Of a DNA stretch of 44,789 nt, positions 1-44,789 are shown piece by piece. How positions within the stretch are numbered: position 1 is the first letter of the stretch; each line of letters begins with the position of its first letter. Below the pieces are notes generated by a model. It was not told the origin of the DNA. It did no database searches and saw only the letters and a list, made by a program, of their open reading frames with translations. A program made the translations under genes and the position numbers. This stretch comes from Vectrevirus PDP21P6, in the sequence record OZ035822.1. One strand, given 5' to 3'.

Positions 1-29
1 TGTAAAATACAAAGCTAGGAGAGATAAGC

Positions 30-329
30 GTGAGCGTACATAACAAACATGCAGCTACAGAAGACGAGGTTGGCATTCTGCATGGTGCTATTACCAAAAT
101 CTTCAATAAGAAAGCACAGGCAATACTGGACACTATAGAAGAAGACCCTGATGCAGCATTACATTTAGTGTCTGGTAAGGATATTGGTGCGATGTGTAAG
201 TGGGTTCTTGATAACGGCATTACCGCCACACCTGCTGCACAGCAGGAAGAGTCCAAGTTATCTAAGCGCCTCAAGGCTATCCGAGAGGCATCCAGTGGCA
301 AGATTATTCAGTTTACAAAAGAGGAGTGA
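30..329 (+). CDS. putative terminase small subunit (T7 gene 18 position)
   Basis: 99-aa ORF, GTG start with AGGAG RBS at 17-21; sits between holin and large terminase as in T7; no motif recognised, call is positional. Confidence 0.45.
   Translation: MSVHNKHAATEDEVGILHGAITKIFNKKAQAILDTIEEDPDAALHLVSGKDIGAMCKWVLDNGITATPAAQQEESKLSKRLKAIREASSGKIIQFTKEE
121..143 (+). promoter_or_regulatory. phage RNAP promoter embedded in terS coding sequence
   Basis: CAATACTGGACACTATAGAAGAA matches the genome-wide promoter core, predicted +1 G at 138. Confidence 0.55.
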
Positions 330-330
330 T

Positions 331-774
331 ATGCATAGATGGTGTGAATCTCAAGGTTATACCATCTTACCTTCTGGTGTCATCCTTTCAAAGGGTGGCA
401 CCCCTCTCAAACCATTCAAGGCGGGTAGGGGTTATTTAGCAGTTAAAATTAAAAATAAAGAAGGTAAATGGCGTAATGTCTATGTTCATCAATTAGTGGC
501 TTATAAGTATTTACCTAAAACTAATAATGAAGTAAACCACAAAGACGGCGATAAGCACAACAATGATGTTAGCAACTTGGAGTGGGTAACAAGAAGCGAG
601 AATAACTATTTAAAATGCAATGGAAATGATAGGAGTGCCTTAAATAGCTATTTAGCAAGATTAAAAGATTGCTTCTTGCAAGGTAAGGGTGTAGCAGAAA
701 CCGCTAGACTTACTGGTAAAAGTGAACCAAGAGTTTCTTCTCTCTTTAAGGAGTGGCGAAATGGCAAAGGCTAG
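331..774 (+). CDS. HNH homing endonuclease (HNH_3-like)
   Basis: ATG 331 after GAGGAG RBS; motif VNHKDGDKHNNDVSNLEWVTRSENN plus C-terminal HTH-like tail; inserted between terminase subunit genes, 3' end overlaps terL start. Confidence 0.75.
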   Translation: MHRWCESQGYTILPSGVILSKGGTPLKPFKAGRGYLAVKIKNKEGKWRNVYVHQLVAYKYLPKTNNEVNHKDGDKHNNDVSNLEWVTRSENNYLKCNGNDRSALNSYLARLKDCFLQGKGVAETARLTGKSEPRVSSLFKEWRNGKG

Positions 775-2659
775 AGAATCACAGGCAGAGGCATTAAAGC
801 GGTGGGAAAACCTTAAAGAACTACAAGACACTTTTAAATATACAGCGGAAGGTTTGCTTCTCTTTGCAGACACAGTTATTCATAACTTGATTGCAGGCAA
901 CCCTCATCTGATTCGTATGCAGGCTGATATCTTGAAGTTCCTATTCTACGGACACAAATATCGCCTCATCGAAGCGCCTCGTGGTATCGCTAAGACAACA
1001 CTATCAGCAATCTATACGGTATTCCGTATTATTCATGAACCGCATAAGCGTATCATGGTTGTGTCACAAAATGCTAAGCGAGCAGAGGAAATCGCAGGTT
1101 GGGTGGTGAAAATCTTTCGTGGCCTAGACTTCCTTGAGTTTATGCTGCCGGATATCTACGCAGGGGACCGTGCATCCGTTAAAGCATTTGAGATTCATTA
1201 CACCCTACGTGGTAGCGATAAGTCCCCCTCTGTATCCTGTTACTCAATCGAAGCAGGTATGCAGGGTGCTCGTGCTGATATTATTCTAGCGGATGACGTT
1301 GAATCGATGCAGAATGCTCGTACAGCAGCAGGCCGTGCATTGCTTGAGGAGTTGACCAAGGAATTTGAATCTATTAACCAATTTGGTGACATCATCTACC
1401 TTGGGACACCTCAGAACGTAAACTCTATCTACAATAACTTACCTGCTCGTGGTTACTCTGTTCGTATCTGGACTGCACGTTATCCTTCAGTGGAGCAGGA
1501 GCAATGCTATGGTGACTTCCTTGCACCTATGATTGTGCAGGATATGAAGGACAACCCCGCACTTCGCTCTGGTTATGGGTTGGACGGTAACAGTGGTGCA
1601 CCTTGCGCACCTGAAATGTACGATGATGAAGTGCTGATTGAGAAGGAAATCTCTCAGGGTGCGGCTAAGTTCCAGCTTCAGTTCATGCTTAACACTCGCA
1701 TGATGGATGCTGACAGATACCCACTTCGTCTAAACAATCTCATCTTCACTTCATTCGGTACTGAGGAAGTCCCTGTGATGCCTACGTGGAGCAACGACTC
1801 CATCAACATCATTGGAGATGCACCGAAGTATGGCAATAAACCTACAGACTTCATGTATCGACCTGTGGCTCGCCCCTATGAATGGGGTGCTGTTACCCGC
1901 AAGATTATGTATATCGACCCAGCGGGCGGCGGTAAGAATGGAGATGAAACGGGTGTAGCGATTGTCTTCCTGCACGGCACATTCATTTACGTGTATCAGT
2001 GCTTCGGCGTGCCAGGCGGATACCGCGAATCGTCCCTGAATCGCATTGTGCAGGCCGCAAAGCAGGCTGGTGTTAAAGAGGTATTCATTGAAAAGAACTT
2101 TGGTCATGGCGCGTTTGAGGCGGTAATTAAGCCTTACTTTGAACGAGAATGGCCTGTGACTCTGGAGGAGGATTACGCCACCGGACAGAAAGAGTTGCGT
2201 ATCATTGAGACGCTAGAGCCACTCATGGCGGCCCACAGGCTCATCTTTAACGCAGAGATGGTGAAATCGGACTTTGATTCGGTACAGAACTATCCGCTTG
2301 AGCTACGCATGTCCTACAGCCTTTTCAATCAAATGTCGAACATCACGATTGAGAAGAACAGCCTCCGGCACGATGACCGCTTAGACGCTCTGTATGGCGC
2401 TATACGGCAATTAACTTCTCAGATAGACTATGATGAGGTTACACGGATTAATCGCCTCAGAGCGCAGGAGATGCGCGATTACATCCATGCTATGAACACA
2501 CCTCACCTCCGTAGGGCGATGCTCTATGGAGATTATGGCACTGAGCGAAGAGTAACCAACACTTCCGTGGCTATGCAGCAAAGAGTGTACGGTCAGAATT
2601 ACAGGAGTAAATCGGCAAATCGAAATACACTTTCTGCAAGGATTTCAAGGACTTATTAA
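761..2659 (+). CDS. terminase large subunit (DNA maturase B)
   Basis: ATG 761 with AGGAG RBS 748-752; deviant Walker A PRGIAKTT and Walker B IILADDVE typical of T7 gp19-like terminases; 632 aa. Confidence 0.85.
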   Translation: MAKARESQAEALKRWENLKELQDTFKYTAEGLLLFADTVIHNLIAGNPHLIRMQADILKFLFYGHKYRLIEAPRGIAKTTLSAIYTVFRIIHEPHKRIMVVSQNAKRAEEIAGWVVKIFRGLDFLEFMLPDIYAGDRASVKAFEIHYTLRGSDKSPSVSCYSIEAGMQGARADIILADDVESMQNARTAAGRALLEELTKEFESINQFGDIIYLGTPQNVNSIYNNLPARGYSVRIWTARYPSVEQEQCYGDFLAPMIVQDMKDNPALRSGYGLDGNSGAPCAPEMYDDEVLIEKEISQGAAKFQLQFMLNTRMMDADRYPLRLNNLIFTSFGTEEVPVMPTWSNDSINIIGDAPKYGNKPTDFMYRPVARPYEWGAVTRKIMYIDPAGGGKNGDETGVAIVFLHGTFIYVYQCFGVPGGYRESSLNRIVQAAKQAGVKEVFIEKNFGHGAFEAVIKPYFEREWPVTLEEDYATGQKELRIIETLEPLMAAHRLIFNAEMVKSDFDSVQNYPLELRMSYSLFNQMSNITIEKNSLRHDDRLDALYGAIRQLTSQIDYDEVTRINRLRAQEMRDYIHAMNTPHLRRAMLYGDYGTERRVTNTSVAMQQRVYGQNYRSKSANRNTLSARISRTY

Positions 2660-2680
2660 TTACTGGACACTATAGAAGGA
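2658..2680 (+). promoter_or_regulatory. phage RNAP promoter
   Basis: AATTACTGGACACTATAGAAGGA, +1 G at 2675, directly after terL stop. Confidence 0.7.
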
Positions 2681-2751
2681 AGGCCCAGATAATAAGAGAA
2701 ATAACAAGGATAATATAGGTTAACCTAGGTTATATAGGTATGCCTTAGTAT

Positions 2752-2771
2752 GGGTGTACTCCTGTACACCC
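2752..2771 (+). promoter_or_regulatory. leader stem-loop (possible RNase III site or mRNA-stabilising hairpin)
   Basis: perfect inverted repeat GGGTGTAC-tcct-GTACACCC in the 5' UTR downstream of the 2658 promoter. Confidence 0.4.
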
Positions 2772-2813
2772 TATTCCTTACTTCCTTACTATACTTACAT
2801 AATAGGAGAGAGA

Positions 2814-3092
2814 ATGTCTAATAGTTATAGTACACAACCCCTTACCGGTAAGTCTGCTCGTAAGCAGATACAACCTGTGAGTGAAGCCCTGATGCTTCCT
2901 GTAGTTTACGAGGACACTGTTGAGAAGAAAGGTGATGTTATTAATGATGCCACCAAATCAGGTAAGCAGAAAGGAGCCATGGTGTGTCTTGATACACATG
3001 ATACACTGGTTATTGCTATCGCAGTTGATGGCAAAGAAGATTCCAATTGGCTGACCACGTTATTAGCGGTCACAACTATTACCCCAGCTTAA
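2814..3092 (+). CDS. hypothetical protein, tandem paralog A
   Basis: ATG 2814 with AGGAGAG RBS; 92 aa; shares LPVV..KK.D.IN..SGKQKG.MV...L.IAIA...W..T...TP.A pattern with next ORF. Confidence 0.6.
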   Translation: MSNSYSTQPLTGKSARKQIQPVSEALMLPVVYEDTVEKKGDVINDATKSGKQKGAMVCLDTHDTLVIAIAVDGKEDSNWLTTLLAVTTITPA

Positions 3093-3104
3093 GAGGAGAA
3101 TTAC

Positions 3105-3392
3105 ATGTCTAATTATGGAAACGCAGGTACTGTTACTGGTCAAGCTTTTCGAGTAAAAACTGTACAAACCACTGCAACGGCAATCCCTTTGCCTATTGTT
3201 GCTGAAGCAGACCTTAAGAAGAAAGATCACCCTATCAACATTAAACACCTATCTGGCAAACAGAAAGGCTCCATGGTTGCTGTAGAGAAAGCAGACAACT
3301 CCTTGTACATCGCTATTGCACGTGGTAGTGAACCAACTGACCCTTGGGATGCAACCACTATGGAGGAGACACCTGTAACCCCTGTAGCTTAA
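3105..3392 (+). CDS. hypothetical protein, tandem paralog B
   Basis: 95 aa, AGGAGA RBS, clear paralog of 2814-3092. Confidence 0.6.
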   Translation: MSNYGNAGTVTGQAFRVKTVQTTATAIPLPIVAEADLKKKDHPINIKHLSGKQKGSMVAVEKADNSLYIAIARGSEPTDPWDATTMEETPVTPVA

Positions 3393-3413
3393 TTGTAACA
3401 GATGAGGTCGGTG

Positions 3414-3758
3414 ATGCTTAATAAATACTTCAAGCGACGCGAGTTCGCTTGCCGTTGTGGGTGCGGTACATCCACTGTTGATGCTGAGTTATTACAGGTA
3501 ATCACAGATGTGCGTGAGTACTTCGGTGCTCCTGTGGTTATTACCTCTGGTCATCGCTGTGCAAAGCACAATGCTAAGGTAGGTGGAGCTAAGAACTCCA
3601 TGCATCTTACTGGTAAGGCTGCTGACATTAAGGTACAAGGAATTACACCTTACCGCGTATGGTCTTATCTAACAGCACGCTACCCCAATAAATATGGCAT
3701 TGGGTCTTATCCTAACTTCACCCATATTGATGTACGGAATGGGTGTGCACGATGGTAG
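3414..3758 (+). CDS. endolysin, peptidase M15 family (L-alanyl-D-glutamate peptidase-like)
   Basis: ATG 3414 with GAGGT RBS; motifs ITSGHRCAKHNAKVGGAKNSMHLTGKAADI and FTHID typical of zinc M15 peptidoglycan peptidases. Confidence 0.75.
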   Translation: MLNKYFKRREFACRCGCGTSTVDAELLQVITDVREYFGAPVVITSGHRCAKHNAKVGGAKNSMHLTGKAADIKVQGITPYRVWSYLTARYPNKYGIGSYPNFTHIDVRNGCARW

Positions 3759-3866
3759 GTTGTATTGCATGGTGTGAACGCATGGTTGCTAAGGCTTCAG
3801 AGGAAGGTAACTATGAAGATTGGCAGAACTACTCGACTTTATTGGCTCAATGGAAAGGGAGGTGCA

Positions 3867-4016
3867 ATGAAAAAGCTGTTTAAGTCTAAGAAGGTTGTAG
3901 GTGCATTAGTTGCATTGGCAATTGCTCTTGTTTCTGTAGGTCTTGGCGTAGACCTAGGTGAAGGTACGGAAGGTTCCGTCACTGACGTGGTATGCCAAGT
4001 AATCACCTGTGAATAA
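3867..4016 (+). CDS. small membrane protein (lysis-associated candidate)
   Basis: GGGAGG RBS then ATG 3867; 49 aa with one hydrophobic segment VVGALVALAIALVSVGL. Confidence 0.35.
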   Translation: MKKLFKSKKVVGALVALAIALVSVGLGVDLGEGTEGSVTDVVCQVITCE

Positions 4017-4230
4017 GGTACTTGAGGTGGTGGCAGGTCTTATTGGCCTGCTGCTTGCCGCTAAGAAAAAGAAGGAAGAGAAGGAGGCACAAAGTGAGGC
4101 GAATCATGCTAGCGACAATCCTGCTGATTGGTTCGCTGATCACTTCAGGGTGTCAGACGGCGTTACCAGAGAATCCAAAGGTAAAGCCCCTGAAGCCGAC
4201 GCTGACGGCAGTTTACGAGGTGGACGATAA
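4009..4230 (+). CDS. putative i-spanin (Rz-like)
   Basis: 73 aa, GTG start, N-terminal TM segment then charged region; overlaps a downstream out-of-frame lipoprotein ORF; short for an i-spanin. Confidence 0.4.
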   Translation: MNKVLEVVAGLIGLLLAAKKKKEEKEAQSEANHASDNPADWFADHFRVSDGVTRESKGKAPEADADGSLRGGR

Positions 4231-4303
4231 GGTCTGCTTCAGTAAGCCTGACGCTACACAATTAGGTCTGTACATTCTCTCGCTAGAACGCGGGTATAAT
4301 TAA
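4106..4303 (+). CDS. putative o-spanin (Rz1-like lipoprotein)
   Basis: ATG 4106 after AGGAGG; MLATILLIGSLITSGC signal with lipobox-like TSGC then proline-rich short mature region; overlapped architecture with 4009-4230. Confidence 0.5.
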   Translation: MLATILLIGSLITSGCQTALPENPKVKPLKPTLTAVYEVDDKVCFSKPDATQLGLYILSLERGYN

Positions 4304-4332
4304 TACATAGTTTTATGTATCAGTGTCTTACG

Positions 4333-4355
4333 ATTTACTGGACACTATAGAAGAG
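4333..4355 (+). promoter_or_regulatory. phage RNAP promoter
   Basis: ATTTACTGGACACTATAGAAGAG, +1 G at 4350, upstream of tailspike 1. Confidence 0.7.
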
Positions 4356-4434
4356 ATAAGATAGTGCCGTTCTTTTGAGCGGCCTATTACTAGCCAATCT
4401 TCATGGTGAGGGTTGGGAAGTAATAGGAGATAAA

Positions 4435-6342
4435 ATGGCTAAATTAACCAAACCTAATACTGAAGGAATCTTGCATAAGGAAGACTCTTTGTATGAGTAC
4501 CTTGATGCGAGAGAGAGTATAGTTTTAACATCAAAGCCGTTTGGTGCAGTAGGTGATGCTACTACTGATGATACGGAGGTTATAGCTGCTTCACTAAACT
4601 CTCAAAAAGCTGTCACAGTCTCAGACGGTGTATTCTCTAGCTCTGGTATTAATAGTAATTACTGTAACTTAGACGGTAGAGGTAGCGGGGTGCTAAGTCA
4701 CCGTTCCAGTACAGGTAACTACTTAGTATTTAACAATCTACGTGCAGGTCGCTTAAGTAATATTACGGTAGAGAGTAATAAGGCGACTGATGATACTCAG
4801 GGGCAGCAGGTATCTCTTGCTGGTGGCAGTGATGTTACTGTAAGTGACGTTAACTTCTCAAACGTTAAAGGTACTGGTTTCAGTTTAATAGCATACCCTA
4901 ATGGTGCGCAACCTAATGGGCTTATGATTAAAGGCATTCGAGGTAGCTACTCTGGCTATGCTACTAATAAGGCTGCTGGATGCGTACTTGCTGACTCCTC
5001 AGTTAACTCTCTCATAGATAACGTCATTGCTAAGAGCTATCCTCAGTTCGGAGCTGTAGAGCTGAAAGGTACAGCCAGTTATAACATAGTAAGTAATGTT
5101 ATAGGGGCAGATTGCCAGCATGTAACTTACAACGGCACTGAAGGGCCAATAGCTCCTTCTAATAACCTTATCAAGGGGGTGATGGCTAATAACCCTAAGT
5201 ATGCAGCGGTTGTTGCAGGAAAAGGAAGTACGAACTTAATCTCAGACGTGCTCGTAGATTACTCAACTTCTGATGCTAGGCAGGCTCATGGTGTTACCGT
5301 AGAAGGATCTGATAACGTCATAAATAATGTGCTTATGTCAGGATGTGATGGTACTAACTCTTTAGGACAAGGGCAGACTGCTACAATTGCACGCTTTATA
5401 GGTACAGCTAATAACAACTATGCGTCTGTATTTCCTAGCTACAGTGCTACAGGTGTTATTACCTTCGAACCCGGCTCTACCCGTAACTTCGTAGAGGTAA
5501 AGCACCCTGGCAGGAGAAACGACCTTCTCAGTTCTGCTAGTACTATTGACGGTGCAGCTACTATTGACGGCACTAGTAATAGTAACGTAGTGCACGCACC
5601 TGCATTAGGACAGTACATAGGTAGTATGTCAGGTAGGTTCGAATGGCGGATTAAGTCCATGTCACTCCCTTCAGGCGTTCTTACTTCTGCTGATAAGTAC
5701 AGAATGCTTGGAGATGGTGCTGTGTCATTAGCTGTAGGTGGGGGCACTTCTTCTCAAGTTCGCCTATTTACTTCTGATGGTACTTCTCGGACAGTGTCCC
5801 TCACCAACGGTAACGTGCGTCTTTCTACCAGTAGCACAGGCTTTTTGCAGTTAGGCGCTGATGCAATGACCCCAGACAGTACTGGTACATACGCATTAGG
5901 TTCCGCCAGCCGAGCATGGTCTGGCGGTTTTACTCAAGCAGCATTCACTGTTACCTCAGATGCTCGGTGTAAAACAGAACCTCTTACTATCTCAGATGCC
6001 TTACTGGATGCTTGGTCTGAAGTTGACTTTGTGCAGTTTCAGTATTTGGATCGTGTTGAGGAGAAGGGTGCAGACTCAGCTAGATGGCACTTCGGTATCA
6101 TCGCTCAGCGAGCTAAGGAGGCTTTCGAACGTCACGGTATAGATGCACATCGCTATGGCTTCTTGTGCTTCGACAGTTGGGATGATGTATACGAGGAAGA
6201 TGCCGATGGCTCTCGTAAACTGATTACACCAGCAGGTTCCCGCTACGGTATTCGTTACGAGGAAGTGCTGATATTAGAGGCTGCGTTGATGCGGAGGACT
6301 ATTAAGCGTATGCAGGAAGCACTAGCTTCCCTGCCTAAGTAA
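4435..6342 (+). CDS. tailspike 1 (beta-helix depolymerase-like) with C-terminal intramolecular chaperone domain
   Basis: ATG 4435 with AGGAGA RBS; N-terminal GAVGDATTDDT pectate-lyase-like signature; C-terminal SDARCK...HFGIIAQRAKEAF segment resembles peptidase S74 autocleaving chaperone. Confidence 0.8.
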   Translation: MAKLTKPNTEGILHKEDSLYEYLDARESIVLTSKPFGAVGDATTDDTEVIAASLNSQKAVTVSDGVFSSSGINSNYCNLDGRGSGVLSHRSSTGNYLVFNNLRAGRLSNITVESNKATDDTQGQQVSLAGGSDVTVSDVNFSNVKGTGFSLIAYPNGAQPNGLMIKGIRGSYSGYATNKAAGCVLADSSVNSLIDNVIAKSYPQFGAVELKGTASYNIVSNVIGADCQHVTYNGTEGPIAPSNNLIKGVMANNPKYAAVVAGKGSTNLISDVLVDYSTSDARQAHGVTVEGSDNVINNVLMSGCDGTNSLGQGQTATIARFIGTANNNYASVFPSYSATGVITFEPGSTRNFVEVKHPGRRNDLLSSASTIDGAATIDGTSNSNVVHAPALGQYIGSMSGRFEWRIKSMSLPSGVLTSADKYRMLGDGAVSLAVGGGTSSQVRLFTSDGTSRTVSLTNGNVRLSTSSTGFLQLGADAMTPDSTGTYALGSASRAWSGGFTQAAFTVTSDARCKTEPLTISDALLDAWSEVDFVQFQYLDRVEEKGADSARWHFGIIAQRAKEAFERHGIDAHRYGFLCFDSWDDVYEEDADGSRKLITPAGSRYGIRYEEVLILEAALMRRTIKRMQEALASLPK

Positions 6343-6349
6343 GCAACAG

Positions 6350-6372
6350 GCAGTGCGTAAGCACTGCTTTTC
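6350..6372 (+). terminator. intrinsic terminator-like hairpin
   Basis: GCAGTGC-gtaa-GCACTGC followed by TTTTCACGCAACTTTTCTT. Confidence 0.55.
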
Positions 6373-6427
6373 ACGCAACTTTTCTTAAAGGTTATCATGG
6401 TGGTAGCCTTTCAGAAAAGGAGGTTAC

Positions 6428-8224
6428 ATGCTTCAAAGATTAAGCACTGCCTTGGTGCGGTATAAAAGTAAAATGTCAGGTGCAATAGGTCGTATATTGC
6501 AAGAAAGACTAGAAGATACGTTAAATGCAAAAGACTTTGGTGCAAAATGTAATGGAGTGGATGATGATACAATCCCTCTCAACAATGCAGCAACAGCAGC
6601 ACGCCTTAAAGGAGTCAAACTCGTAATAACAGGGTCTTGCCTAACAACTGACACAGTTAACTTTAGAGAGGTACTGCTAGAGGCATCAAGTGCTACATTT
6701 ATTATTAAACACGAGGGTGTTGGTGTTATCTTGGGTGGTAATGCAAGTGTGCACAATAACCCCAAGCAAGAGTTTGGTATGACAGAAAGACTTGTTGGGT
6801 CTGCATCTCTAGACACCCCTGATGTACGTATAATGGGTGCCAAGTGCCAACACATTAGCATAGAGAAGTCTGATTACCTTCAGCTATATGCAGATTCAGA
6901 TGAATCAGTATATGAAAAGGACTACTCTATCGCGTATTCCACTTTTACCTTAAAGTATGTTAAAACAATCAACATACGCGGGATTAATCGTGGTTGGATT
7001 AATGAGAACCAGTTCTTCTTAAATAGAACACATTTTGTGACAATACAAGATGGCAATTACTCTCATAACCACAATAAATTCTTTGGTGGCACTATGGAAG
7101 AGAAAGGTGCTATAGATATACAGAGAGGTCATAATAATCACTTCTTTGGGCTTCGATTCGAAAGAGATGGCTCTAAGCCAGATAGAACACTAGACATCAA
7201 GTTTGGTTCTTATACATGGAATAATTCAATTGAAGCATCGTGGCTTAGCTCTGCTGCATATAGCAACGAACCATATAACCCAAATAATCTTGTCACTGTT
7301 ACAGATTTAGGTAGAGGTAATGCTGTACGCCATATACAAGAAGATTTAACAGATGAGATCCCTTTGCTTTCACTAAGTGGAAAGGCAGACTACATCTCTA
7401 GTACCAACCTAGGTACTGTAAGCCAACCTGTTGTTATAACTAACTTCCCTAATATATATAATATTAGACACCTAGTATCAAGCAAGTTTTCTGTTGTAAG
7501 AAATTTCTACCCTATATGGGAGTCTGGTAATTTAGAGGTAAGGAATGGAGACTTATTCACATTCTGCTCTGATGTACCTATCTTCCGTATGCGTCTATTT
7601 ATATTAGATGCGCAAGGTAATGTAATCACTGAGCAATTAGATGATGATGTATCATTCCCTGGTAGTTCTTGGAATGCACAATTAAGTATGTATACAAATA
7701 CTACCAATATTGATGTTGCTAAAATACGTGTCACTAATAGTTCTCGTATTAAATACATTCGTCTTGTCTTGATGTCTGGTGGTTCATCTCAAGATAGAGT
7801 CTTTGAATATGCAAGAGTGACTGCAAGATACTATAAGTATTCAAGCTCAACACCTCGTAAGAATATGGATGTTGCCTTAACCTCTTGCTCTGCTATTATG
7901 CCTTATAAGGGCGATGCAGAGATGCAATATATTGGTTACGGTCTGCCTGTTGTTAAGATGGAAGATACGACTAAGAAGGTTAATATAACACGTAATAGGT
8001 ATTCTGTTATTAATGTGTCTGGTTCTTCTATTAAGGTAAGGGTTTCAGGTAGTCTTATATCCGCAGACTCTAACGACTTACATCTTGTATATACAGAGGG
8101 TTCCGCTAATAAAATTATACCTATTCAGTCTTTATCGGATGATACTATTACTTTAACTTCTACTGCACCTACTACTATAGTAGCTAATAGCATGGTAGAT
8201 GTAGTTTGTACAAAGCAGGTGTGA
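6428..8224 (+). CDS. tailspike 2 (beta-helix depolymerase-like)
   Basis: ATG 6428 with AGGAGG RBS; N-terminal DFGAKCNGVDDDT pectate-lyase-like signature; 598 aa; no adaptor domain. Confidence 0.75.
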   Translation: MLQRLSTALVRYKSKMSGAIGRILQERLEDTLNAKDFGAKCNGVDDDTIPLNNAATAARLKGVKLVITGSCLTTDTVNFREVLLEASSATFIIKHEGVGVILGGNASVHNNPKQEFGMTERLVGSASLDTPDVRIMGAKCQHISIEKSDYLQLYADSDESVYEKDYSIAYSTFTLKYVKTINIRGINRGWINENQFFLNRTHFVTIQDGNYSHNHNKFFGGTMEEKGAIDIQRGHNNHFFGLRFERDGSKPDRTLDIKFGSYTWNNSIEASWLSSAAYSNEPYNPNNLVTVTDLGRGNAVRHIQEDLTDEIPLLSLSGKADYISSTNLGTVSQPVVITNFPNIYNIRHLVSSKFSVVRNFYPIWESGNLEVRNGDLFTFCSDVPIFRMRLFILDAQGNVITEQLDDDVSFPGSSWNAQLSMYTNTTNIDVAKIRVTNSSRIKYIRLVLMSGGSSQDRVFEYARVTARYYKYSSSTPRKNMDVALTSCSAIMPYKGDAEMQYIGYGLPVVKMEDTTKKVNITRNRYSVINVSGSSIKVRVSGSLISADSNDLHLVYTEGSANKIIPIQSLSDDTITLTSTAPTTIVANSMVDVVCTKQV

Positions 8225-8230
8225 GGTAAT

Positions 8231-8380
8231 ATGCCTTTAATTAAATCAGTTAAGCAAAGTGCTGTACGCCAGAACACAGAAGAACTTATTCAATCAGGAC
8301 GTGACCCTAAGCAAGCCTATGCGATTGCCAAGGATGTACAACGTCGTGCTATGAAGAAACCTTCTGCATCTTCTGCGTAA
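8231..8380 (+). CDS. hypothetical small protein
   Basis: 49-aa ORF, GAGGT RBS 4 nt before ATG 8231, starts 6 nt after tailspike 2 stop. Confidence 0.3.
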   Translation: MPLIKSVKQSAVRQNTEELIQSGRDPKQAYAIAKDVQRRAMKKPSASSA

Positions 8381-8450
8381 GCAGGTTAATATCTTAGTGT
8401 ACACAAGGGCAGACCTAGGTTTGCTCTTAGTGTATTTCAAAGGAGGTAAC

Positions 8451-8570
8451 ATGGGAGTGTTTAGCTTTATGTCAGGTACAACCAGTGATATGCCAAAGGA
8501 AGCATTCAGGAACTTCCTGATTATCGCAGGTGGAATCTTAGTGTTTTCACTAGTGCTGCTCACAAAGTAA
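8451..8570 (+). CDS. hypothetical small membrane protein
   Basis: 39-aa ORF with strong AGGAGGT RBS; C-terminal hydrophobic segment FLIIAGGILVFSLVLL. Confidence 0.3.
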   Translation: MGVFSFMSGTTSDMPKEAFRNFLIIAGGILVFSLVLLTK

Positions 8571-8984
8571 CCAAAGTCAAAATTTTGATATAGGCGTGTG
8601 TCAGCTCTCTCGCCCTCGCCCTCGCCGGGTTGTCCCCATAGGGTGGCCTGAGGGAATCCGTCGGAGACGGGTAGGGCTGATGTACTCCTTGTACTAGCTT
8701 AGTAGTACACAAGGGCAGGCCGTACTAGTTAGCTGGTACAGCCTAGTCTTTGCTCATGTACTAGCAAGGTGGAACGCCAGAGAGCGCCTAGGACGGCCTA
8801 GGGATGGCTTAGTGTTTGACAAGGTGAATGCCTTAGTGAAGCCTCTTAGTGCATTCCTGAGGCTATTCAGGGCCATTCCTGAGCGTTTGACAGGGTGGGC
8901 GTGGGTGGGCTATCTGTTCGTTTCGCTCCACTACGTTACGCTACACTCACCGCGCTCGTGTATCCTTGGTATAAACCTGATGGA

Positions 8985-9095
8985 TAGCTTAGGTTAACCT
9001 TAGTGGACTACCTTAATTAAAGCCTTAGTGCTTCACTTAGTATCAGCTTAGTAGTGTACCTTAGTTGGTCTTAGTGAATAGCCTTAGTGATTGCA
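8985..9095 (+). repeat. periodic array of CTTAGT(G) heptamer motifs
   Basis: about nine CTTAGT/CTTAGTG copies spaced 10-13 bp apart, with more copies scattered from 8393 to 10300; non-coding. Confidence 0.6.
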
Positions 9096-9316
9096 TAGCT
9101 AAAGCTATAAGATGCCAATAGGTCGCGGTCAGTAGACCGCTAAGAAAGAGAATAGTAATAAGATGCAGTAGGAGGGACACCAGAACACGGGACAACCTGG
9201 CCTCTCCTGTCTCTGTATCTATTACTTTCCTTAGTCTCACACGTTAGACAACCTAGGTTTCTCTTAGTAATTGTGACCTGTATCACATAAATAATCTATC
9301 TTAGTGAAACTTAGTG

Positions 9317-9345
9317 TTGACACAGGCAATCAACAGCTATACATT
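9317..9345 (+). promoter_or_regulatory. host sigma70-type early promoter
   Basis: TTGACA, 17-bp spacer, TACATT. Confidence 0.55.
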
Positions 9346-9493
9346 AGCAATCACTGAGGTGGACCTAGCAAGCTGCCTCAGGTTATAAGCAGGAGAATTG
9401 ATGCGTAAGCCATAGCTGGTGGATGTAGTCGCATGAAGGCTTGAGTAAGGGGCCGTTTAATACCTTCTTCCTCTGGAGACAACGCTTATAACA

Positions 9494-9508
9494 CCGCTCT
9501 TTAACAAT
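9494..9508 (+). promoter_or_regulatory. boxA-like antitermination element
   Basis: CCGCTCTTTAACAAT contains the rrn boxA core GCTCTTTAACAA; lies in the early leader. Confidence 0.5.
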
Positions 9509-9566
9509 CTGCTTAGTGTAACCTGTGTATGCCGTGGTTAATTACTTATTGAATGAGGAATTAACT

Positions 9567-9665
9567 ATGAATTACGAAAAACTGTATAAAGCCTATTACT
9601 ATAACGCATTAGTGAGAGGAGAAGAGCCTTTGTCTTTCGCTGAGTTTGTGGAGGCTTTATCATGA
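9567..9665 (+). CDS. hypothetical early protein
   Basis: 32-aa ORF, GAGGAA RBS, stop overlaps next start (ATGA). Confidence 0.3.
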   Translation: MNYEKLYKAYYYNALVRGEEPLSFAEFVEALS

Positions 9666-9847
9666 CACTGAATAGCCGTGAACTATCCGTTCTCTTCACC
9701 TTGTTATGCTATATGATATATAGAAATGAGTCACTCAGTGATGATGAGTTGTCTTTGTATCACCGCTTTCTTAACGATGGTTGGGTGGATACATTAAACC
9801 AGAAACGTGACTTGATGAAGGAGTTAATTAATGATTCAGTTAACTGA
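9662..9847 (+). CDS. hypothetical early protein
   Basis: 61-aa ORF, translationally coupled to the upstream ORF. Confidence 0.45.
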   Translation: MTLNSRELSVLFTLLCYMIYRNESLSDDELSLYHRFLNDGWVDTLNQKRDLMKELINDSVN

Positions 9848-9980
9848 AGACCAATTAAAGCAAATCTTAGTTGATGCGTGGTTTGCTGGTCATGAAACAT
9901 CTCAATACACACCTAACGCTTATGGCGATGCTAACAGATATGCACGTTCTGTATTAAAGGAGGTTAAAGAGGATGCATAA
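9831..9980 (+). CDS. hypothetical early protein
   Basis: 49-aa ORF, AGGAG RBS 7 nt upstream of ATG 9831. Confidence 0.35.
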   Translation: MIQLTEDQLKQILVDAWFAGHETSQYTPNAYGDANRYARSVLKEVKEDA

Positions 9981-10197
9981 ACACGAAATCTTTCTTAATT
10001 CAGGAAGTGAGGCACTCCGATTACTAGAAGATATGGAACAGGCTGGCGTAGCTGCTGACCTCACAACCTTTCTTCTGGACTATGACAGAGATTATTACCG
10101 CGTTACCTTAGTGACTGAGTATGATAACCAAGTCATCACTGAGTACTTAGGTAGTGAAGATTATGATTACGATGAAGTAATCACAACAAATCTCTAA
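9973..10197 (+). CDS. acidic early protein (DNA-mimic/anti-restriction candidate)
   Basis: 74 aa, AGGAGG RBS; strongly acidic, Asp/Glu/Tyr-rich C-terminal half; one of the first genes transcribed. Confidence 0.5.
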   Translation: MHKHEIFLNSGSEALRLLEDMEQAGVAADLTTFLLDYDRDYYRVTLVTEYDNQVITEYLGSEDYDYDEVITTNL

Positions 10198-10204
10198 ATA
10201 ACTG

Positions 10205-10233
10205 TTGACAGCCACGGCATACAAGGTTACATT
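10205..10233 (+). promoter_or_regulatory. host sigma70-type early promoter
   Basis: TTGACA, 17-bp spacer, TACATT; same architecture as 9317. Confidence 0.55.
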
Positions 10234-10264
10234 AAGCATCAAGACGGCGACGTCTTTAAACATC

Positions 10265-10279
10265 CCGCTCTTTAACAAT
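10265..10279 (+). promoter_or_regulatory. boxA-like antitermination element
   Basis: second exact copy of CCGCTCTTTAACAAT, about 30 nt downstream of the 10205 promoter and preceded by hairpin AAGACG-gcga-CGTCTT. Confidence 0.5.
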
Positions 10280-10373
10280 TTGGATAGAAGCTTCTTAGTC
10301 TGGATAGGTTAAACCTAGGAGATTCTCTTGAGTCTCCTAGAATGTAACCTAACTAACTAATGAGGACTAAATC

Positions 10374-10643
10374 ATGCAAACTATCGTTACTAAATACTTC
10401 GCTCCGACTAACACTCGCGGCTCTCGTATCAAGGTGACTAGCTGGCTCGGCTCTAAGACTTACGCTTGGGATTATGCCTTAGATGTGGAAGATAACCACA
10501 ATAAAGCATTCTACCAGTGGTTAGAGGAACAGAATAATGAGATGGCTCGTAAGTATCCTGATACAAAAGACAGTGAGCGGTTTAAGTTGGTGACTAAAGG
10601 TAATATGCCGGATGGCTCTGGCTATGCCTACATCATCAAGTGA
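10374..10643 (+). CDS. hypothetical early protein
   Basis: 89-aa ORF with GAGGA RBS. Confidence 0.55.
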   Translation: MQTIVTKYFAPTNTRGSRIKVTSWLGSKTYAWDYALDVEDNHNKAFYQWLEEQNNEMARKYPDTKDSERFKLVTKGNMPDGSGYAYIIK

Positions 10644-10651
10644 GGTGTAAC

Positions 10652-10765
10652 ATGGAAAAGCAATATAACTTTATCTTTTCAGACGGTGTAACCCTGAAGT
10701 GTTCCCTACGATTCGCACAGATTCGAGAGGAAGTGCTAGGCACTACATACAAACTATTTAGCTGA
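10652..10765 (+). CDS. hypothetical early protein
   Basis: 37-aa ORF with GAGGTG RBS. Confidence 0.3.
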   Translation: MEKQYNFIFSDGVTLKCSLRFAQIREEVLGTTYKLFS

Positions 10766-10841
10766 CACTATAAGAGAAGGCTTAACAAGGCGTTGCTACG
10801 GTAGCGCCTGATTAAACTTTCACTTACTAGGAGTTAAGACT

Positions 10842-11069
10842 ATGGATTTAGATAGCATCATTATGGCATTTGCTCTTATTGGCTTAAGCTGGTGCTCCTA
10901 TCACCTTTACCGTGAGTTCTTATTTGATAAAGCTAAACGCAAACTAAGAAAGGAAGGCGGTAATTACCTTTGTGTAAGAGGTGGGCTTGTAGAATACATT
11001 GCACCTAACGGCACGGAATGCGCCATTAGCAAAGATGCATTTATAGAAACGTGGCATTACATCAAGTAA
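10842..11069 (+). CDS. hypothetical early protein with N-terminal hydrophobic segment
   Basis: 75-aa ORF, AGGAG RBS. Confidence 0.5.
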   Translation: MDLDSIIMAFALIGLSWCSYHLYREFLFDKAKRKLRKEGGNYLCVRGGLVEYIAPNGTECAISKDAFIETWHYIK

Positions 11070-11133
11070 CTAGCCTATAGCCTGCCTGTGTGGGCTATGT
11101 GATATTTACTTATCACTATATAAGGTGACTATT

Positions 11134-12018
11134 ATGACTACTGAAAACATCCTCCTGTCTGTCCGTGAAGCTGCAACCGCTGAGATTAAGCAGCATTTGG
11201 ATAATATCGGCACTTCTTACATCAAAGTTGGCGCTTGTCTGAATGAATTACGCGGTGATTTCGAAGGTCAAAAAGACTTTTTAGCTTATGTAGAATCAGA
11301 GTTCGGCATCAAGAAAGCACAATGCTATAAGCTGATGAGTGTAGCCCGTGTCTTTGAGGGAGATGACCGCTTTAAAGGTGTGGCGATGCGTGTAATGCTG
11401 GCGCTTGTCCCTTTCGCTGATGAAAATATCATCATGGAGAAAGCCGCAGAACTCGCCGCAGAGGGCAAGCTGGACACTAACGCCGTAAACGCCTTGATTG
11501 AGCCTAAGAAAGAGCCAAAGTCTGAGACGGTACAACCCAAGGCTGAGCCTGTAAAACCGCAGGAGAACGCGACTGCGGCCGCAGAATCACAGGAAACGCA
11601 AGCGCCGCAGGAAGTGCCGCCAGCAAGTGAGTCAGATGACGACAAATCAGCACCGTGGGAAGAGGAAAGCAAGCCGGAAGCGCCAAAGGCCGCGCCACTG
11701 GACAACACGGCTAACACTGAAAACGCCGCTATGGCTGGCCTACTGGCACAAATTAAGGCACTGACTGAGCAATTACAGGCAGCTAACGACCGCATCGCCG
11801 CCCTAACCAGCGCACGCGAAAGCAAGAAGGCAGCCGCGCCTATGCTTCCACAGTTTAAATCCTCTTGCTTTTACGCTCGCTTAGGTTTGAGTGCTGAAGA
11901 GGCAACGAAGAAAACTGCTGTTAACAAAGCACGCCGCGAACTGGTTAAACTGGGTTACGGTGAAGGACACGAGGCATGGCCTTTAATCTCTGAGGCAGTA
12001 GAAGAATTGACCAAGTAA
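11134..12018 (+). CDS. hypothetical early protein with acidic/Pro-rich low-complexity linker
   Basis: ATG 11134 with AAGGTG RBS; 294 aa; helical N-domain, central linker, C-terminal predicted coiled coil; no kinase motifs. Confidence 0.6.
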   Translation: MTTENILLSVREAATAEIKQHLDNIGTSYIKVGACLNELRGDFEGQKDFLAYVESEFGIKKAQCYKLMSVARVFEGDDRFKGVAMRVMLALVPFADENIIMEKAAELAAEGKLDTNAVNALIEPKKEPKSETVQPKAEPVKPQENATAAAESQETQAPQEVPPASESDDDKSAPWEEESKPEAPKAAPLDNTANTENAAMAGLLAQIKALTEQLQAANDRIAALTSARESKKAAAPMLPQFKSSCFYARLGLSAEEATKKTAVNKARRELVKLGYGEGHEAWPLISEAVEELTK

Positions 12019-12080
12019 CCTTATCGGTGGCATCTTCTTAGGTGTCACCTATTAAGGTTTCTTTAACGGGAGTACACAAA

Positions 12081-14708
12081 ATGCAGGACTTATACGCTAT
12101 CCAGCTTCAGCTTGAAGAAGAGATGTTTAATGGTGGTATCCGTCGCTTTGAAGCAGACCAACAACGCCAGATTGCATCCGGTAATGAATCCGACACGGCA
12201 TGGAATCGCCGCTTATTGTCTGAGTTAATCGCACCGATGGCGGAAGGTATTCAGGCTTATAAGGAAGAGTATGAAGGCAAGCGCGGTCGTGCACCGCGTG
12301 CATTGGCTTTCATTAACTGCGTAGAAAATGAAGTGGCAGCGTATATCACGATGAAAATCGTAATGGATATGCTTAATAATGATGTGACTTTGCAGGCTAT
12401 AGCCATGAATGTAGCTGACCGCATAGAAGACCAAGTGCGCTTCAGCAAGCTGGAAGGACACGCCGCCAAATACTTTGAGAAAGTTAAGAAGTCACTTAAG
12501 GCAAGTAAGACTAAATCATATCGCCATGCGCACAACGTAGCGGTCGTGGCTGAGAAGTCAGTAGCTGACCGTGACGCTGATTTCTCTCGCTGGGAGGCGT
12601 GGCCTAAAGATACCTTGCTACAAATCGGTATGACCTTGCTAGAAATACTGGAGAATAGCGTATTCTTCAACGGGCAGCCTGTTTTCCTCCGCACCTTGCG
12701 CACTAACGGCGGCAAGCATGGCGTTTACTACTTACAGACTAGCGAACACGTGGGTGAATGGATAACTGCATTTAAAGAGCACGTAGCGCAATTAAGTCCT
12801 GCCTATGCGCCTTGCGTTATTCCTCCTCGTCCGTGGGTTTCTCCGTTTAATGGTGGCTTCCATACCGAGAAGGTGGCGAGTCGTATTCGTCTGGTTAAAG
12901 GAAACCGCGAGCACGTCCGCAAGCTGACCAAAAAGCAAATGCCAGCGGTTTACAAGGCTGTTAACGCTTTGCAGGCGACTAAGTGGCAGGTTAATAAAGA
13001 GGTTTTGCAGGTAGTAGAGGACGTTATCCGTCTCGACCTTGGTTATGGTGTGCCTTCCTTTAAACCACTCATCGACCGTGAGAACAAGCCAGCTAATCCA
13101 GTGCCGTTAGAGTTCCAGCACCTGCGAGGCCGTGAACTTAAAGAGATGCTAACGCCGGAACAATGGCAAGCCTTCATCAACTGGAAAGGCGAATGTACCA
13201 AGCTGTATACCGCTGAAACTAAGCGCGGCAGCAAGTCGGCGGCAACCGTTCGCATGGTCGGGCAGGCCCGTAAATACAGCCAGTTTGACGCAATATACTT
13301 CGTGTATGCACTGGATAGCCGTTCACGCGTTTATGCGCAATCTAGCACGCTCTCGCCGCAATCAAACGACCTAGGCAAGGCGTTACTGCGTTTCACCGAA
13401 GGGCAGCCTCTAAATAACTCTGAGGCGCTTAAGTGGTTTTTGGTGAACGGTGCTAATAACTGGGGTTGGGATAAGAAAACTTTCGACGTCCGCACCGCTA
13501 ACGTGTTAGATGGTGAATTCCAAGACATGTGCCGCGATATTGCAGCCGACCCGCTGACTTTTACTCAATGGGTGAATGCTGACTCCCCTTATGGCTTCCT
13601 TGCATGGTGCTTTGAATATGCGCGTTATCTGGATGCACTGGATGAAGGCACGCAAGACCAATTCATGACGCACCTACCCGTCCATCAAGACGGTAGTTGC
13701 TCTGGTATCCAGCACTATAGCGCGATGTTACGCGATGAAGTAGGTGCGAAAGCAGTAAACCTTAAGCCTTCTGACTCCCCTCAAGATATTTATGGCGCGG
13801 TTGCGCAGGTTGTTATCCAGAAGAATTACGCTTACATGAATGCAGATGATGCAGAGACGTTCACATCTGGAAGCGTCACACTTACAGGTGCAGAACTGCG
13901 TAGCATGGCTAGCGCATGGGATATGATAGGTATCACTCGCGGATTAACCAAAAAGCCGGTAATGACCTTGCCGTATGGCTCTACCCGCTTAACATGCCGT
14001 GAGTCAGTGATTGATTATATTGTTGATTTGGAAGAAAAAGAGGCACAAAGGGCTATTGCAGAAGGGCGGACGGCTAATCCGGTGCACCCTTTTGATAATG
14101 ACCGTAAAGATTATTTAACACCGGGCGCAGCTTATAACTACATGACCGCGTTAATTTGGCCTTCTATCTCTGAGGTTGTTAAAGCACCTATAGTGGCGAT
14201 GAAAATGATTCGCCAACTCGCACGATTCGCAGCTAAAAGAAACGAAGGGTTAGAATATCCCTTGCCTACTGGCTTTATCTTGCAACAAAAGATAATGGCT
14301 ACCGACATGCTACGCGTATCCACTTGCTTGATGGGTGAAATCAAGATGAGTCTACAGATTGAGACTGATGTAGTGGATGAAACGGCAATGATGGGCGCTG
14401 CCGCTCCCAACTTTGTTCACGGGCATGATGCTAGTCATCTCATCCTGACTGTATGTGACCTCGTTGATAAGGGCATTACATCCATCGCAGTCATCCATGA
14501 TTCCTTTGGTACTCATGCAGGCCGTACAGCAGACCTGCGGGATAGCTTAAGGGCAGAAATGGTGAAGATGTATCAAGGTCGTAATGCCCTGCAAAGCCTG
14601 TTAGATGAGCATGAAGAACGCTGGTTAGTAGACACCGGAATCCAAGTGCCAGAGCAAGGAGAATTTGACCTTAACGAAATCTTAGTATCTGACTATTGCT
14701 TCGCATAA
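12081..14708 (+). CDS. single-subunit DNA-directed RNA polymerase (T7/SP6 family)
   Basis: motifs [37 protein letters not shown] and C-terminal ...YCFA; ATG 12081; N-terminus [16 protein letters not shown] resembles SP6-type RNAPs from memory. Confidence 0.95.
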
Positions 14709-14716
14709 TATTAATA

Positions 14717-14747
14717 GGCCATTCCTTCGGGAGTGGCCTTTTCTTTT
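14717..14747 (+). terminator. intrinsic terminator after the RNAP gene (early terminator analog)
   Basis: GGCCATTCC-ttcg-GGAGTGGCC stem-loop followed by TTTTCTTTT. Confidence 0.7.
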
Positions 14748-14781
14748 ACCTACTACCGGTAACATTTCATTAACATAAAGT

Positions 14782-14797
14782 GTCTCACATGTGAGAC
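14782..14797 (+). repeat. 16-bp perfect palindrome GTCTCACATGTGAGAC (copy 1)
   Basis: exact palindrome, 3 bp upstream of promoter 14800. Confidence 0.8.
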
Positions 14798-14799
14798 TT

Positions 14800-14822
14800 A
14801 TTTACCGGACACTATAGGATAG
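14800..14822 (+). promoter_or_regulatory. phage RNAP promoter (variant)
   Basis: ATTTACCGGACACTATAGGATAG, +1 G at 14817. Confidence 0.6.
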
Positions 14823-14963
14823 CCGTCGGAGACGGGAAAGAAAGGGAAGATAAAGGATATAAAAGGAAGTAATAGGTATTAAAGGTTATATAGGTTATCT
14901 AGGAATACCTATTACCTCCTTCCTTCCTCTTATTACTACTTAGAGGAAGGGCAGATCTAGGTT

Positions 14964-14979
14964 GTCTCACATGTGAGAC
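14964..14979 (+). repeat. 16-bp perfect palindrome GTCTCACATGTGAGAC (copy 2)
   Basis: exact palindrome, 5 bp upstream of promoter 14985. Confidence 0.8.
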
Positions 14980-14984
14980 TTCGT

Positions 14985-15007
14985 ATTTACCGGACAGTAT
15001 AGATAAG
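14985..15007 (+). promoter_or_regulatory. phage RNAP promoter (variant)
   Basis: ATTTACCGGACAGTATAGATAAG, +1 G at 15002; upstream of gene 1.1 homolog. Confidence 0.5.
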
Positions 15008-15032
15008 ACTAACTTACTTTGGAGATTTAACC

Positions 15033-15161
15033 ATGCGTAACTTTGAGAAGATGACCCGTAAAGCTAACCGTTTTGACATGGAAGAAGGGCAGAAGAAAGG
15101 CAAGAAGCTGAATAAACCTGTCCGTGACCGTGCATCTAAACGCGCAGCGTGGGAGTTCTAA
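15033..15161 (+). CDS. gene 1.1-like small basic protein
   Basis: 42-aa ORF MRNFEKMTRKANRFDMEEGQKKGKKLNKPVRDRASKRAAWEF, GGAG RBS; same size and position after origin as T7 gp1.1. Confidence 0.55.
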   Translation: MRNFEKMTRKANRFDMEEGQKKGKKLNKPVRDRASKRAAWEF

Positions 15162-15164
15162 GTT

Positions 15165-15383
15165 ATGGCTAAATATAGAATTAAGACATGCTTAAACAGT
15201 CACGGGCACGAGTGCTATGTAGTACAGCGTAAAGTGTTATGTTTCTTATGGGTGACTTGCATGATACCTATTGGGTTCACTGATACTGAAGCAATCTTCG
15301 GTACAGAAGATGATGCATATAGGTTCATTGCCAAGCGCAGAAAAGGTGATTCTTATAGACACAGAATTATTAAGGTAAACTAA
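15165..15383 (+). CDS. hypothetical protein
   Basis: 72-aa ORF with GGAG RBS. Confidence 0.5.
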   Translation: MAKYRIKTCLNSHGHECYVVQRKVLCFLWVTCMIPIGFTDTEAIFGTEDDAYRFIAKRRKGDSYRHRIIKVN

Positions 15384-17371
15384 TGGCTATTATTAATAAC
15401 ATTCCGTGCCCTGCCTGCCAGAAGAATGGACACGATAAATCCGGCAATCATCTTATGATATTTGATGACGGTGCTGGCTACTGTAACCGTGGTCACTTCC
15501 ATGATAATGGCAAGCCTTACTACCATAAGCCCGAAGGTGGCATCGAGATAACAGAGTTACCTATCACTGGCAACATCAAATATACACCTTCTCAGTTTAA
15601 AGAGATGGAGAAGGAAGGGAAGATAAGCGACCCTAAGTTGCGCGCCATCGCACTTGGTGGTATGCGTATGAAAGACCGTTGGGAGGTCATGAATGAGCAA
15701 GAAAGGGCAGAGCAAGAAGCAGAGTGGAAACTTGATGTTGAATGGTTCCTCACGCTTAAGCGTAAGAATCTTGTTTCCCGACACATTCGCGGCGACATTT
15801 GCGCATTGTATGATGTACGTGTCGGACATGATGAAGAGGGTAGAGTCTCACGGCATTACTATCCACGCTTCGAGAAAGGTGAACTAGTAGGCGCTAAGTG
15901 TCGCACATTACCTAAAGACTTTAAGTTTGGTCATTTAGGTAAACTATTTGGTATGCAAGATCTTTTCGGTATGAATACTTTGTCTCACGTGTTAGACAAG
16001 GGAAGACGAAAGGATTGCTTGCTTATTGTGGGTGGGGAACTGGATGCACTAGCAGCGCAGCAGATGCTCCTTGATTCTGCCAAGGGTACTAAGTGGGAAG
16101 GGCAGCCTTACCATGTATGGTCTGTCAATAAGGGTGAATCTTGCCTTGAAGAAATTGTGCAGAACCGTGAGCACATAGCCCAATTCAAGAAGATTATTTG
16201 GGGCTTTGATGGGGATGAGGTAGGACAGAAGCAGAACCAACAAGCGGCTCGCCTGTTTCCCGGCAAATCCTACATCCTTGAATACCCTTCTGGTTGCAAA
16301 GATGCCAACAAGGCATTGATGGCTGGTAAGGCCAAAGAATTTGTGGATGCTTGGTTTAATGCAAAGTCATCTGATGAAGTCTTTGGTAGCCAGATTAAAT
16401 CTATCGCATCTCAAAGGGATAAGCTCAAGGCTGCACGTCCAGAACAAGGGCTGTCATGGCCTTGGCCTAAGCTAAACAAGGTAACGCTGGGTATCCGTAA
16501 GAATCAGCTTATCATTGTAGGTGCAGGCTCTGGTGTGGGTAAGACTGAGTTTCTCCGTGAAGTAGTTAAGCATCTCATTGAAGAACACGGTGAATCTGTA
16601 GGCATCATTTCTACAGAAGACCCGATGGTCAAAGTGTCCCGTGCTTTTATCGGCAAATGGATTGATAAGCGTATTGAGTTACCACCAACCAACGACCCGA
16701 AAGAAGATGGATACCGTGAGGTGTTCGACTATACCGAGGAAGAAGCTAACGCCGCCATTGATTATGTAGCCGATACAGGGAAGCTGTTTGTAGCTGACCT
16801 AGAAGGTGACTACTCGATGGAGAAGGTAGAGCAGACCTGCCTTGAGTTTGAGGCTATGGGTATTTCCAATATCATCATTGATAACTTAACGGGGATTAAA
16901 TTAGATGAGCGTGCTTTTGGTGGGAAGGTTGGTGCACTTGATGAATGCGTCAAGCGGATTGGTACTATCAAAGACCGACACCCAGTTACTATATTCCTTG
17001 TATCACACCTTACACGTCCTCCGGCAAACCGTACCCAACACGAAGAAGGTGGCGAGGTTATCCTTTCTGACTTCCGAGGCTCAGGGGCTATCGGATTCTG
17101 GGCATCTTACGCCTTGGGGATTGAGCGTAACACAAGAGCTGAAACGCTTGATGAAAGAACTACCACGTACATTTCATGTGTCAAAGACCGCGACCAAGGT
17201 ATCTACACCGGAACCAAGATCATGCTTAAGGGTGACATTCAGACCGGACGTTTGAGAGAACCTCAAGCCCGTACTAGGTCATTTGATACAGGCGAAGCAA
17301 GGCAACAAGAAGTGCCTGATTTACCGGACACTATAGAAGAGACTAACTTCGATGAAGAAAGTGAGTTCTGA
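15383..17371 (+). CDS. DNA primase/helicase (T7 gp4-like)
   Basis: N-terminal zinc ribbon CPACQKNGHDKSG...YCNRGHFH, Walker A GAGSGVGKT, acidic C-terminal tail ending ...NFDEESEF. Confidence 0.9.
   Translation: MAIINNIPCPACQKNGHDKSGNHLMIFDDGAGYCNRGHFHDNGKPYYHKPEGGIEITELPITGNIKYTPSQFKEMEKEGKISDPKLRAIALGGMRMKDRWEVMNEQERAEQEAEWKLDVEWFLTLKRKNLVSRHIRGDICALYDVRVGHDEEGRVSRHYYPRFEKGELVGAKCRTLPKDFKFGHLGKLFGMQDLFGMNTLSHVLDKGRRKDCLLIVGGELDALAAQQMLLDSAKGTKWEGQPYHVWSVNKGESCLEEIVQNREHIAQFKKIIWGFDGDEVGQKQNQQAARLFPGKSYILEYPSGCKDANKALMAGKAKEFVDAWFNAKSSDEVFGSQIKSIASQRDKLKAARPEQGLSWPWPKLNKVTLGIRKNQLIIVGAGSGVGKTEFLREVVKHLIEEHGESVGIISTEDPMVKVSRAFIGKWIDKRIELPPTNDPKEDGYREVFDYTEEEANAAIDYVADTGKLFVADLEGDYSMEKVEQTCLEFEAMGISNIIIDNLTGIKLDERAFGGKVGALDECVKRIGTIKDRHPVTIFLVSHLTRPPANRTQHEEGGEVILSDFRGSGAIGFWASYALGIERNTRAETLDERTTTYISCVKDRDQGIYTGTKIMLKGDIQTGRLREPQARTRSFDTGEARQQEVPDLPDTIEETNFDEESEF
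17319..17341 (+). promoter_or_regulatory. phage RNAP promoter embedded in 3' end of primase-helicase gene
   Basis: ATTTACCGGACACTATAGAAGAG, +1 G at 17336. Confidence 0.6.
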
Positions 17372-17388
17372 TTAGTGTATTTATCAGG

Positions 17389-17419
17389 GCTTGTCTCACA
17401 TGTGAGACAGGCTCTTATT
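17389..17419 (+). terminator. terminator-like hairpin containing palindrome copy 3
   Basis: GCTTGTCTCACATGTGAGACAGGC (core GTCTCACATGTGAGAC at 17393-17408) followed by TCTTATT. Confidence 0.55.
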
Positions 17420-17447
17420 AAGTACATTAAATAACTGGAGATTGATT

Positions 17448-18170
17448 ATGTATAAATTAGCATTGAATGTAGGTGATTATGTTCGTAACATCAATGAAGC
17501 CTCACGTCGTTATCGTTGCCGTGGTGTAGTGGATCATGTAAGTGAGAACATGTACCATGTAGAATATGATGATGGTATTAAGGCTTCTTATCACAAGAAA
17601 ACCGCACATAAATATCTTGAAAAGATTGTAGAGGTAAACAATCAATGTAAGTGCATACATGATGAGGTTTGCGATAAGTGTGCACGTCAGGTAGTTAAAG
17701 CCTTTACCTTTGCTCAACGTTATGGTTCTATGTATGGTGCTGGTCACAAGACCATTGCAGAAGCAGCTTGGAAGACATTGCAGTTTGAGCGTTCAAATGG
17801 ACGACGCACCACACTTAAGAAAGAGCGCCGCAATGTAATCACTGGTAAGACTCAAAGTGAGATGGTTAAGTTATGTGGTACTGCATTAGGCGTGTCACAG
17901 TTTAATACCCGTGCTCTAGGTAAATCTACAGGTCAAGCTATGGTGAAGATTGGCGAAGCTATGATGCACCCGAATGTACCTGTGCGAATCGTGGATGTTG
18001 ACCATGCAATCACAGAGCATGGTACACCACGCCGTGTAGCTAACAATCATTTTGCCGACACTATAGAAGACATTATCCGTAAGCAAGAGTTGAAAGGTCT
18101 TCACATCTTGAATGGTGAAGAATTATTGTACCTCCCTATCGTTACTGAAGAAACCTACGTGAATATCTAA
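17448..18170 (+). CDS. hypothetical protein
   Basis: ATG 17448 with GGAG RBS; 240 aa; Cys cluster CKCIHDEVCDKC. Confidence 0.55.
   Translation: MYKLALNVGDYVRNINEASRRYRCRGVVDHVSENMYHVEYDDGIKASYHKKTAHKYLEKIVEVNNQCKCIHDEVCDKCARQVVKAFTFAQRYGSMYGAGHKTIAEAAWKTLQFERSNGRRTTLKKERRNVITGKTQSEMVKLCGTALGVSQFNTRALGKSTGQAMVKIGEAMMHPNVPVRIVDVDHAITEHGTPRRVANNHFADTIEDIIRKQELKGLHILNGEELLYLPIVTEETYVNI
18059..18081 (+). promoter_or_regulatory. possible weak phage RNAP promoter inside coding sequence
   Basis: ATTTTGCCGACACTATAGAAGAC keeps the ACACTATAGAAG core but has 3 mismatches in the -9 to -13 region. Confidence 0.3.
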
Positions 18171-18180
18171 GGAGTTAATC

Positions 18181-18408
18181 ATGACTAAAGTATTAATCTA
18201 TAAAGCATACAATGAAAAGTGTAAACGCTATGCAGTTGTAGCGCCTAATGGGGTTAAACCTCTTGGTACAACAAAATGTACAGCACTTCAGCTTGCTAAA
18301 ATGAAAGCTGAAAACCAAATGCAGTATGCTGGCTCATGGACAGAGGCAGAGTTTCGTAAGGTAGTTGATGGTGTTGTTGGTAGTTTTATGGTGAAACATG
18401 CAGAATAA
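18181..18408 (+). CDS. hypothetical protein
   Basis: 75-aa ORF. Confidence 0.5.
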   Translation: MTKVLIYKAYNEKCKRYAVVAPNGVKPLGTTKCTALQLAKMKAENQMQYAGSWTEAEFRKVVDGVVGSFMVKHAE

Positions 18409-18583
18409 ACATAGCCTTAAAATGTTCAATGGTCATGAAGACCTGCAAGCACAAATTACTAACCAAGCCTTCCTGTTTGCACAGTTAACTATGGCTGAAG
18501 CAAAGAAGAATAGCCTGACGCGTGAACAGGTTATCAAGGAGGCAACTTGGGAGCCACACCAAGGTAAAATACATGGGCAATAA
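18398..18583 (+). CDS. hypothetical protein
   Basis: 61-aa ORF overlapping upstream stop by 11 nt. Confidence 0.4.
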   Translation: MQNKHSLKMFNGHEDLQAQITNQAFLFAQLTMAEAKKNSLTREQVIKEATWEPHQGKIHGQ

Positions 18584-18614
18584 ATTAACTGTAACACGCA
18601 GTCGATAAGTCAAG

Positions 18615-18645
18615 GGTTGTCTCACGTGTGAGACAGCCTTTTCAT
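18615..18645 (+). terminator. terminator-like hairpin containing palindrome copy 4
   Basis: GGTTGTCTCACGTGTGAGACAGCC (core GTCTCACGTGTGAGAC at 18619-18634) followed by CTTTTC. Confidence 0.55.
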
Positions 18646-18666
18646 CATATTGATTGGAGGTGCATT

Positions 18667-18774
18667 ATGCCACGTGATTATGATTCTGATTGGGACTACT
18701 ATGACTCAATGAATCCAAAACCCGAACGTTCAGATGATTACTACGAAACAGAGGCAATGTATGAAAACTATTGA
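18667..18774 (+). CDS. hypothetical acidic Tyr-rich peptide
   Basis: 35-aa ORF MPRDYDSDWDYYDSMNPKPERSDDYYETEAMYENY with GGAGGT RBS; overlaps DNAP start out of frame. Confidence 0.25.
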   Translation: MPRDYDSDWDYYDSMNPKPERSDDYYETEAMYENY

Positions 18775-21271
18775 TTGGAAGAAGGAAGCAGAAGGGCGCA
18801 TCCTAGTGATGGACGCCGAAGCTAAAGGTTTGCTTGATGCTATCCGCTATGGCCATCGTGAAGATGTACACATCATTTGCTGCATGGATTTGCTTACTAC
18901 AGAGGAGTTCTTATTCTTTGACCCATATGAGATGCGTGACCCTGAAGCAAGAGAACACCTGAAGGAATGGGAAGGACATCAAGATGGAACCTTGGTTGAC
19001 GGTGTTAACTTCCTGAAGCATTGTGAAGCTATTGTGTCACAGAACTTCCTAGGGTATGACGGCCTTCTCTTTGAGAAAGCATTCCCTGATATTTGGAAAG
19101 GCTTTAACTATACCGAGAAGCGCGGCAAGGGCAGACTCCGTGCTGACCTGTGTCCTATCCGTGTTGTCGACACACTGGTAATGAGTCGCCTGTTAAACCC
19201 CGACAGACGTCTTCCTCCGCAAGCTTATGCCAAGGGCATGGGTAACGTTGCCCCTCACTCAATTGAGGCGCACGGCATTCGTATAGGCCGCTATAAGCCG
19301 GAGAACGAAGACTGGTCTAAACTAACCGACCACATGGTTCATCGTGTACGTGAGGACGTGGCAATCGGGCGTGACCTGTTCCTCTGGCTATACAACGGAG
19401 AATGGACGGAGCACAAACGCCGTGGCGTGAACAAACGCACTGGCCTAGGGATTGAGACAGCCTTCCACATGGAGTCCATTGTGGCGCTGGAGATGAGCCG
19501 TCAGGCAGAGCGTGGATTCCGTCTGGATATAGACAAGGCGTTAGCGCGATGCAAAGAACTGGACGCTAAGATTGATGAGACAGTCGCAGCGTTCCGCCCT
19601 CACATGCCTATGCGTATCAAGTCTAAACCTTTTAAACCGGAAGAAAAGAATGAAGTATGCCAACGCGCAAATGAGTATGGAGCTAGCAACAATATACCTA
19701 CTGTCCTTGACCCCTCTCTCTTTCTTCACACAGAGAGACGAGGAGATCGCAAGACAATATGGAGTGTCACTACTAAGTCTGGTGATTGGTCAGCTAGTGT
19801 CAAGAAAGACTTTCCTCACCTTAGAGGAAACCGTAATGACACGCCAAGCATCAAGTGGATTGGCGCTTACTCGCCTGTTACTTTCGAAGAGATTCCCTTG
19901 GGTAACAGGGATACAGTTAAGCAAGTGCTCTATGATTATGGATGGAAAGGTGTTGAATTTAACGATACCGAGCAAGCGCATCTGGATGAGCACGGAGTAT
20001 TACCCAAACCTTGGAGTGGAAAGATAAATGAGAAGTCCCTTACTTTATGGCAGGAAAGAGCCGCACGTGAAGGTAAAACAGTCCCTGATTGGTGCTTGGG
20101 TATCGCTGAATGGTACATTCTCGTTAGCCGTCGCGGACAGATACTCAACCGTGGTGACGTTGAAGCCTTCGATCAAAAAGGGGCGTGGCCCTCGCAGGCT
20201 GGTGTACGAAAGTGTCGTGGCCTTGTACCTGTAGCATTTAACAAGGAGCTAGGAATCAATGCGCAGCAATACTACGAAAGGTATGGATGTTGGCCTACGT
20301 CTGACAAAGATGATGGAGAGTGGCGTGTGCCAGGCAATGCTGTTACTATTGGTACTAATACGTTTCGTATGCGTCATCGTAACATTGTTAATATTCCTTC
20401 CCGTGGGTTGTATCCTCTACGTGATTTATTCATAGCTAGCAAAGGTAAAATGATACTCGGATGTGATGGCGCGGGTCTTGAGCTTCGCATCTTAGCCCAT
20501 TTCATGGGTGATCCTGAGTATATTGATATTGTCTTGAATGGCGATATTCACTCACACAACCAAGCGAAGGCTGGATTGCCCTTACGTGACACTGCGAAAA
20601 CATTTATCTACGCTTTTCTCTACGGGTCTGGCATACCAAACCTTGCCGCTGTATGTGGCATGACTGAAGCACAGATGAAAGAGTGTGTCGCTCGCTTTGA
20701 AGTAGAGCTACCTCACTTAGCTAAGCTTAAGGAGGGAGTGGAATCTGCTGCTTCACAATTTGGGTACATGCACGCTGTAGATGGGCGCTGGGGTCGTGTA
20801 CGTGTTAGTAATGGTGAGATTAAGATTCACACCTGTCTTAATGTACTCCTCCAGATGACCGGTTCTCTCACTATGAAGTACTCAAAAGTGAAAGCACTAG
20901 CTACCATGCGTAAAGAGGGCGTGGCTCTTGATGCTAATGGTAATCCTGCTATGCTTGTCGACTATCACGATGAGTGGCAGATGGAGGTGCCTGAAGACGA
21001 AGTGTTAGAAATTCGCTACTCTATTCCTTCCTCTGAATGGAAAGAAGAAGAGAAAAGGCAGTATCGTGATAGCGAAGGACGCATGTGGTCTGCTCCTAAG
21101 GTGGTTGAAGGTAATCCAAAAGAAGATGAAGAGGTCACTGTACGTCGTCGTTATCATCGTGCTGGTGAAATCCTAGCTGAGTCTATTACTTGGGCAGGTG
21201 AATATCTTAAGCTTCGTATCCGTATGGATGGCGAATATATGCTTGGATATTCATGGGCTGAGACACACTGA
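18761..21271 (+). CDS. DNA polymerase (family A, T7 gp5-like)
   Basis: ATG 18761 with GAGG RBS; motifs DGAGLELRILAHFM, RDTAKTFIYAFLYGSG, YHDEWQMEV. Confidence 0.95.
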   Translation: MKTIDWKKEAEGRILVMDAEAKGLLDAIRYGHREDVHIICCMDLLTTEEFLFFDPYEMRDPEAREHLKEWEGHQDGTLVDGVNFLKHCEAIVSQNFLGYDGLLFEKAFPDIWKGFNYTEKRGKGRLRADLCPIRVVDTLVMSRLLNPDRRLPPQAYAKGMGNVAPHSIEAHGIRIGRYKPENEDWSKLTDHMVHRVREDVAIGRDLFLWLYNGEWTEHKRRGVNKRTGLGIETAFHMESIVALEMSRQAERGFRLDIDKALARCKELDAKIDETVAAFRPHMPMRIKSKPFKPEEKNEVCQRANEYGASNNIPTVLDPSLFLHTERRGDRKTIWSVTTKSGDWSASVKKDFPHLRGNRNDTPSIKWIGAYSPVTFEEIPLGNRDTVKQVLYDYGWKGVEFNDTEQAHLDEHGVLPKPWSGKINEKSLTLWQERAAREGKTVPDWCLGIAEWYILVSRRGQILNRGDVEAFDQKGAWPSQAGVRKCRGLVPVAFNKELGINAQQYYERYGCWPTSDKDDGEWRVPGNAVTIGTNTFRMRHRNIVNIPSRGLYPLRDLFIASKGKMILGCDGAGLELRILAHFMGDPEYIDIVLNGDIHSHNQAKAGLPLRDTAKTFIYAFLYGSGIPNLAAVCGMTEAQMKECVARFEVELPHLAKLKEGVESAASQFGYMHAVDGRWGRVRVSNGEIKIHTCLNVLLQMTGSLTMKYSKVKALATMRKEGVALDANGNPAMLVDYHDEWQMEVPEDEVLEIRYSIPSSEWKEEEKRQYRDSEGRMWSAPKVVEGNPKEDEEVTVRRRYHRAGEILAESITWAGEYLKLRIRMDGEYMLGYSWAETH

Positions 21272-21281
21272 GTTATACTCA

Positions 21282-21305
21282 AGGTCACTTACGAGTGGCC
21301 TTTAT
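21282..21305 (+). terminator. terminator-like hairpin after DNAP
   Basis: AGGTCACT-tacg-AGTGGCCT (one G-U pair) followed by TTTAT. Confidence 0.4.
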
Positions 21306-21329
21306 GGATAACTTAACTAAGGAAATATT

Positions 21330-21590
21330 ATGATTAAATACACTGCTTATCAGTTAACTAAAGATCGTAAGATAGGTGTTGAGGTTAAAGCTTGGAATGA
21401 AGGACACATCACTGTAGTCATAGAGTGTCGCCAAGATAATGGTATGATATTAAGAAGCTACCGTTGCTTCACCAAATTACGCTGCAAAGATTTAACTGAA
21501 GAATTATTCTTACGTTGTATTGTTGAATCTATTAAGCTTATTAGACCTTACGCTAAGAAAGTTGTAGGCAATGTCACAGTAGTACATTGA
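21330..21590 (+). CDS. hypothetical protein
   Basis: 86-aa ORF. Confidence 0.5.
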   Translation: MIKYTAYQLTKDRKIGVEVKAWNEGHITVVIECRQDNGMILRSYRCFTKLRCKDLTEELFLRCIVESIKLIRPYAKKVVGNVTVVH

Positions 21591-21612
21591 TTTACTGGAC
21601 ACTATAGAAGGA
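21590..21612 (+). promoter_or_regulatory. phage RNAP promoter
   Basis: ATTTACTGGACACTATAGAAGGA, +1 G at 21607, followed by AT-rich CCTAGG-containing leader. Confidence 0.7.
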
Positions 21613-21676
21613 AAGCCTAGGTAACCTAGGTTTATAAGGTAGTATAGGTAATTAAGTAAATATAGGAGATATAAAT

Positions 21677-22054
21677 ATGTCTATGGTAACTACTCTGGTA
21701 TTCGTGGCTCAATACTTTCGTGGCTTGGCGACTAAGTTCAAGAACAAAGCTATTAAGCATATTGAAAACCGCATCTCTGCAATAGAAGACGAGCAAGTCC
21801 AAGTAGAGGAACATCGTAGTTCTCAGATGATTGACCTGCATAACCGTCTGTACAAAGATCGTGATGAGATGCGTCACCGTCATGCGAAGGAAGTTGAAGA
21901 CATGCTTAACCGCCATGCGGAAGAACAAGCTAAGTTGGAAACTACTTTCCATGAGAATAAACGCAGCATTGCATTAGTGCATCAAGCTGCATCTGACAGT
22001 CTGAAGAAAGAGATTGTTATGCTGGAGATTGAACTGGACAACCTGACTAAGTAA
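21677..22054 (+). CDS. hypothetical predicted coiled-coil protein
   Basis: 125-aa ORF with AGGAG RBS. Confidence 0.5.
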   Translation: MSMVTTLVFVAQYFRGLATKFKNKAIKHIENRISAIEDEQVQVEEHRSSQMIDLHNRLYKDRDEMRHRHAKEVEDMLNRHAEEQAKLETTFHENKRSIALVHQAASDSLKKEIVMLEIELDNLTK

Positions 22055-22063
22055 GGAGTTATA

Positions 22064-22360
22064 ATGGAAGAAGTAATTCAAGCTAAACATGTAGGTATCA
22101 TCTTTCGCGATTTAGAGCAGCGTAAAGTTGCAGGTCACACTCGTCTGGCTAAAGAGGAAGACACAGCAATCACTACTGTGGAGCAAGCAGATGCCTATCG
22201 TGGTCCAGAGTTCACTGAAGGTGAAACTTGTCACCAATTGAGCCTGTCACTTTGTGACACTATGGCTAGTGTAAATGTGCAAGAAGTTGAAGACGGTGAA
22301 TGTGTTAGTTACATTTACCCTATCGATACTATTGCACGTATTAAGGTAGTTCATAAGTAA
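22064..22360 (+). CDS. hypothetical protein
   Basis: 98-aa ORF with AAGGAG RBS. Confidence 0.5.
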   Translation: MEEVIQAKHVGIIFRDLEQRKVAGHTRLAKEEDTAITTVEQADAYRGPEFTEGETCHQLSLSLCDTMASVNVQEVEDGECVSYIYPIDTIARIKVVHK

Positions 22361-22381
22361 TTACTGGACACTATAGAACAA
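22359..22381 (+). promoter_or_regulatory. phage RNAP promoter
   Basis: AATTACTGGACACTATAGAACAA, +1 G at 22376; followed by leader hairpin 22383-22402 and TGATTGTGTAGTG box. Confidence 0.65.
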
Positions 22382-22437
22382 TAGGTCGGCTTAGTTCGGC
22401 CTATGATTGTGTAGTGTAACAATAGGAGACTAAATAA

Positions 22438-23244
22438 ATGGCACGTGGTGATTTTGATTTTGGTGCTCAGGTTACTAAAGCTGAAGGTAAAGTATTTAAG
22501 AACCCTGAAGTGGGTGATCATGAAGCAGTAATCTCTGGCATCATTCATGTGGGTTCCTTCCAAGATATCTTTAAGAAAGGCAATACCACTGAAGTTAAGA
22601 AGCCAGCAAACTTTGTTCTTGTTAAGATTGTCCTGATGGGTGACGATGACAAGAATGAAGATGATTCTCGCATGGAACAATGGATGGCTGTGCCTCTGAA
22701 ATCTGGTGACAAGGCAACCTTGACTAAGTTCCTAAATGCAGTTGACCCTAAAGAATTGCTTGGTGGTTTCGATGACTTCATCGGTGAGTGCCTGACTGCA
22801 ACGATGGTTGGATCTGGTGACAAGAATGACGATGGCTCATTCAAGTATGTTAACTGGAAAGGCTTTGGTGGTATGCCGGAAAAGCTGAAGAAACTTGTTA
22901 TTGCTCAGGTTGAAGAAGAAGGTCTGTCTATGACAGGTCATATTACTTTCGACAAGCTGACCAAAGAAATCCTTGATGATATTCCTGCTAACTTGGTGCG
23001 TCAATACTTCCTTAATGAGACACCTCGTGGTAAGAACCTGTCTGTTGCTGGTTCTCACGTAGAAGAAATCATTAAAGCTGCTCGTGAAGAAGACCCTGAG
23101 TGGAAGAAGGCTAAGAAGAAAGATGACGAGGATGCTACTCCAGCTAATCGTAAGTCTCTGGATACTGGCGAGTCTATTCCACAGGAAGTGCCGGAGGCAG
23201 AGGACACTCCTGCACCGGAAATGGATGAAGACGCGGAATACTAA
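22438..23244 (+). CDS. hypothetical protein with acidic C-terminal tail (ssDNA-binding protein candidate)
   Basis: 268 aa, AGGAG RBS; C-terminus ...PAPEMDEDAEY resembles the acidic aromatic-terminated tail of T7 gp2.5. Confidence 0.4.
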   Translation: MARGDFDFGAQVTKAEGKVFKNPEVGDHEAVISGIIHVGSFQDIFKKGNTTEVKKPANFVLVKIVLMGDDDKNEDDSRMEQWMAVPLKSGDKATLTKFLNAVDPKELLGGFDDFIGECLTATMVGSGDKNDDGSFKYVNWKGFGGMPEKLKKLVIAQVEEEGLSMTGHITFDKLTKEILDDIPANLVRQYFLNETPRGKNLSVAGSHVEEIIKAAREEDPEWKKAKKKDDEDATPANRKSLDTGESIPQEVPEAEDTPAPEMDEDAEY

Positions 23245-23250
23245 GGAGGG

Positions 23251-23472
23251 ATGATGAAGGTACAAATCGTAACCCTGCACTGCAAGAAGGGCATTACCAC
23301 CCTTGGCGGAAACACTTTTCACTCCTTCTCTGAAGGGGAGACATACGCCGATCTGCACTACATCTGGCGCGATGGACAGCACGTGGTGAACTATAGCGAC
23401 CCAGCTACGGGGAAACGCCACGGCGTATCACTTCCGGCGCATGACATTGCTCAGGTGAACACAGTTTTATAA
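23251..23472 (+). CDS. hypothetical protein
   Basis: 73-aa ORF with AAGGAGGG RBS. Confidence 0.5.
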   Translation: MMKVQIVTLHCKKGITTLGGNTFHSFSEGETYADLHYIWRDGQHVVNYSDPATGKRHGVSLPAHDIAQVNTVL

Positions 23473-23473
23473 A

Positions 23474-23489
23474 GTCTCACGTGTGAGAC
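23474..23489 (+). repeat. 16-bp perfect palindrome GTCTCACGTGTGAGAC (copy 5)
   Basis: exact palindrome (CACGTG centre variant), 15 bp upstream of promoter 23505. Confidence 0.8.
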
Positions 23490-23504
23490 AACTCGGTGTC
23501 CTGT

Positions 23505-23527
23505 ATTTACTGGACACTATAGAAGAG
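23505..23527 (+). promoter_or_regulatory. phage RNAP promoter
   Basis: ATTTACTGGACACTATAGAAGAG, +1 G at 23522. Confidence 0.7.
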
Positions 23528-23577
23528 AAGAATTTTAATAGGCGATAATGCCACAACCAACAAAAGGAGAATTTAAT

Positions 23578-23949
23578 ATGTTCAAGATTGAAACTATCGT
23601 AAACCGTGTTGTTAAAGGTGCTGCTCTGGTATCCGTTGAGTCTTTCATTATCGTCGATGAAGCTGATCAACTGGTAGCTGGTACTAAGGCTTACGATACC
23701 CGTGAAGAAGCTCAGGCTAAGATTGACAGCATGGGTAACTTCGCTGCTGGTCTGGAGTTCGCTCGTGCTTGCTTCCCTGAGCAGGCTGACAAAGCTCAGA
23801 TTGGTAAGGCTAATATCGTAGCTGAATATCTGGATTGGGTTGCTGCTGGTAAACCAGTGAAAGAAGTTAAGGCTGCTGAAGAAGCTGAAGCTCCAGCAGA
23901 AGAAGTAGCTGCGCCGGAAACTCCGGTAAGCGAAGAGGAAGAGTTTTGA
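23578..23949 (+). CDS. hypothetical protein with acidic C-terminal tail
   Basis: ATG 23578 with AAGGAG RBS; 123 aa ending ...ETPVSEEEEF; own promoter and own terminator. Confidence 0.55.
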   Translation: MFKIETIVNRVVKGAALVSVESFIIVDEADQLVAGTKAYDTREEAQAKIDSMGNFAAGLEFARACFPEQADKAQIGKANIVAEYLDWVAAGKPVKEVKAAEEAEAPAEEVAAPETPVSEEEEF

Positions 23950-24007
23950 TAATAGCAGGTGTTGCCTCTGTTAGTCCTAGCTGACTATCACGCTCACCTC
24001 ATCTAAT

Positions 24008-24041
24008 GCCCTGTCTGCCTTAGTGTAGGCAGGGTCTTTTG
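24008..24041 (+). terminator. T-phi-like intrinsic terminator
   Basis: CCCTGTCTGCC-ttagtg-TAGGCAGGG 10-bp stem with two G-U pairs, then TCTTTT. Confidence 0.65.
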
Positions 24042-24066
24042 CGTAATAGTTATTGGAGAGTGAATT

Positions 24067-24357
24067 ATGCCGACTATTGAAGAACGTTTCCTGATTCACG
24101 TAAGCTTCTCGCCCATACATCTTGGTTATCTTATCACTATTCTATTAGGTGAAGAGATTTATCTGCATAACTACTTAATACCAGAGTATGTATGCCTTCG
24201 AGATAAGATACACCCTGCTAATTGGGCGAAAGAGTGGTTGCGTGAACATGTGCTGAAGGAGTGGCCTACATGCGACCAAACTTCGACTTCGGAGCTACAG
24301 TATCGGAAGACAATAATCTCATCCTGTGGCCAACTGAAGGTAATCGAATCGCTTTAA
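24067..24357 (+). CDS. hypothetical ORF overlapping exonuclease start
   Basis: 96-aa ORF with GGAGAG RBS; overlaps exonuclease by about 88 nt in another frame. Confidence 0.25.
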   Translation: MPTIEERFLIHVSFSPIHLGYLITILLGEEIYLHNYLIPEYVCLRDKIHPANWAKEWLREHVLKEWPTCDQTSTSELQYRKTIISSCGQLKVIESL

Positions 24358-25295
24358 TAGACGCTGATATGTTACCTTACATCGTCGGGTATACAATCAG
24401 TGACATGACTTATGTACGAGCTACAACTCGTGTTAAGTCAGGACAAGTCCCATCAATCAAAGATACCCCTGAGTGTAAGCAAGCGTGTGACCGTGTGAAC
24501 TCCTTGCTTAACTCTTGGGTGTATGCAGCAGAGTGTGATGCTGCTAAGTTATTCATGACGAAGTCAGAAGCTAACTTCCGTGTCCGCCTAGCATTCACCA
24601 AACCTTATAAAGGTCAACGTAAGACCGAGAAGCCTCCATTCTTCTATGAAATGCGAGAGCATCTCTTAGAGGTTCACGGTGCAATCTTGGCAGATGGTGA
24701 GGAAGCTGATGACCTCATGAGTATTGCACAATGGGACAGCCATCGCCGCTTCCAGCAAGATACAGGTAACGAGTTCCCTATCGGTAGTCCAGAGCATAGA
24801 GCATTCTCTGACACTTGCATCGTTTCCTTGGATAAGGATTTGATGATTGTTCCCGGTTGGCATCTACAGCCGGGAGGTGAGAAGAAATGGGTAGAGCCTA
24901 TGGGTTGGCTTGAGCTACGCCGCAAGGCTAATGGTCAAGTGAAAGACCTTAAAGGCGCTGGCCTCATGTTCCATTATGCACAGATGATTATCGGTGATGA
25001 TATTGATAATTACGCTGGCATACCCGGACGTGGTGCTAAATACGCCTATGATCTTCTCAAAGATTGTAAGACAGAGAAAGAGTTGTACATGGCAGTGCTT
25101 GGTGCATACAAGGCTAAGTTCGGACATGGACAAGTTAAGATTAAGAATTACCGAGGTGGTTATCGTATCGGCAAGGCTTTTGACCTGATGCTTGAATGTG
25201 GTCGCCTAGCACACATGGCAAGATTCAAGGGTGATATATGGCGAGCCGATAAGAACCCAATCTTGTGGGGAGATGAAGGATGGCTACAAAGCTAA
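24270..25295 (+). CDS. 5'-3' exonuclease (T7 gp6-like)
   Basis: ATG 24270 with AAGGAG RBS; acidic metal-binding motifs ALIDADMLPYIVGY and ILADGEEADDLMSIA. Confidence 0.85.
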   Translation: MRPNFDFGATVSEDNNLILWPTEGNRIALIDADMLPYIVGYTISDMTYVRATTRVKSGQVPSIKDTPECKQACDRVNSLLNSWVYAAECDAAKLFMTKSEANFRVRLAFTKPYKGQRKTEKPPFFYEMREHLLEVHGAILADGEEADDLMSIAQWDSHRRFQQDTGNEFPIGSPEHRAFSDTCIVSLDKDLMIVPGWHLQPGGEKKWVEPMGWLELRRKANGQVKDLKGAGLMFHYAQMIIGDDIDNYAGIPGRGAKYAYDLLKDCKTEKELYMAVLGAYKAKFGHGQVKIKNYRGGYRIGKAFDLMLECGRLAHMARFKGDIWRADKNPILWGDEGWLQS

Positions 25296-25684
25296 AATCT
25301 TCTGAAGTTGCTGCCTATAAGAAAGAATTGCTAGAGAAGCAGGGTTGGAAGTGCCCTATTTGTGGAGCACCGCTTAAGGCAGTAGCTGAGATTAACCGAG
25401 TGTTAGACCATTGTCATCGCAGAGGTTATTGCAGGGCAGTACTCTGTCGTGGATGCAATGGTGGTATCGGGAAGATAGAAAACTTAGTAAAGACTTATTG
25501 TAAGGCTGGAGATAATGAGTACTTCATTATCAAGACACTGCGGAATATCGCAGATTATCTAGACTTACATAGTAAGCCTCAGACTGATAAGATTTATCAC
25601 AAACATCAAACGGAGGCAGAGAAGCGCGAGGCTAAGAACCGTAAGGCACGCCTTGCTTATGCAAGAAAGAAAACAGGAGGTTAA
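25280..25684 (+). CDS. endonuclease VII-like Holliday junction resolvase
   Basis: CPICG...LDHCH...CRGCNG Cys/His arrangement as in the T4 endonuclease VII family; 134 aa. Confidence 0.55.
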   Translation: MATKLKSSEVAAYKKELLEKQGWKCPICGAPLKAVAEINRVLDHCHRRGYCRAVLCRGCNGGIGKIENLVKTYCKAGDNEYFIIKTLRNIADYLDLHSKPQTDKIYHKHQTEAEKREAKNRKARLAYARKKTGG

Positions 25685-25685
25685 C

Positions 25686-26126
25686 GTGGCTTGCATAGAT
25701 CACGGACATTATAAATGTCTGAATAAACTAGGATATTACCGCTCATGGCACAAGCCTAGTAAGAAGTTACAACTGCTTCATAGAGTGGTCTATGCTGAGC
25801 ATCATGGGTTATCTCTTGAAGCAATAGAAGGTCTAGTGGTCAGACATACTTGTGACAATGCAAGATGTATTAATCCACAGCATCTTATAATTGGTACGCA
25901 GCAGGATAACATACAGGATATGGTAAAAAGAAACCGTCATGCACGTATGATAGGAGATACTAATCCTAGGGCTGTACTTACGTGGGATGTAGTGCGAGAT
26001 ATTCGTGCCAATTATATTAAGGGTGCAAAATCTGGCCCATATTCACGTACAGTCTTGGCAGAGAAGTATGGTGTCTCTGCTGCCACTATTAGTGATATTA
26101 TAGCTGGAAGGAGTTGGAAAGAATAA
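25686..26126 (+). CDS. HNH homing endonuclease (second copy, different subfamily)
   Basis: GTG 25686 with AGGAGG RBS; motif HRVVYAEHHG...VRHTCDNARCINPQHLIIGTQQDN plus C-terminal HTH-like segment. Confidence 0.75.
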   Translation: MACIDHGHYKCLNKLGYYRSWHKPSKKLQLLHRVVYAEHHGLSLEAIEGLVVRHTCDNARCINPQHLIIGTQQDNIQDMVKRNRHARMIGDTNPRAVLTWDVVRDIRANYIKGAKSGPYSRTVLAEKYGVSAATISDIIAGRSWKE

Positions 26127-27133
26127 TGGGTAAGATTCGAAACTTGTTTACTAATAAGGAGGTAGAAGAAGCAGTTGAAAGTGCAAAGCGGGACAACGGC
26201 ACTATCAACTATCGCCTAATGGCGTCTATTCTCTCAGATAACACGCATGGAACTACAGTTACAAGACAACTTGCAAAGTATTGGGCCAAACAGTTTGAAA
26301 AGCGGAAGAAGAATGGCGAGGCTTATGAAACCTTGGCTATTGCGAACCGCGCTATCAAAGAAGAACGTAAGCTCAGGACTCCTGACCGCTACGAGGATTT
26401 GGCTATTGTACCATTGCCTGACTCGCCTCATCGAAGTGTACTGGTAATACCTGACACCCATGCACCTTATGAGCATCCAGATACATTAGAGTTTCTGGCA
26501 GCGGTGGCAGCACGTTACCGTCCAGACACTGTAGTTCATCTTGGTGATGAGGCGGACAAGCACGCACTTTCATTCCATACGTCAGATCCTAATCTGGATT
26601 CTGCTGGTATGGAGTTAGAGAAGGCTCGTATCTTCATGCGTAAATTACATAAGATGTTCCCTGTAATGCGCATCTGCCACTCTAATCATGGCTCCTTACA
26701 TTTCCGTAAGGCCAGTGCTCATGGCATCCCTGTGCAATACTTGCGCACCTACCGTGAAGTCTTCTTCCCGCAGGGAGGTGGCGACCAGTGGGACTGGCAG
26801 CATACGCATGTCCTTGAGTTACCTAATGGAGAACAGGTGGCATTCAAGCATCAACCTGCTGGTTCTGTCCTAGCAGATGCAGCACACGAGCGTATGAACC
26901 TTGTGTGTGGTCATTTGCATGGTAAGATGTCTGTTGAGTATGCACGTAATACACATGAACAGTATTGGGCTGTGCAAGGTGGCTGTCTGATTGATGAGTC
27001 ATCTCGTGCATTTGCCTATGGTCGTGAGTCTAAATACAAGCCAGCATTAGGTTGTGTGGTCATTCTGGAAGGTGTGCCTCATATTGTCCCGATGCAAACC
27101 AATAGCAACAATCGCTGGATTGGTAAGATTTAG
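26126..27133 (+). CDS. calcineurin-like metallophosphoesterase
   Basis: motifs VIPDTHAPY, GDEADKH, SNHG, GHLHG; ATG overlaps upstream stop. Confidence 0.75.
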   Translation: MGKIRNLFTNKEVEEAVESAKRDNGTINYRLMASILSDNTHGTTVTRQLAKYWAKQFEKRKKNGEAYETLAIANRAIKEERKLRTPDRYEDLAIVPLPDSPHRSVLVIPDTHAPYEHPDTLEFLAAVAARYRPDTVVHLGDEADKHALSFHTSDPNLDSAGMELEKARIFMRKLHKMFPVMRICHSNHGSLHFRKASAHGIPVQYLRTYREVFFPQGGGDQWDWQHTHVLELPNGEQVAFKHQPAGSVLADAAHERMNLVCGHLHGKMSVEYARNTHEQYWAVQGGCLIDESSRAFAYGRESKYKPALGCVVILEGVPHIVPMQTNSNNRWIGKI

Positions 27134-27150
27134 TTGACACTATAGAACAA
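27128..27150 (+). promoter_or_regulatory. phage RNAP promoter (variant, closer to SP6 consensus)
   Basis: ATTTAGTTGACACTATAGAACAA, +1 G at 27145; followed by hairpin 27151-27172 and TGATTGTGTAGTG box. Confidence 0.5.
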
Positions 27151-27201
27151 AGGGCAGGTACTAGCTTGCCCTTGATTGTGTAGTGAATGGAGGAATTAAT
27201 T

Positions 27202-27672
27202 ATGTCAAAGATTGATATTGGCGAATACGTCGTACGCCGTGCAGCTTACCGAGATGCCAACTGGAATAAACTGTGTGAAAGCTTAAACAAGAAACCAGAT
27301 GAGGTATTCAAAGTATCCCGTGCAGAACCTAATTATAACTCTATCATGTTAGAAGGTGTGGAGAAGCGCGAATGGTATGCACCTTACTTCAAGGTTGTTG
27401 ACTCATTGCAAGGTGAAGATCCTGACACGTTGGACAACAATATGGTTACTAAACCCAAACACTACGAGTTCTTCGATGGCGTAGAAGCAATCACTATCAT
27501 TGCCCGCAGCATGACTGAGAAGCAATTCGCTGGGTACTGCATGGGTAATGCTTTGAAGTATCGTCTGCGTGCAGGTAAGAAGTTCAATACTGAAGAAGAC
27601 CTGAAGAAAGCAGACTACTACAAAGAATTATTCCATAAGCATCGTCACGAATGTATTGATGAGGATATTTAA
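27202..27672 (+). CDS. hypothetical protein
   Basis: ATG 27202 with GGAGGA RBS; 156 aa; conserved-looking segment GYCMGNALKYRLRAGKK. Confidence 0.5.
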   Translation: MSKIDIGEYVVRRAAYRDANWNKLCESLNKKPDEVFKVSRAEPNYNSIMLEGVEKREWYAPYFKVVDSLQGEDPDTLDNNMVTKPKHYEFFDGVEAITIIARSMTEKQFAGYCMGNALKYRLRAGKKFNTEEDLKKADYYKELFHKHRHECIDEDI

Positions 27673-27673
27673 T

Positions 27674-27847
27674 ATGGAAGGTAAGTTGTATAGAGGTTAC
27701 TTTGGTAACTTATATAAGATAAGTGCTCGCGGTTTTGTATTAGTATCTTATGATGAAGGTGCAATGTGGCACTTAAGTTCCTATGGTTCTGACTTAGCAT
27801 TCTTTAAAGATGCAATATACTCTGGTGCTGTGAGGGTAGTGGAATGA
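27674..27847 (+). CDS. hypothetical protein
   Basis: 57-aa ORF with GAGGAT RBS, stop overlaps ligase start. Confidence 0.4.
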   Translation: MEGKLYRGYFGNLYKISARGFVLVSYDEGAMWHLSSYGSDLAFFKDAIYSGAVRVVE

Positions 27848-28791
27848 ACATCTTCCAATTTCTAGGTCTTCCAGAAGAACACCGCAATCACCCGTTCATG
27901 CTGGTGAAACATCGCGGTGAAGTTCCTGAGAAGAAATTAACCTTTCCATGTTATGCACAGGTGAAACGAGATGGAATATTCAGTGCTGTTGTGGTGCGTA
28001 ATGATGGTGTTGTTGCCATCTTTGGTCGTACTGGTAAGAAGCTCGCAAATGTTGAAGCCTTGGAAAAGACATTTAGTGTATTTCCTGTCGGGTTGTATCT
28101 TGGTGAGTTGCAATCTATGGCTGTTGATGTTTATCTTGAAGCTCTGTCAGGAGTGGTAAACCCTAATCGTACAGAGCCACTTGACTTCATAGGCCAGCAG
28201 ATTAAAGACAACCTGTATATCGACTTCTTCGATATGTTAACTATTAAGGCATTCCATGATGGATTCACTGATGTTTCTTATCTCAAACGTTACGATGCTT
28301 TACATCGTCGCATCGGCGCTCATCTTAGCGGGTACAACGCTATCCTTCCTATTACTCCTTGCCATAATGAGCGAGAAGTTGAAGCGTTTGCGCAAGAGCA
28401 GATAGACGCAGGCCGAGAGGGTGCTGTATTCAAACTGGACTGCGATTATGAAGCAGGCCACAAAGGTTATCGTCAGACTAAAGAAGTCCGTAAGGTAACT
28501 TATGACCTTACTTGTATTGGCTTTGAAGAAGGTAAAGGTAAGTACAAAGGTAAGGTAGCTAACCTCATTTTCAAATGGAAAGGAGGCAAGACAATCAAAG
28601 CTATGTTAGGTAAAGGGTGGACTCATGCAGATGCAGAACAGATGTTCCACGACATTAAACATGGTGGACGATTGAATGTCATTGGTAAAATCTTTGAAGT
28701 CAAAGGTCTTCAGGATTCAAGCAAGGGCAACATTCGTCTGCCCAAAGCGGGAGAATTAAGACATGACAAAGATGAACCAGATTTCTTTTGA
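27844..28791 (+). CDS. ATP-dependent DNA ligase
   Basis: adenylation motif I KRDG in CYAQVKRDGIFSAVV; 315 aa. Confidence 0.85.
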   Translation: MNIFQFLGLPEEHRNHPFMLVKHRGEVPEKKLTFPCYAQVKRDGIFSAVVVRNDGVVAIFGRTGKKLANVEALEKTFSVFPVGLYLGELQSMAVDVYLEALSGVVNPNRTEPLDFIGQQIKDNLYIDFFDMLTIKAFHDGFTDVSYLKRYDALHRRIGAHLSGYNAILPITPCHNEREVEAFAQEQIDAGREGAVFKLDCDYEAGHKGYRQTKEVRKVTYDLTCIGFEEGKGKYKGKVANLIFKWKGGKTIKAMLGKGWTHADAEQMFHDIKHGGRLNVIGKIFEVKGLQDSSKGNIRLPKAGELRHDKDEPDFF

Positions 28792-28978
28792 TAGCATGAA
28801 GGCAACTCGTGCAGTTGAGGTAGCAGAAGCTATCTTTGAAACTTTATCCTGTGGCATGGAAGTGCCATATACTTTACTTGCTGATGCAGAAGAACTTGGT
28901 CTTTCTGTAGAAGCTATCCAAGAGAAGGTTGACGAATTATATGGTACAGACGAAGAAGAAACCGACGATTTCATTTGA
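28763..28978 (+). CDS. hypothetical acidic protein
   Basis: 71-aa acidic ORF with GGGAG RBS; overlaps ligase 3' end. Confidence 0.35.
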   Translation: MTKMNQISFDSMKATRAVEVAEAIFETLSCGMEVPYTLLADAEELGLSVEAIQEKVDELYGTDEEETDDFI

Positions 28979-28988
28979 AGGAATGGAG

Positions 28989-29111
28989 ATGCTTGAGATG
29001 ATTCTCAAGCCTTCTTCTCCGAAGGTGACTAAGACTCATGAAGAGTTAATCGTTGATGAAGTGAAGCGTTACATCATGGATTGTGTCAGAGCACAACTGG
29101 TGGTCCAATGA
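28989..29111 (+). CDS. hypothetical small protein
   Basis: 40-aa ORF with AAGGA RBS; stop overlaps GNAT start. Confidence 0.25.
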   Translation: MLEMILKPSSPKVTKTHEELIVDEVKRYIMDCVRAQLVVQ

Positions 29112-29569
29112 TACGTCCAGCTTCCTTCCTAGATATTCCTGAGATTATAAACCTTGGGAATAAATATGTGGAAGAGGAAGTCAAGGTTGTAGCCCACCAC
29201 TCAGCCTCATGGAATGCAGAACAAAGTGCACATAACCTTTGTGCATCTCTTAGTAGAGAAGATTTATTCCTATGGGTTGCTGTAGATGAAGGGCAGATTG
29301 TAGGGTTCCTGTGGGCTGGCTATCACGAGTTGGCCCCTTGGACACCTGTAAGAGTTGCCTCTGACATTCTCTTTTATATTATACCAGAGAGGCGAGGAAC
29401 ACTTCTTGGTATGCGTCTCATCAAAGCCCTAAAGCAATGGGCTAGTGATAATGAATGCTCTGAGGTTCGCCTGTCTATCGCCTCTGGTATTAATGAAGAA
29501 CGTGTCGGACGTATGTATAAGCGACTTGGCTTTGAACCGTTTGGCACTGTGTATAACATGAAGTTCTAA
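29108..29569 (+). CDS. GNAT-family N-acetyltransferase
   Basis: acetyl-CoA binding motifs RRGTLLGMRLIKAL and ERVGRMYKRLGFEP; 153 aa. Confidence 0.7.
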   Translation: MIRPASFLDIPEIINLGNKYVEEEVKVVAHHSASWNAEQSAHNLCASLSREDLFLWVAVDEGQIVGFLWAGYHELAPWTPVRVASDILFYIIPERRGTLLGMRLIKALKQWASDNECSEVRLSIASGINEERVGRMYKRLGFEPFGTVYNMKF

Positions 29570-29578
29570 GGAGATAAC

Positions 29579-29788
29579 ATGGGTGTTGTAAAGAAAGCAT
29601 TTAAGGCTATCGGTCTTGCTCAAGATGCACCACGTATTGAAGCCAAAGTACCAGCACAGCAGCTTGAGCGTAAGCCCGAGACTGAAGCTGAAGATATTCA
29701 GATTGGTGCAGGAGATGATGATGCGACTGCATCTGCAAAAGGTAAGCGCGGCCTTGTCCGTCCGGTAGCTTCTAGCTTGAAGGTGTAA
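29579..29788 (+). CDS. hypothetical protein upstream of portal
   Basis: 69-aa ORF with AAGGAG RBS. Confidence 0.45.
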   Translation: MGVVKKAFKAIGLAQDAPRIEAKVPAQQLERKPETEAEDIQIGAGDDDATASAKGKRGLVRPVASSLKV

Positions 29789-29789
29789 T

Positions 29790-31340
29790 ATGAAACAGAG
29801 CACAGATTTGGAGTACGGAGGTAAGCGGTCTAAGATACCTAAGCTATGGGAGAAGTTCTCCACTAAACGTAGCTCTTTCCTTGATAGGGCGAAGCATTAC
29901 TCCAAATTAACCTTGCCCTATCTGATGAATGACAAAGGTGATAACGAGACTTCGCAGAATGGATGGCAAGGTGTAGGTGCTCAGGCAACTAATCATCTAG
30001 CCAACAAGCTAGCGCAAGTACTATTCCCTGCACAGCGTTCCTTCTTCCGTGTAGACTTAACTGCACAAGGTGAGAAGGTTCTTAATCAGCGTGGCCTGAA
30101 GAAGACAGAGCTAGCTACCATCTTCGCTCAAGTGGAAACACGGGCAATGAAAGAGTTAGAGCAACGTCAATTCCGGCCTGCTGTAGTGGAAGCATTCAAG
30201 CATCTTATTGTTGCTGGTAGCTGTATGCTATACAAGCCGAGCAAAGGTGCAATCAGTGCTATCCCAATGCATCACTATGTAGTTAACCGTGATACCAATG
30301 GCGACCTGTTAGACATTATCTTACTGCAAGAGAAAGCCTTACGCACCTTTGACCCAGCTACACGTGCTGTAGTAGAGGTTGGCCTGAAAGGTAAGAAGTG
30401 CAAGGAAGATGACAGCGTTAAGCTGTACACACATGCTAAGTATCTTGGTGATGGATTTTGGGAACTCAAGCAATCTGCTGATGATATCCCTGTGGGTAAG
30501 GTGAGTAAAATCAAATCAGAAAAGCTACCTTTCATCCCATTAACTTGGAAGCGAAGCTATGGTGAGGATTGGGGTCGCCCTCTTGCAGAGGATTACTCCG
30601 GTGATTTATTCGTTATCCAATTCTTATCTGAAGCGGTTGCCCGTGGTGCTGCGCTGATGGCAGATATCAAGTACCTGATTCGTCCGGGTGCTCAAACTGA
30701 TGTTGACCACTTTGTTAACTCTGGCACTGGTGAGGTTGTCACTGGTGTAGAAGAAGACATCCATATTGTACAGTTAGGTAAGTATGCAGACCTCACACCT
30801 ATTAGCGCGGTTCTAGAGGTATACACTCGCCGTATCGGTGTTGTCTTCATGATGGAGACAATGACACGCCGTGACGCCGAACGTGTTACTGCTGTAGAAA
30901 TCCAGCGAGATGCGTTAGAGATTGAGCAGAACATGGGTGGTGTATACTCCCTCTTTGCTACTACTATGCAATCGCCAGTAGCGATGTGGGGTCTGCTGGA
31001 GGCAGGGGAGTCCTTCACTAGTGACTTAGTGGACCCTGTGATTATCACAGGTATTGAAGCTTTAGGGCGCATGGCTGAGTTGGATAAACTGGCTAACTTT
31101 GCTCAGTATATGTCACTGCCATTACAATGGCCTGAGCCTGTCCTAGCTGCTGTGAAATGGCCTGACTATATGGATTGGGTGCGTGGTCAAATCTCTGCTG
31201 AACTGCCGTTCCTTAAATCGGCTAAAGAGATGGCACAAGAACAGGAGGCACAGGTGCAAGCACAGCAAGCACAGATGCTTGAAGAAGGTGTGGCTAAGGC
31301 CGTGCCGGGTGTAATTCAACAAGAACTTAAGGAGGCGTAA
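29790..31340 (+). CDS. head-to-tail connector (portal) protein
   Basis: 516 aa; N-terminal region NGWQGVGAQATNHLANKLAQVLFP resembles T7 gp8; precedes scaffold and capsid. Confidence 0.9.
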   Translation: MKQSTDLEYGGKRSKIPKLWEKFSTKRSSFLDRAKHYSKLTLPYLMNDKGDNETSQNGWQGVGAQATNHLANKLAQVLFPAQRSFFRVDLTAQGEKVLNQRGLKKTELATIFAQVETRAMKELEQRQFRPAVVEAFKHLIVAGSCMLYKPSKGAISAIPMHHYVVNRDTNGDLLDIILLQEKALRTFDPATRAVVEVGLKGKKCKEDDSVKLYTHAKYLGDGFWELKQSADDIPVGKVSKIKSEKLPFIPLTWKRSYGEDWGRPLAEDYSGDLFVIQFLSEAVARGAALMADIKYLIRPGAQTDVDHFVNSGTGEVVTGVEEDIHIVQLGKYADLTPISAVLEVYTRRIGVVFMMETMTRRDAERVTAVEIQRDALEIEQNMGGVYSLFATTMQSPVAMWGLLEAGESFTSDLVDPVIITGIEALGRMAELDKLANFAQYMSLPLQWPEPVLAAVKWPDYMDWVRGQISAELPFLKSAKEMAQEQEAQVQAQQAQMLEEGVAKAVPGVIQQELKEA

Positions 31341-32260
31341 TGTCTTTCTCATTTACTGAACCGTCAACCACTCACCCTACTGCTGAAGAGGGTCCGGTAG
31401 AAACCAAGGAGGTAACAACTGATGCTGCTACTACTGATGCTCCTGCTGACGCTGGCACTGCTGTACAAGATGACAATGCTGGTGCACAACCTACTGAAGA
31501 CACCGGAGGAGAAGCTTCTGGACAGCCTTCAGAAAAAGGAGACAATGGCGGAGAGAATGGTGAACCTAAGCCAGATGATACCGCGACCGACACTGAGGAA
31601 GTGCAATACTTCTTCGGAGAACATGAAGTAACAGTAGACATCCCACAGGATGTAACTGACAGCCTTAAAGAGAAAGGCATTGATGCCAAGCAGGTTGCCA
31701 AGGAACTCTATTCCAAAGGTGGCAAGTTTGAACTGTCAGATGCAACCAAGCAGAAATTGTATGATGCTTTTGGCAAGTTTGCGGTAGATGCTTACCTGTC
31801 AGGTCTTAAGGCTCAAAATGAAGCCTTCTTCCTGAAAGAAGCCAACGCAGCTAAAGAGTTGGAAGCAGCTAACACCCAACGCTTCTCTGATGTTTCTAAG
31901 GAAATTGGTGGCGAAGAAGGTTGGTCCCGTCTTGAGGAGTGGGCGCTTGAAACTCTATCCGATGACGAACTCACGGCATTCAATGCGGTGATGGAGTCTG
32001 GCAACCAGTACCTCCAGCAGTACGCTGTGCGTGAACTGGAGAGCCGCCGTAAGGCTGCACAGGGTGATGACAAACCAAACCTGATTGAACCCTCTGCACC
32101 TGCTGCTGCATCTGAAGATAATGGCCCACTCTCTCGTGAGCAGTACCTGCGTGAGATGATGACTCTTAGCTCTCGCTTCGGTACAGACAAGAAAGCTGCT
32201 GCTGAGTATCAGGCTAAACTGGATGCTCGCCGTCGTGCTGGTATGGCTCGCGGTCTGTAA
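31340..32260 (+). CDS. capsid assembly scaffolding protein
   Basis: 306-aa acidic protein between portal and capsid genes (T7 gp9 position). Confidence 0.75.
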   Translation: MSFSFTEPSTTHPTAEEGPVETKEVTTDAATTDAPADAGTAVQDDNAGAQPTEDTGGEASGQPSEKGDNGGENGEPKPDDTATDTEEVQYFFGEHEVTVDIPQDVTDSLKEKGIDAKQVAKELYSKGGKFELSDATKQKLYDAFGKFAVDAYLSGLKAQNEAFFLKEANAAKELEAANTQRFSDVSKEIGGEEGWSRLEEWALETLSDDELTAFNAVMESGNQYLQQYAVRELESRRKAAQGDDKPNLIEPSAPAAASEDNGPLSREQYLREMMTLSSRFGTDKKAAAEYQAKLDARRRAGMARGL

Positions 32261-32266
32261 TCAGTA

Positions 32267-32289
32267 TTTACTGGACACTATAGAAGGGA
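32267..32289 (+). promoter_or_regulatory. phage RNAP promoter for capsid gene
   Basis: ATTTACTGGACACTATAGAAGGG, +1 G at 32283. Confidence 0.75.
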
Positions 32290-32301
32290 GAAATGTCTCC
32301 C
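32286..32301 (+). promoter_or_regulatory. 5'-terminal leader stem-loop of capsid mRNA
   Basis: GGGAGA-aatg-TCTCCC at +4 to +19 of the predicted transcript. Confidence 0.45.
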
Positions 32302-32336
32302 TGAATTATCAATTTGATTTATAAGGAGGTTTATTA

Positions 32337-33542
32337 ATGAGCACCCCGAATAACCTGACCAACGTTGCAGTCTCCTCTTCCGGCGAGGTAGACAGCCTTC
32401 TCATTGAGAAATTCAATGGCAAGGTAAATGAGCAGTACCTGAAGGGTGAGAACATCATGTCCTACTTTGATGTTCAGACTGTTACTGGTACTAACACTGT
32501 AAGCAACAAATATTTGGGTGAAACCGAGTTGCAGGTTCTGGCACCGGGACAGTCTCCGGCTGCAACTTCTACTCAGGCCGATAAAAACCAACTGGTAATC
32601 GATGCCACTGTTATTGCTCGTAACACGGTTGCTCACCTGCATGATGTACAGGGTGACATTGATAGCCTGAAGCCGAAGCTGGCTACTAACCAAGCTAAGC
32701 AGCTTAAGAAGATGGAAGATGAAATGCTGATTCAGCAGATGCTGCTGGGCGGTATTGCTAACACTCAGGCTAAGCGTACTAATCCGCGTGTTAAAGGCCA
32801 TGGCTTCTCTGTCAACGTAGAAGTTGCAGAAAGTGAAGCGCTGGTCAACCCGCAGTATGTAATGGCGGCTGTAGAGTTTGCTCTTGAGCAGCAGCTTGAG
32901 CAGGAAGTAGACATCTCTGATGTAGCTATCCTGATGCCGTGGCGCTACTTCAACGTACTGCGTGATGCAGACCGTATCGTTGACAAGAGCTACACCATTA
33001 GCCAGTCTGGTGCAACCATTCAGGGTTTTGTTCTGTCTTCTTACAACTGCCCTGTTATCCCGTCTAACCGCTTCCCTAAATTCTCTGCTGGTCAGAAACA
33101 TCACCTGCTGTCAAATGAAGACAACGGTTATCGTTATGACCCGACTGCAGAAATGAATGGCGCTATCGCTGTACTGTTCACCGCTGATGCGCTGCTGGTT
33201 GGTCGTTCTATTGATGTTACTGGCGATATCTTCTATGAGAAGAAAGAGAAGACCTACTACATTGATACTTTCATGTCTGAAGGTGCAATCCCTGATCGTT
33301 GGGAAGCAGTGTCTGTTGTGACAACTAAGCGTAACTCATCTACTGGTGATGCTGAGGGTACTGATGGAGCACAGCACACTCAAGTTCTTAACCGTGCACA
33401 GCGCAAAGCTGTATACGTCAAGAATGCTGCTCCGGCAGGTGCTGCCGCTGCTGCTAGTCTGTCTGCTGAAGACTTAGTTGCTGCTGTCCGTGCTGTCATG
33501 GCAAATGACATTAAGCCGACTGCAATGAAACCTGCTGAGTAA
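32337..33542 (+). CDS. major capsid protein
   Basis: 401 aa, AAGGAGG RBS, strong promoter upstream and T-phi-like terminator downstream. Confidence 0.9.
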   Translation: MSTPNNLTNVAVSSSGEVDSLLIEKFNGKVNEQYLKGENIMSYFDVQTVTGTNTVSNKYLGETELQVLAPGQSPAATSTQADKNQLVIDATVIARNTVAHLHDVQGDIDSLKPKLATNQAKQLKKMEDEMLIQQMLLGGIANTQAKRTNPRVKGHGFSVNVEVAESEALVNPQYVMAAVEFALEQQLEQEVDISDVAILMPWRYFNVLRDADRIVDKSYTISQSGATIQGFVLSSYNCPVIPSNRFPKFSAGQKHHLLSNEDNGYRYDPTAEMNGAIAVLFTADALLVGRSIDVTGDIFYEKKEKTYYIDTFMSEGAIPDRWEAVSVVTTKRNSSTGDAEGTDGAQHTQVLNRAQRKAVYVKNAAPAGAAAAASLSAEDLVAAVRAVMANDIKPTAMKPAE

Positions 33543-33549
33543 TACCTAT

Positions 33550-33583
33550 GCCCTATCTACCTTGCGTAGGTAGGGTTCTTTTT
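33550..33583 (+). terminator. T-phi-like intrinsic terminator after capsid gene
   Basis: CCCTATCTACC-ttgcg-TAGGTAGGG then TTCTTTTT; near-identical design to 24008-24041. Confidence 0.7.
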
Positions 33584-33596
33584 GTTAGGAGGATTC

Positions 33597-34334
33597 ATGC
33601 CTGTAATTAAACAAACCAGTAAAGTAGGACACATGATGGAAGATGTGGCCTTCCAGATTATTGATAGCAAGCTTGAAGCGGTCAACTTGTGTATGCGAGC
33701 TATTGGTCGTGAGGGTGTGGATTCTCTCGACTCAGGCGATCTTGATGCAGAAGATGCAAGTAAGATGATTGATATTGTATCCCAGCGCTTCCAGTATAAT
33801 AAAGGCGGTGGCTGGTGGTTCAATCGTGAACCTAACTGGCAGCTTGCACCAGACACGAACGGTGAGATTAACTTGCCTAATAACTGCCTAGCTGTATTGC
33901 AGTGCTACGCATTGGGTGAGAAGAAAGTGCCTATGACTATGCGTGCAGGTAAGCTTTACTCCACATGGAGTCACACCTTTGATATGCGCAAGCATGTTAA
34001 TGCTAATGGCATGATTCGTCTTACCTTACTCACCTTACTACCCTACGAGCATCTACCTACAAGTGTAATGCAGGCTATTGCCTATCAATCTGCTGTAGAG
34101 TTTATTGTGTCTAAGGATGCAGATCAGACTAAGCTAGCCACTGCGCAGCAGATAGCCACTCAGCTTCTTATGGATGTACAATCTGAGCAAATGTCACAGA
34201 AGCGATTAAACATGCTGGTACATAACCCCACTCAGCGTCAGTTTGGTATCATGGCTGGTGGCTCTCAGAATGTACCTGCTTACTCTCATTCACCTTATGA
34301 AAGTTGGGCGCTCCGTCCGTGGGAGGATCGTTAA
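33597..34334 (+). CDS. tail tubular protein A (gp11-like)
   Basis: ATG 33597 with AGGAGG RBS; 245 aa; conserved position after capsid. Confidence 0.8.
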   Translation: MPVIKQTSKVGHMMEDVAFQIIDSKLEAVNLCMRAIGREGVDSLDSGDLDAEDASKMIDIVSQRFQYNKGGGWWFNREPNWQLAPDTNGEINLPNNCLAVLQCYALGEKKVPMTMRAGKLYSTWSHTFDMRKHVNANGMIRLTLLTLLPYEHLPTSVMQAIAYQSAVEFIVSKDADQTKLATAQQIATQLLMDVQSEQMSQKRLNMLVHNPTQRQFGIMAGGSQNVPAYSHSPYESWALRPWEDR

Positions 34335-36736
34335 TGGAAGTACAAGGTTCATTAGGTAGACAAATCCAAGGGATTAGCCAGCAGCCGCCAGCGGTACGCT
34401 TGGATGGTCAGTGCACAGCTATGATTAATATGATACCTGATGTAGTGAATGGTACTCAATCACGCATGGGTACAACTCATATTGCAAAGATACTTGATGC
34501 GGGGGCTGATGACATGGCTACTCATCATTATCGCAGAGGTGATGGTGATGAAGAGTATTTCTTCACGTTGAAGAAAGGACAAGTTCCTGAGATATTTGAT
34601 AAGTATGGGCGCAAATGTAATGTGACTTCACAAGATGCACCTATGACTTACTTAACTGAAGTAGTCAACCCAAGGGAAGATGTGCAATTTATGACTATTG
34701 CAGATGTAACCTTTATGCTTAATCGAAGAAAGGTAGTTAAAGCTCGTACTGATAAATCACCAAAGGTTGGAAATAAGGCGATTGTCTTCTGCGCCTATGG
34801 CCAATATGGGACTACTTATAAAATTATAATTGATGGCAATGTAGCAGCTACACGTACCACCCCTGACGGTGGTGAAGCGGGTCAAGTTGTAAATATAAGA
34901 ACAGAAGACATTACAAACCACCTTTATGATAGTTTACAGCAATGGAGTGGTATTAATGCCTACAACATCCAGAAAGATGGAACAAGTATCTTTATTGAAA
35001 AGAAAGATGGTAGCTCTTTTAATATTACTACAGAAGATGGTGCAAAAGGTAAGGACTTAGTAGCCATAAAGAACCGTGTAGCCTCTACCGACCTTCTACC
35101 CTCCCGTGCACCTGAAGGTTACAAAGTGCAAGTATGGCCTACTGGAAGTAAACCGGAGTCACGTTATTGGCTGGAAGCAGAGCCAAAAGAGGGGAATTTA
35201 GTATCATGGCAAGAGACAGTAGCGGCGGATGTTTTACTTGGCTTTGATAAAGGGACCATGCCGTATATTATTGAGCGTACAGGTATCATTGATGGTATTG
35301 CTCAATTTAAGATTAGGCAGGGTGATTGGGAAGACCGCAAGGTGGGGGATGACCTCACTAACCCTATGCCGTCTTTCATTGATGAAGAAGTTCCTCAGAC
35401 AATTGGCGGAATGTTCATGGTGCAGAACCGTTTATGCTTTACAGCAGGTGAAGCTGTCATTGCATCACGCACTTCCTACTTCTTTGATTTCTTTCGTTAT
35501 ACGGTTATCTCTGCATTGGCAACTGACCCATTTGATATTTTCTCAGATGCTAGTGAAGTCTACCAGCTAAAACATGCAGTGACCTTAGATGGCGCTACCG
35601 TGTTGTTCTCTGATAAGTCACAATTCATACTGCCAGGCGATAAGCCTTTAGAGAAGTCAAATGCACTGCTTAAGCCTGTTACAACATTTGAAGTGAACAA
35701 TAAAGTGAAGCCAGTAGTAACTGGTGAATCGGTAATGTTTGCCACTAATGATGGTTCTTACTCTGGTGTACGAGAGTTCTATACAGACTCTTATAGTGAC
35801 ACTAAGAAGGCACAAGCAATCACAAGTCATGTGAATAAACTCATCGAAGGTAACATTACCAACATGGCAGCAAGCACCAATGTCAACAGGTTACTTGTCA
35901 CTACCGATAAGTATCGTAACATAATCTACTGCTACGATTGGTTATGGCAAGGCACAGATCGTGTACAATCAGCATGGCATGTATGGGAGTGGCCTATGGG
36001 TACAAAGGTGCGCGGTATGTTTTACTCTGGTGAATTACTTTATCTACTCCTTGAGCGAGGTGGTGGCGTCTATCTGGAGAAGATGGACATGGGGGATGCA
36101 CTGACCTATGGTTTGAATGACCGCATCCGAATGGATAGGCAAGCAGAGTTGATCTTCAAGCATTTTAAAGCAGAAGATGAGTGGAGATCTGAACCACTTC
36201 CTTGGACTCCTACTAACCCAGAACTTTTGGATTGCATCTTAATAGAAGGGTGGGATTCATATATTGGAGGTTCTTTCCTATTCAAATATAACCCTAGTGA
36301 TAATACCTTGTCTACAACCTTTGATATGTATGATGATGACCGCGTAAAAGCGAAGGTTATTGTTGGGCAGATTTACCCTCAAGAGTTTGAACCTACACCT
36401 GTAGTCATTAGAGACAGGCAAGACCGTGTATCCTATATTGATGTACCTGTTGTGGGATTAGTTCACCTTAATCTTGATATGTATCCTGATTTCTCCGTGG
36501 AGGTTAAGAATGTGAAGAGTGGTAAAGTACGCAAGGTGCTAGCGTCAAACCGTATAGGTGGTGCTCTCAACAATACAGTAGGTTATGTTGAACCAAGAGA
36601 GGGTGTCTTCAGATTCCCACTGAGGGCTAAGAGTACGGATGCTGTTTATCGTATTATTGTAGAATCACCTCACACATTCCAGCTCCGCGATATTGAGTGG
36701 GAAGGGAGCTACAATCCAACCAAAAGGAGGGTCTAA
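34334..36736 (+). CDS. tail tubular protein B (gp12-like)
   Basis: 800 aa, start overlaps gp11 stop (TAATG). Confidence 0.85.
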   Translation: MEVQGSLGRQIQGISQQPPAVRLDGQCTAMINMIPDVVNGTQSRMGTTHIAKILDAGADDMATHHYRRGDGDEEYFFTLKKGQVPEIFDKYGRKCNVTSQDAPMTYLTEVVNPREDVQFMTIADVTFMLNRRKVVKARTDKSPKVGNKAIVFCAYGQYGTTYKIIIDGNVAATRTTPDGGEAGQVVNIRTEDITNHLYDSLQQWSGINAYNIQKDGTSIFIEKKDGSSFNITTEDGAKGKDLVAIKNRVASTDLLPSRAPEGYKVQVWPTGSKPESRYWLEAEPKEGNLVSWQETVAADVLLGFDKGTMPYIIERTGIIDGIAQFKIRQGDWEDRKVGDDLTNPMPSFIDEEVPQTIGGMFMVQNRLCFTAGEAVIASRTSYFFDFFRYTVISALATDPFDIFSDASEVYQLKHAVTLDGATVLFSDKSQFILPGDKPLEKSNALLKPVTTFEVNNKVKPVVTGESVMFATNDGSYSGVREFYTDSYSDTKKAQAITSHVNKLIEGNITNMAASTNVNRLLVTTDKYRNIIYCYDWLWQGTDRVQSAWHVWEWPMGTKVRGMFYSGELLYLLLERGGGVYLEKMDMGDALTYGLNDRIRMDRQAELIFKHFKAEDEWRSEPLPWTPTNPELLDCILIEGWDSYIGGSFLFKYNPSDNTLSTTFDMYDDDRVKAKVIVGQIYPQEFEPTPVVIRDRQDRVSYIDVPVVGLVHLNLDMYPDFSVEVKNVKSGKVRKVLASNRIGGALNNTVGYVEPREGVFRFPLRAKSTDAVYRIIVESPHTFQLRDIEWEGSYNPTKRRV

Positions 36737-37458
36737 TGGCTATAGGTTCAGCCGTTATGGCTGGTATGTCTTCTATTGGTAGTATGTTTGCAGGTAGCGG
36801 TACAGCAGCCGCTGCTGGAGGTGCTGCCGCAGGTGGCGGAGGTTTGCTAGGTTCATTAGGTGGCTTCCTAAGCGGTTCCACTGCTGGCTTCTCTAATGCG
36901 GGTCTTCTTGGTGCTGGCCTTCAAGGGTTAGGATTGATTGGTGATCTCTTTGGTGGAAGTGATGAAGCCAAGGCCATGAAGAAAGCACAAGAAGAGCAAT
37001 GGCGGCAGCAGCTTATTGCTACACAAGAGGCGTACAAGACAGTGGCAGACGCAGAGCGTTCTGCTGCTAAACAATATCATGCAGATGCAATAAGCAATCA
37101 GGCTTCACTACTACAGCAGCGAGCACAGGTTGCATTACTAGCAGGTGCTACTGGTACTGGTGGTAACTCTGTATCTTCTATGCTGAATGACTTAGCAGCA
37201 GAGGGCGGGAGGAACCAGAGTACAATTATTGATAACTATGAGAATCAGAAGATTAACTTCACTAATCAGCTTAAGTCCATCCAGCGAGGTGGGCAGATGC
37301 AGATGCGTGAGTTTAAGAAACCTTCTGCTGTGAGCACCTTGGTTCAAGGTATCCCAAGTCTGGCTTCTGCTTATGTAACTGGTAGCAAGTCGGGTATGGC
37401 TTTAGGTAAAGCTCTAACGGATTCTCGTACATACTCATCTGGAACAAGAGGTATTTAA
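36736..37458 (+). CDS. internal virion protein (gp14-like)
   Basis: 240 aa, Gly/Ala-rich N-terminal region; start overlaps upstream stop. Confidence 0.6.
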   Translation: MAIGSAVMAGMSSIGSMFAGSGTAAAAGGAAAGGGGLLGSLGGFLSGSTAGFSNAGLLGAGLQGLGLIGDLFGGSDEAKAMKKAQEEQWRQQLIATQEAYKTVADAERSAAKQYHADAISNQASLLQQRAQVALLAGATGTGGNSVSSMLNDLAAEGGRNQSTIIDNYENQKINFTNQLKSIQRGGQMQMREFKKPSAVSTLVQGIPSLASAYVTGSKSGMALGKALTDSRTYSSGTRGI

Positions 37459-40406
37459 TGGCAATTGAGCGACAAGCAGTACAAGGTCTGCCACAAGTGC
37501 AGGCCACTTCTCCTAATGTCATGACCTTTGCACCTCAACAAGTGGGAGGTGTGGAGGCGGGCGTAGCTTCTACCTCCGGTAGTCGATTTATCGAAGACCT
37601 TATTCGAGCAGCCAGCAGTGTAGCTGATGTTACCACTGGTATCCTTAATCAGAAGATTGAGGAGGATAAGGTTGTTCAAATGGAACGGGCATATAATGGA
37701 TTAATGCCTTCTGAGGATGCAACTCGTGGTGGCGCTCGTGCTAACATGCTTGTCAAAGCTCAACTGCTAGCTAATGATGAAGCAGCACGAATGAAAGACA
37801 TGGCTACTCGTTTCCAAGGAACAGATGACGAGTGGACACAACTCATGGTTGACTCTCGTAATGAGATGCAGAATAAGCTGTTCCAGCAATACCCTGAGTT
37901 GCAAGGTGACAAAGATACTATGCGTATGGTCACTAATGTCTTCCAAGAACAGCAGCCTCAGATTTGGGCTACACGAACCCAGCATAAACTTGACCGTGAA
38001 CAAGCAGACCGTGAGGACACCTTTGACGGGCGAGTGGCTTCTACTTGGGATTCTAGTATTGACCCAGAGGCTTCTGGTTATGCCCTACAGGAGCGAATCC
38101 GCGAGGGGTTTACTCAAGGGCTATTACCTGAGCAGATGCATAAGAAGCTGGTAGAGCGAGCTATTTCACTTGCTCAGGGTGGTGATATTAGCATGGCTGA
38201 AGCCTTGAAGTACGTGAAGGACGATAAGGGTGTTTCTGTCTATGCTAAGAATCCGCAGCTTATCACAGCTATCACTAATGGTAATGCAGTTTGGGCTAGG
38301 AATAATGTTGCTGATGTGACTCGCATGTCTTTTGAAGTCAAAGAGTCCTATCTTGCAGGTGACTTGACGGATGAAGAATTACTGGAGCGAGCACAGCACA
38401 TTAATAGCCTGACAGGGAACTCTGTCTTCTCTAATCCAGAACTAGAAGCACTGATGCGACAACGAGCTAAGCAGAATGCAGAGCTAGGTGCAATGCAGGA
38501 TATGCGACGTGAACTTTACTCTGATCGCATGACTGGCTTCCAAGGTAAGACAGATAAAGAGAAGAAAGCTTACGTTGACGTTATCAAACAAGATAGCCAA
38601 CTTTATGCAGACCAGCAAATCAAACAACGTGGCTTGGACCCTTACAGTCAAGAGGCTGAAGCTATTCGTGGTGCAGTGGAAGTGCAGCGCCTGCAATTCA
38701 TGAACTCCAAAGGCTTAGTGGATGATACCTTTGAGTCTCGTATCAAAGCCATGGAGTCTATGCTATCGCCTGAGCACTTTGCCAGTGGCGAACCACAGGA
38801 GTTAATGACTATTCGTCAGTTGTGGGAACAGTTACCAGAAGAAAGCCGAGGTGTCTTTGGTGATACGGTGAATGGCTATATGGATAACTACAACACTGCA
38901 TTACAAATGGGAGAGACGCCTTTGCAGGCTGCAAGGTTTGCCCGTGAAGCACAGCAGAAATTCTCTCGTACTGAGAAAGAAACCAAGAAGTTCAACTCAG
39001 CTATTGGAGATGCACTGGATGAGGTATCGGGTGCTGGCTGGTTTGATGGTAAAACCGAAGTGTCTGACTTAGGTAAAGCTATTGCAGAAGAAGAGTTACG
39101 AGCTAAGGCCAATATGCTGTGGTCTAGCGGTATGCGTAACATGGATTCCATCAAGAAGGCTTTAATTACTTGGGGCAATAAACGCTACACTCAATCAGAG
39201 GATGCAAAGACTTCCGGTGGTTATTTCATTAAAGGTGATTACACTTCTGCATCTGACATGCTTATGTCTGTTGGGAAAGGTGTAAACCCTACCGATGTAC
39301 CTCTGGCGCTTGGTAGGTATGTAGAAACACAAATGCCAGAATTGAAGAAGGAACTTCAAGAGTGGGAAACTAAGGATGATGTATACATTGATTACAATGA
39401 ACAGAAAGGTACTTTCGTGATTCGTGCTGGTGCAGCAGGTCGCCCTCTTTCTGGAGTAATCCCTGTCACCTCTTTAGATACCACTTCACTGCTAGACTCT
39501 GCCTATCAGAAGAAAGTAGAAGAACGAGATAAAGGTGAATATGTTCACCCATATCGTACAGATATCGGTACACAAGAACCTATGCCAGCTAAGCCAACTG
39601 CCAAGGATATTGGTAAATTTGGACTAGCTAATTTCCTCATGTCTTCTGCCTTTGCTTCTGGTGAGAATCTACCTTCTAACTTCGAGATTAACTATAGAGG
39701 CAATATGCAACAATTCTATGACAAGCTAGCTATGGATGAGAATAAAGATAAAGTTGGCTTTAATAAGGCAACTGGAACCTTTACTCCATATAAAGACGCT
39801 CGCGGTGAGTCTATCGGTTACGGTCATTTCTTAACGGAAGAAGAGAAGCGAAACGGGTATATTAAGATTGGTGATGAACTAGTTCCCTATCGAGGGTCTA
39901 TGTCTCAGCTTACAGAGAGCAAGGCTCGCGCTCTTATGGAGCAAGATGCTAAGAAGCATGTGCCTCCTACTCGTGACTGGAAGATTCCGTTTGACCAGAT
40001 GCATCCTGCACAGCAACGTGGCTTGATGGATTTAACCTACAATTTAGGTAAAGGTGGAATCCAGAACTCACCGCGTGCTCTTGCTGCATTCAAAGCTGGT
40101 AAGCTTACGGAAGGCTTTATCGAAATGCTGGGCACTGCATCAAGTGAAGGTAAGCGTATTCCTGGCCTACTGAAGCGACGCGCTGAGGCATACAATATGG
40201 CATCTGCTGGTGGTGTGCCTAAGATTACCGAAGTGGAGACTCGTGAAGATGGCTCCATGTGGGTTAGGTTTGGTGGACCTATGCCAGCAGGTTCTGTCTC
40301 GGCATGGACTCATAAACGTATTGGCGAGGATGGTTGGTATCAGGTTTATGAGTCTGCACCTACCAAGTTAGCTAAAGGTTCTAAGGTAGGTAAAGTTAAG
40401 TTGTAG
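37458..40406 (+). CDS. internal virion protein (gp15-like) with C-terminal GH24-like lysozyme domain
   Basis: 982 aa; C-terminal segment YKDARGESIGYGHFLT ... LMDLTYNLGKGG ... GLLKRRAEAYN resembles T4-type lysozyme. Confidence 0.8.
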   Translation: MAIERQAVQGLPQVQATSPNVMTFAPQQVGGVEAGVASTSGSRFIEDLIRAASSVADVTTGILNQKIEEDKVVQMERAYNGLMPSEDATRGGARANMLVKAQLLANDEAARMKDMATRFQGTDDEWTQLMVDSRNEMQNKLFQQYPELQGDKDTMRMVTNVFQEQQPQIWATRTQHKLDREQADREDTFDGRVASTWDSSIDPEASGYALQERIREGFTQGLLPEQMHKKLVERAISLAQGGDISMAEALKYVKDDKGVSVYAKNPQLITAITNGNAVWARNNVADVTRMSFEVKESYLAGDLTDEELLERAQHINSLTGNSVFSNPELEALMRQRAKQNAELGAMQDMRRELYSDRMTGFQGKTDKEKKAYVDVIKQDSQLYADQQIKQRGLDPYSQEAEAIRGAVEVQRLQFMNSKGLVDDTFESRIKAMESMLSPEHFASGEPQELMTIRQLWEQLPEESRGVFGDTVNGYMDNYNTALQMGETPLQAARFAREAQQKFSRTEKETKKFNSAIGDALDEVSGAGWFDGKTEVSDLGKAIAEEELRAKANMLWSSGMRNMDSIKKALITWGNKRYTQSEDAKTSGGYFIKGDYTSASDMLMSVGKGVNPTDVPLALGRYVETQMPELKKELQEWETKDDVYIDYNEQKGTFVIRAGAAGRPLSGVIPVTSLDTTSLLDSAYQKKVEERDKGEYVHPYRTDIGTQEPMPAKPTAKDIGKFGLANFLMSSAFASGENLPSNFEINYRGNMQQFYDKLAMDENKDKVGFNKATGTFTPYKDARGESIGYGHFLTEEEKRNGYIKIGDELVPYRGSMSQLTESKARALMEQDAKKHVPPTRDWKIPFDQMHPAQQRGLMDLTYNLGKGGIQNSPRALAAFKAGKLTEGFIEMLGTASSEGKRIPGLLKRRAEAYNMASAGGVPKITEVETREDGSMWVRFGGPMPAGSVSAWTHKRIGEDGWYQVYESAPTKLAKGSKVGKVKL

Positions 40407-40417
40407 TACCTAACTCA

Positions 40418-40446
40418 AGGCTTGTCTCACATGTGAGACAGGTCTT
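40418..40446 (+). terminator. terminator-like hairpin containing palindrome copy 6
   Basis: AAGGCTTGTCTCACATGTGAGACAGGTCTTT (core GTCTCACATGTGAGAC at 40424-40439). Confidence 0.5.
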
Positions 40447-40471
40447 TATGATAGGCACTATGGAGGGAATT

Positions 40472-43400
40472 ATGGAACAAGACATTAAGACTAATTGGGC
40501 TGGATATGTCCAGTCTACTCCTGAGCCGTTTTCTATTGAGGCGGCTCCGGTATCGGCTCCTACGATACGCCAGCGTAATGAGTTACAAGAGCAAGTTCTT
40601 GAAGCTAAAGCTGACGCTGATATCTTAGGTGCTGTAGGTGCTGCCTTCCAGAATGAGTGGTTGGCATTCGGAGGCAAGCGGTGGTATGACCGTGCCACTG
40701 CTGATTTCACACCTCAACCAGACTTTGAGATACAACCTGAGCAACGTGAAGCACTACGTTTCAAATATGGTACGGATATGATGCAGACAATCACTGAGGG
40801 TGTTCGTTCTGAGGATGAATTGAACTTCCGTATTCAGAATGCTGATGAAGACCTTGAGCGCAATAAGCGCATTGCTCAGGCTGGCTGGGTTGGCTCTGTG
40901 GCGACGATTGGCGCTGCTGTGCTTGACCCTGTGGGATGGGTTGCCTCTATTCCAACCGGTGGTGCCGCTAAAGTTGGACTCGTAGGCCGTGCTGTGCGTG
41001 GCGCTATCGCCGCTGGCGTAAGTAATGCCGCTATTGAATCCGTATTGGTCCAAGGTGACATGACTCGTGATTTAGATGACATTATGGTAGCACTAGGTTC
41101 CGGTATGGCTATGGGTGGCGTTATTGGCGCTGTAGCGCGTGGTAGGGCCGCTAAGCTCAGTGAGCAAGGTGATGACAGGGCTGCGAACGTTGTGCGCAGT
41201 GCAGACGCAGGGGACCGCTATGTGCGTGCTGTTGCTGATGATAGTATCGGTGCGATGCGTGTTAAGGGTGAAGAGGTACTCACTGAGGGTGCATTTGATA
41301 TCTCTAGCAAAGGTGAAGATTTGCTGAAAACCCTACAGCGGGAAGGTAATGCAATTGATATGACCCCTCGCCGCTGGGCCGGAACTCTGTCTGCCCTTGG
41401 TACTGTCGTACATTCCTCTCAGGATGCAAGTGTACGCGGCCTTGGTGCTCGCCTGTTTGAGTCTCCGCAAGGCTTAGGTATGCAGAAGGCCTCTGCTAGT
41501 CTCATGCAGAATACTAATTTGAACCGTCTGAAATCTGCTGATATGAACCGCTTCAATGATGGGTTTGATTTGTGGCTTAAAGAGAATAATATCAATCCAG
41601 TAGCAGGACATACCAACTCTCACTATGTGCAGCAATATAATGAGAAGGTATGGGAAGCTGTACGCATCGGTATGGATGAGTCTACGCCTAAGTCTATCCG
41701 TATGGCAGCAGAGGGTCAGCAAGCTATGTATCGTGAAGCATTAGCATTACGGAAGCGCTCTGGTGAAGCTGGTTTTGAAAACATTAAAGCGGATGATAAG
41801 TATATGCCTGATATCTTTGACACTATGAAAGCTCGCCGTCAATTTGATAGGATAGGAAAGGATATAGATAAAGAAGACATCATCGAACTTTTCTCTCGTG
41901 CCTACCAGAATGGCGCTCGTAAGATTCCAAAGGAAGCAGCAGATGAGATTGCACGAGCACAGGTAAATCGCGTTGCTGATGCTACCTTAACTGGAAATCT
42001 TAGTTTTGAAAAGGCAATGTCAGGTCAGACTAAGGCAGAGTATGAAGCTATCATGCGTAAGGCAGGCTTCAGTGATGAAGAAATTGAAAAGATGGTAGAA
42101 GCTCTGGATAACAAAGAAACCAGAGATAACATCTCTAACCGAGCTAAAATGAGTTTAGGATTAGATGTTACTCAAGAGTACAATGGCATTCGTATGCGTG
42201 ACTTCATGAATACCAACGTGGAAGAGCTAACAGATAACTATATGAAGGAAGCAGCAGGTGGCGCTGCATTGGCTCGCCAAGGCTTCTCTACCTATCAGGC
42301 TGCACTTAATGCAATTGACCTTGTAGAGCGAAATGCACGAAACGCGGCTAATGGTAGCAAGGCTAGTTTGGCATTAGATGAAGAGATTCGTCAGATGCGA
42401 GAAGGTCTTCGCCTGATTATGGGCAAGTCGATTGATGCAGACCCACAAGCTATATCTACTAAGATGATGCGTCGTGGTCGTGATATCACAGGTGTGCTTC
42501 GCTTAGGTCAGATGGGCTTCGCACAGCTAGGTGAACTTGCTAACTTCATGGGTGAGTTTGGTATTGCTGCCACCACTATGGCTTTAGGTAAGCAATTCCG
42601 CTTCACCTCTAAGGCGTTGCGTAATGGCGATGGCTTCTTTCGAGATAAGAATTTAGCTGAGGTTGAGCGAATGGTAGGTTACATCGGTGAGGATAACTGG
42701 CTAACAACTAAGGGTGCACGTCCTGATGAATTTGGTGATGTAACCACAGTAAGAGGGATGATGGCTCACTTCGACCAATCCATGAACTCAATACGTCGTG
42801 CTCAAACCAACCTATCACTCTTCCGCATGGCACAGGGTTCTCTGGAGCGAATGACCAATAGGCAAATAGCTTTGTCTTTCATTGACCACCTTGAAGGCAA
42901 GAAGATTATTCCTCAGAAGAAACTGGAGGAACTTGGTCTTACTCAGGAGTTCATGACTAATCTACAGAAGCACTATGATGCTAACTCTAAAGGTTCTGGC
43001 TTGCTTGGCTTTGATACAATGCCTTATGCCATGGGTGAAACTTTAGCTAATGCTATTCGTCGTAAGTCAGGTCTAATTATCCAACGTAACTTCATTGGTG
43101 ATGAAGGTGTCTGGATGAACAAAGCACTAGGTAAGACATTTGCACAGCTTAAGTCATTCTCTCTTGTATCTGGTGAGAAGCAATTTGGTCGAGGGATTCG
43201 CCACGATAAAATTGGTCTTGCTAAGAAGACAGCTTACGGGTTTGCTTTGGGTTCAATAGTGTATGCGGCAAAAGCCTATGTGAACTCTATTGGGCGAGAA
43301 GACCAAGATGAATATCTGGAAGAGAAACTATCCCCTAAAGGGTTGGCTTTTGGCGCTATGGGTATGATGAGTACAACTGCTGTGTTTAGCTTAGGTGGAG

Positions 43401-43669
43401 ACTTCTTAGGCGGCCTAGGTGTTCTCCCTTCTGAGTTAGTACAATCCCGTTATGAGGCTGGCTTTCAGACTAAGGGTTTGATAGACCAAATACCACTAGT
43501 AGGTGTTGGTCAAGATGCATATCGTTTAGCAGATTCTATAACTAAATATGCAGAGGGTGATACAGAAGGTGTAGATGTGGCACGTAGGGCTTTACGCTTA
43601 GTGCCTCTAACTAATGTAATAGGAATCCAGAACGCACTGCGTTATGGCTTAGATGAACTGGAGGATTGA
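40472..43669 (+). CDS. internal virion protein (gp16-like)
   Basis: ATG 40472 with GGAGGG RBS; 1065 aa with Gly/Ala-rich segments; T7 gene 16 position. Confidence 0.75.
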   Translation: MEQDIKTNWAGYVQSTPEPFSIEAAPVSAPTIRQRNELQEQVLEAKADADILGAVGAAFQNEWLAFGGKRWYDRATADFTPQPDFEIQPEQREALRFKYGTDMMQTITEGVRSEDELNFRIQNADEDLERNKRIAQAGWVGSVATIGAAVLDPVGWVASIPTGGAAKVGLVGRAVRGAIAAGVSNAAIESVLVQGDMTRDLDDIMVALGSGMAMGGVIGAVARGRAAKLSEQGDDRAANVVRSADAGDRYVRAVADDSIGAMRVKGEEVLTEGAFDISSKGEDLLKTLQREGNAIDMTPRRWAGTLSALGTVVHSSQDASVRGLGARLFESPQGLGMQKASASLMQNTNLNRLKSADMNRFNDGFDLWLKENNINPVAGHTNSHYVQQYNEKVWEAVRIGMDESTPKSIRMAAEGQQAMYREALALRKRSGEAGFENIKADDKYMPDIFDTMKARRQFDRIGKDIDKEDIIELFSRAYQNGARKIPKEAADEIARAQVNRVADATLTGNLSFEKAMSGQTKAEYEAIMRKAGFSDEEIEKMVEALDNKETRDNISNRAKMSLGLDVTQEYNGIRMRDFMNTNVEELTDNYMKEAAGGAALARQGFSTYQAALNAIDLVERNARNAANGSKASLALDEEIRQMREGLRLIMGKSIDADPQAISTKMMRRGRDITGVLRLGQMGFAQLGELANFMGEFGIAATTMALGKQFRFTSKALRNGDGFFRDKNLAEVERMVGYIGEDNWLTTKGARPDEFGDVTTVRGMMAHFDQSMNSIRRAQTNLSLFRMAQGSLERMTNRQIALSFIDHLEGKKIIPQKKLEELGLTQEFMTNLQKHYDANSKGSGLLGFDTMPYAMGETLANAIRRKSGLIIQRNFIGDEGVWMNKALGKTFAQLKSFSLVSGEKQFGRGIRHDKIGLAKKTAYGFALGSIVYAAKAYVNSIGREDQDEYLEEKLSPKGLAFGAMGMMSTTAVFSLGGDFLGGLGVLPSELVQSRYEAGFQTKGLIDQIPLVGVGQDAYRLADSITKYAEGDTEGVDVARRALRLVPLTNVIGIQNALRYGLDELED

Positions 43670-44631
43670 TGAGTTATACTTTCACAGAACATATAGCCAA
43701 CGGTACGCAAGTAACCTATCCCTTTAGATTTGCTGGCAGGGATAAAGGCTATCTTCGTGCCTCAGATGTGATAGTGGAATCTCTTCAAGGTAACACTTGG
43801 ATTGAGGTTACATCTGGCTGGCAATTAACTGGTACGCATCAAATCACTTTTGATGTAGCACCTGTTGCAGGTTTGAAGTTCCGTATTCGAAGGGAAGTAC
43901 AAAAGGAATATCCATACGCTGAGTTTGACCGTGGTGTTACCTTGGATATGAAGTCTTTAAATGGCTCTTTCATTCATATACTGGAGATTACACAGGAGTT
44001 ACTTGACGGGTTTTATCCAGAAGGATACTTCATTAAACAGAATGTAAGCTGGGGCGGCAATAAGATTACTGATTTGGCTGATGGCACAAATCCGGGAGAT
44101 GCAGTAAATAAAGGGCAGCTTGATGCCATTGACAAGAAGCATACAGATTGGAACACCAAACAGGATATTGAGATTGCTGGCCTTAAAGCAGGTATGACTT
44201 CTGGTATTGCGCACAGAACTATCCCTTGGTACACGATCGCCCAAGGAGGTGAGGTTTCCGTAAAACCTCCTTATGAATTTCAAGATGCACTAGTTTTCCT
44301 TAATGGGGTCTTGCAACACCAAATCGTAGGCGCATACTCTATAAGCAGCAACACTATCACTTTCGCAGAGCCACTTGTGGCTGGCACAGAGGTGTATGTG
44401 CTGATTGGCAGTCGTGTGGCTACATCTGAACCTAATATTCAGTTAGAGTTGAACTTTGACTTAGTAGAAGGCCAACAAGTAGTACAGATTGGCTCTGCAT
44501 TTAAGTACATTGAGGTCTACCTTGATGGATTATTACAACCTAAACTTGCTTATCAGGTAGACGGTGACATTGTTACTTTCTCAGAAAGAGTACCAGAATG
44601 CCGGATGACTGCTAAGATTATCACAGCATAA
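43669..44631 (+). CDS. tail fiber adaptor protein (T7 gp17 N-terminal domain-like)
   Basis: 320 aa; N-terminal region matches the pattern of the T7 gp17 tail-attachment domain; no receptor-binding domain. Confidence 0.7.
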   Translation: MSYTFTEHIANGTQVTYPFRFAGRDKGYLRASDVIVESLQGNTWIEVTSGWQLTGTHQITFDVAPVAGLKFRIRREVQKEYPYAEFDRGVTLDMKSLNGSFIHILEITQELLDGFYPEGYFIKQNVSWGGNKITDLADGTNPGDAVNKGQLDAIDKKHTDWNTKQDIEIAGLKAGMTSGIAHRTIPWYTIAQGGEVSVKPPYEFQDALVFLNGVLQHQIVGAYSISSNTITFAEPLVAGTEVYVLIGSRVATSEPNIQLELNFDLVEGQQVVQIGSAFKYIEVYLDGLLQPKLAYQVDGDIVTFSERVPECRMTAKIITA

Positions 44632-44640
44632 GGAGGTGGG

Positions 44641-44789
44641 ATGATTAACTCAGAACTGGTAGATAGTGGTGTGAAGCTTGCGCCACCTGCATTAGTCTCA
44701 GGTGGGTACTTCCTCGGTATCAGTTGGAATGATTGGGTTCTTATAGCTACATTCATTTATACTGTATTACAAATTGGCGATTGGTTTTA
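44641..44789 (+). CDS. class II holin (T7 gp17.5-like), 3'-truncated at window end
   Basis: AGGAGG RBS then ATG 44641; MINSELVDSGVKLAPPALVSGGYFLGISWNDWVLIATFIYTVLQIGDWF resembles T7 holin; frame continues into bases 1-43 if the ends are joined. Confidence 0.6.
   Translation, partial: MINSELVDSGVKLAPPALVSGGYFLGISWNDWVLIATFIYTVLQIGDWF

Follow-up and report, generated by a model that had tools for sequence, protein, structure and literature searches.

A calcineurin-like metallophosphoesterase gene in the DNA metabolism region of a Vectrevirus genome, with a candidate role in acting on DNA

The stretch of DNA analysed here (the window, 44,789 bases) represents the entire, circularly permuted genome of a podovirus of SP6/K1E-like type in the genus Vectrevirus (Autographiviridae), and nucleotide comparison of the window with Vectrevirus records gave identities of up to 96%. 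Its ORF matches run in the order terminase, SP6-type RNA polymerase, primase-helicase, DNA polymerase, exonuclease, ligase, portal, capsid and tail proteins. The genes, motifs and other features listed with coordinates below lie on the plus strand.

A metallophosphoesterase ORF of 335 amino acids plus the stop codon was located at 26126..27133, as supported by the ORF list, by annotated homologues and by a full-length match to PHROG 221 "metallo-phosphoesterase" (E 4.5e-105), the sole PHROG match of the protein. The ORF ending at 27133 could start from TTG at 26114 or from ATG at 26126. The ATG has one base in common with the TAA stop codon of the upstream HNH ORF (TAATG), and direct reading of the sequence found a purine-rich, Shine-Dalgarno-like stretch, GGAAGGAG...GGAAAGAA, 5′ of it at 26106..26123. 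In the alignment the Met start is common to the window protein and its homologues, and in phage vB_EcoP_C the CDS annotated for the homologue is likewise 1008 nt. The gene is the counterpart of SP6 gene 22, and is labelled "metallo-phosphoesterase" in the GenBank/RefSeq entries of Vectrevirus records. The initial annotation had called a calcineurin-like metallophosphoesterase at 26126-27133, and this assignment is upheld by the active-site motifs, by PHROG 221 and by Pfam PF00149 (Metallophos), the last with 21.8 bits against a gathering cut-off of 21.5, a match that is barely above the threshold and covers residues 109-193 only. The phosphoesterase ORF is real and the initial observation is borne out; as a widespread gene that has been annotated before, it is an ordinary one.

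The placement of the gene in a DNA metabolism module, also proposed initially, agrees with the gene order, which is exonuclease, endonuclease VII, HNH, phosphoesterase, DUF3310 "nucleotide kinase" and ligase. The first gene after a hairpin encodes a T7 gp6-like 5′-3′ exonuclease (24261..25295; a weak Pfam 5_3_exonuc match, an annotated homologue and a PHROG exonuclease match), and its end is overlapped by the start of an endonuclease VII (junction resolvase) gene (25280..25684; Pfam Endonuclease_7, E 6e-13). An HNH homing-endonuclease ORF (25653..26126; Pfam HNH_3) is found between the endonuclease VII and phosphoesterase genes; it is missing from most relatives, at least 80% of the region 25600-27700 being covered in only 8 of 94 related records. 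From the exonuclease through endonuclease VII and the HNH ORF to the phosphoesterase, start and stop codons overlap. A promoter-motif scan revealed 13 SP6/K1E-type promoter-like sites in the window, with 0.15 expected by chance. One of them (23508..23525) lies upstream of the exonuclease-phosphoesterase unit, and another (27131..27148) lies over the phosphoesterase stop codon and begins the next unit, which holds the DUF3310 gene followed by the ligase gene. Between these two promoters are a small ORF, the hairpin, the exonuclease, endonuclease VII and HNH genes and, as the last, the phosphoesterase gene. The same order of exonuclease, endonuclease VII and phosphoesterase occurs in PhiM1-like phages (PMC6115819).

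The neighbourhood of more distant homologues was less uniform. Among 80 metagenomic viral loci, none of them Autographiviridae-sized and many from one clade, 18 had a gp6-like exonuclease upstream of the homologue, at a distance of 2-3 kb, and 5 had an endonuclease VII. The neighbours in 14 diverse loci included ThyX, ribonucleotide reductase, dUTPase, DNA polymerase A, ligase, SSB, Sak, ERF and DUF2800, and the same loci also have tail and terminase genes near the homologue. The mixed gene context of these distant stand-alone members therefore supports a DNA-metabolism role only in part.

The initial annotation reported all four metallophosphatase signature motifs; their presence was borne out by motif reading, but the classical motifs number five, and all five are present in the window protein. 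They are motif I, IPDTHAPYEH (26447..26476), in which D110 and H112 are metal ligands; motif II, HLGDEADKH (26537..26563), with G140, D141, E142, D144 and H146; motif III, CHSNHGS (26675..26695), with N187 as metal ligand and H188 as catalytic His; motif IV, FKHQ (26843..26854), with H242; and motif V, VCGHLHGK (26903..26926), with G262, H263 and H265. The core of motif III (S186-N187-H188-G189) reads SNHG, a variant of GNH[DE]. Motifs I and II are invariant at the residues named in an alignment of 27 homologues with 51-86% identity to the window protein, the N and H of motif III are invariant in a broad alignment that includes Bxb1 gp47, and motifs IV and V were recognised from alignments together with motif reading. 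No variation was seen in the 27 homologues at D110, H112, G140, D141, D144, N187, H188, H242, G262, H263 or H265, and G45, D46, N92, H93, H168 and H170 (truncated numbering) are invariant in a broader set with 22-53% identity. Some homologues carry inteins within motifs I and II; the motif II junctions read GDE|C...N|CD in homologues P0121, P0131 and P0161. Strictly kept metal ligands and inteins placed in motifs I and II suggest an active enzyme under strong constraint, and the window gene product is, on its sequence, predicted to be a catalytically competent binuclear metallophosphoesterase.

Two further conserved segments are family-specific. The first is a loop, HALSFHTSDPNLDSAGMEL (26561..26617), in which H146, S149, H151, S153, D154 and P155 are invariant in the alignments and which is modelled with low confidence. 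The second is a C-terminal motif, GCLIDxxSxAFAYG (26981..27022), which is common to the stand-alone members and recognisable in Bxb1 gp47.

The protein consists of an N-terminal helical domain (residues 1-91; 26126..26398) and the catalytic metallophosphoesterase domain (residues 103-335; 26432..27130), directly after which it ends. A typical family member is a stand-alone protein of about 235 aa, equivalent to residues 100-335 of the window protein. The conserved helical domain of about 90 aa is an addition present only in the Autographiviridae branch of the PHROG 221 family, and bears a weak likeness to Myb/SANT/HTH and small-terminase DNA-binding domains (Z <= 5.2). Fusions to an N-terminal HTH or winged-HTH domain arose independently in further lineages of the family; homologue P0213 matched HTH_24 with 27.4 bits, above the cut-off, and homologue P0154 gave several HTH matches, all sub-threshold. 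A weak resemblance of residues 2-44 to the fourth EF-hand of calmodulin was rejected, as the calcium-ligand positions are not conserved.

PHROG 221 also matched the mycobacteriophage proteins Bxb1 gp47 (E 4.5e-116) and D29 gp54 (E 2.6e-113). An HMM based on 85 stand-alone proteins related to the window protein scored D29 gp54 at 49.8 bits and Bxb1 gp47 at 42.6 bits, and the unrelated phage metallophosphoesterases D29 gp66 and LeBron gp46 at 2.7 and -1.1 bits, respectively. High scores for gp54 and gp47 and low scores for gp66 and LeBron gp46 indicate a kinship more specific than the motifs shared across the superfamily. The alignment of the window-protein relatives with the Bxb1 gp47/D29 gp54 branch by hhalign reached a probability of 80% over 191 columns. 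LeBron gp46, a phosphoesterase that could not be cloned and is presumably toxic, was dropped as support, since it falls outside the PHROG 221 family at -1.1 bits. D29 gp66 is a hydrolase of cAMP and diesters (PMC12287305), an activity that is not transferable to the window protein because gp66 belongs to PHROG 547 and not to PHROG 221.

In large protein collections 1814 homologues of the window protein were found, as were 1694 clusters (50% identity). By tblastn the gene was found in 642 phage records, nearly all of them Autographiviridae of 40-46 kb, with Klebsiella, Escherichia, Pectobacterium, Pseudomonas, Aeromonas, Vibrio, Proteus and Salmonella as hosts; the copy in phage vB_Ec-G9 is 99.1% identical to the window gene. 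A literature search for a functional or experimental study on an Autographiviridae member found none.

The predicted structure of the window protein has the two-sheet beta-sandwich phosphoesterase fold, and is nearest to MJ0936, YfcE, Vps29, PolD DP1 and Mre11. Protein phosphatases rank below these (PP5 10.2, lambda phosphatase 9.3), and Foldseek agrees. A PDB sequence search with the window protein gave no meaningful match, and a PDB search with a 39-sequence family profile gave nothing at E <= 1. Of the NCBIfam models, TIGR00040 (YfcE/MJ0936) scored 12.1 bits, below its curated cut-off of 56.25, and TIGR04123 (PdeM) scored 21.4 bits against a curated cut-off of 150, over residues 114-146 only, around motif II. 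As sequence matches, these sub-threshold scores do not establish membership of either family. PADLOC models of defence-system proteins gave no match to the window protein at E <= 1. Features of Mre11/SbcD were also looked for: the window protein has no C-terminal capping domain, and a Rad50/SbcC-like ORF was not found in the window, where all large ORFs are assigned to terminase, RNA polymerase, primase-helicase, DNA polymerase, and tail or internal virion proteins.

Experimental data come from the mycobacteriophage relatives. In Bxb1, gp47 serves the serine integrase as its recombination directionality factor and acts by protein binding to the integrase; its gene sits between the polymerase and primase genes, and homologues occur in phages with tyrosine integrases (PMC1470463). 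Phage DNA replication requires Bxb1 gp47, and its exonuclease activity was weak; contamination could not be excluded by the authors (PMC11795197). According to PMC12287305, phosphoesterase activity had not been seen with gp47 in earlier work. A10ZJ24 gp48, a homologue from cluster A, is reported to be a phosphodiesterase that depends on Mn and breaks down DNA in linear, circular and genomic form; this DNase activity is non-specific in vitro, and the motif-I mutant D10G is inactive; the protein is toxic on expression, is needed for phage replication in M. tuberculosis and confers a counter-defence phenotype (PMC12287305). On this branch, A10ZJ24 gp48 keeps the motif-I Asp at the same position, 10.

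Three roles had been suggested initially for the enzyme, namely protein phosphatase, phosphodiesterase on nucleotide signals and action on DNA ends. Action on DNA fits best among them, given the membership of the Bxb1 gp47/D29 gp54 family and the DNase activity of A10ZJ24 gp48 (PMC12287305). DNA is suggested as the substrate by the family data, by the co-transcription with two nucleases, by the DP1- and Mre11-like fold neighbours and by the recurrent N-terminal domains of DNA-binding type. We put at about even the chance that the gene encodes a two-metal DNA phosphodiesterase or nuclease for replication, recombination or host-DNA breakdown. From relatives and gene context we infer the substrate and biological role, and from the superfamily the metal and mechanism. 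D110, H112, D141, N187, H242, H263 and H265 would hold two divalent metal ions, probably Mn2+, which would activate a water molecule for attack on the phosphodiester, and H188 would stabilise the transition state or the leaving group. DNA would be the most likely substrate, whether as ends, as single strands or as branched intermediates. Beside the co-transcribed gp6-like exonuclease and endonuclease VII, the enzyme would be a third nuclease that may process replication or recombination intermediates, break down host DNA, or do both; the Myb/HTH-like N-terminal domain would tether the enzyme either to DNA or to a partner in the replisome. Against a DNA nuclease role, T7-type relatives, which are not known to carry this gene, replicate without it.

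A more specific form of the proposal, which we regard as speculative and rather unlikely, is that the enzyme is an accessory nuclease of the replisome or of recombination and the phage counterpart of PolD DP1/Mre11, recruited by its Myb/HTH-like N-terminal domain to the replisome of the family-A polymerase; most non-T7 Autographiviridae would need it to replicate the genome or to process concatemers. On this reading, damage to host DNA might also have a second effect, that of evading defence.

Of the alternatives to a DNA nuclease, a nucleotide-pool enzyme fares best, though it too is unlikely. The substrates of such a hydrolase would be short oligonucleotides, dinucleoside polyphosphates or nucleotides, in a salvage route leading from degraded host DNA to the DUF3310 "nucleotide kinase". 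The position of the gene between the nucleases and the DUF3310 ORF would suit this, as would ThyX, ribonucleotide reductase and dUTPase beside distant members, but a phage promoter separates the phosphoesterase gene from the DUF3310 gene, and N-terminal fusions of DNA-binding type are hard to square with a small-molecule enzyme. The action of family members on DNA in vitro also argues against it (PMC12287305, PMC11795197).

Slightly less probable still is an anti-defence phosphodiesterase that destroys immune signals (for example cGAMP, cyclic oligoadenylates, cCMP/cUMP or gcADPR). In its favour, the fold comes nearest to those of the generic phosphodiesterases MJ0936 and YfcE, and an Acb1 anti-CBASS gene directly follows the homologue in three metagenomic loci (L007, L011 and L013), but this adjacency is limited to one distant clade. 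Genes for anti-defence tend more often to be variable and accessory, whereas this gene is syntenic and near-core in the 642 phage records (mostly 40-46 kb) and lies within the replication module, where it is co-transcribed with two nucleases. The signal-degrading phage enzymes Acb1 and Apyc1 differ in fold, and the PHROG 221 family shows recurrent HTH fusions. The counter-defence phenotype of A10ZJ24 gp48 (PMC12287305) favours signal hydrolysis, but Bxb1 gp47 is required for DNA replication itself (PMC11795197).

It is improbable that the protein works mainly without catalysis, as a scaffold or regulatory partner, in the manner of the directionality role of gp47, of Vps29 or of the eukaryotic polymerase B-subunits. 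Vps29 and inactive polymerase B-subunits are indeed among its structural neighbours, and Bxb1 gp47 affects the integrase through protein binding (PMC1470463), but the metal ligands and the catalytic His are all invariant in the family, the active-site motifs are targeted by inteins, and no integrase was found among the window ORF matches listed (first 25 of 112 families). A Ser/Thr (or Tyr) protein phosphatase like that of lambda, resetting host or phage phosphoproteins, shares the superfamily fold and is echoed by database records that call some homologues "phosphatase 2a-like protein", but it is very improbable, and the Ser/Thr assignment offered initially is not supported, because the PPP signatures GDxHG, GDxVDRG and GNHE are absent from the window protein (PDTHAP, GDEADKH and SNHG stand in their place) and PHROG 221 is its only PHROG match.

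Many phages that carry the gene are in use, or have been suggested, as therapeutic agents against E. coli K1 and Klebsiella. [quoted passage not shown]

Compared with known metallophosphoesterases, the window protein differs from the lambda Ser/Thr phosphatase (PPP) in having no PPP-specific motifs and in falling in a different phage protein family. It lacks the OB and capping domains of PolD DP1 and Mre11/SbcD, to which its identity is only 13-15%. MJ0936, YfcE and Vps29 are proteins of 160-190 aa that have neither the family-specific loop nor the C-terminal extension nor the N-terminal domain of the window protein, and their motif III is of the GNCD type. PdeM, or Pseudomonas putida MPE, is a ligase-associated, Mn-dependent ssDNA endonuclease and a stand-alone metallophosphoesterase; it shows a weak likeness in motif II and is likewise encoded near an ATP-dependent DNA ligase (PMC7826289). 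The mycobacteriophage relatives have only about 22% identity to the window protein in the catalytic domain, and are without its N-terminal domain. Bxb1 gp47 has Q for the motif-I His, is without the HALSFH..DPNL loop, and doubles as the directionality factor of a serine integrase, whereas the window phage is lytic and has no integrase among the matches listed (first 25 of 112 families). The Bxb1 gp47/D29 gp54 branch nevertheless has motifs II-V and the C-terminal G.L.D motif in common with the window protein, and its gene in Bxb1 and D29 is grouped with those for polymerase, primase and endonuclease VII, the last of these within about 2 kb.

Thirteen phage promoter sequences of the SP6/K1E type, resembling TACTGGACACTATAGAAG, were found in the window, against 0.15 expected by chance. 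Twelve of the 13 lie on the plus strand, and examples are located at 124-141, 2661-2678, 23508-23525, 27131-27148 and 32269-32286. Together, these sites delimit the genome's transcription units. In the interval separating the exonuclease gene from a small ORF (23548-23949) is a strong terminator-like hairpin of 11 pairs followed by a T-run (24008-24035, plus strand), which may attenuate transcription into the unit encoding the exonuclease, endonuclease VII and the phosphoesterase.

Within this unit, an ORF for an HNH homing endonuclease (25653-26126, plus strand), with an HNH_3 match plus a zinc-binding loop, is flanked by endonuclease VII on one side and the phosphoesterase gene on the other. 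The region 25600-27700 was covered to at least 80% in only 8 of 94 related phage records; most relatives match it in two pieces and have no HNH gene listed. By this sequence comparison, therefore, the HNH ORF looks like a mobile insertion.

A new promoter unit, which includes the ligase, opens with the next gene after the phosphoesterase (27187-27672, plus strand), labelled 'nucleotide kinase' in relatives. Its product has a Pfam match to DUF3310 (E 2.8e-25) limited to the C-terminal 60 residues; calling it a kinase therefore depends on how the family has been named. Between the ligase and portal genes is an ORF (29081-29569, plus strand) annotated as an acetyltransferase in the related phage vB_EcoP_C; two ORFs of the window matched a PHROG acetyltransferase family.

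At the start of the N-terminal domain of the phosphoesterase, residues 2-44 (26129-26257) weakly matched the fourth EF-hand of calmodulin (profile E 0.006). An EF-hand here was rejected as the calcium ligands are missing, and the likeness is probably a chance helix-loop-helix similarity.

Some members of the phosphoesterase family carry inteins of about 300 aa within their active-site motifs. In homologues P0121, P0131 and P0161 the intein is in motif II (junction GDE/C...N/CD), and in P0160, which has a LAGLIDADG domain, in motif I (junction DLH/C...GN/CPY). This small enzyme has two independent intein insertion sites.

In three metagenomic viral contigs, L007, L013 and L011 (listed as 183, 183 and 45 kb; positions 6691-7191, 6691-7197 and 6697-7203, respectively), a YqeY-like ORF is found upstream of the phosphoesterase homologue, and the downstream side of the homologue is abutted by a gene for the anti-CBASS phosphodiesterase Acb1 (E 1e-32 to 1e-34).

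Follow-up and report, generated by a model that had tools for sequence, protein, structure and literature searches.

The gene for a GNAT-family N-acetyltransferase in the window, by which we mean the whole 44,789-nt stretch of Vectrevirus DNA that was analysed, encodes a stand-alone, acetyl-CoA-dependent enzyme that is predicted to be catalytically competent. The gene occupies a conserved slot ahead of the portal gene, and this slot is very probably common to the window gene, LUZ19 Rac and T7 gene 7. For its role, we favour a late, non-virion protein acetyltransferase with a morphogenesis-linked target, one that would serve virion morphogenesis or infectivity, and we give this reading a probability of roughly 40%. 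The gene itself is ordinary; its possible interest lies in its genomic context, that is, in a GNAT-fold gene held at a fixed place beside the portal gene.

Identification of the gene and its orthologs

The open reading frame of 153 aa that had been proposed in the initial annotation was confirmed on the plus strand, with an ATG start codon at 29108-29110 and a TAA stop codon at 29567-29569. The longest form of the frame opens at a TTG codon at 29081, and the ATG agrees with all homologs. The product matched the PHROG 1249 profile, 'acetyltransferase', over its full length (residues 1-152, E=4.8e-54). The window is derived from a K1-5/K1E-like Vectrevirus (a K1-5/SP6-like coliphage), and, judged by sequence, its gene is a member of PHROG 1249 and the ortholog of K1-5 gene 27, K1E gp27 and SP6 gp28, all of which have the same gene neighbours. 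That the product is a GNAT enzyme and the ortholog of K1-5 gp27 we regard as almost certain. Copies of the gene in Vectrevirus genomes are 95-100% identical, some of them 99-100%, and the SP6 copy is about 75% identical. The K1-5 reference copy differs from that of the window by a 66-bp near-tandem duplication and is 175 aa long. The acetyltransferase observation is confirmed, yet it was already known: identical copies are present in GenBank, and the RefSeq label for the gene is 'acetyltransferase' or 'GNAT family N-acetyltransferase'. In the literature, functional data for K1-5 gp27, K1E gp27 or SP6 gp28 were not found.

The dN/dS values of the gene against its relatives ranged from 0.04 to 0.20, which indicates strong purifying selection and therefore a functional gene rather than a chance open reading frame. 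Relatives in Era103, phi-A318, NMeng1 and SIO1 share either the PHROG or the tblastn family of the gene, and the hosts of such relatives include enterobacteria, Vibrio, Pseudomonas, Roseobacter and Nostoc. When cellular genome contigs were scanned with a profile made from the alignment of close relatives, no close relatives of the gene were obtained, and pattern scans of IMG/VR reached close relatives only. Some relatives are longer and were considered as fusions that might expose a partner domain; they proved to be merely tandem GNAT-GNAT proteins, and the idea was rejected.

Predicted fold and acetyl-CoA-binding motifs

The GNAT assignment was borne out by Pfam scores, by a confident structure prediction and by fold matches in the PDB. 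Three Pfam families scored over threshold, namely PF00583 (Acetyltransf_1; 40.6 bits against a cutoff of 20.7, E=3.4e-10), PF13508 (Acetyltransf_7; 38.1 bits against 27) and PF13673 (Acetyltransf_10; 25.6 bits against 23.6). The AlphaFold2 model (pLDDT 88.5) has the complete predicted topology b1-a1-a2-b2-b3-b4-a3-b5-a4-b6-b7. A Foldseek search of the PDB with this model returned 744 matches at E<=0.001, the best 50 of which were all GNATs with TM scores up to 0.79; a non-GNAT fold, the outcome that the initial annotation had set against its own assignment, did not appear among these best 50 of the 744.

In the model, the pyrophosphate-binding loop follows strand 79-91 and leads into helix 99-114. 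It has the form R-x-x-L-x-G (R96-G97-T98-L99-L100-G101), a motif A without the canonical glycine in the middle. Throughout an alignment of 189 family sequences, a variable residue stands in place of this glycine; the conserved positions of the loop are R96 (0.98), G97 (0.89) and position 101 (G 0.47, A 0.45). The variant loop is probably functional, because it is the backbone amides that do the binding, and in the alignment with Rac it falls on the motif R-N-S-G-V-V/A. Helix 130-139 of the model corresponds to a4, and in the same alignment motif B is conserved at R132 (0.69), Y137 (0.71, with F at a further 0.13) and G141 (0.95). The acidic D86 on b4 is D in 0.82 and E in 0.11 of the sequences, and Y90 is a further conserved position of the catalytic region across the 189 diverse relatives.

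The PDB neighbours of the window protein comprise Naa60 and acetyltransferases of the RimI-like, phosphinothricin and polyamine types. The protein has its fold and CoA-binding core in common with the cellular GNATs 4j3g (from Brucella, deposited as a ribosomal-protein-alanine acetyltransferase) and 5icw (Naa60), with the phosphinothricin acetyltransferases 5dwn and 2bl1, and with the SSAT/DpA polyamine acetyltransferases; TM scores against cellular GNATs are 0.7-0.8, and no subfamily stands out. Since these matches spread over many acetyltransferase classes at 14-24% identity, they assign no substrate class, and with all NCBIfam equivalog scores far under cutoff the substrate is not transferable from cellular GNATs.

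Gene neighbourhood and transcription unit

The features around the gene are summarised in Table 1. The stop codon of gene 26 and the start codon of the acetyltransferase gene overlap in the sequence ATGA (29108-29111), which implies translational coupling of the acetyltransferase to gene 26; the latter had no significant Pfam match. Gene 28 begins 9 nt past the acetyltransferase stop codon with its own ribosome-binding site, AAGGAG, and its product matched phrog_1320 (E=8.7e-12), the PHROG that also contains T7 gp7.3 (E=9.7e-30). The gene had been described as lying just upstream of the structural module; this is correct and even understated, as what intervenes before the portal gene is gene 28, which encodes a gp7.3-type virion protein.

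Table 1. Features of the window in and around the acetyltransferase gene
Feature	Position	Strand	Remarks
Nearest upstream phage RNA polymerase promoter, ATTTAGTTGACACTATAGAACAAAGGG	27128..27154	+	
Gene 25	28763..28978	+	71 aa; phrog_5860
Gene 26	28941..29111	+	56 aa; phrog_6507; TGA stop overlaps ATG of acetyltransferase gene
GNAT N-acetyltransferase gene	29108..29569	+	153 aa; ORF, Pfam, PHROG, PDB, AlphaFold2, Foldseek, dN/dS
Pyrophosphate-binding b4-a3 loop, motif A variant R-G-T-L-L-G	29393..29410	+	Codons R96-G101
Motif B / helix a4	29492..29533	+	Codons N129-F142; Y137 at canonical general-acid position; G141-F142
Gene 28, homolog of T7 gp7.3-type small virion / 'host range and adsorption' protein	29579..29788	+	69 aa
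Portal (head-tail connector) gene	29790..31340	+	Annotation of K1-5 and relatives
Scaffolding protein gene	31340..32260	+	K1-5 annotation
Next phage promoter, ahead of major capsid gene	32266..32292	+	Strong terminator later at 33550-33576

The transcription unit that starts at the nearest upstream promoter comprises the genes for a nucleotide kinase and a ligase, genes 25 and 26, the acetyltransferase gene, gene 28, and the portal and scaffold genes. This promoter belongs to a dispersed repeat family of 11-13 copies that was found de novo and has the consensus ATTTACYGGACACTATAGAAG. A putative K1-5 promoter consensus, GGCACACTATAGGGA, matched at chance level only and was discarded. No convincing terminator was found between this promoter and the acetyltransferase gene, nor further on up to the next phage promoter.

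The pre-portal slot in T7-type phages

The order of genes in the slot is a small open reading frame, the GNAT gene, a gp7.3-type small virion protein gene, the portal gene and the scaffold gene. Every Autographiviridae subfamily sampled (SP6-, phiKMV-, gh-1-, Bonnell-, Colwell- and cyanophage-type) had a GNAT-fold gene at this place, and the window gene is no accessory insertion. The slot is occupied in K1-5 and Era103, in LUZ19 and LKA1 (Krylovirinae), in Lidtsur, J8-65 and ROV85 (Bonnellvirus), in phi-A318 (Colwellvirinae) and Nostoc phage NMeng1, and in pphageT21, phiNV3 and Axy21. The T7-like phage AH05 (Ghunavirus/Studiervirinae) has a recognisable acetyltransferase there, and in T7, phiEap-1 and PC127 the slot holds gp7. 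In ZP6 and pelagiphage Skadi, too, a GNAT lies within the structural module according to published genome descriptions. In the virion proteome of a Ghunavirus, the neighbours gp6.7 and gp7.3 were detected and the slot protein was not (PMC4517105). The conservation of the slot, together with its placement in the structural module, indicates a late or morphogenesis-linked role at least as strongly as a role in host takeover.

Comparison with LUZ19 Rac

The sole characterised protein of the slot is Rac (gp28) of LUZ19, a GNAT that triggers cleavage of the alpha subunit of host RNA polymerase in its linker and shuts down host transcription (PMC7552054). The phenotype depends on the acetyl-CoA pocket of Rac, and Rac expression increases host protein acetylation; the alpha-cleavage is specific to the genus Phikmvvirus, since the LKA1 homolog, which is 37% identical and lies in the same slot, is without effect (PMC7552054).

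Rac and the window protein both belong to the GNAT superfamily and are both encoded directly upstream of the small virion protein and portal genes, and they are about 15% identical and fall in separate PHROGs. When the window family was compared with the Rac-like family by hhalign, a probability of 96.4% and E=1e-9 were obtained over 108 columns, against E of at least 0.05 for reversed controls. A Rac-family HMM run over 413 six-frame segments of the window picked the acetyltransferase frame alone (E=0.003), and Rac itself matched phrog_1249 (E=4.9e-4). In the reverse direction, the window protein matched the Rac family, phrog_3986, at E=0.076 and BLASTP against Rac was empty, so that by sequence it falls outside that family. 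Direct BLASTP and shallow profile comparisons of the window protein with Rac and with T7 gp7 were likewise not significant. The homology with Rac is thus seen from profile to profile only, with deeper profiles, and is at the level of the superfamily or of a distant clade. With Rac as the query, a word-indexed search of proteins gave just one protein. Rac also gave a tblastn match antisense to the acetyltransferase gene (29301-29125, E=8.6e-4 with the low-complexity filter off), which was treated as spurious.

The window protein keeps the positions that align with the Rac pocket, Y90, I91 and G101 (Y, V/I and a small residue). The Rac-like proteins are mini-GNATs without a4 and motif B, and they carry a D-x-HVG hairpin motif, an SHR motif and a canonical R-x-x-G-x-A loop; in contrast, a4 and motif B are present in the window protein, and the D-x-HVG and SHR motifs are absent from it. 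The timing of the phage polymerase also differs between the phage of Rac and that of the window.

T7 gene 7, T7 gp13 and the SIO1 acetyltransferase

According to the initial annotation, T7 itself lacks such a gene, which is misleading. Gene 7 of T7, of 133 aa, lies in the identical slot, between gp6.7 and gp7.3 and upstream of the portal gene, and its product is predicted to have a degenerate GNAT fold; the adjacent gp7.3 is homologous to the product of window gene 28. T7 gp7 had no Pfam match. Its AlphaFold2 model (pLDDT 90.6) shows the GNAT topology minus helix a4, and among the PDB matches listed by Foldseek 50 of 50 were GNATs. Although conserved, gp7 is without a4 and the R..G..G/A pyrophosphate loop, and it is probably non-catalytic as judged from its sequence and model; the window protein retains a4 and, in its variant loop, R96, G97 and G101. 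The gene is annotated 'host range', and this label is an annotation.

By sequence, the link between gp7 and the GNATs is marginal, and the tie comes from predicted structure together with marginal sequence statistics. A comparison of gp7 (PHROG 2746) with the window family by hhalign gave E=0.012, against 0.04-0.06 for reversed controls. There was no PHROG cross-match that would place the window protein in the gp7 family, and the two have only slot and fold class in common. LKA1 ORF39 matched phrog_2746 (E=2.6e-7), which links gp7 by sequence to the Rac-like clade only. A paper calling T7 gp7 a GNAT was not found in the literature.

A member of the window's own PHROG occurs at another position within the structural module. 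The p29 protein of SIO1, a phage of the Zobellviridae, matched phrog_1249 (E=2e-36) and its gene is flanked by those for tail tube B and for the internal virion proteins. The SIO1/VpV262-type acetyltransferase was described as non-structural, and its slot was equated with that of T7 IVP-A/gp13, a protein that is required for morphogenesis and does not stay in the virion (Hardies et al. 2016, PMC4819975). In the window the gp13/IVP-A slot is empty, and its genes for tail B and IVP-B overlap there. The comparison of T7 gp13 (PHROG 308, DUF2833) with the window protein by hhalign (E=0.024 over 16 columns) was not significant. Nor was gp13 reproduced as a GNAT, its PHROG match being phrog_308 only and its only PDB sequence matches being two GNATs with E of about 0.4.

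Proposed role

In the reading that we prefer, the protein would be a non-virion enzyme produced while head and tail components accumulate, and it would move an acetyl group onto an amine of a protein substrate. This substrate may be part of the virion assembly and ejection machinery or act on it, and might be the Lys-rich gp7.3-type protein or one of the internal or ejected proteins. Loss of the enzyme would be expected to make particles less infective or to change the host range, and not to block early takeover. The positional counterparts in T7, gp7 and gp13/IVP-A, would be apparent relatives with a GNAT fold in which the CoA-binding motifs were lost. The breadth of hosts over which this acetyltransferase family occurs favours a target that is phage-encoded or universally conserved, and the support from gene position is circumstantial. 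Rac, the only relative that has been studied experimentally, targets the host rather than virions, which counts against a role in morphogenesis.

A wider proposal, which we consider unlikely as a whole, is that the pre-portal GNAT was an ancestral morphogenesis-coupled acetyltransferase of the T7-supergroup podophages. The SP6/K1-5-like copies would still acetylate a protein of the virion or of ejection, for which the Lys-rich gp7.3-type protein and an internal core protein are candidates, and would thereby set infectivity or host range; T7 gp7, and possibly gp13/IVP-A, would be non-catalytic descendants, and Rac would be a lineage-specific redeployment against the host. The fixed position of a GNAT-fold gene beside the portal gene brings three things into one frame, namely Rac, the acetyltransferase-like IVP-A slot of Hardies et al., and the long-unexplained 'host range' gene 7 of T7, a predicted degenerate member of the slot set. 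It also poses a question that is testable in the tractable phages T7, SP6 and K1-5: whether the gene at the module boundary encodes a virion-maturation acetylase or a takeover enzyme.

Alternative explanations

Host takeover, which had been suggested at the outset, stands as a legitimate candidate on account of Rac, a distant homolog in the same slot; the structural-module context is at least as strong for a late role. As the main rival, it would have the enzyme acetylate one or more host proteins, for instance of the transcription or proteolysis machinery, and we regard it as possible although doubtful. The hhalign result, the HMM and PHROG cross-matches, and the retention of Y90, I91 and G101 from a pocket on which the Rac phenotype and the raised host acetylation depend all favour it. 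However, the genus-specific alpha-cleavage, with its negative LKA1 homolog, is poorly matched to a protein of such low identity to Rac, which is placed in another PHROG and, unlike the Rac-like proteins, has the full GNAT architecture including a4; in BFVD a Rac-like protein comes no higher than 38th among the structural neighbours of the window protein. Nor is the phiKMV rationale transferable, by which the host polymerase is turned off once a late-encoded phage polymerase has been made. The phage polymerase is an early gene in SP6-like phages, and in the window an 888-aa open reading frame (12042-14708), a putative RNA polymerase by size and position, lies about 14 kb upstream of the acetyltransferase gene. 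The phage polymerase is an early gene in the T7 group as well (PMC7552054). Pelagiphage Skadi has a structural-module acetyltransferase and no phage polymerase, and SIO1, which carries a PHROG 1249 member, is from a non-autographivirid family. A small-molecule substrate, such as a polyamine or another small amine (spermidine, putrescine), a toxic amino-acid analogue or an aminoglycoside-like compound, we consider improbable. It is suggested by PDB sequence matches to 2bei (diamine/spermidine, E=2.6e-4), SSAT1 (about 5e-3), DpA and phosphinothricin acetyltransferases, by weak NCBIfam matches to ArsN1 and AAC(6'), and by the small single-domain protein with its aromatic-rich pocket (W35, W69, W78 and W111). 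The enzyme might then tune the counter-ion pool in DNA packaging, a step that comes after head assembly, and its gene adjoins the portal and scaffold genes. Yet ArsN1 scored 27.7 bits against 170 and AAC(6') 25 against 140, with every specific family far under its curated cutoff, and protein N-terminal acetyltransferases (Naa60 and the ribosomal-protein-alanine acetyltransferase chain) are just as much among the best fold matches. The over-representation of SpeG and SSAT in the PDB makes their frequency among the matches uninformative, and the neighbourhood contains no polyamine-metabolism gene.

The initial annotation had also raised anti-defence and tRNA modification. We found no supporting evidence for the former, and the latter, as a tRNA-acetylating toxin, is unsupported; an AcrVA5-like anti-defence enzyme or a TacT/AtaT-like toxin with gene 26 as antitoxin is very improbable. 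There are precedents in the GNAT anti-CRISPR AcrVA5 and in GNAT toxins (cited in PMC7552054), and the overlapping small frame upstream superficially resembles a toxin-antitoxin layout. But the gene is syntenic across all Autographiviridae subfamilies sampled, in hosts of several phyla, whereas anti-defence genes are typically patchy; NCBIfam gave no match to a GNAT toxin of the TacT/AtaT/ItaT type, Pfam recognised no antitoxin domain in gene 26, no antitoxin partner was found, neither GNAT toxins nor AcrVA5 occurred among the 50 structural matches listed, and the scan with the close-relative alignment found close relatives absent from cellular genomes. A scaffold or chaperone that has the GNAT fold but no catalytic activity, the apparent condition of T7 gp7, would be in keeping with the conservation of gp7 despite its lost loop and a4, and with the missing middle glycine in the window protein. 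This too is highly unlikely: R96 (98%), G97, G/A101, R132, Y137 and D86 are kept over the 189 diverse sequences and a4 is retained, a conservation that is expected only under selection for CoA binding and catalysis.

Identity and fold of the GNAT gene

The GNAT gene has exactly the coordinates and length given in the initial annotation. A mechanical ORF list starts it at an upstream TTG (29081), whereas all homologs begin at the ATG, which shares the sequence ATGA (29108-29111) with the TGA stop of the 56-aa gene before it. The GNAT assignment, also made initially, was upheld: Pfam Acetyltransf_1 scored 40.6 bits (cutoff 20.7), two more Pfam GNAT models passed their cutoffs, and PHROG 1249, annotated 'acetyltransferase', matched at E=4.8e-54. 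NCBIfam gave sub-threshold matches only (ArsN1, AAC(6'), RimI and others), and the top PDB sequence match was the Brucella GNAT 4j3g (E=7e-6), deposited under the name ribosomal-protein-alanine acetyltransferase. The AlphaFold2 model, built with 19 relatives as input, showed the full GNAT topology (pLDDT 88.5). Foldseek matched it to 744 PDB structures at E<=0.001, and all of the 50 listed are GNATs, with identities of 14-24%, among them Naa60, RimI-like, phosphinothricin, polyamine and aminoglycoside acetyltransferases. Comparison with eight relatives gave dN/dS values of 0.04-0.20. We concluded that this is a real gene, that it looks expressed and that purifying selection acts on it.

In a profile search covering 1.84 billion representative proteins, 5,801 relatives passed E<=1e-3 and 1,217 passed E<=1e-10; the 150 listed are nearly all stand-alone and about 150 aa long. 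Motif A of GNATs reads R-x-x-G-x-G/A, and the sole deviation from it in the window protein is the loss of the middle glycine. Since the conserved positions listed in the table are those that a working GNAT needs, the protein is probably an active enzyme.

Positions of the features analyzed, and conservation of GNAT residues in a 189-sequence alignment
Feature	Position	Strand	Remark
GNAT gene	ATG 29108 to TAA 29569	+	153 aa
Nearest promoter upstream of GNAT gene	27128		dispersed repeat copy
Next promoter downstream, in front of capsid gene	32266		dispersed repeat copy
Strong terminator	33550		after the 32266 promoter
Tail tube B gene	34304-36736
IVP-B gene	36697-37458
Palindromic sites	14781-14799, 14963-14981, 15981-15999, 17392-17410, 18618-18636, 23473-23491, 40423-40441
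T7 gene 7	NC_001604 19130-19531		1631-2032 of the T7 comparison locus, L004
GNAT residue	D86		acidic, on b4; 0.82 D + 0.11 E
GNAT residue	Y90		0.81
GNAT residue	P93		0.90
GNAT residue	R96		0.98
GNAT residue	G97		0.89
GNAT residue	101		G or A, 0.92
GNAT residue	R132		0.69
GNAT residue	Y137		general-acid position; 0.71
GNAT residue	G141		0.95

The region matches Vectrevirus genomes (K1-5/K1E-like; Autographiviridae, Molineuxvirinae) at 99% identity. The GNAT protein is 100% identical in Escherichia phage 6949 and Vectrevirus LI10P3, and its SP6 counterpart is about 75% identical. It corresponds to K1-5 gene 27 (YP_654128, 'acetyltransferase'), K1E gp27 and SP6 gp28; the GNAT call was therefore already public, and no functional study of this family was found in the literature searched. 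What the present analysis adds is the context, a conserved GNAT-fold slot linking Rac, T7 gp7 and the IVP-A acetyltransferases.

Transcription unit and conserved slot

Phage promoters were found de novo as a dispersed repeat family of 11-13 copies with the consensus ATTTACYGGACACTATAGAAG. The positions of two copies and of the terminator place the GNAT gene in one transcription unit with portal and scaffold, in the order nucleotide kinase, 63-aa ORF, DNA ligase, genes 25 and 26, GNAT, gene 28, portal, scaffold; the GNAT gene is translationally coupled to gene 26. Gene 28 (69 aa) has a PHROG in common with T7 gp7.3, the small 'host range/tail assembly' virion protein that is ejected. The GNAT gene, initially placed just upstream of the structural module, thus belongs to the head-tail morphogenesis block itself.

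The window also contains a family of seven palindromes, each about 18 bp long (TGTCTCACATGTGAGACA), three of which precede phage promoters (14800, 14985, 23505) by about 20-30 bp. These sites may form RNA hairpins for processing or termination, or may bind proteins.

The gene order around the GNAT matches that of LUZ19: gp27 (small), Rac, gp29 (small virion protein), portal, scaffold. It recurs in LKA1, the T7-like Ghunavirus AH05 (gene annotated 'acetyltransferase'), the Bonnellviruses Lidtsur, J8-65 and ROV85, Era103, the Colwellvirinae phage phi-A318, Nostoc phage NMeng1, pphageT21, phiNV3 and Axy21. The Axy21 gene (MK962638; about 1405-1851, +, of its locus, L051), a Rac-like GNAT, is absent from the record's annotation, in which a minus-strand ORF covers part of it. 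HNH homing endonuclease genes lie within the GNAT/small-virion-protein/portal block of phiNV3 (L050:1838-2308) and of T7 (gene 7.7, L004:2349-2741); their presence in two unrelated subfamilies suggests that the block is a recurrent homing target.

Relationship to Rac and T7 gp7

The GNAT Rac (gp28) of LUZ19 causes the alpha-subunit linker of P. aeruginosa RNA polymerase to be cleaved; the effect requires the acetyl-CoA pocket, and host protein acetylation rises when Rac is expressed (PMC7552054). BLASTP of the window GNAT against Rac gave no match. Alignment by hhalign of the window family (189 sequences) with the Rac family (10 sequences) gave 96.4% probability (E=1e-9, 108 columns; reversed-sequence controls E>=0.05), the Rac-family HMM picked only the GNAT ORF out of the window's 413 six-frame segments, and PHROG cross-matches were reciprocal and weak. 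The window GNAT and Rac are thus distant homologs that share a slot without belonging to one family. D-x-HVG and SHR motifs, absent from the window GNAT, mark the Rac-like proteins, in which helix a4 is missing, and a Rac-like structure ranked only 38th among the viral structural neighbours of the window GNAT. A tblastn match of LUZ19 Rac to the antisense strand (29125-29301, -; 59 aa, 25% identity; E=8.6e-4 in a small database with low-complexity filtering off) was deemed spurious.

T7 has, in this order, gp6.7, gp7 ('host range', 133 aa), gp7.3, an inserted HNH endonuclease gene, portal and scaffold. Pfam gave no match to gp7. Its PHROG, phrog_2746, is matched by the LKA1 GNAT at E=2.6e-7; gp7 itself matches the Rac PHROG at E=0.025, and its profile-profile scores against the window GNAT and Rac families are marginal (E about 0.01). 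AlphaFold2 modelled the gp7 family with pLDDT 90.6 as b1-a1-a2-b2-b3-b4-a3-b5-b6, without helix a4, and the 50 PDB fold matches listed for this model are all GNATs (best E 8e-6). T7 gp7 is thus predicted to have a GNAT fold, and the initial remark that T7 has no such gene is misleading. Because the R..G..G/A loop, which holds the CoA pyrophosphate-loop residues, is gone, gp7 is probably non-catalytic. No paper calling gp7 a GNAT was found in the literature searched.

A second structural-module position

SIO1 (Zobellviridae) has a distant PHROG 1249 member flanked by tail tube B and the internal virion proteins, and published genome descriptions place a GNAT comparably in ZP6 and pelagiphage Skadi. 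Hardies et al. described the SIO1 acetyltransferase as small and non-structural, at the position of T7 IVP-A (gp13); they reported acetyltransferase matches for gp13 as well, and that gp13 is required in morphogenesis and absent from virions (PMC4819975). The gp13 match was not reproduced by hhalign (non-significant), and the PDB sequence matches of gp13 were only two spermidine acetyltransferases (E about 0.4). Since its tail tube B and IVP-B genes overlap, the window is without a gp13-slot gene; no gp13- or gp7-like sequence was found elsewhere in it. In a Ghunavirus virion proteome the slot protein was undetected and gp6.7 and gp7.3 were detected (PMC4517105).

Possible targets

The window gene encodes a GNAT-fold protein with conserved catalytic positions, in a conserved slot and distantly homologous to Rac; we propose that it would be a non-virion enzyme acetylating a protein. 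A phage protein linked to morphogenesis or infectivity is our main reading of the target (probability about 0.4). First, two different arrangements place this family among virion genes, and acetyltransferases also occur in structural modules of podophages without their own RNA polymerase. Second, the proteins at its positions in T7 are factors of morphogenesis or 'host range'. Third, hosts from several phyla favour a target that the phage itself encodes. These three arguments are circumstantial. A further reading, in which acetylation contributes to the maturation of podophage virions and T7 gp7 and gp13 are degenerate relics, is rather doubtful.

Generic takeover through a host protein is possible, if on the unlikely side. 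Within it, specific alpha-subunit cleavage is very unlikely: the LKA1 homolog of Rac causes no such cleavage (PMC7552054), so the Rac phenotype should not be transferred to the window GNAT. A small-molecule substrate such as a polyamine seems quite unlikely. We give very little weight to an anti-defence enzyme or toxin, and just as little to an inactive scaffold, given the conserved positions.

Genome arrangement and related annotations

At 44,789 bp the window has the length of a complete genome, and it is circularly permuted with respect to the K1-5 GenBank record: gene 27 stands at 29.1 kb in the window and at 19.6 kb in K1-5. K1-5 RefSeq gene 27 (4409-4936 of the K1-5 locus, L001) encodes 175 aa through a 66-bp near-tandem duplication after residue 29, at the low-confidence a1-a2 loop; a 1-nt deletion frame-shifts the first copy, and the frame is regained by the end of the insertion, which as a whole is in frame. 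The split alignment marking this duplication occurs in none of the other listed relatives, so the duplication either arose by mutation in a laboratory strain or is an artefact of old sequencing. Finally, a 95-aa K1E gp42-like ORF (3105-3392, +) matches phrog_2725, 'acetyl-CoA acetyltransferase' (E=2e-46), over the N-terminal 99 of 238 positions only, and this second 'acetyl' label is probably an artefact of how a partial-domain family was named.

Follow-up and report, generated by a model that had tools for sequence, protein, structure and literature searches.

Introduction

On which of its ejection proteins, and with an enzyme of which family, does the K1-5-like coliphage PDP21P6 carry its tool for opening the cell wall? 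Peptidoglycan hydrolases carried in the virion determine how podoviral DNA gets through the cell wall. Such enzymes are also mined as thermostable enzybiotics, e.g. phiKMV gp36C. The N-terminus of T7 gp16 reportedly contains a lytic transglycosylase domain, described by Moak and Molineux in 2000. A sequence-only reading of the PDP21P6 genome had placed a lysozyme-like domain at the C-terminus of a gp15-like internal virion protein instead, suggesting that both the carrier and the enzyme family differ from those of T7. Here we followed up this proposal by profile searches, structure prediction and comparison with related phages.

Gene context of the ejection proteins

The window, i.e. the whole stretch of 44,789 nt analyzed in this study, is a complete Vectrevirus genome of the K1-5/K1E type (Autographiviridae, Molineuxvirinae). 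Downstream of the tail tubular protein genes at 33582..36736, the gene under study is preceded by a gp14-family gene and followed by a gp16-like gene, the latter matching phrog_342, the T7 gp16 family (Table 1). The gp14-like product was recognized by Pfam PF24072 T7_gp14 (E=1.2e-32) and by phrog_805, internal virion protein (E=2.2e-52). Its ORF was called by the program from GTG 36697; ATG 36736 is the likely start, resulting in 240 aa as in K1-5, where the annotated gene has 723 nt. The ORF of the gp16-like protein was called from GTG 40433 (1078 aa) and likely starts at ATG 40472, just downstream of a GGAGGG (1065 aa). Together the three proteins amount to 240+982+1065 = ~2287 aa, which falls inside the range of 2378±162 aa given for the ejection-protein trio (bioRxiv 10.64898/2026.05.18.726046). 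The gp15-like and gp16-like genes are separated by a spacer of 65 nt that contains a perfect hairpin of 13 bp (-24.5 kcal/mol, z=-3.5 versus shuffles). The hairpin has an identical sequence in K1-5, and over the aligned 91 nt the two phages differ solely by a 1-nt indel within the Shine-Dalgarno region. An ORF on the minus strand (40037..40258, 73 aa) was dismissed as a mechanical ORF within the strongly conserved plus strand gene.

Table 1. Positions in the window of the ejection-protein genes, of the parts of the gp15-like protein and of related features
Feature	Position (nt)	Strand	Basis
Peptidase_M15 endolysin, separate gene, 118 aa	3402..3758	+	PF08291 E=2e-32; phrog_894 endolysin E=5.7e-45
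gp14-like internal virion (outer-membrane pore) protein gene	36736..37458	+	PF24072, phrog_805, K1-5 annotation
gp15-like ejection (periplasmic tunnel) protein, 982 aa, with sub-terminal lysozyme domain	37458..40406	+	K1-5 identity, phrog_4290
N-terminal, mostly α-helical body, residues 1-744, predicted T7 gp15 fold	37458..39689	+	AlphaFold2, Foldseek
GH24 (T4-lysozyme-type) muramidase domain, predicted, residues ~745-917	39690..40208	+	Pfam, profile, predicted fold
Codon of E761, putative catalytic Glu (= T4 lysozyme E11)	39738..39740	+	MAFFT alignment
Codons D780 to S785 (= T4 lysozyme D20, T26), in YKDxxGxSxGYGH motif	39795..39812	+	phmmer alignment
Conserved tail, residues 918-982 (65), predicted small β-rich module	40209..40403	+	AlphaFold2, conservation
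13-bp perfect hairpin in 65-nt spacer	40417..40446	+	RNA fold
gp16-like internal virion (inner-membrane/cytoplasmic) protein	40472..43669	+	phrog_342

Relatives and fold of the gp15-like protein

The 982-aa protein is the orthologue of K1-5 gene 35, K1E gp35 and SP6 gp36. Its gene shares 95.7% nucleotide identity with K1-5 gene 35 over all 2949 nt, both products having 982 aa, and 98% identity at the protein level was found to cluster P0004. K1-5 gene 35 is annotated as 'lysozyme domain-containing protein', which is also the designation of phrog_4290, matched over its full length. The architecture of ~980 aa was found again by tblastn in 172 phage records, the hosts of these phages belonging to Escherichia, Salmonella, Klebsiella, Proteus, Erwinia, Pectobacterium and Lelliottia. 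The homologous proteins form 30 clusters with identities down to 37%; they were retrieved with the full-length query, the search with the C-terminal 248 aa having returned 3 fragments only.

A model of the protein was computed with AlphaFold2 from an alignment of 31 sequences (mean pLDDT 76). It replaced a single-sequence prediction of the C-terminal 268 aa, which was unusable (pLDDT 41.6). Residues 1-91 are predicted to be disordered or are of low confidence. In a Foldseek search of the PDB the top three matches of the model were T7 gp15 chains, namely 9jyy_G (E=8.3e-6), 7k5c_A (E=7e-5) and 7eyb_A (E=5e-3), with probabilities of 0.99-1.0 and ~700 aligned columns. The global TM-scores of these matches are low (0.18-0.29). 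Low values are to be expected of a protein that adopts several conformations, but they are weak nonetheless. Sequence similarity to T7 gp15 was detected neither by phmmer and the family profile against the PDB nor by BLASTP (E>1), and residues 1-744 matched no Pfam family even at E<=10. Hence, the protein belongs to the gp15 type by fold and synteny only, and it is on this footing that the gp15-like nature of the carrier, proposed from the sequence, was supported.

The lysozyme domain and its putative catalytic residues

The three motifs on which the lysozyme assignment had been based are all present in the translation of the gene: YKDARGESIGYGHFLT at residues 778-793 (nt 39789-39836), NLGKGG at 862-867 and GLLKRRAEAYN at 903-913. 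Residues 776-910 matched Pfam PF00959 Phage_lysozyme over profile positions 9-124 of 125 (E=2.3e-10, 41.3 bits versus a cut-off of 22.3). The same family is precomputed on 24 of the 30 full-length homologous clusters as well as on P0001, and cluster P0013 carries the JGI name 'GH24 family phage-related lysozyme'. T4 lysozyme in the PDB was matched by phmmer (E=5.5e-4), and the family profile found it by hmmsearch (E=1.4e-4) and by hhalign (90.8% probability, E=1.2e-6). The similarity clearly exceeds the chance level. A plain tblastn search of the window with T4 lysozyme as query missed the domain; only profile and structure methods, or phmmer run from the opposite direction, reveal the similarity.

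A check of the C-terminal part by profile or structure methods had been suggested in the sequence-only reading, and hhalign as well as AlphaFold2 with Foldseek predicted a lysozyme fold. Residues 740-982 were modelled with pLDDT ~80-92, and Foldseek matched the model to T4 lysozyme and GH24 muramidases with probabilities of 0.97-1.0 and target-normalised TM-scores of 0.55-0.66; the predicted structure of the domain is an α+β fold of the T4-lysozyme type. Sequence, profile and predicted fold thus support a GH24/T4-lysozyme-like character of residues ~745-917, in agreement with the original proposal.

Since the local alignments of Pfam and hhalign end short of residue 761, a MAFFT alignment was used for the catalytic Glu. 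In this alignment E761 corresponds to E11 of T4 lysozyme and to a Glu of phiKMV gp36. It is followed by a family-specific insertion of 10 residues before the YKD strand, and in the AlphaFold2 model it is located at the C-terminal end of helix 746-762. E761 is probably the catalytic Glu, an equivalence that depends on the MAFFT alignment across the insertion. The position of T4 lysozyme T26 is occupied by a Ser (S785). E761 is conserved in 31 out of 31 sequences, D780 in 29 and Ser or Thr at 785 in 28, with homologues down to 37% identity. Judged from these alignments, the Glu-Asp-Ser/Thr triad E761, D780, S785 appears to be kept.

The C-terminal tail

The position assigned to the domain in the sequence-only reading (39690-40215, residues 745-919) stood with respect to the domain itself but not with respect to the extreme C-terminus. 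The lysozyme domain is sub-terminal: it ends near residue 917 and is followed by the conserved 65-residue tail. The tail was modelled with pLDDT ~83-92 and strands at 923-928, 934-938, 960-964 and 978-981. I923, D931, G932, S933, M934, F938, G959 and W960 are invariant. No Pfam match was obtained for residues 918-982 even at E<=10. It is a tentative and rather unlikely reading that tail and insertion constitute, for example, a docking or auto-inhibition module which keeps the enzyme silent in the capsid or ties it to gp16 in the tunnel.

The gp16-like protein and a separate M15 peptidase

The match of the gp16-like protein to phrog_342 (E=1.1e-248) covers profile positions 155-1227 only. Its residues 102-491 correspond to T7 gp16 275-699 (BLASTP E=0.03) and residues 898-1024 to 1100-1253 (E=1.2e-7). 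These collinear matches are offset by ~170-230 residues and therefore indicate that an N-terminal segment is missing. No Pfam domain, SLT included, was found in the 1078-aa ORF, residues 1-230 of T7 gp16 gave no tblastn match in the window (E>4), and searches of the PDB and NCBIfam with the gp16-like protein yielded nothing useful. By these comparisons, the gp16-like protein lacks the N-terminal lytic-transglycosylase segment (~160 residues) of T7. With this segment missing from the gp16-like protein and a GH24 domain on the gp15-like one, the muralytic module resides on another ejection protein and is of another enzyme family than in T7, as had been proposed.

The genome also encodes an M15 peptidase (Table 1), whose K1-5 orthologue is annotated as endolysin and adjoins a holin. 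This peptidase is likely the enzyme for lysis from within, and its presence shows that the phage has a muralytic enzyme besides the GH24 domain.

Discussion

The best explanation of these data, which we consider very probable, is that the 982-aa protein is the second of three internal core (ejection) proteins and that in this K1-5-like phage a gp15-fold ejection protein bears a GH24 muramidase for wall crossing. By analogy to T7, the gp15-fold body of ~740 residues would be stored in the capsid core, ejected via the tail and refolded as periplasmic tunnel. The GH24 domain would reach the periplasm on the tunnel protein and is predicted to cut the glycan strands of peptidoglycan locally, be it by hydrolysis or by transglycosylation, which would allow the ejectosome of gp14-like, gp15-like and gp16-like proteins to span the cell wall and contact the inner membrane, so that DNA can be translocated. 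It would thereby fill the role of the N-terminal lytic-transglycosylase domain of T7 gp16, absent here, and host lysis at the end of infection would be left to the M15 peptidase endolysin and the holin. The order of events in the periplasm is one that we infer. Presence in the virion and muralytic activity of the PDP21P6 protein are probable from the literature on orthologues that are ~96-98% identical. The experiments were done on relatives rather than on PDP21P6, and hence the activity is taken from secondary citations for these orthologues.

GH24 is a common endolysin family. The domain is matched by phrog_7 and phrog_31077, both designated 'endolysin', and MZ997841.1 labels an orthologue 'putative endolysin'. 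Nevertheless, it is very improbable that the domain serves as the endolysin for lysis from within: it forms one chain with a gp15-fold body of 740 residues encoded in a gp14-gp15-gp16 structural operon, the genome has its own M15 endolysin with a holin-adjoining counterpart in K1-5, and in reviews the orthologues are listed among virion-associated enzymes rather than endolysins (PMC5380687). Many relatives carry the annotations 'baseplate hub', 'baseplate hub subunit / lysozyme' or 'base plate hub protein', which would make the protein a T4 gp5-like lysozyme on the tail exterior, and T4 gp5 (2z6b_A) was indeed among the Foldseek matches (probability 0.69). This match is weak and confined to the lysozyme domain, whereas beyond this domain the protein resembles T7 gp15 core/tunnel structures. 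Moreover, the gene is flanked by gp14-like and gp16-like genes, and these phages are podoviruses of the T7 supergroup, in which no baseplate is known. A tail-exterior location is thus exceedingly improbable, and the 'baseplate hub' label looks like an annotation transfer from the lysozyme domain alone.

A catalytically dead lysozyme remnant with a purely structural or peptidoglycan-binding function might be suspected from the Ser in place of T26, from the insertion that parts the putative catalytic Glu from the β-hairpin, and from the merely moderate matches to T4 lysozyme. The conservation of all three triad positions among homologues as distant as 37% identity argues against such a remnant, as does the lysozyme activity reported for SP6 gp36 and K1-5 gp35 according to PMC5380687 and PMC8954989, and we regard it as highly unlikely.

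A T4-lysozyme-type domain on a gp15-like protein is an arrangement already known: from 2004 on it has been described in close relatives, where it was also annotated and tested. The virion-associated lysozymes in Table 2 of PMC5380687 include SP6 Gp36 and K1-5 YP_654136.1, with Moak & Molineux 2004 as the source. A zymogram test of SP6 gp36/K1-5 gp35, of the kind suggested in the sequence-only reading, was published in 2004 and is cited there and in PMC8954989. The lysozyme-like C-terminus of SP6 gp36 is noted in PMC4837284, which cites Dobbins 2004 and Scholl 2004, and the proteins of K1E, K1-5 and SP6 are reported to reside in the capsid core and to be ejected during infection (Leiman 2007; Moak & Molineux 2004, as cited in PMC8954989 and PMC5380687). 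K1-5 gp35 (YP_654136.1), K1E gp35 and SP6 gp36 represent the same gene, in K1-5 also with the same length and neighbours. They show no substantive difference from the PDP21P6 protein beyond a few percent sequence divergence, the C-terminal 248 aa of SP6 gp36 being 62.7% identical. The arrangement is textbook for the SP6/K1-5 group and phiKMV, and PDP21P6 contributes a further near-identical case. The practical benefit concerns annotation, as the labels 'baseplate hub' and 'endolysin' mislead on many relatives.

Work on phiKMV gp36 and the gp36C lysozyme is said to date back to Lavigne in 2004 and Briers in 2006. Like the protein studied here, phiKMV gp36 and Ar-KM gp42 are gp15-like tunnel proteins with a C-terminal T4-lysozyme-like domain, at residues ~740-881 as compared to ~745-917 in PDP21P6, and it is not the gp16 homologue that carries the muralytic module. 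The arrangement was seen by cryo-EM in a phiKMV-like phage, and in a 2026 survey a C-terminal lysozyme on the tunnel protein was reported for 31 out of 127 (~24%) Autographivirales genomes with a lysozyme or transglycosylase domain in the ejectosome (bioRxiv 10.64898/2026.05.18.726046). Similarity of phiKMV gp36 to our protein is confined to the YKDxxGxSxGxGH motif (BLASTP E=0.004, 15 residues). The phiKMV protein does not match PF00959 at E<=0.01, it has neither the 10-residue insertion nor the 65-residue β-rich tail, and phiKMV-like phages were absent among the 172 tblastn matches. The two lysozyme domains have no more than the catalytic motif in common, and the tail matched no family. That tail and insertion mark a distinct, independently acquired gp15-lysozyme fusion, with the SP6-like and phiKMV-like fusions convergent rather than derived from one fused ancestor, is a tentative and rather unlikely proposition.

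The GH24 endolysins of T4, P22 and DLP12 (RrrD) are free-standing enzymes of ~150-165 aa that act from within at lysis, whereas the PDP21P6 domain, 18-24% identical to them, is embedded in a virion protein of 982 aa and carries the 10-residue insertion. With the transglycosylase of T7 gp16 it shares the proposed role of a peptidoglycan cutter carried to the periplasm on an ejection protein. In T7 this cutter is an SLT-type lytic transglycosylase at the N-terminus of gp16, here it is a GH24 domain on the C-terminal side of a gp15-like protein. That the muralytic module has changed its carrier from gp16 to gp15 is a good illustration of the mosaic evolution of ejection proteins, as already argued for SP6, K1-5, K1E and phiKMV.

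Genome context of the lysozyme gene

The open reading frame (ORF) for the 982-aa protein had full-length megablast matches in 64 phage records, all from Vectrevirus or K1-5/K1E-like coliphages except for one Klebsiella phage record. Vectrevirus T147P9 was 96.1% identical and phage K1-5 95.7%. RefSeq annotates the K1-5 orthologue, YP_654136.1, as "lysozyme domain-containing protein"; its gene stands after the tail tube genes and before the tail-fibre adaptor, with an "internal virion protein" and gene 36 as neighbours. Since nucleotides 1-900 also align with other Vectrevirus assemblies starting at their position 1, the window is the whole genome of a K1-5-group phage (Autographiviridae, Molineuxvirinae).

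Features of the PDP21P6 genome considered in this part
Feature	Position	Strand	Assignment
HNH homing-endonuclease ORF	184-774	+	PF13392, phrog_59
Large terminase gene	722-2659		
Endolysin, 118 aa	3402-3758		Peptidase_M15
Tailspike or tail-fibre gene	4375-6342	+	Peptidase_S74; phrog_14895, full-length
Tailspike or tail-fibre gene	6428-8224	+	phrog_18162
gp14-like gene	36736-37458	+	Pfam T7_gp14, E=1.2e-32
gp15-like gene, 982 aa	37458-40406	+	phrog_4290, "lysozyme domain-containing protein", whole protein
GH24-like lysozyme domain	39690-40215	+	residues 745-919
C-terminal tail, 65 residues	40209-40403	+	residues 918-982
13-bp hairpin	40417-40446		
gp16-like gene	40472-43669	+	phrog_342, T7 gp16 family, E=1.1e-248

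The HNH ORF lies just upstream of the large terminase gene and overlaps it. The 900-nt stretch containing it was covered to at least 80% in only 17 of 77 related records; thus, this ORF is a variable insertion. An HNH endonuclease is annotated in phage VEc3, and none between the terminase subunits of K1-5. Beyond the lysis region lie the two tailspike or tail-fibre genes, the first of which has an intramolecular chaperone domain of the endosialidase type. This dual arrangement is typical of K1-5-like phages and sets capsule specificity.

The lysozyme domain and its catalytic residues

The sequence-only reading had placed a GH24-like lysozyme domain at the C-terminus of the gp15-like protein, and the three motifs quoted for it were found at residues 778-793, 862-867 and 903-913. 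The resemblance is statistically solid. PF00959 (Phage_lysozyme, GH24) matched residues 776-910 with E=2.3e-10 and 41.3 bits (gathering score 22.3). T4 lysozyme was found among PDB sequences by phmmer (E=5.5e-4) and with a profile of 31 homologues (E=1.4e-4), and hhalign of the C-terminal profile against it gave 90.8% probability (E=1.2e-6). AlphaFold2, given 31 aligned full-length homologues (37-98% identity), produced a model with a mean pLDDT of 76, in which residues 740-982 scored about 80-92. Foldseek recognized a lysozyme fold in the predicted domain (probability 0.97-1.0, target-normalised TM-score 0.55-0.66).

In the phmmer alignment D780 and S785 correspond to D20 and T26 of T4 lysozyme. 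When family members were aligned with phiKMV gp36C and T4 lysozyme using MAFFT, E761 fell on E11, and the SP6/K1-5 family showed an insertion of 10 residues that separates this Glu from the YKD strand. E761 is conserved in 31 of 31 homologues, D780 in 29, and Ser or Thr at position 785 in 28. In the model E761 lies at the C-terminal end of helix 746-762, like E11 in helix A of T4 lysozyme. From the alignment, we infer that E761 is the catalytic Glu; the retained Asp would favour hydrolase over transglycosylase chemistry.

The tail following the domain is β-rich, conserved and confidently modelled, with I923, D931, G932, S933, M934, F938, G959 and W960 invariant. No Pfam family matched it, even at E<=10; it is possibly a docking or regulatory module. 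Downstream, 65 nt separate the stop codon of the gp15-like gene from the likely start of the gp16-like gene (ATG with a GGAGGG Shine-Dalgarno sequence). This spacer contains a perfect hairpin with the core GGCUUGUCUCACAUGUGAGACAGGUC (-24.5 kcal/mol, z=-3.5), identical in K1-5, which could serve as RNA processing site, attenuator or stabiliser.

The carrier protein and the gp16-like protein

Residues 1-744 matched no Pfam family even at E<=10, BLASTP of the 982-aa protein against T7 gp15 gave only E>1, and neither phmmer nor the family profile found gp15 in the PDB. With the full model, however, the top three PDB matches in Foldseek were T7 gp15 chains with about 700 aligned columns each, namely 9jyy_G ("core proteins of mature T7", E=8.3e-6), 7k5c_A ("T7 DNA ejectosome periplasmic tunnel", E=7e-5) and 7eyb_A. 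Hence, the carrier is gp15-like by predicted fold and by synteny with its gp14-like and gp16-like neighbours, although not by detectable sequence similarity.

That the muralytic activity has shifted off gp16 agrees with the gp16-like protein, which lacks the N-terminal lytic-transglycosylase domain of T7. It matched phrog_342 at profile positions 155-1227 only, and Pfam found no domain in it. In BLASTP its residues 898-1024 aligned with T7 gp16 residues 1100-1253 (E=1.2e-7) and its residues 102-491 with residues 275-699 (E=0.03), a shift of about 170-230 residues that indicates a missing N-terminal segment. T7 gp16 residues 1-230 had no tblastn match anywhere in the window.

Discussion

Our analysis confirmed the observation of the sequence-only reading and supports its interpretation. 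Very probably, the 982-aa protein would be packaged in the capsid core, ejected at infection after the gp14-like protein and refolded into a periplasmic tunnel, where the GH24 domain would hydrolyse peptidoglycan locally, so that the gp16-like protein could gain access to the inner membrane and cross it. Our data cover the identity and fold of the domain, its catalytic residues, the synteny and the missing gp16 transglycosylase domain. Its location in the virion and its activity are presumed from the literature on 96-98% identical orthologues, and the order of events from T7.

Other roles are suggested by database labels. Orthologues are termed "lysozyme domain-containing protein" or "internal virion protein B", and many in GenBank "baseplate hub", "baseplate hub subunit / lysozyme" or "putative endolysin". 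The hub and endolysin labels appear to be transferred from the lysozyme domain and are misleading; neither fits the gp15 fold or the synteny of the core proteins. A T4 gp5-like baseplate hub is contradicted by the gp15-fold body. A lysis endolysin is contradicted by the architecture and by the separate M15 endolysin, the conventional lysis enzyme, which makes the GH24 domain unnecessary for lysis from within. Conservation of the catalytic residues contradicts a dead domain.

A lysozyme on a gp15-like protein is already known and annotated. Using tblastn, the C-terminal 248 residues were found in 172 phage records (151 with at least 80% query coverage), from SP6-like phages of Escherichia, Salmonella, Klebsiella, Proteus, Lelliottia, Pectobacterium and Erwinia; identity was 62.7% to SP6 (Salmonella) and about 42% in Erwinia. 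The near-full-length matches among those listed came from genomes of about 43-46 kb. SP6 Gp36 and K1-5 YP_654136.1 are tabulated as virion-associated lysozymes after Moak & Molineux 2004, together with phiKMV Gp36 after Lavigne 2004 and Briers 2006 (Latka et al. 2017, PMC5380687 Table 2). A lysozyme-like C-terminus is described for SP6 gp36 (PMC4837284), and K1E gp35 also has 982 aa (Swanson et al.). The literature consulted puts no emphasis on the tail, the 10-residue insertion or the hairpin, which are small additions here.

No phiKMV-like phage was among the 172 records. In direct BLASTP phiKMV gp36 shared only the YKDxxGxSxGxGH motif with the 982-aa protein; it lacks the 65-residue tail and did not reach PF00959 at E<=0.01. 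The equivalent domain of a phiKMV-like phage has been seen by cryo-EM in a 2026 preprint (10.64898/2026.05.18.726046). There, 127 of 205 surveyed Autographivirales genomes carried an ejectosome lysozyme or transglycosylase domain, at the gp16 N-terminus (86), the gp15 C-terminus (31) or in central gp15 (10). The three ejectosome proteins combined measured 2378±162 aa, a range that includes the about 2287 aa of PDP21P6.
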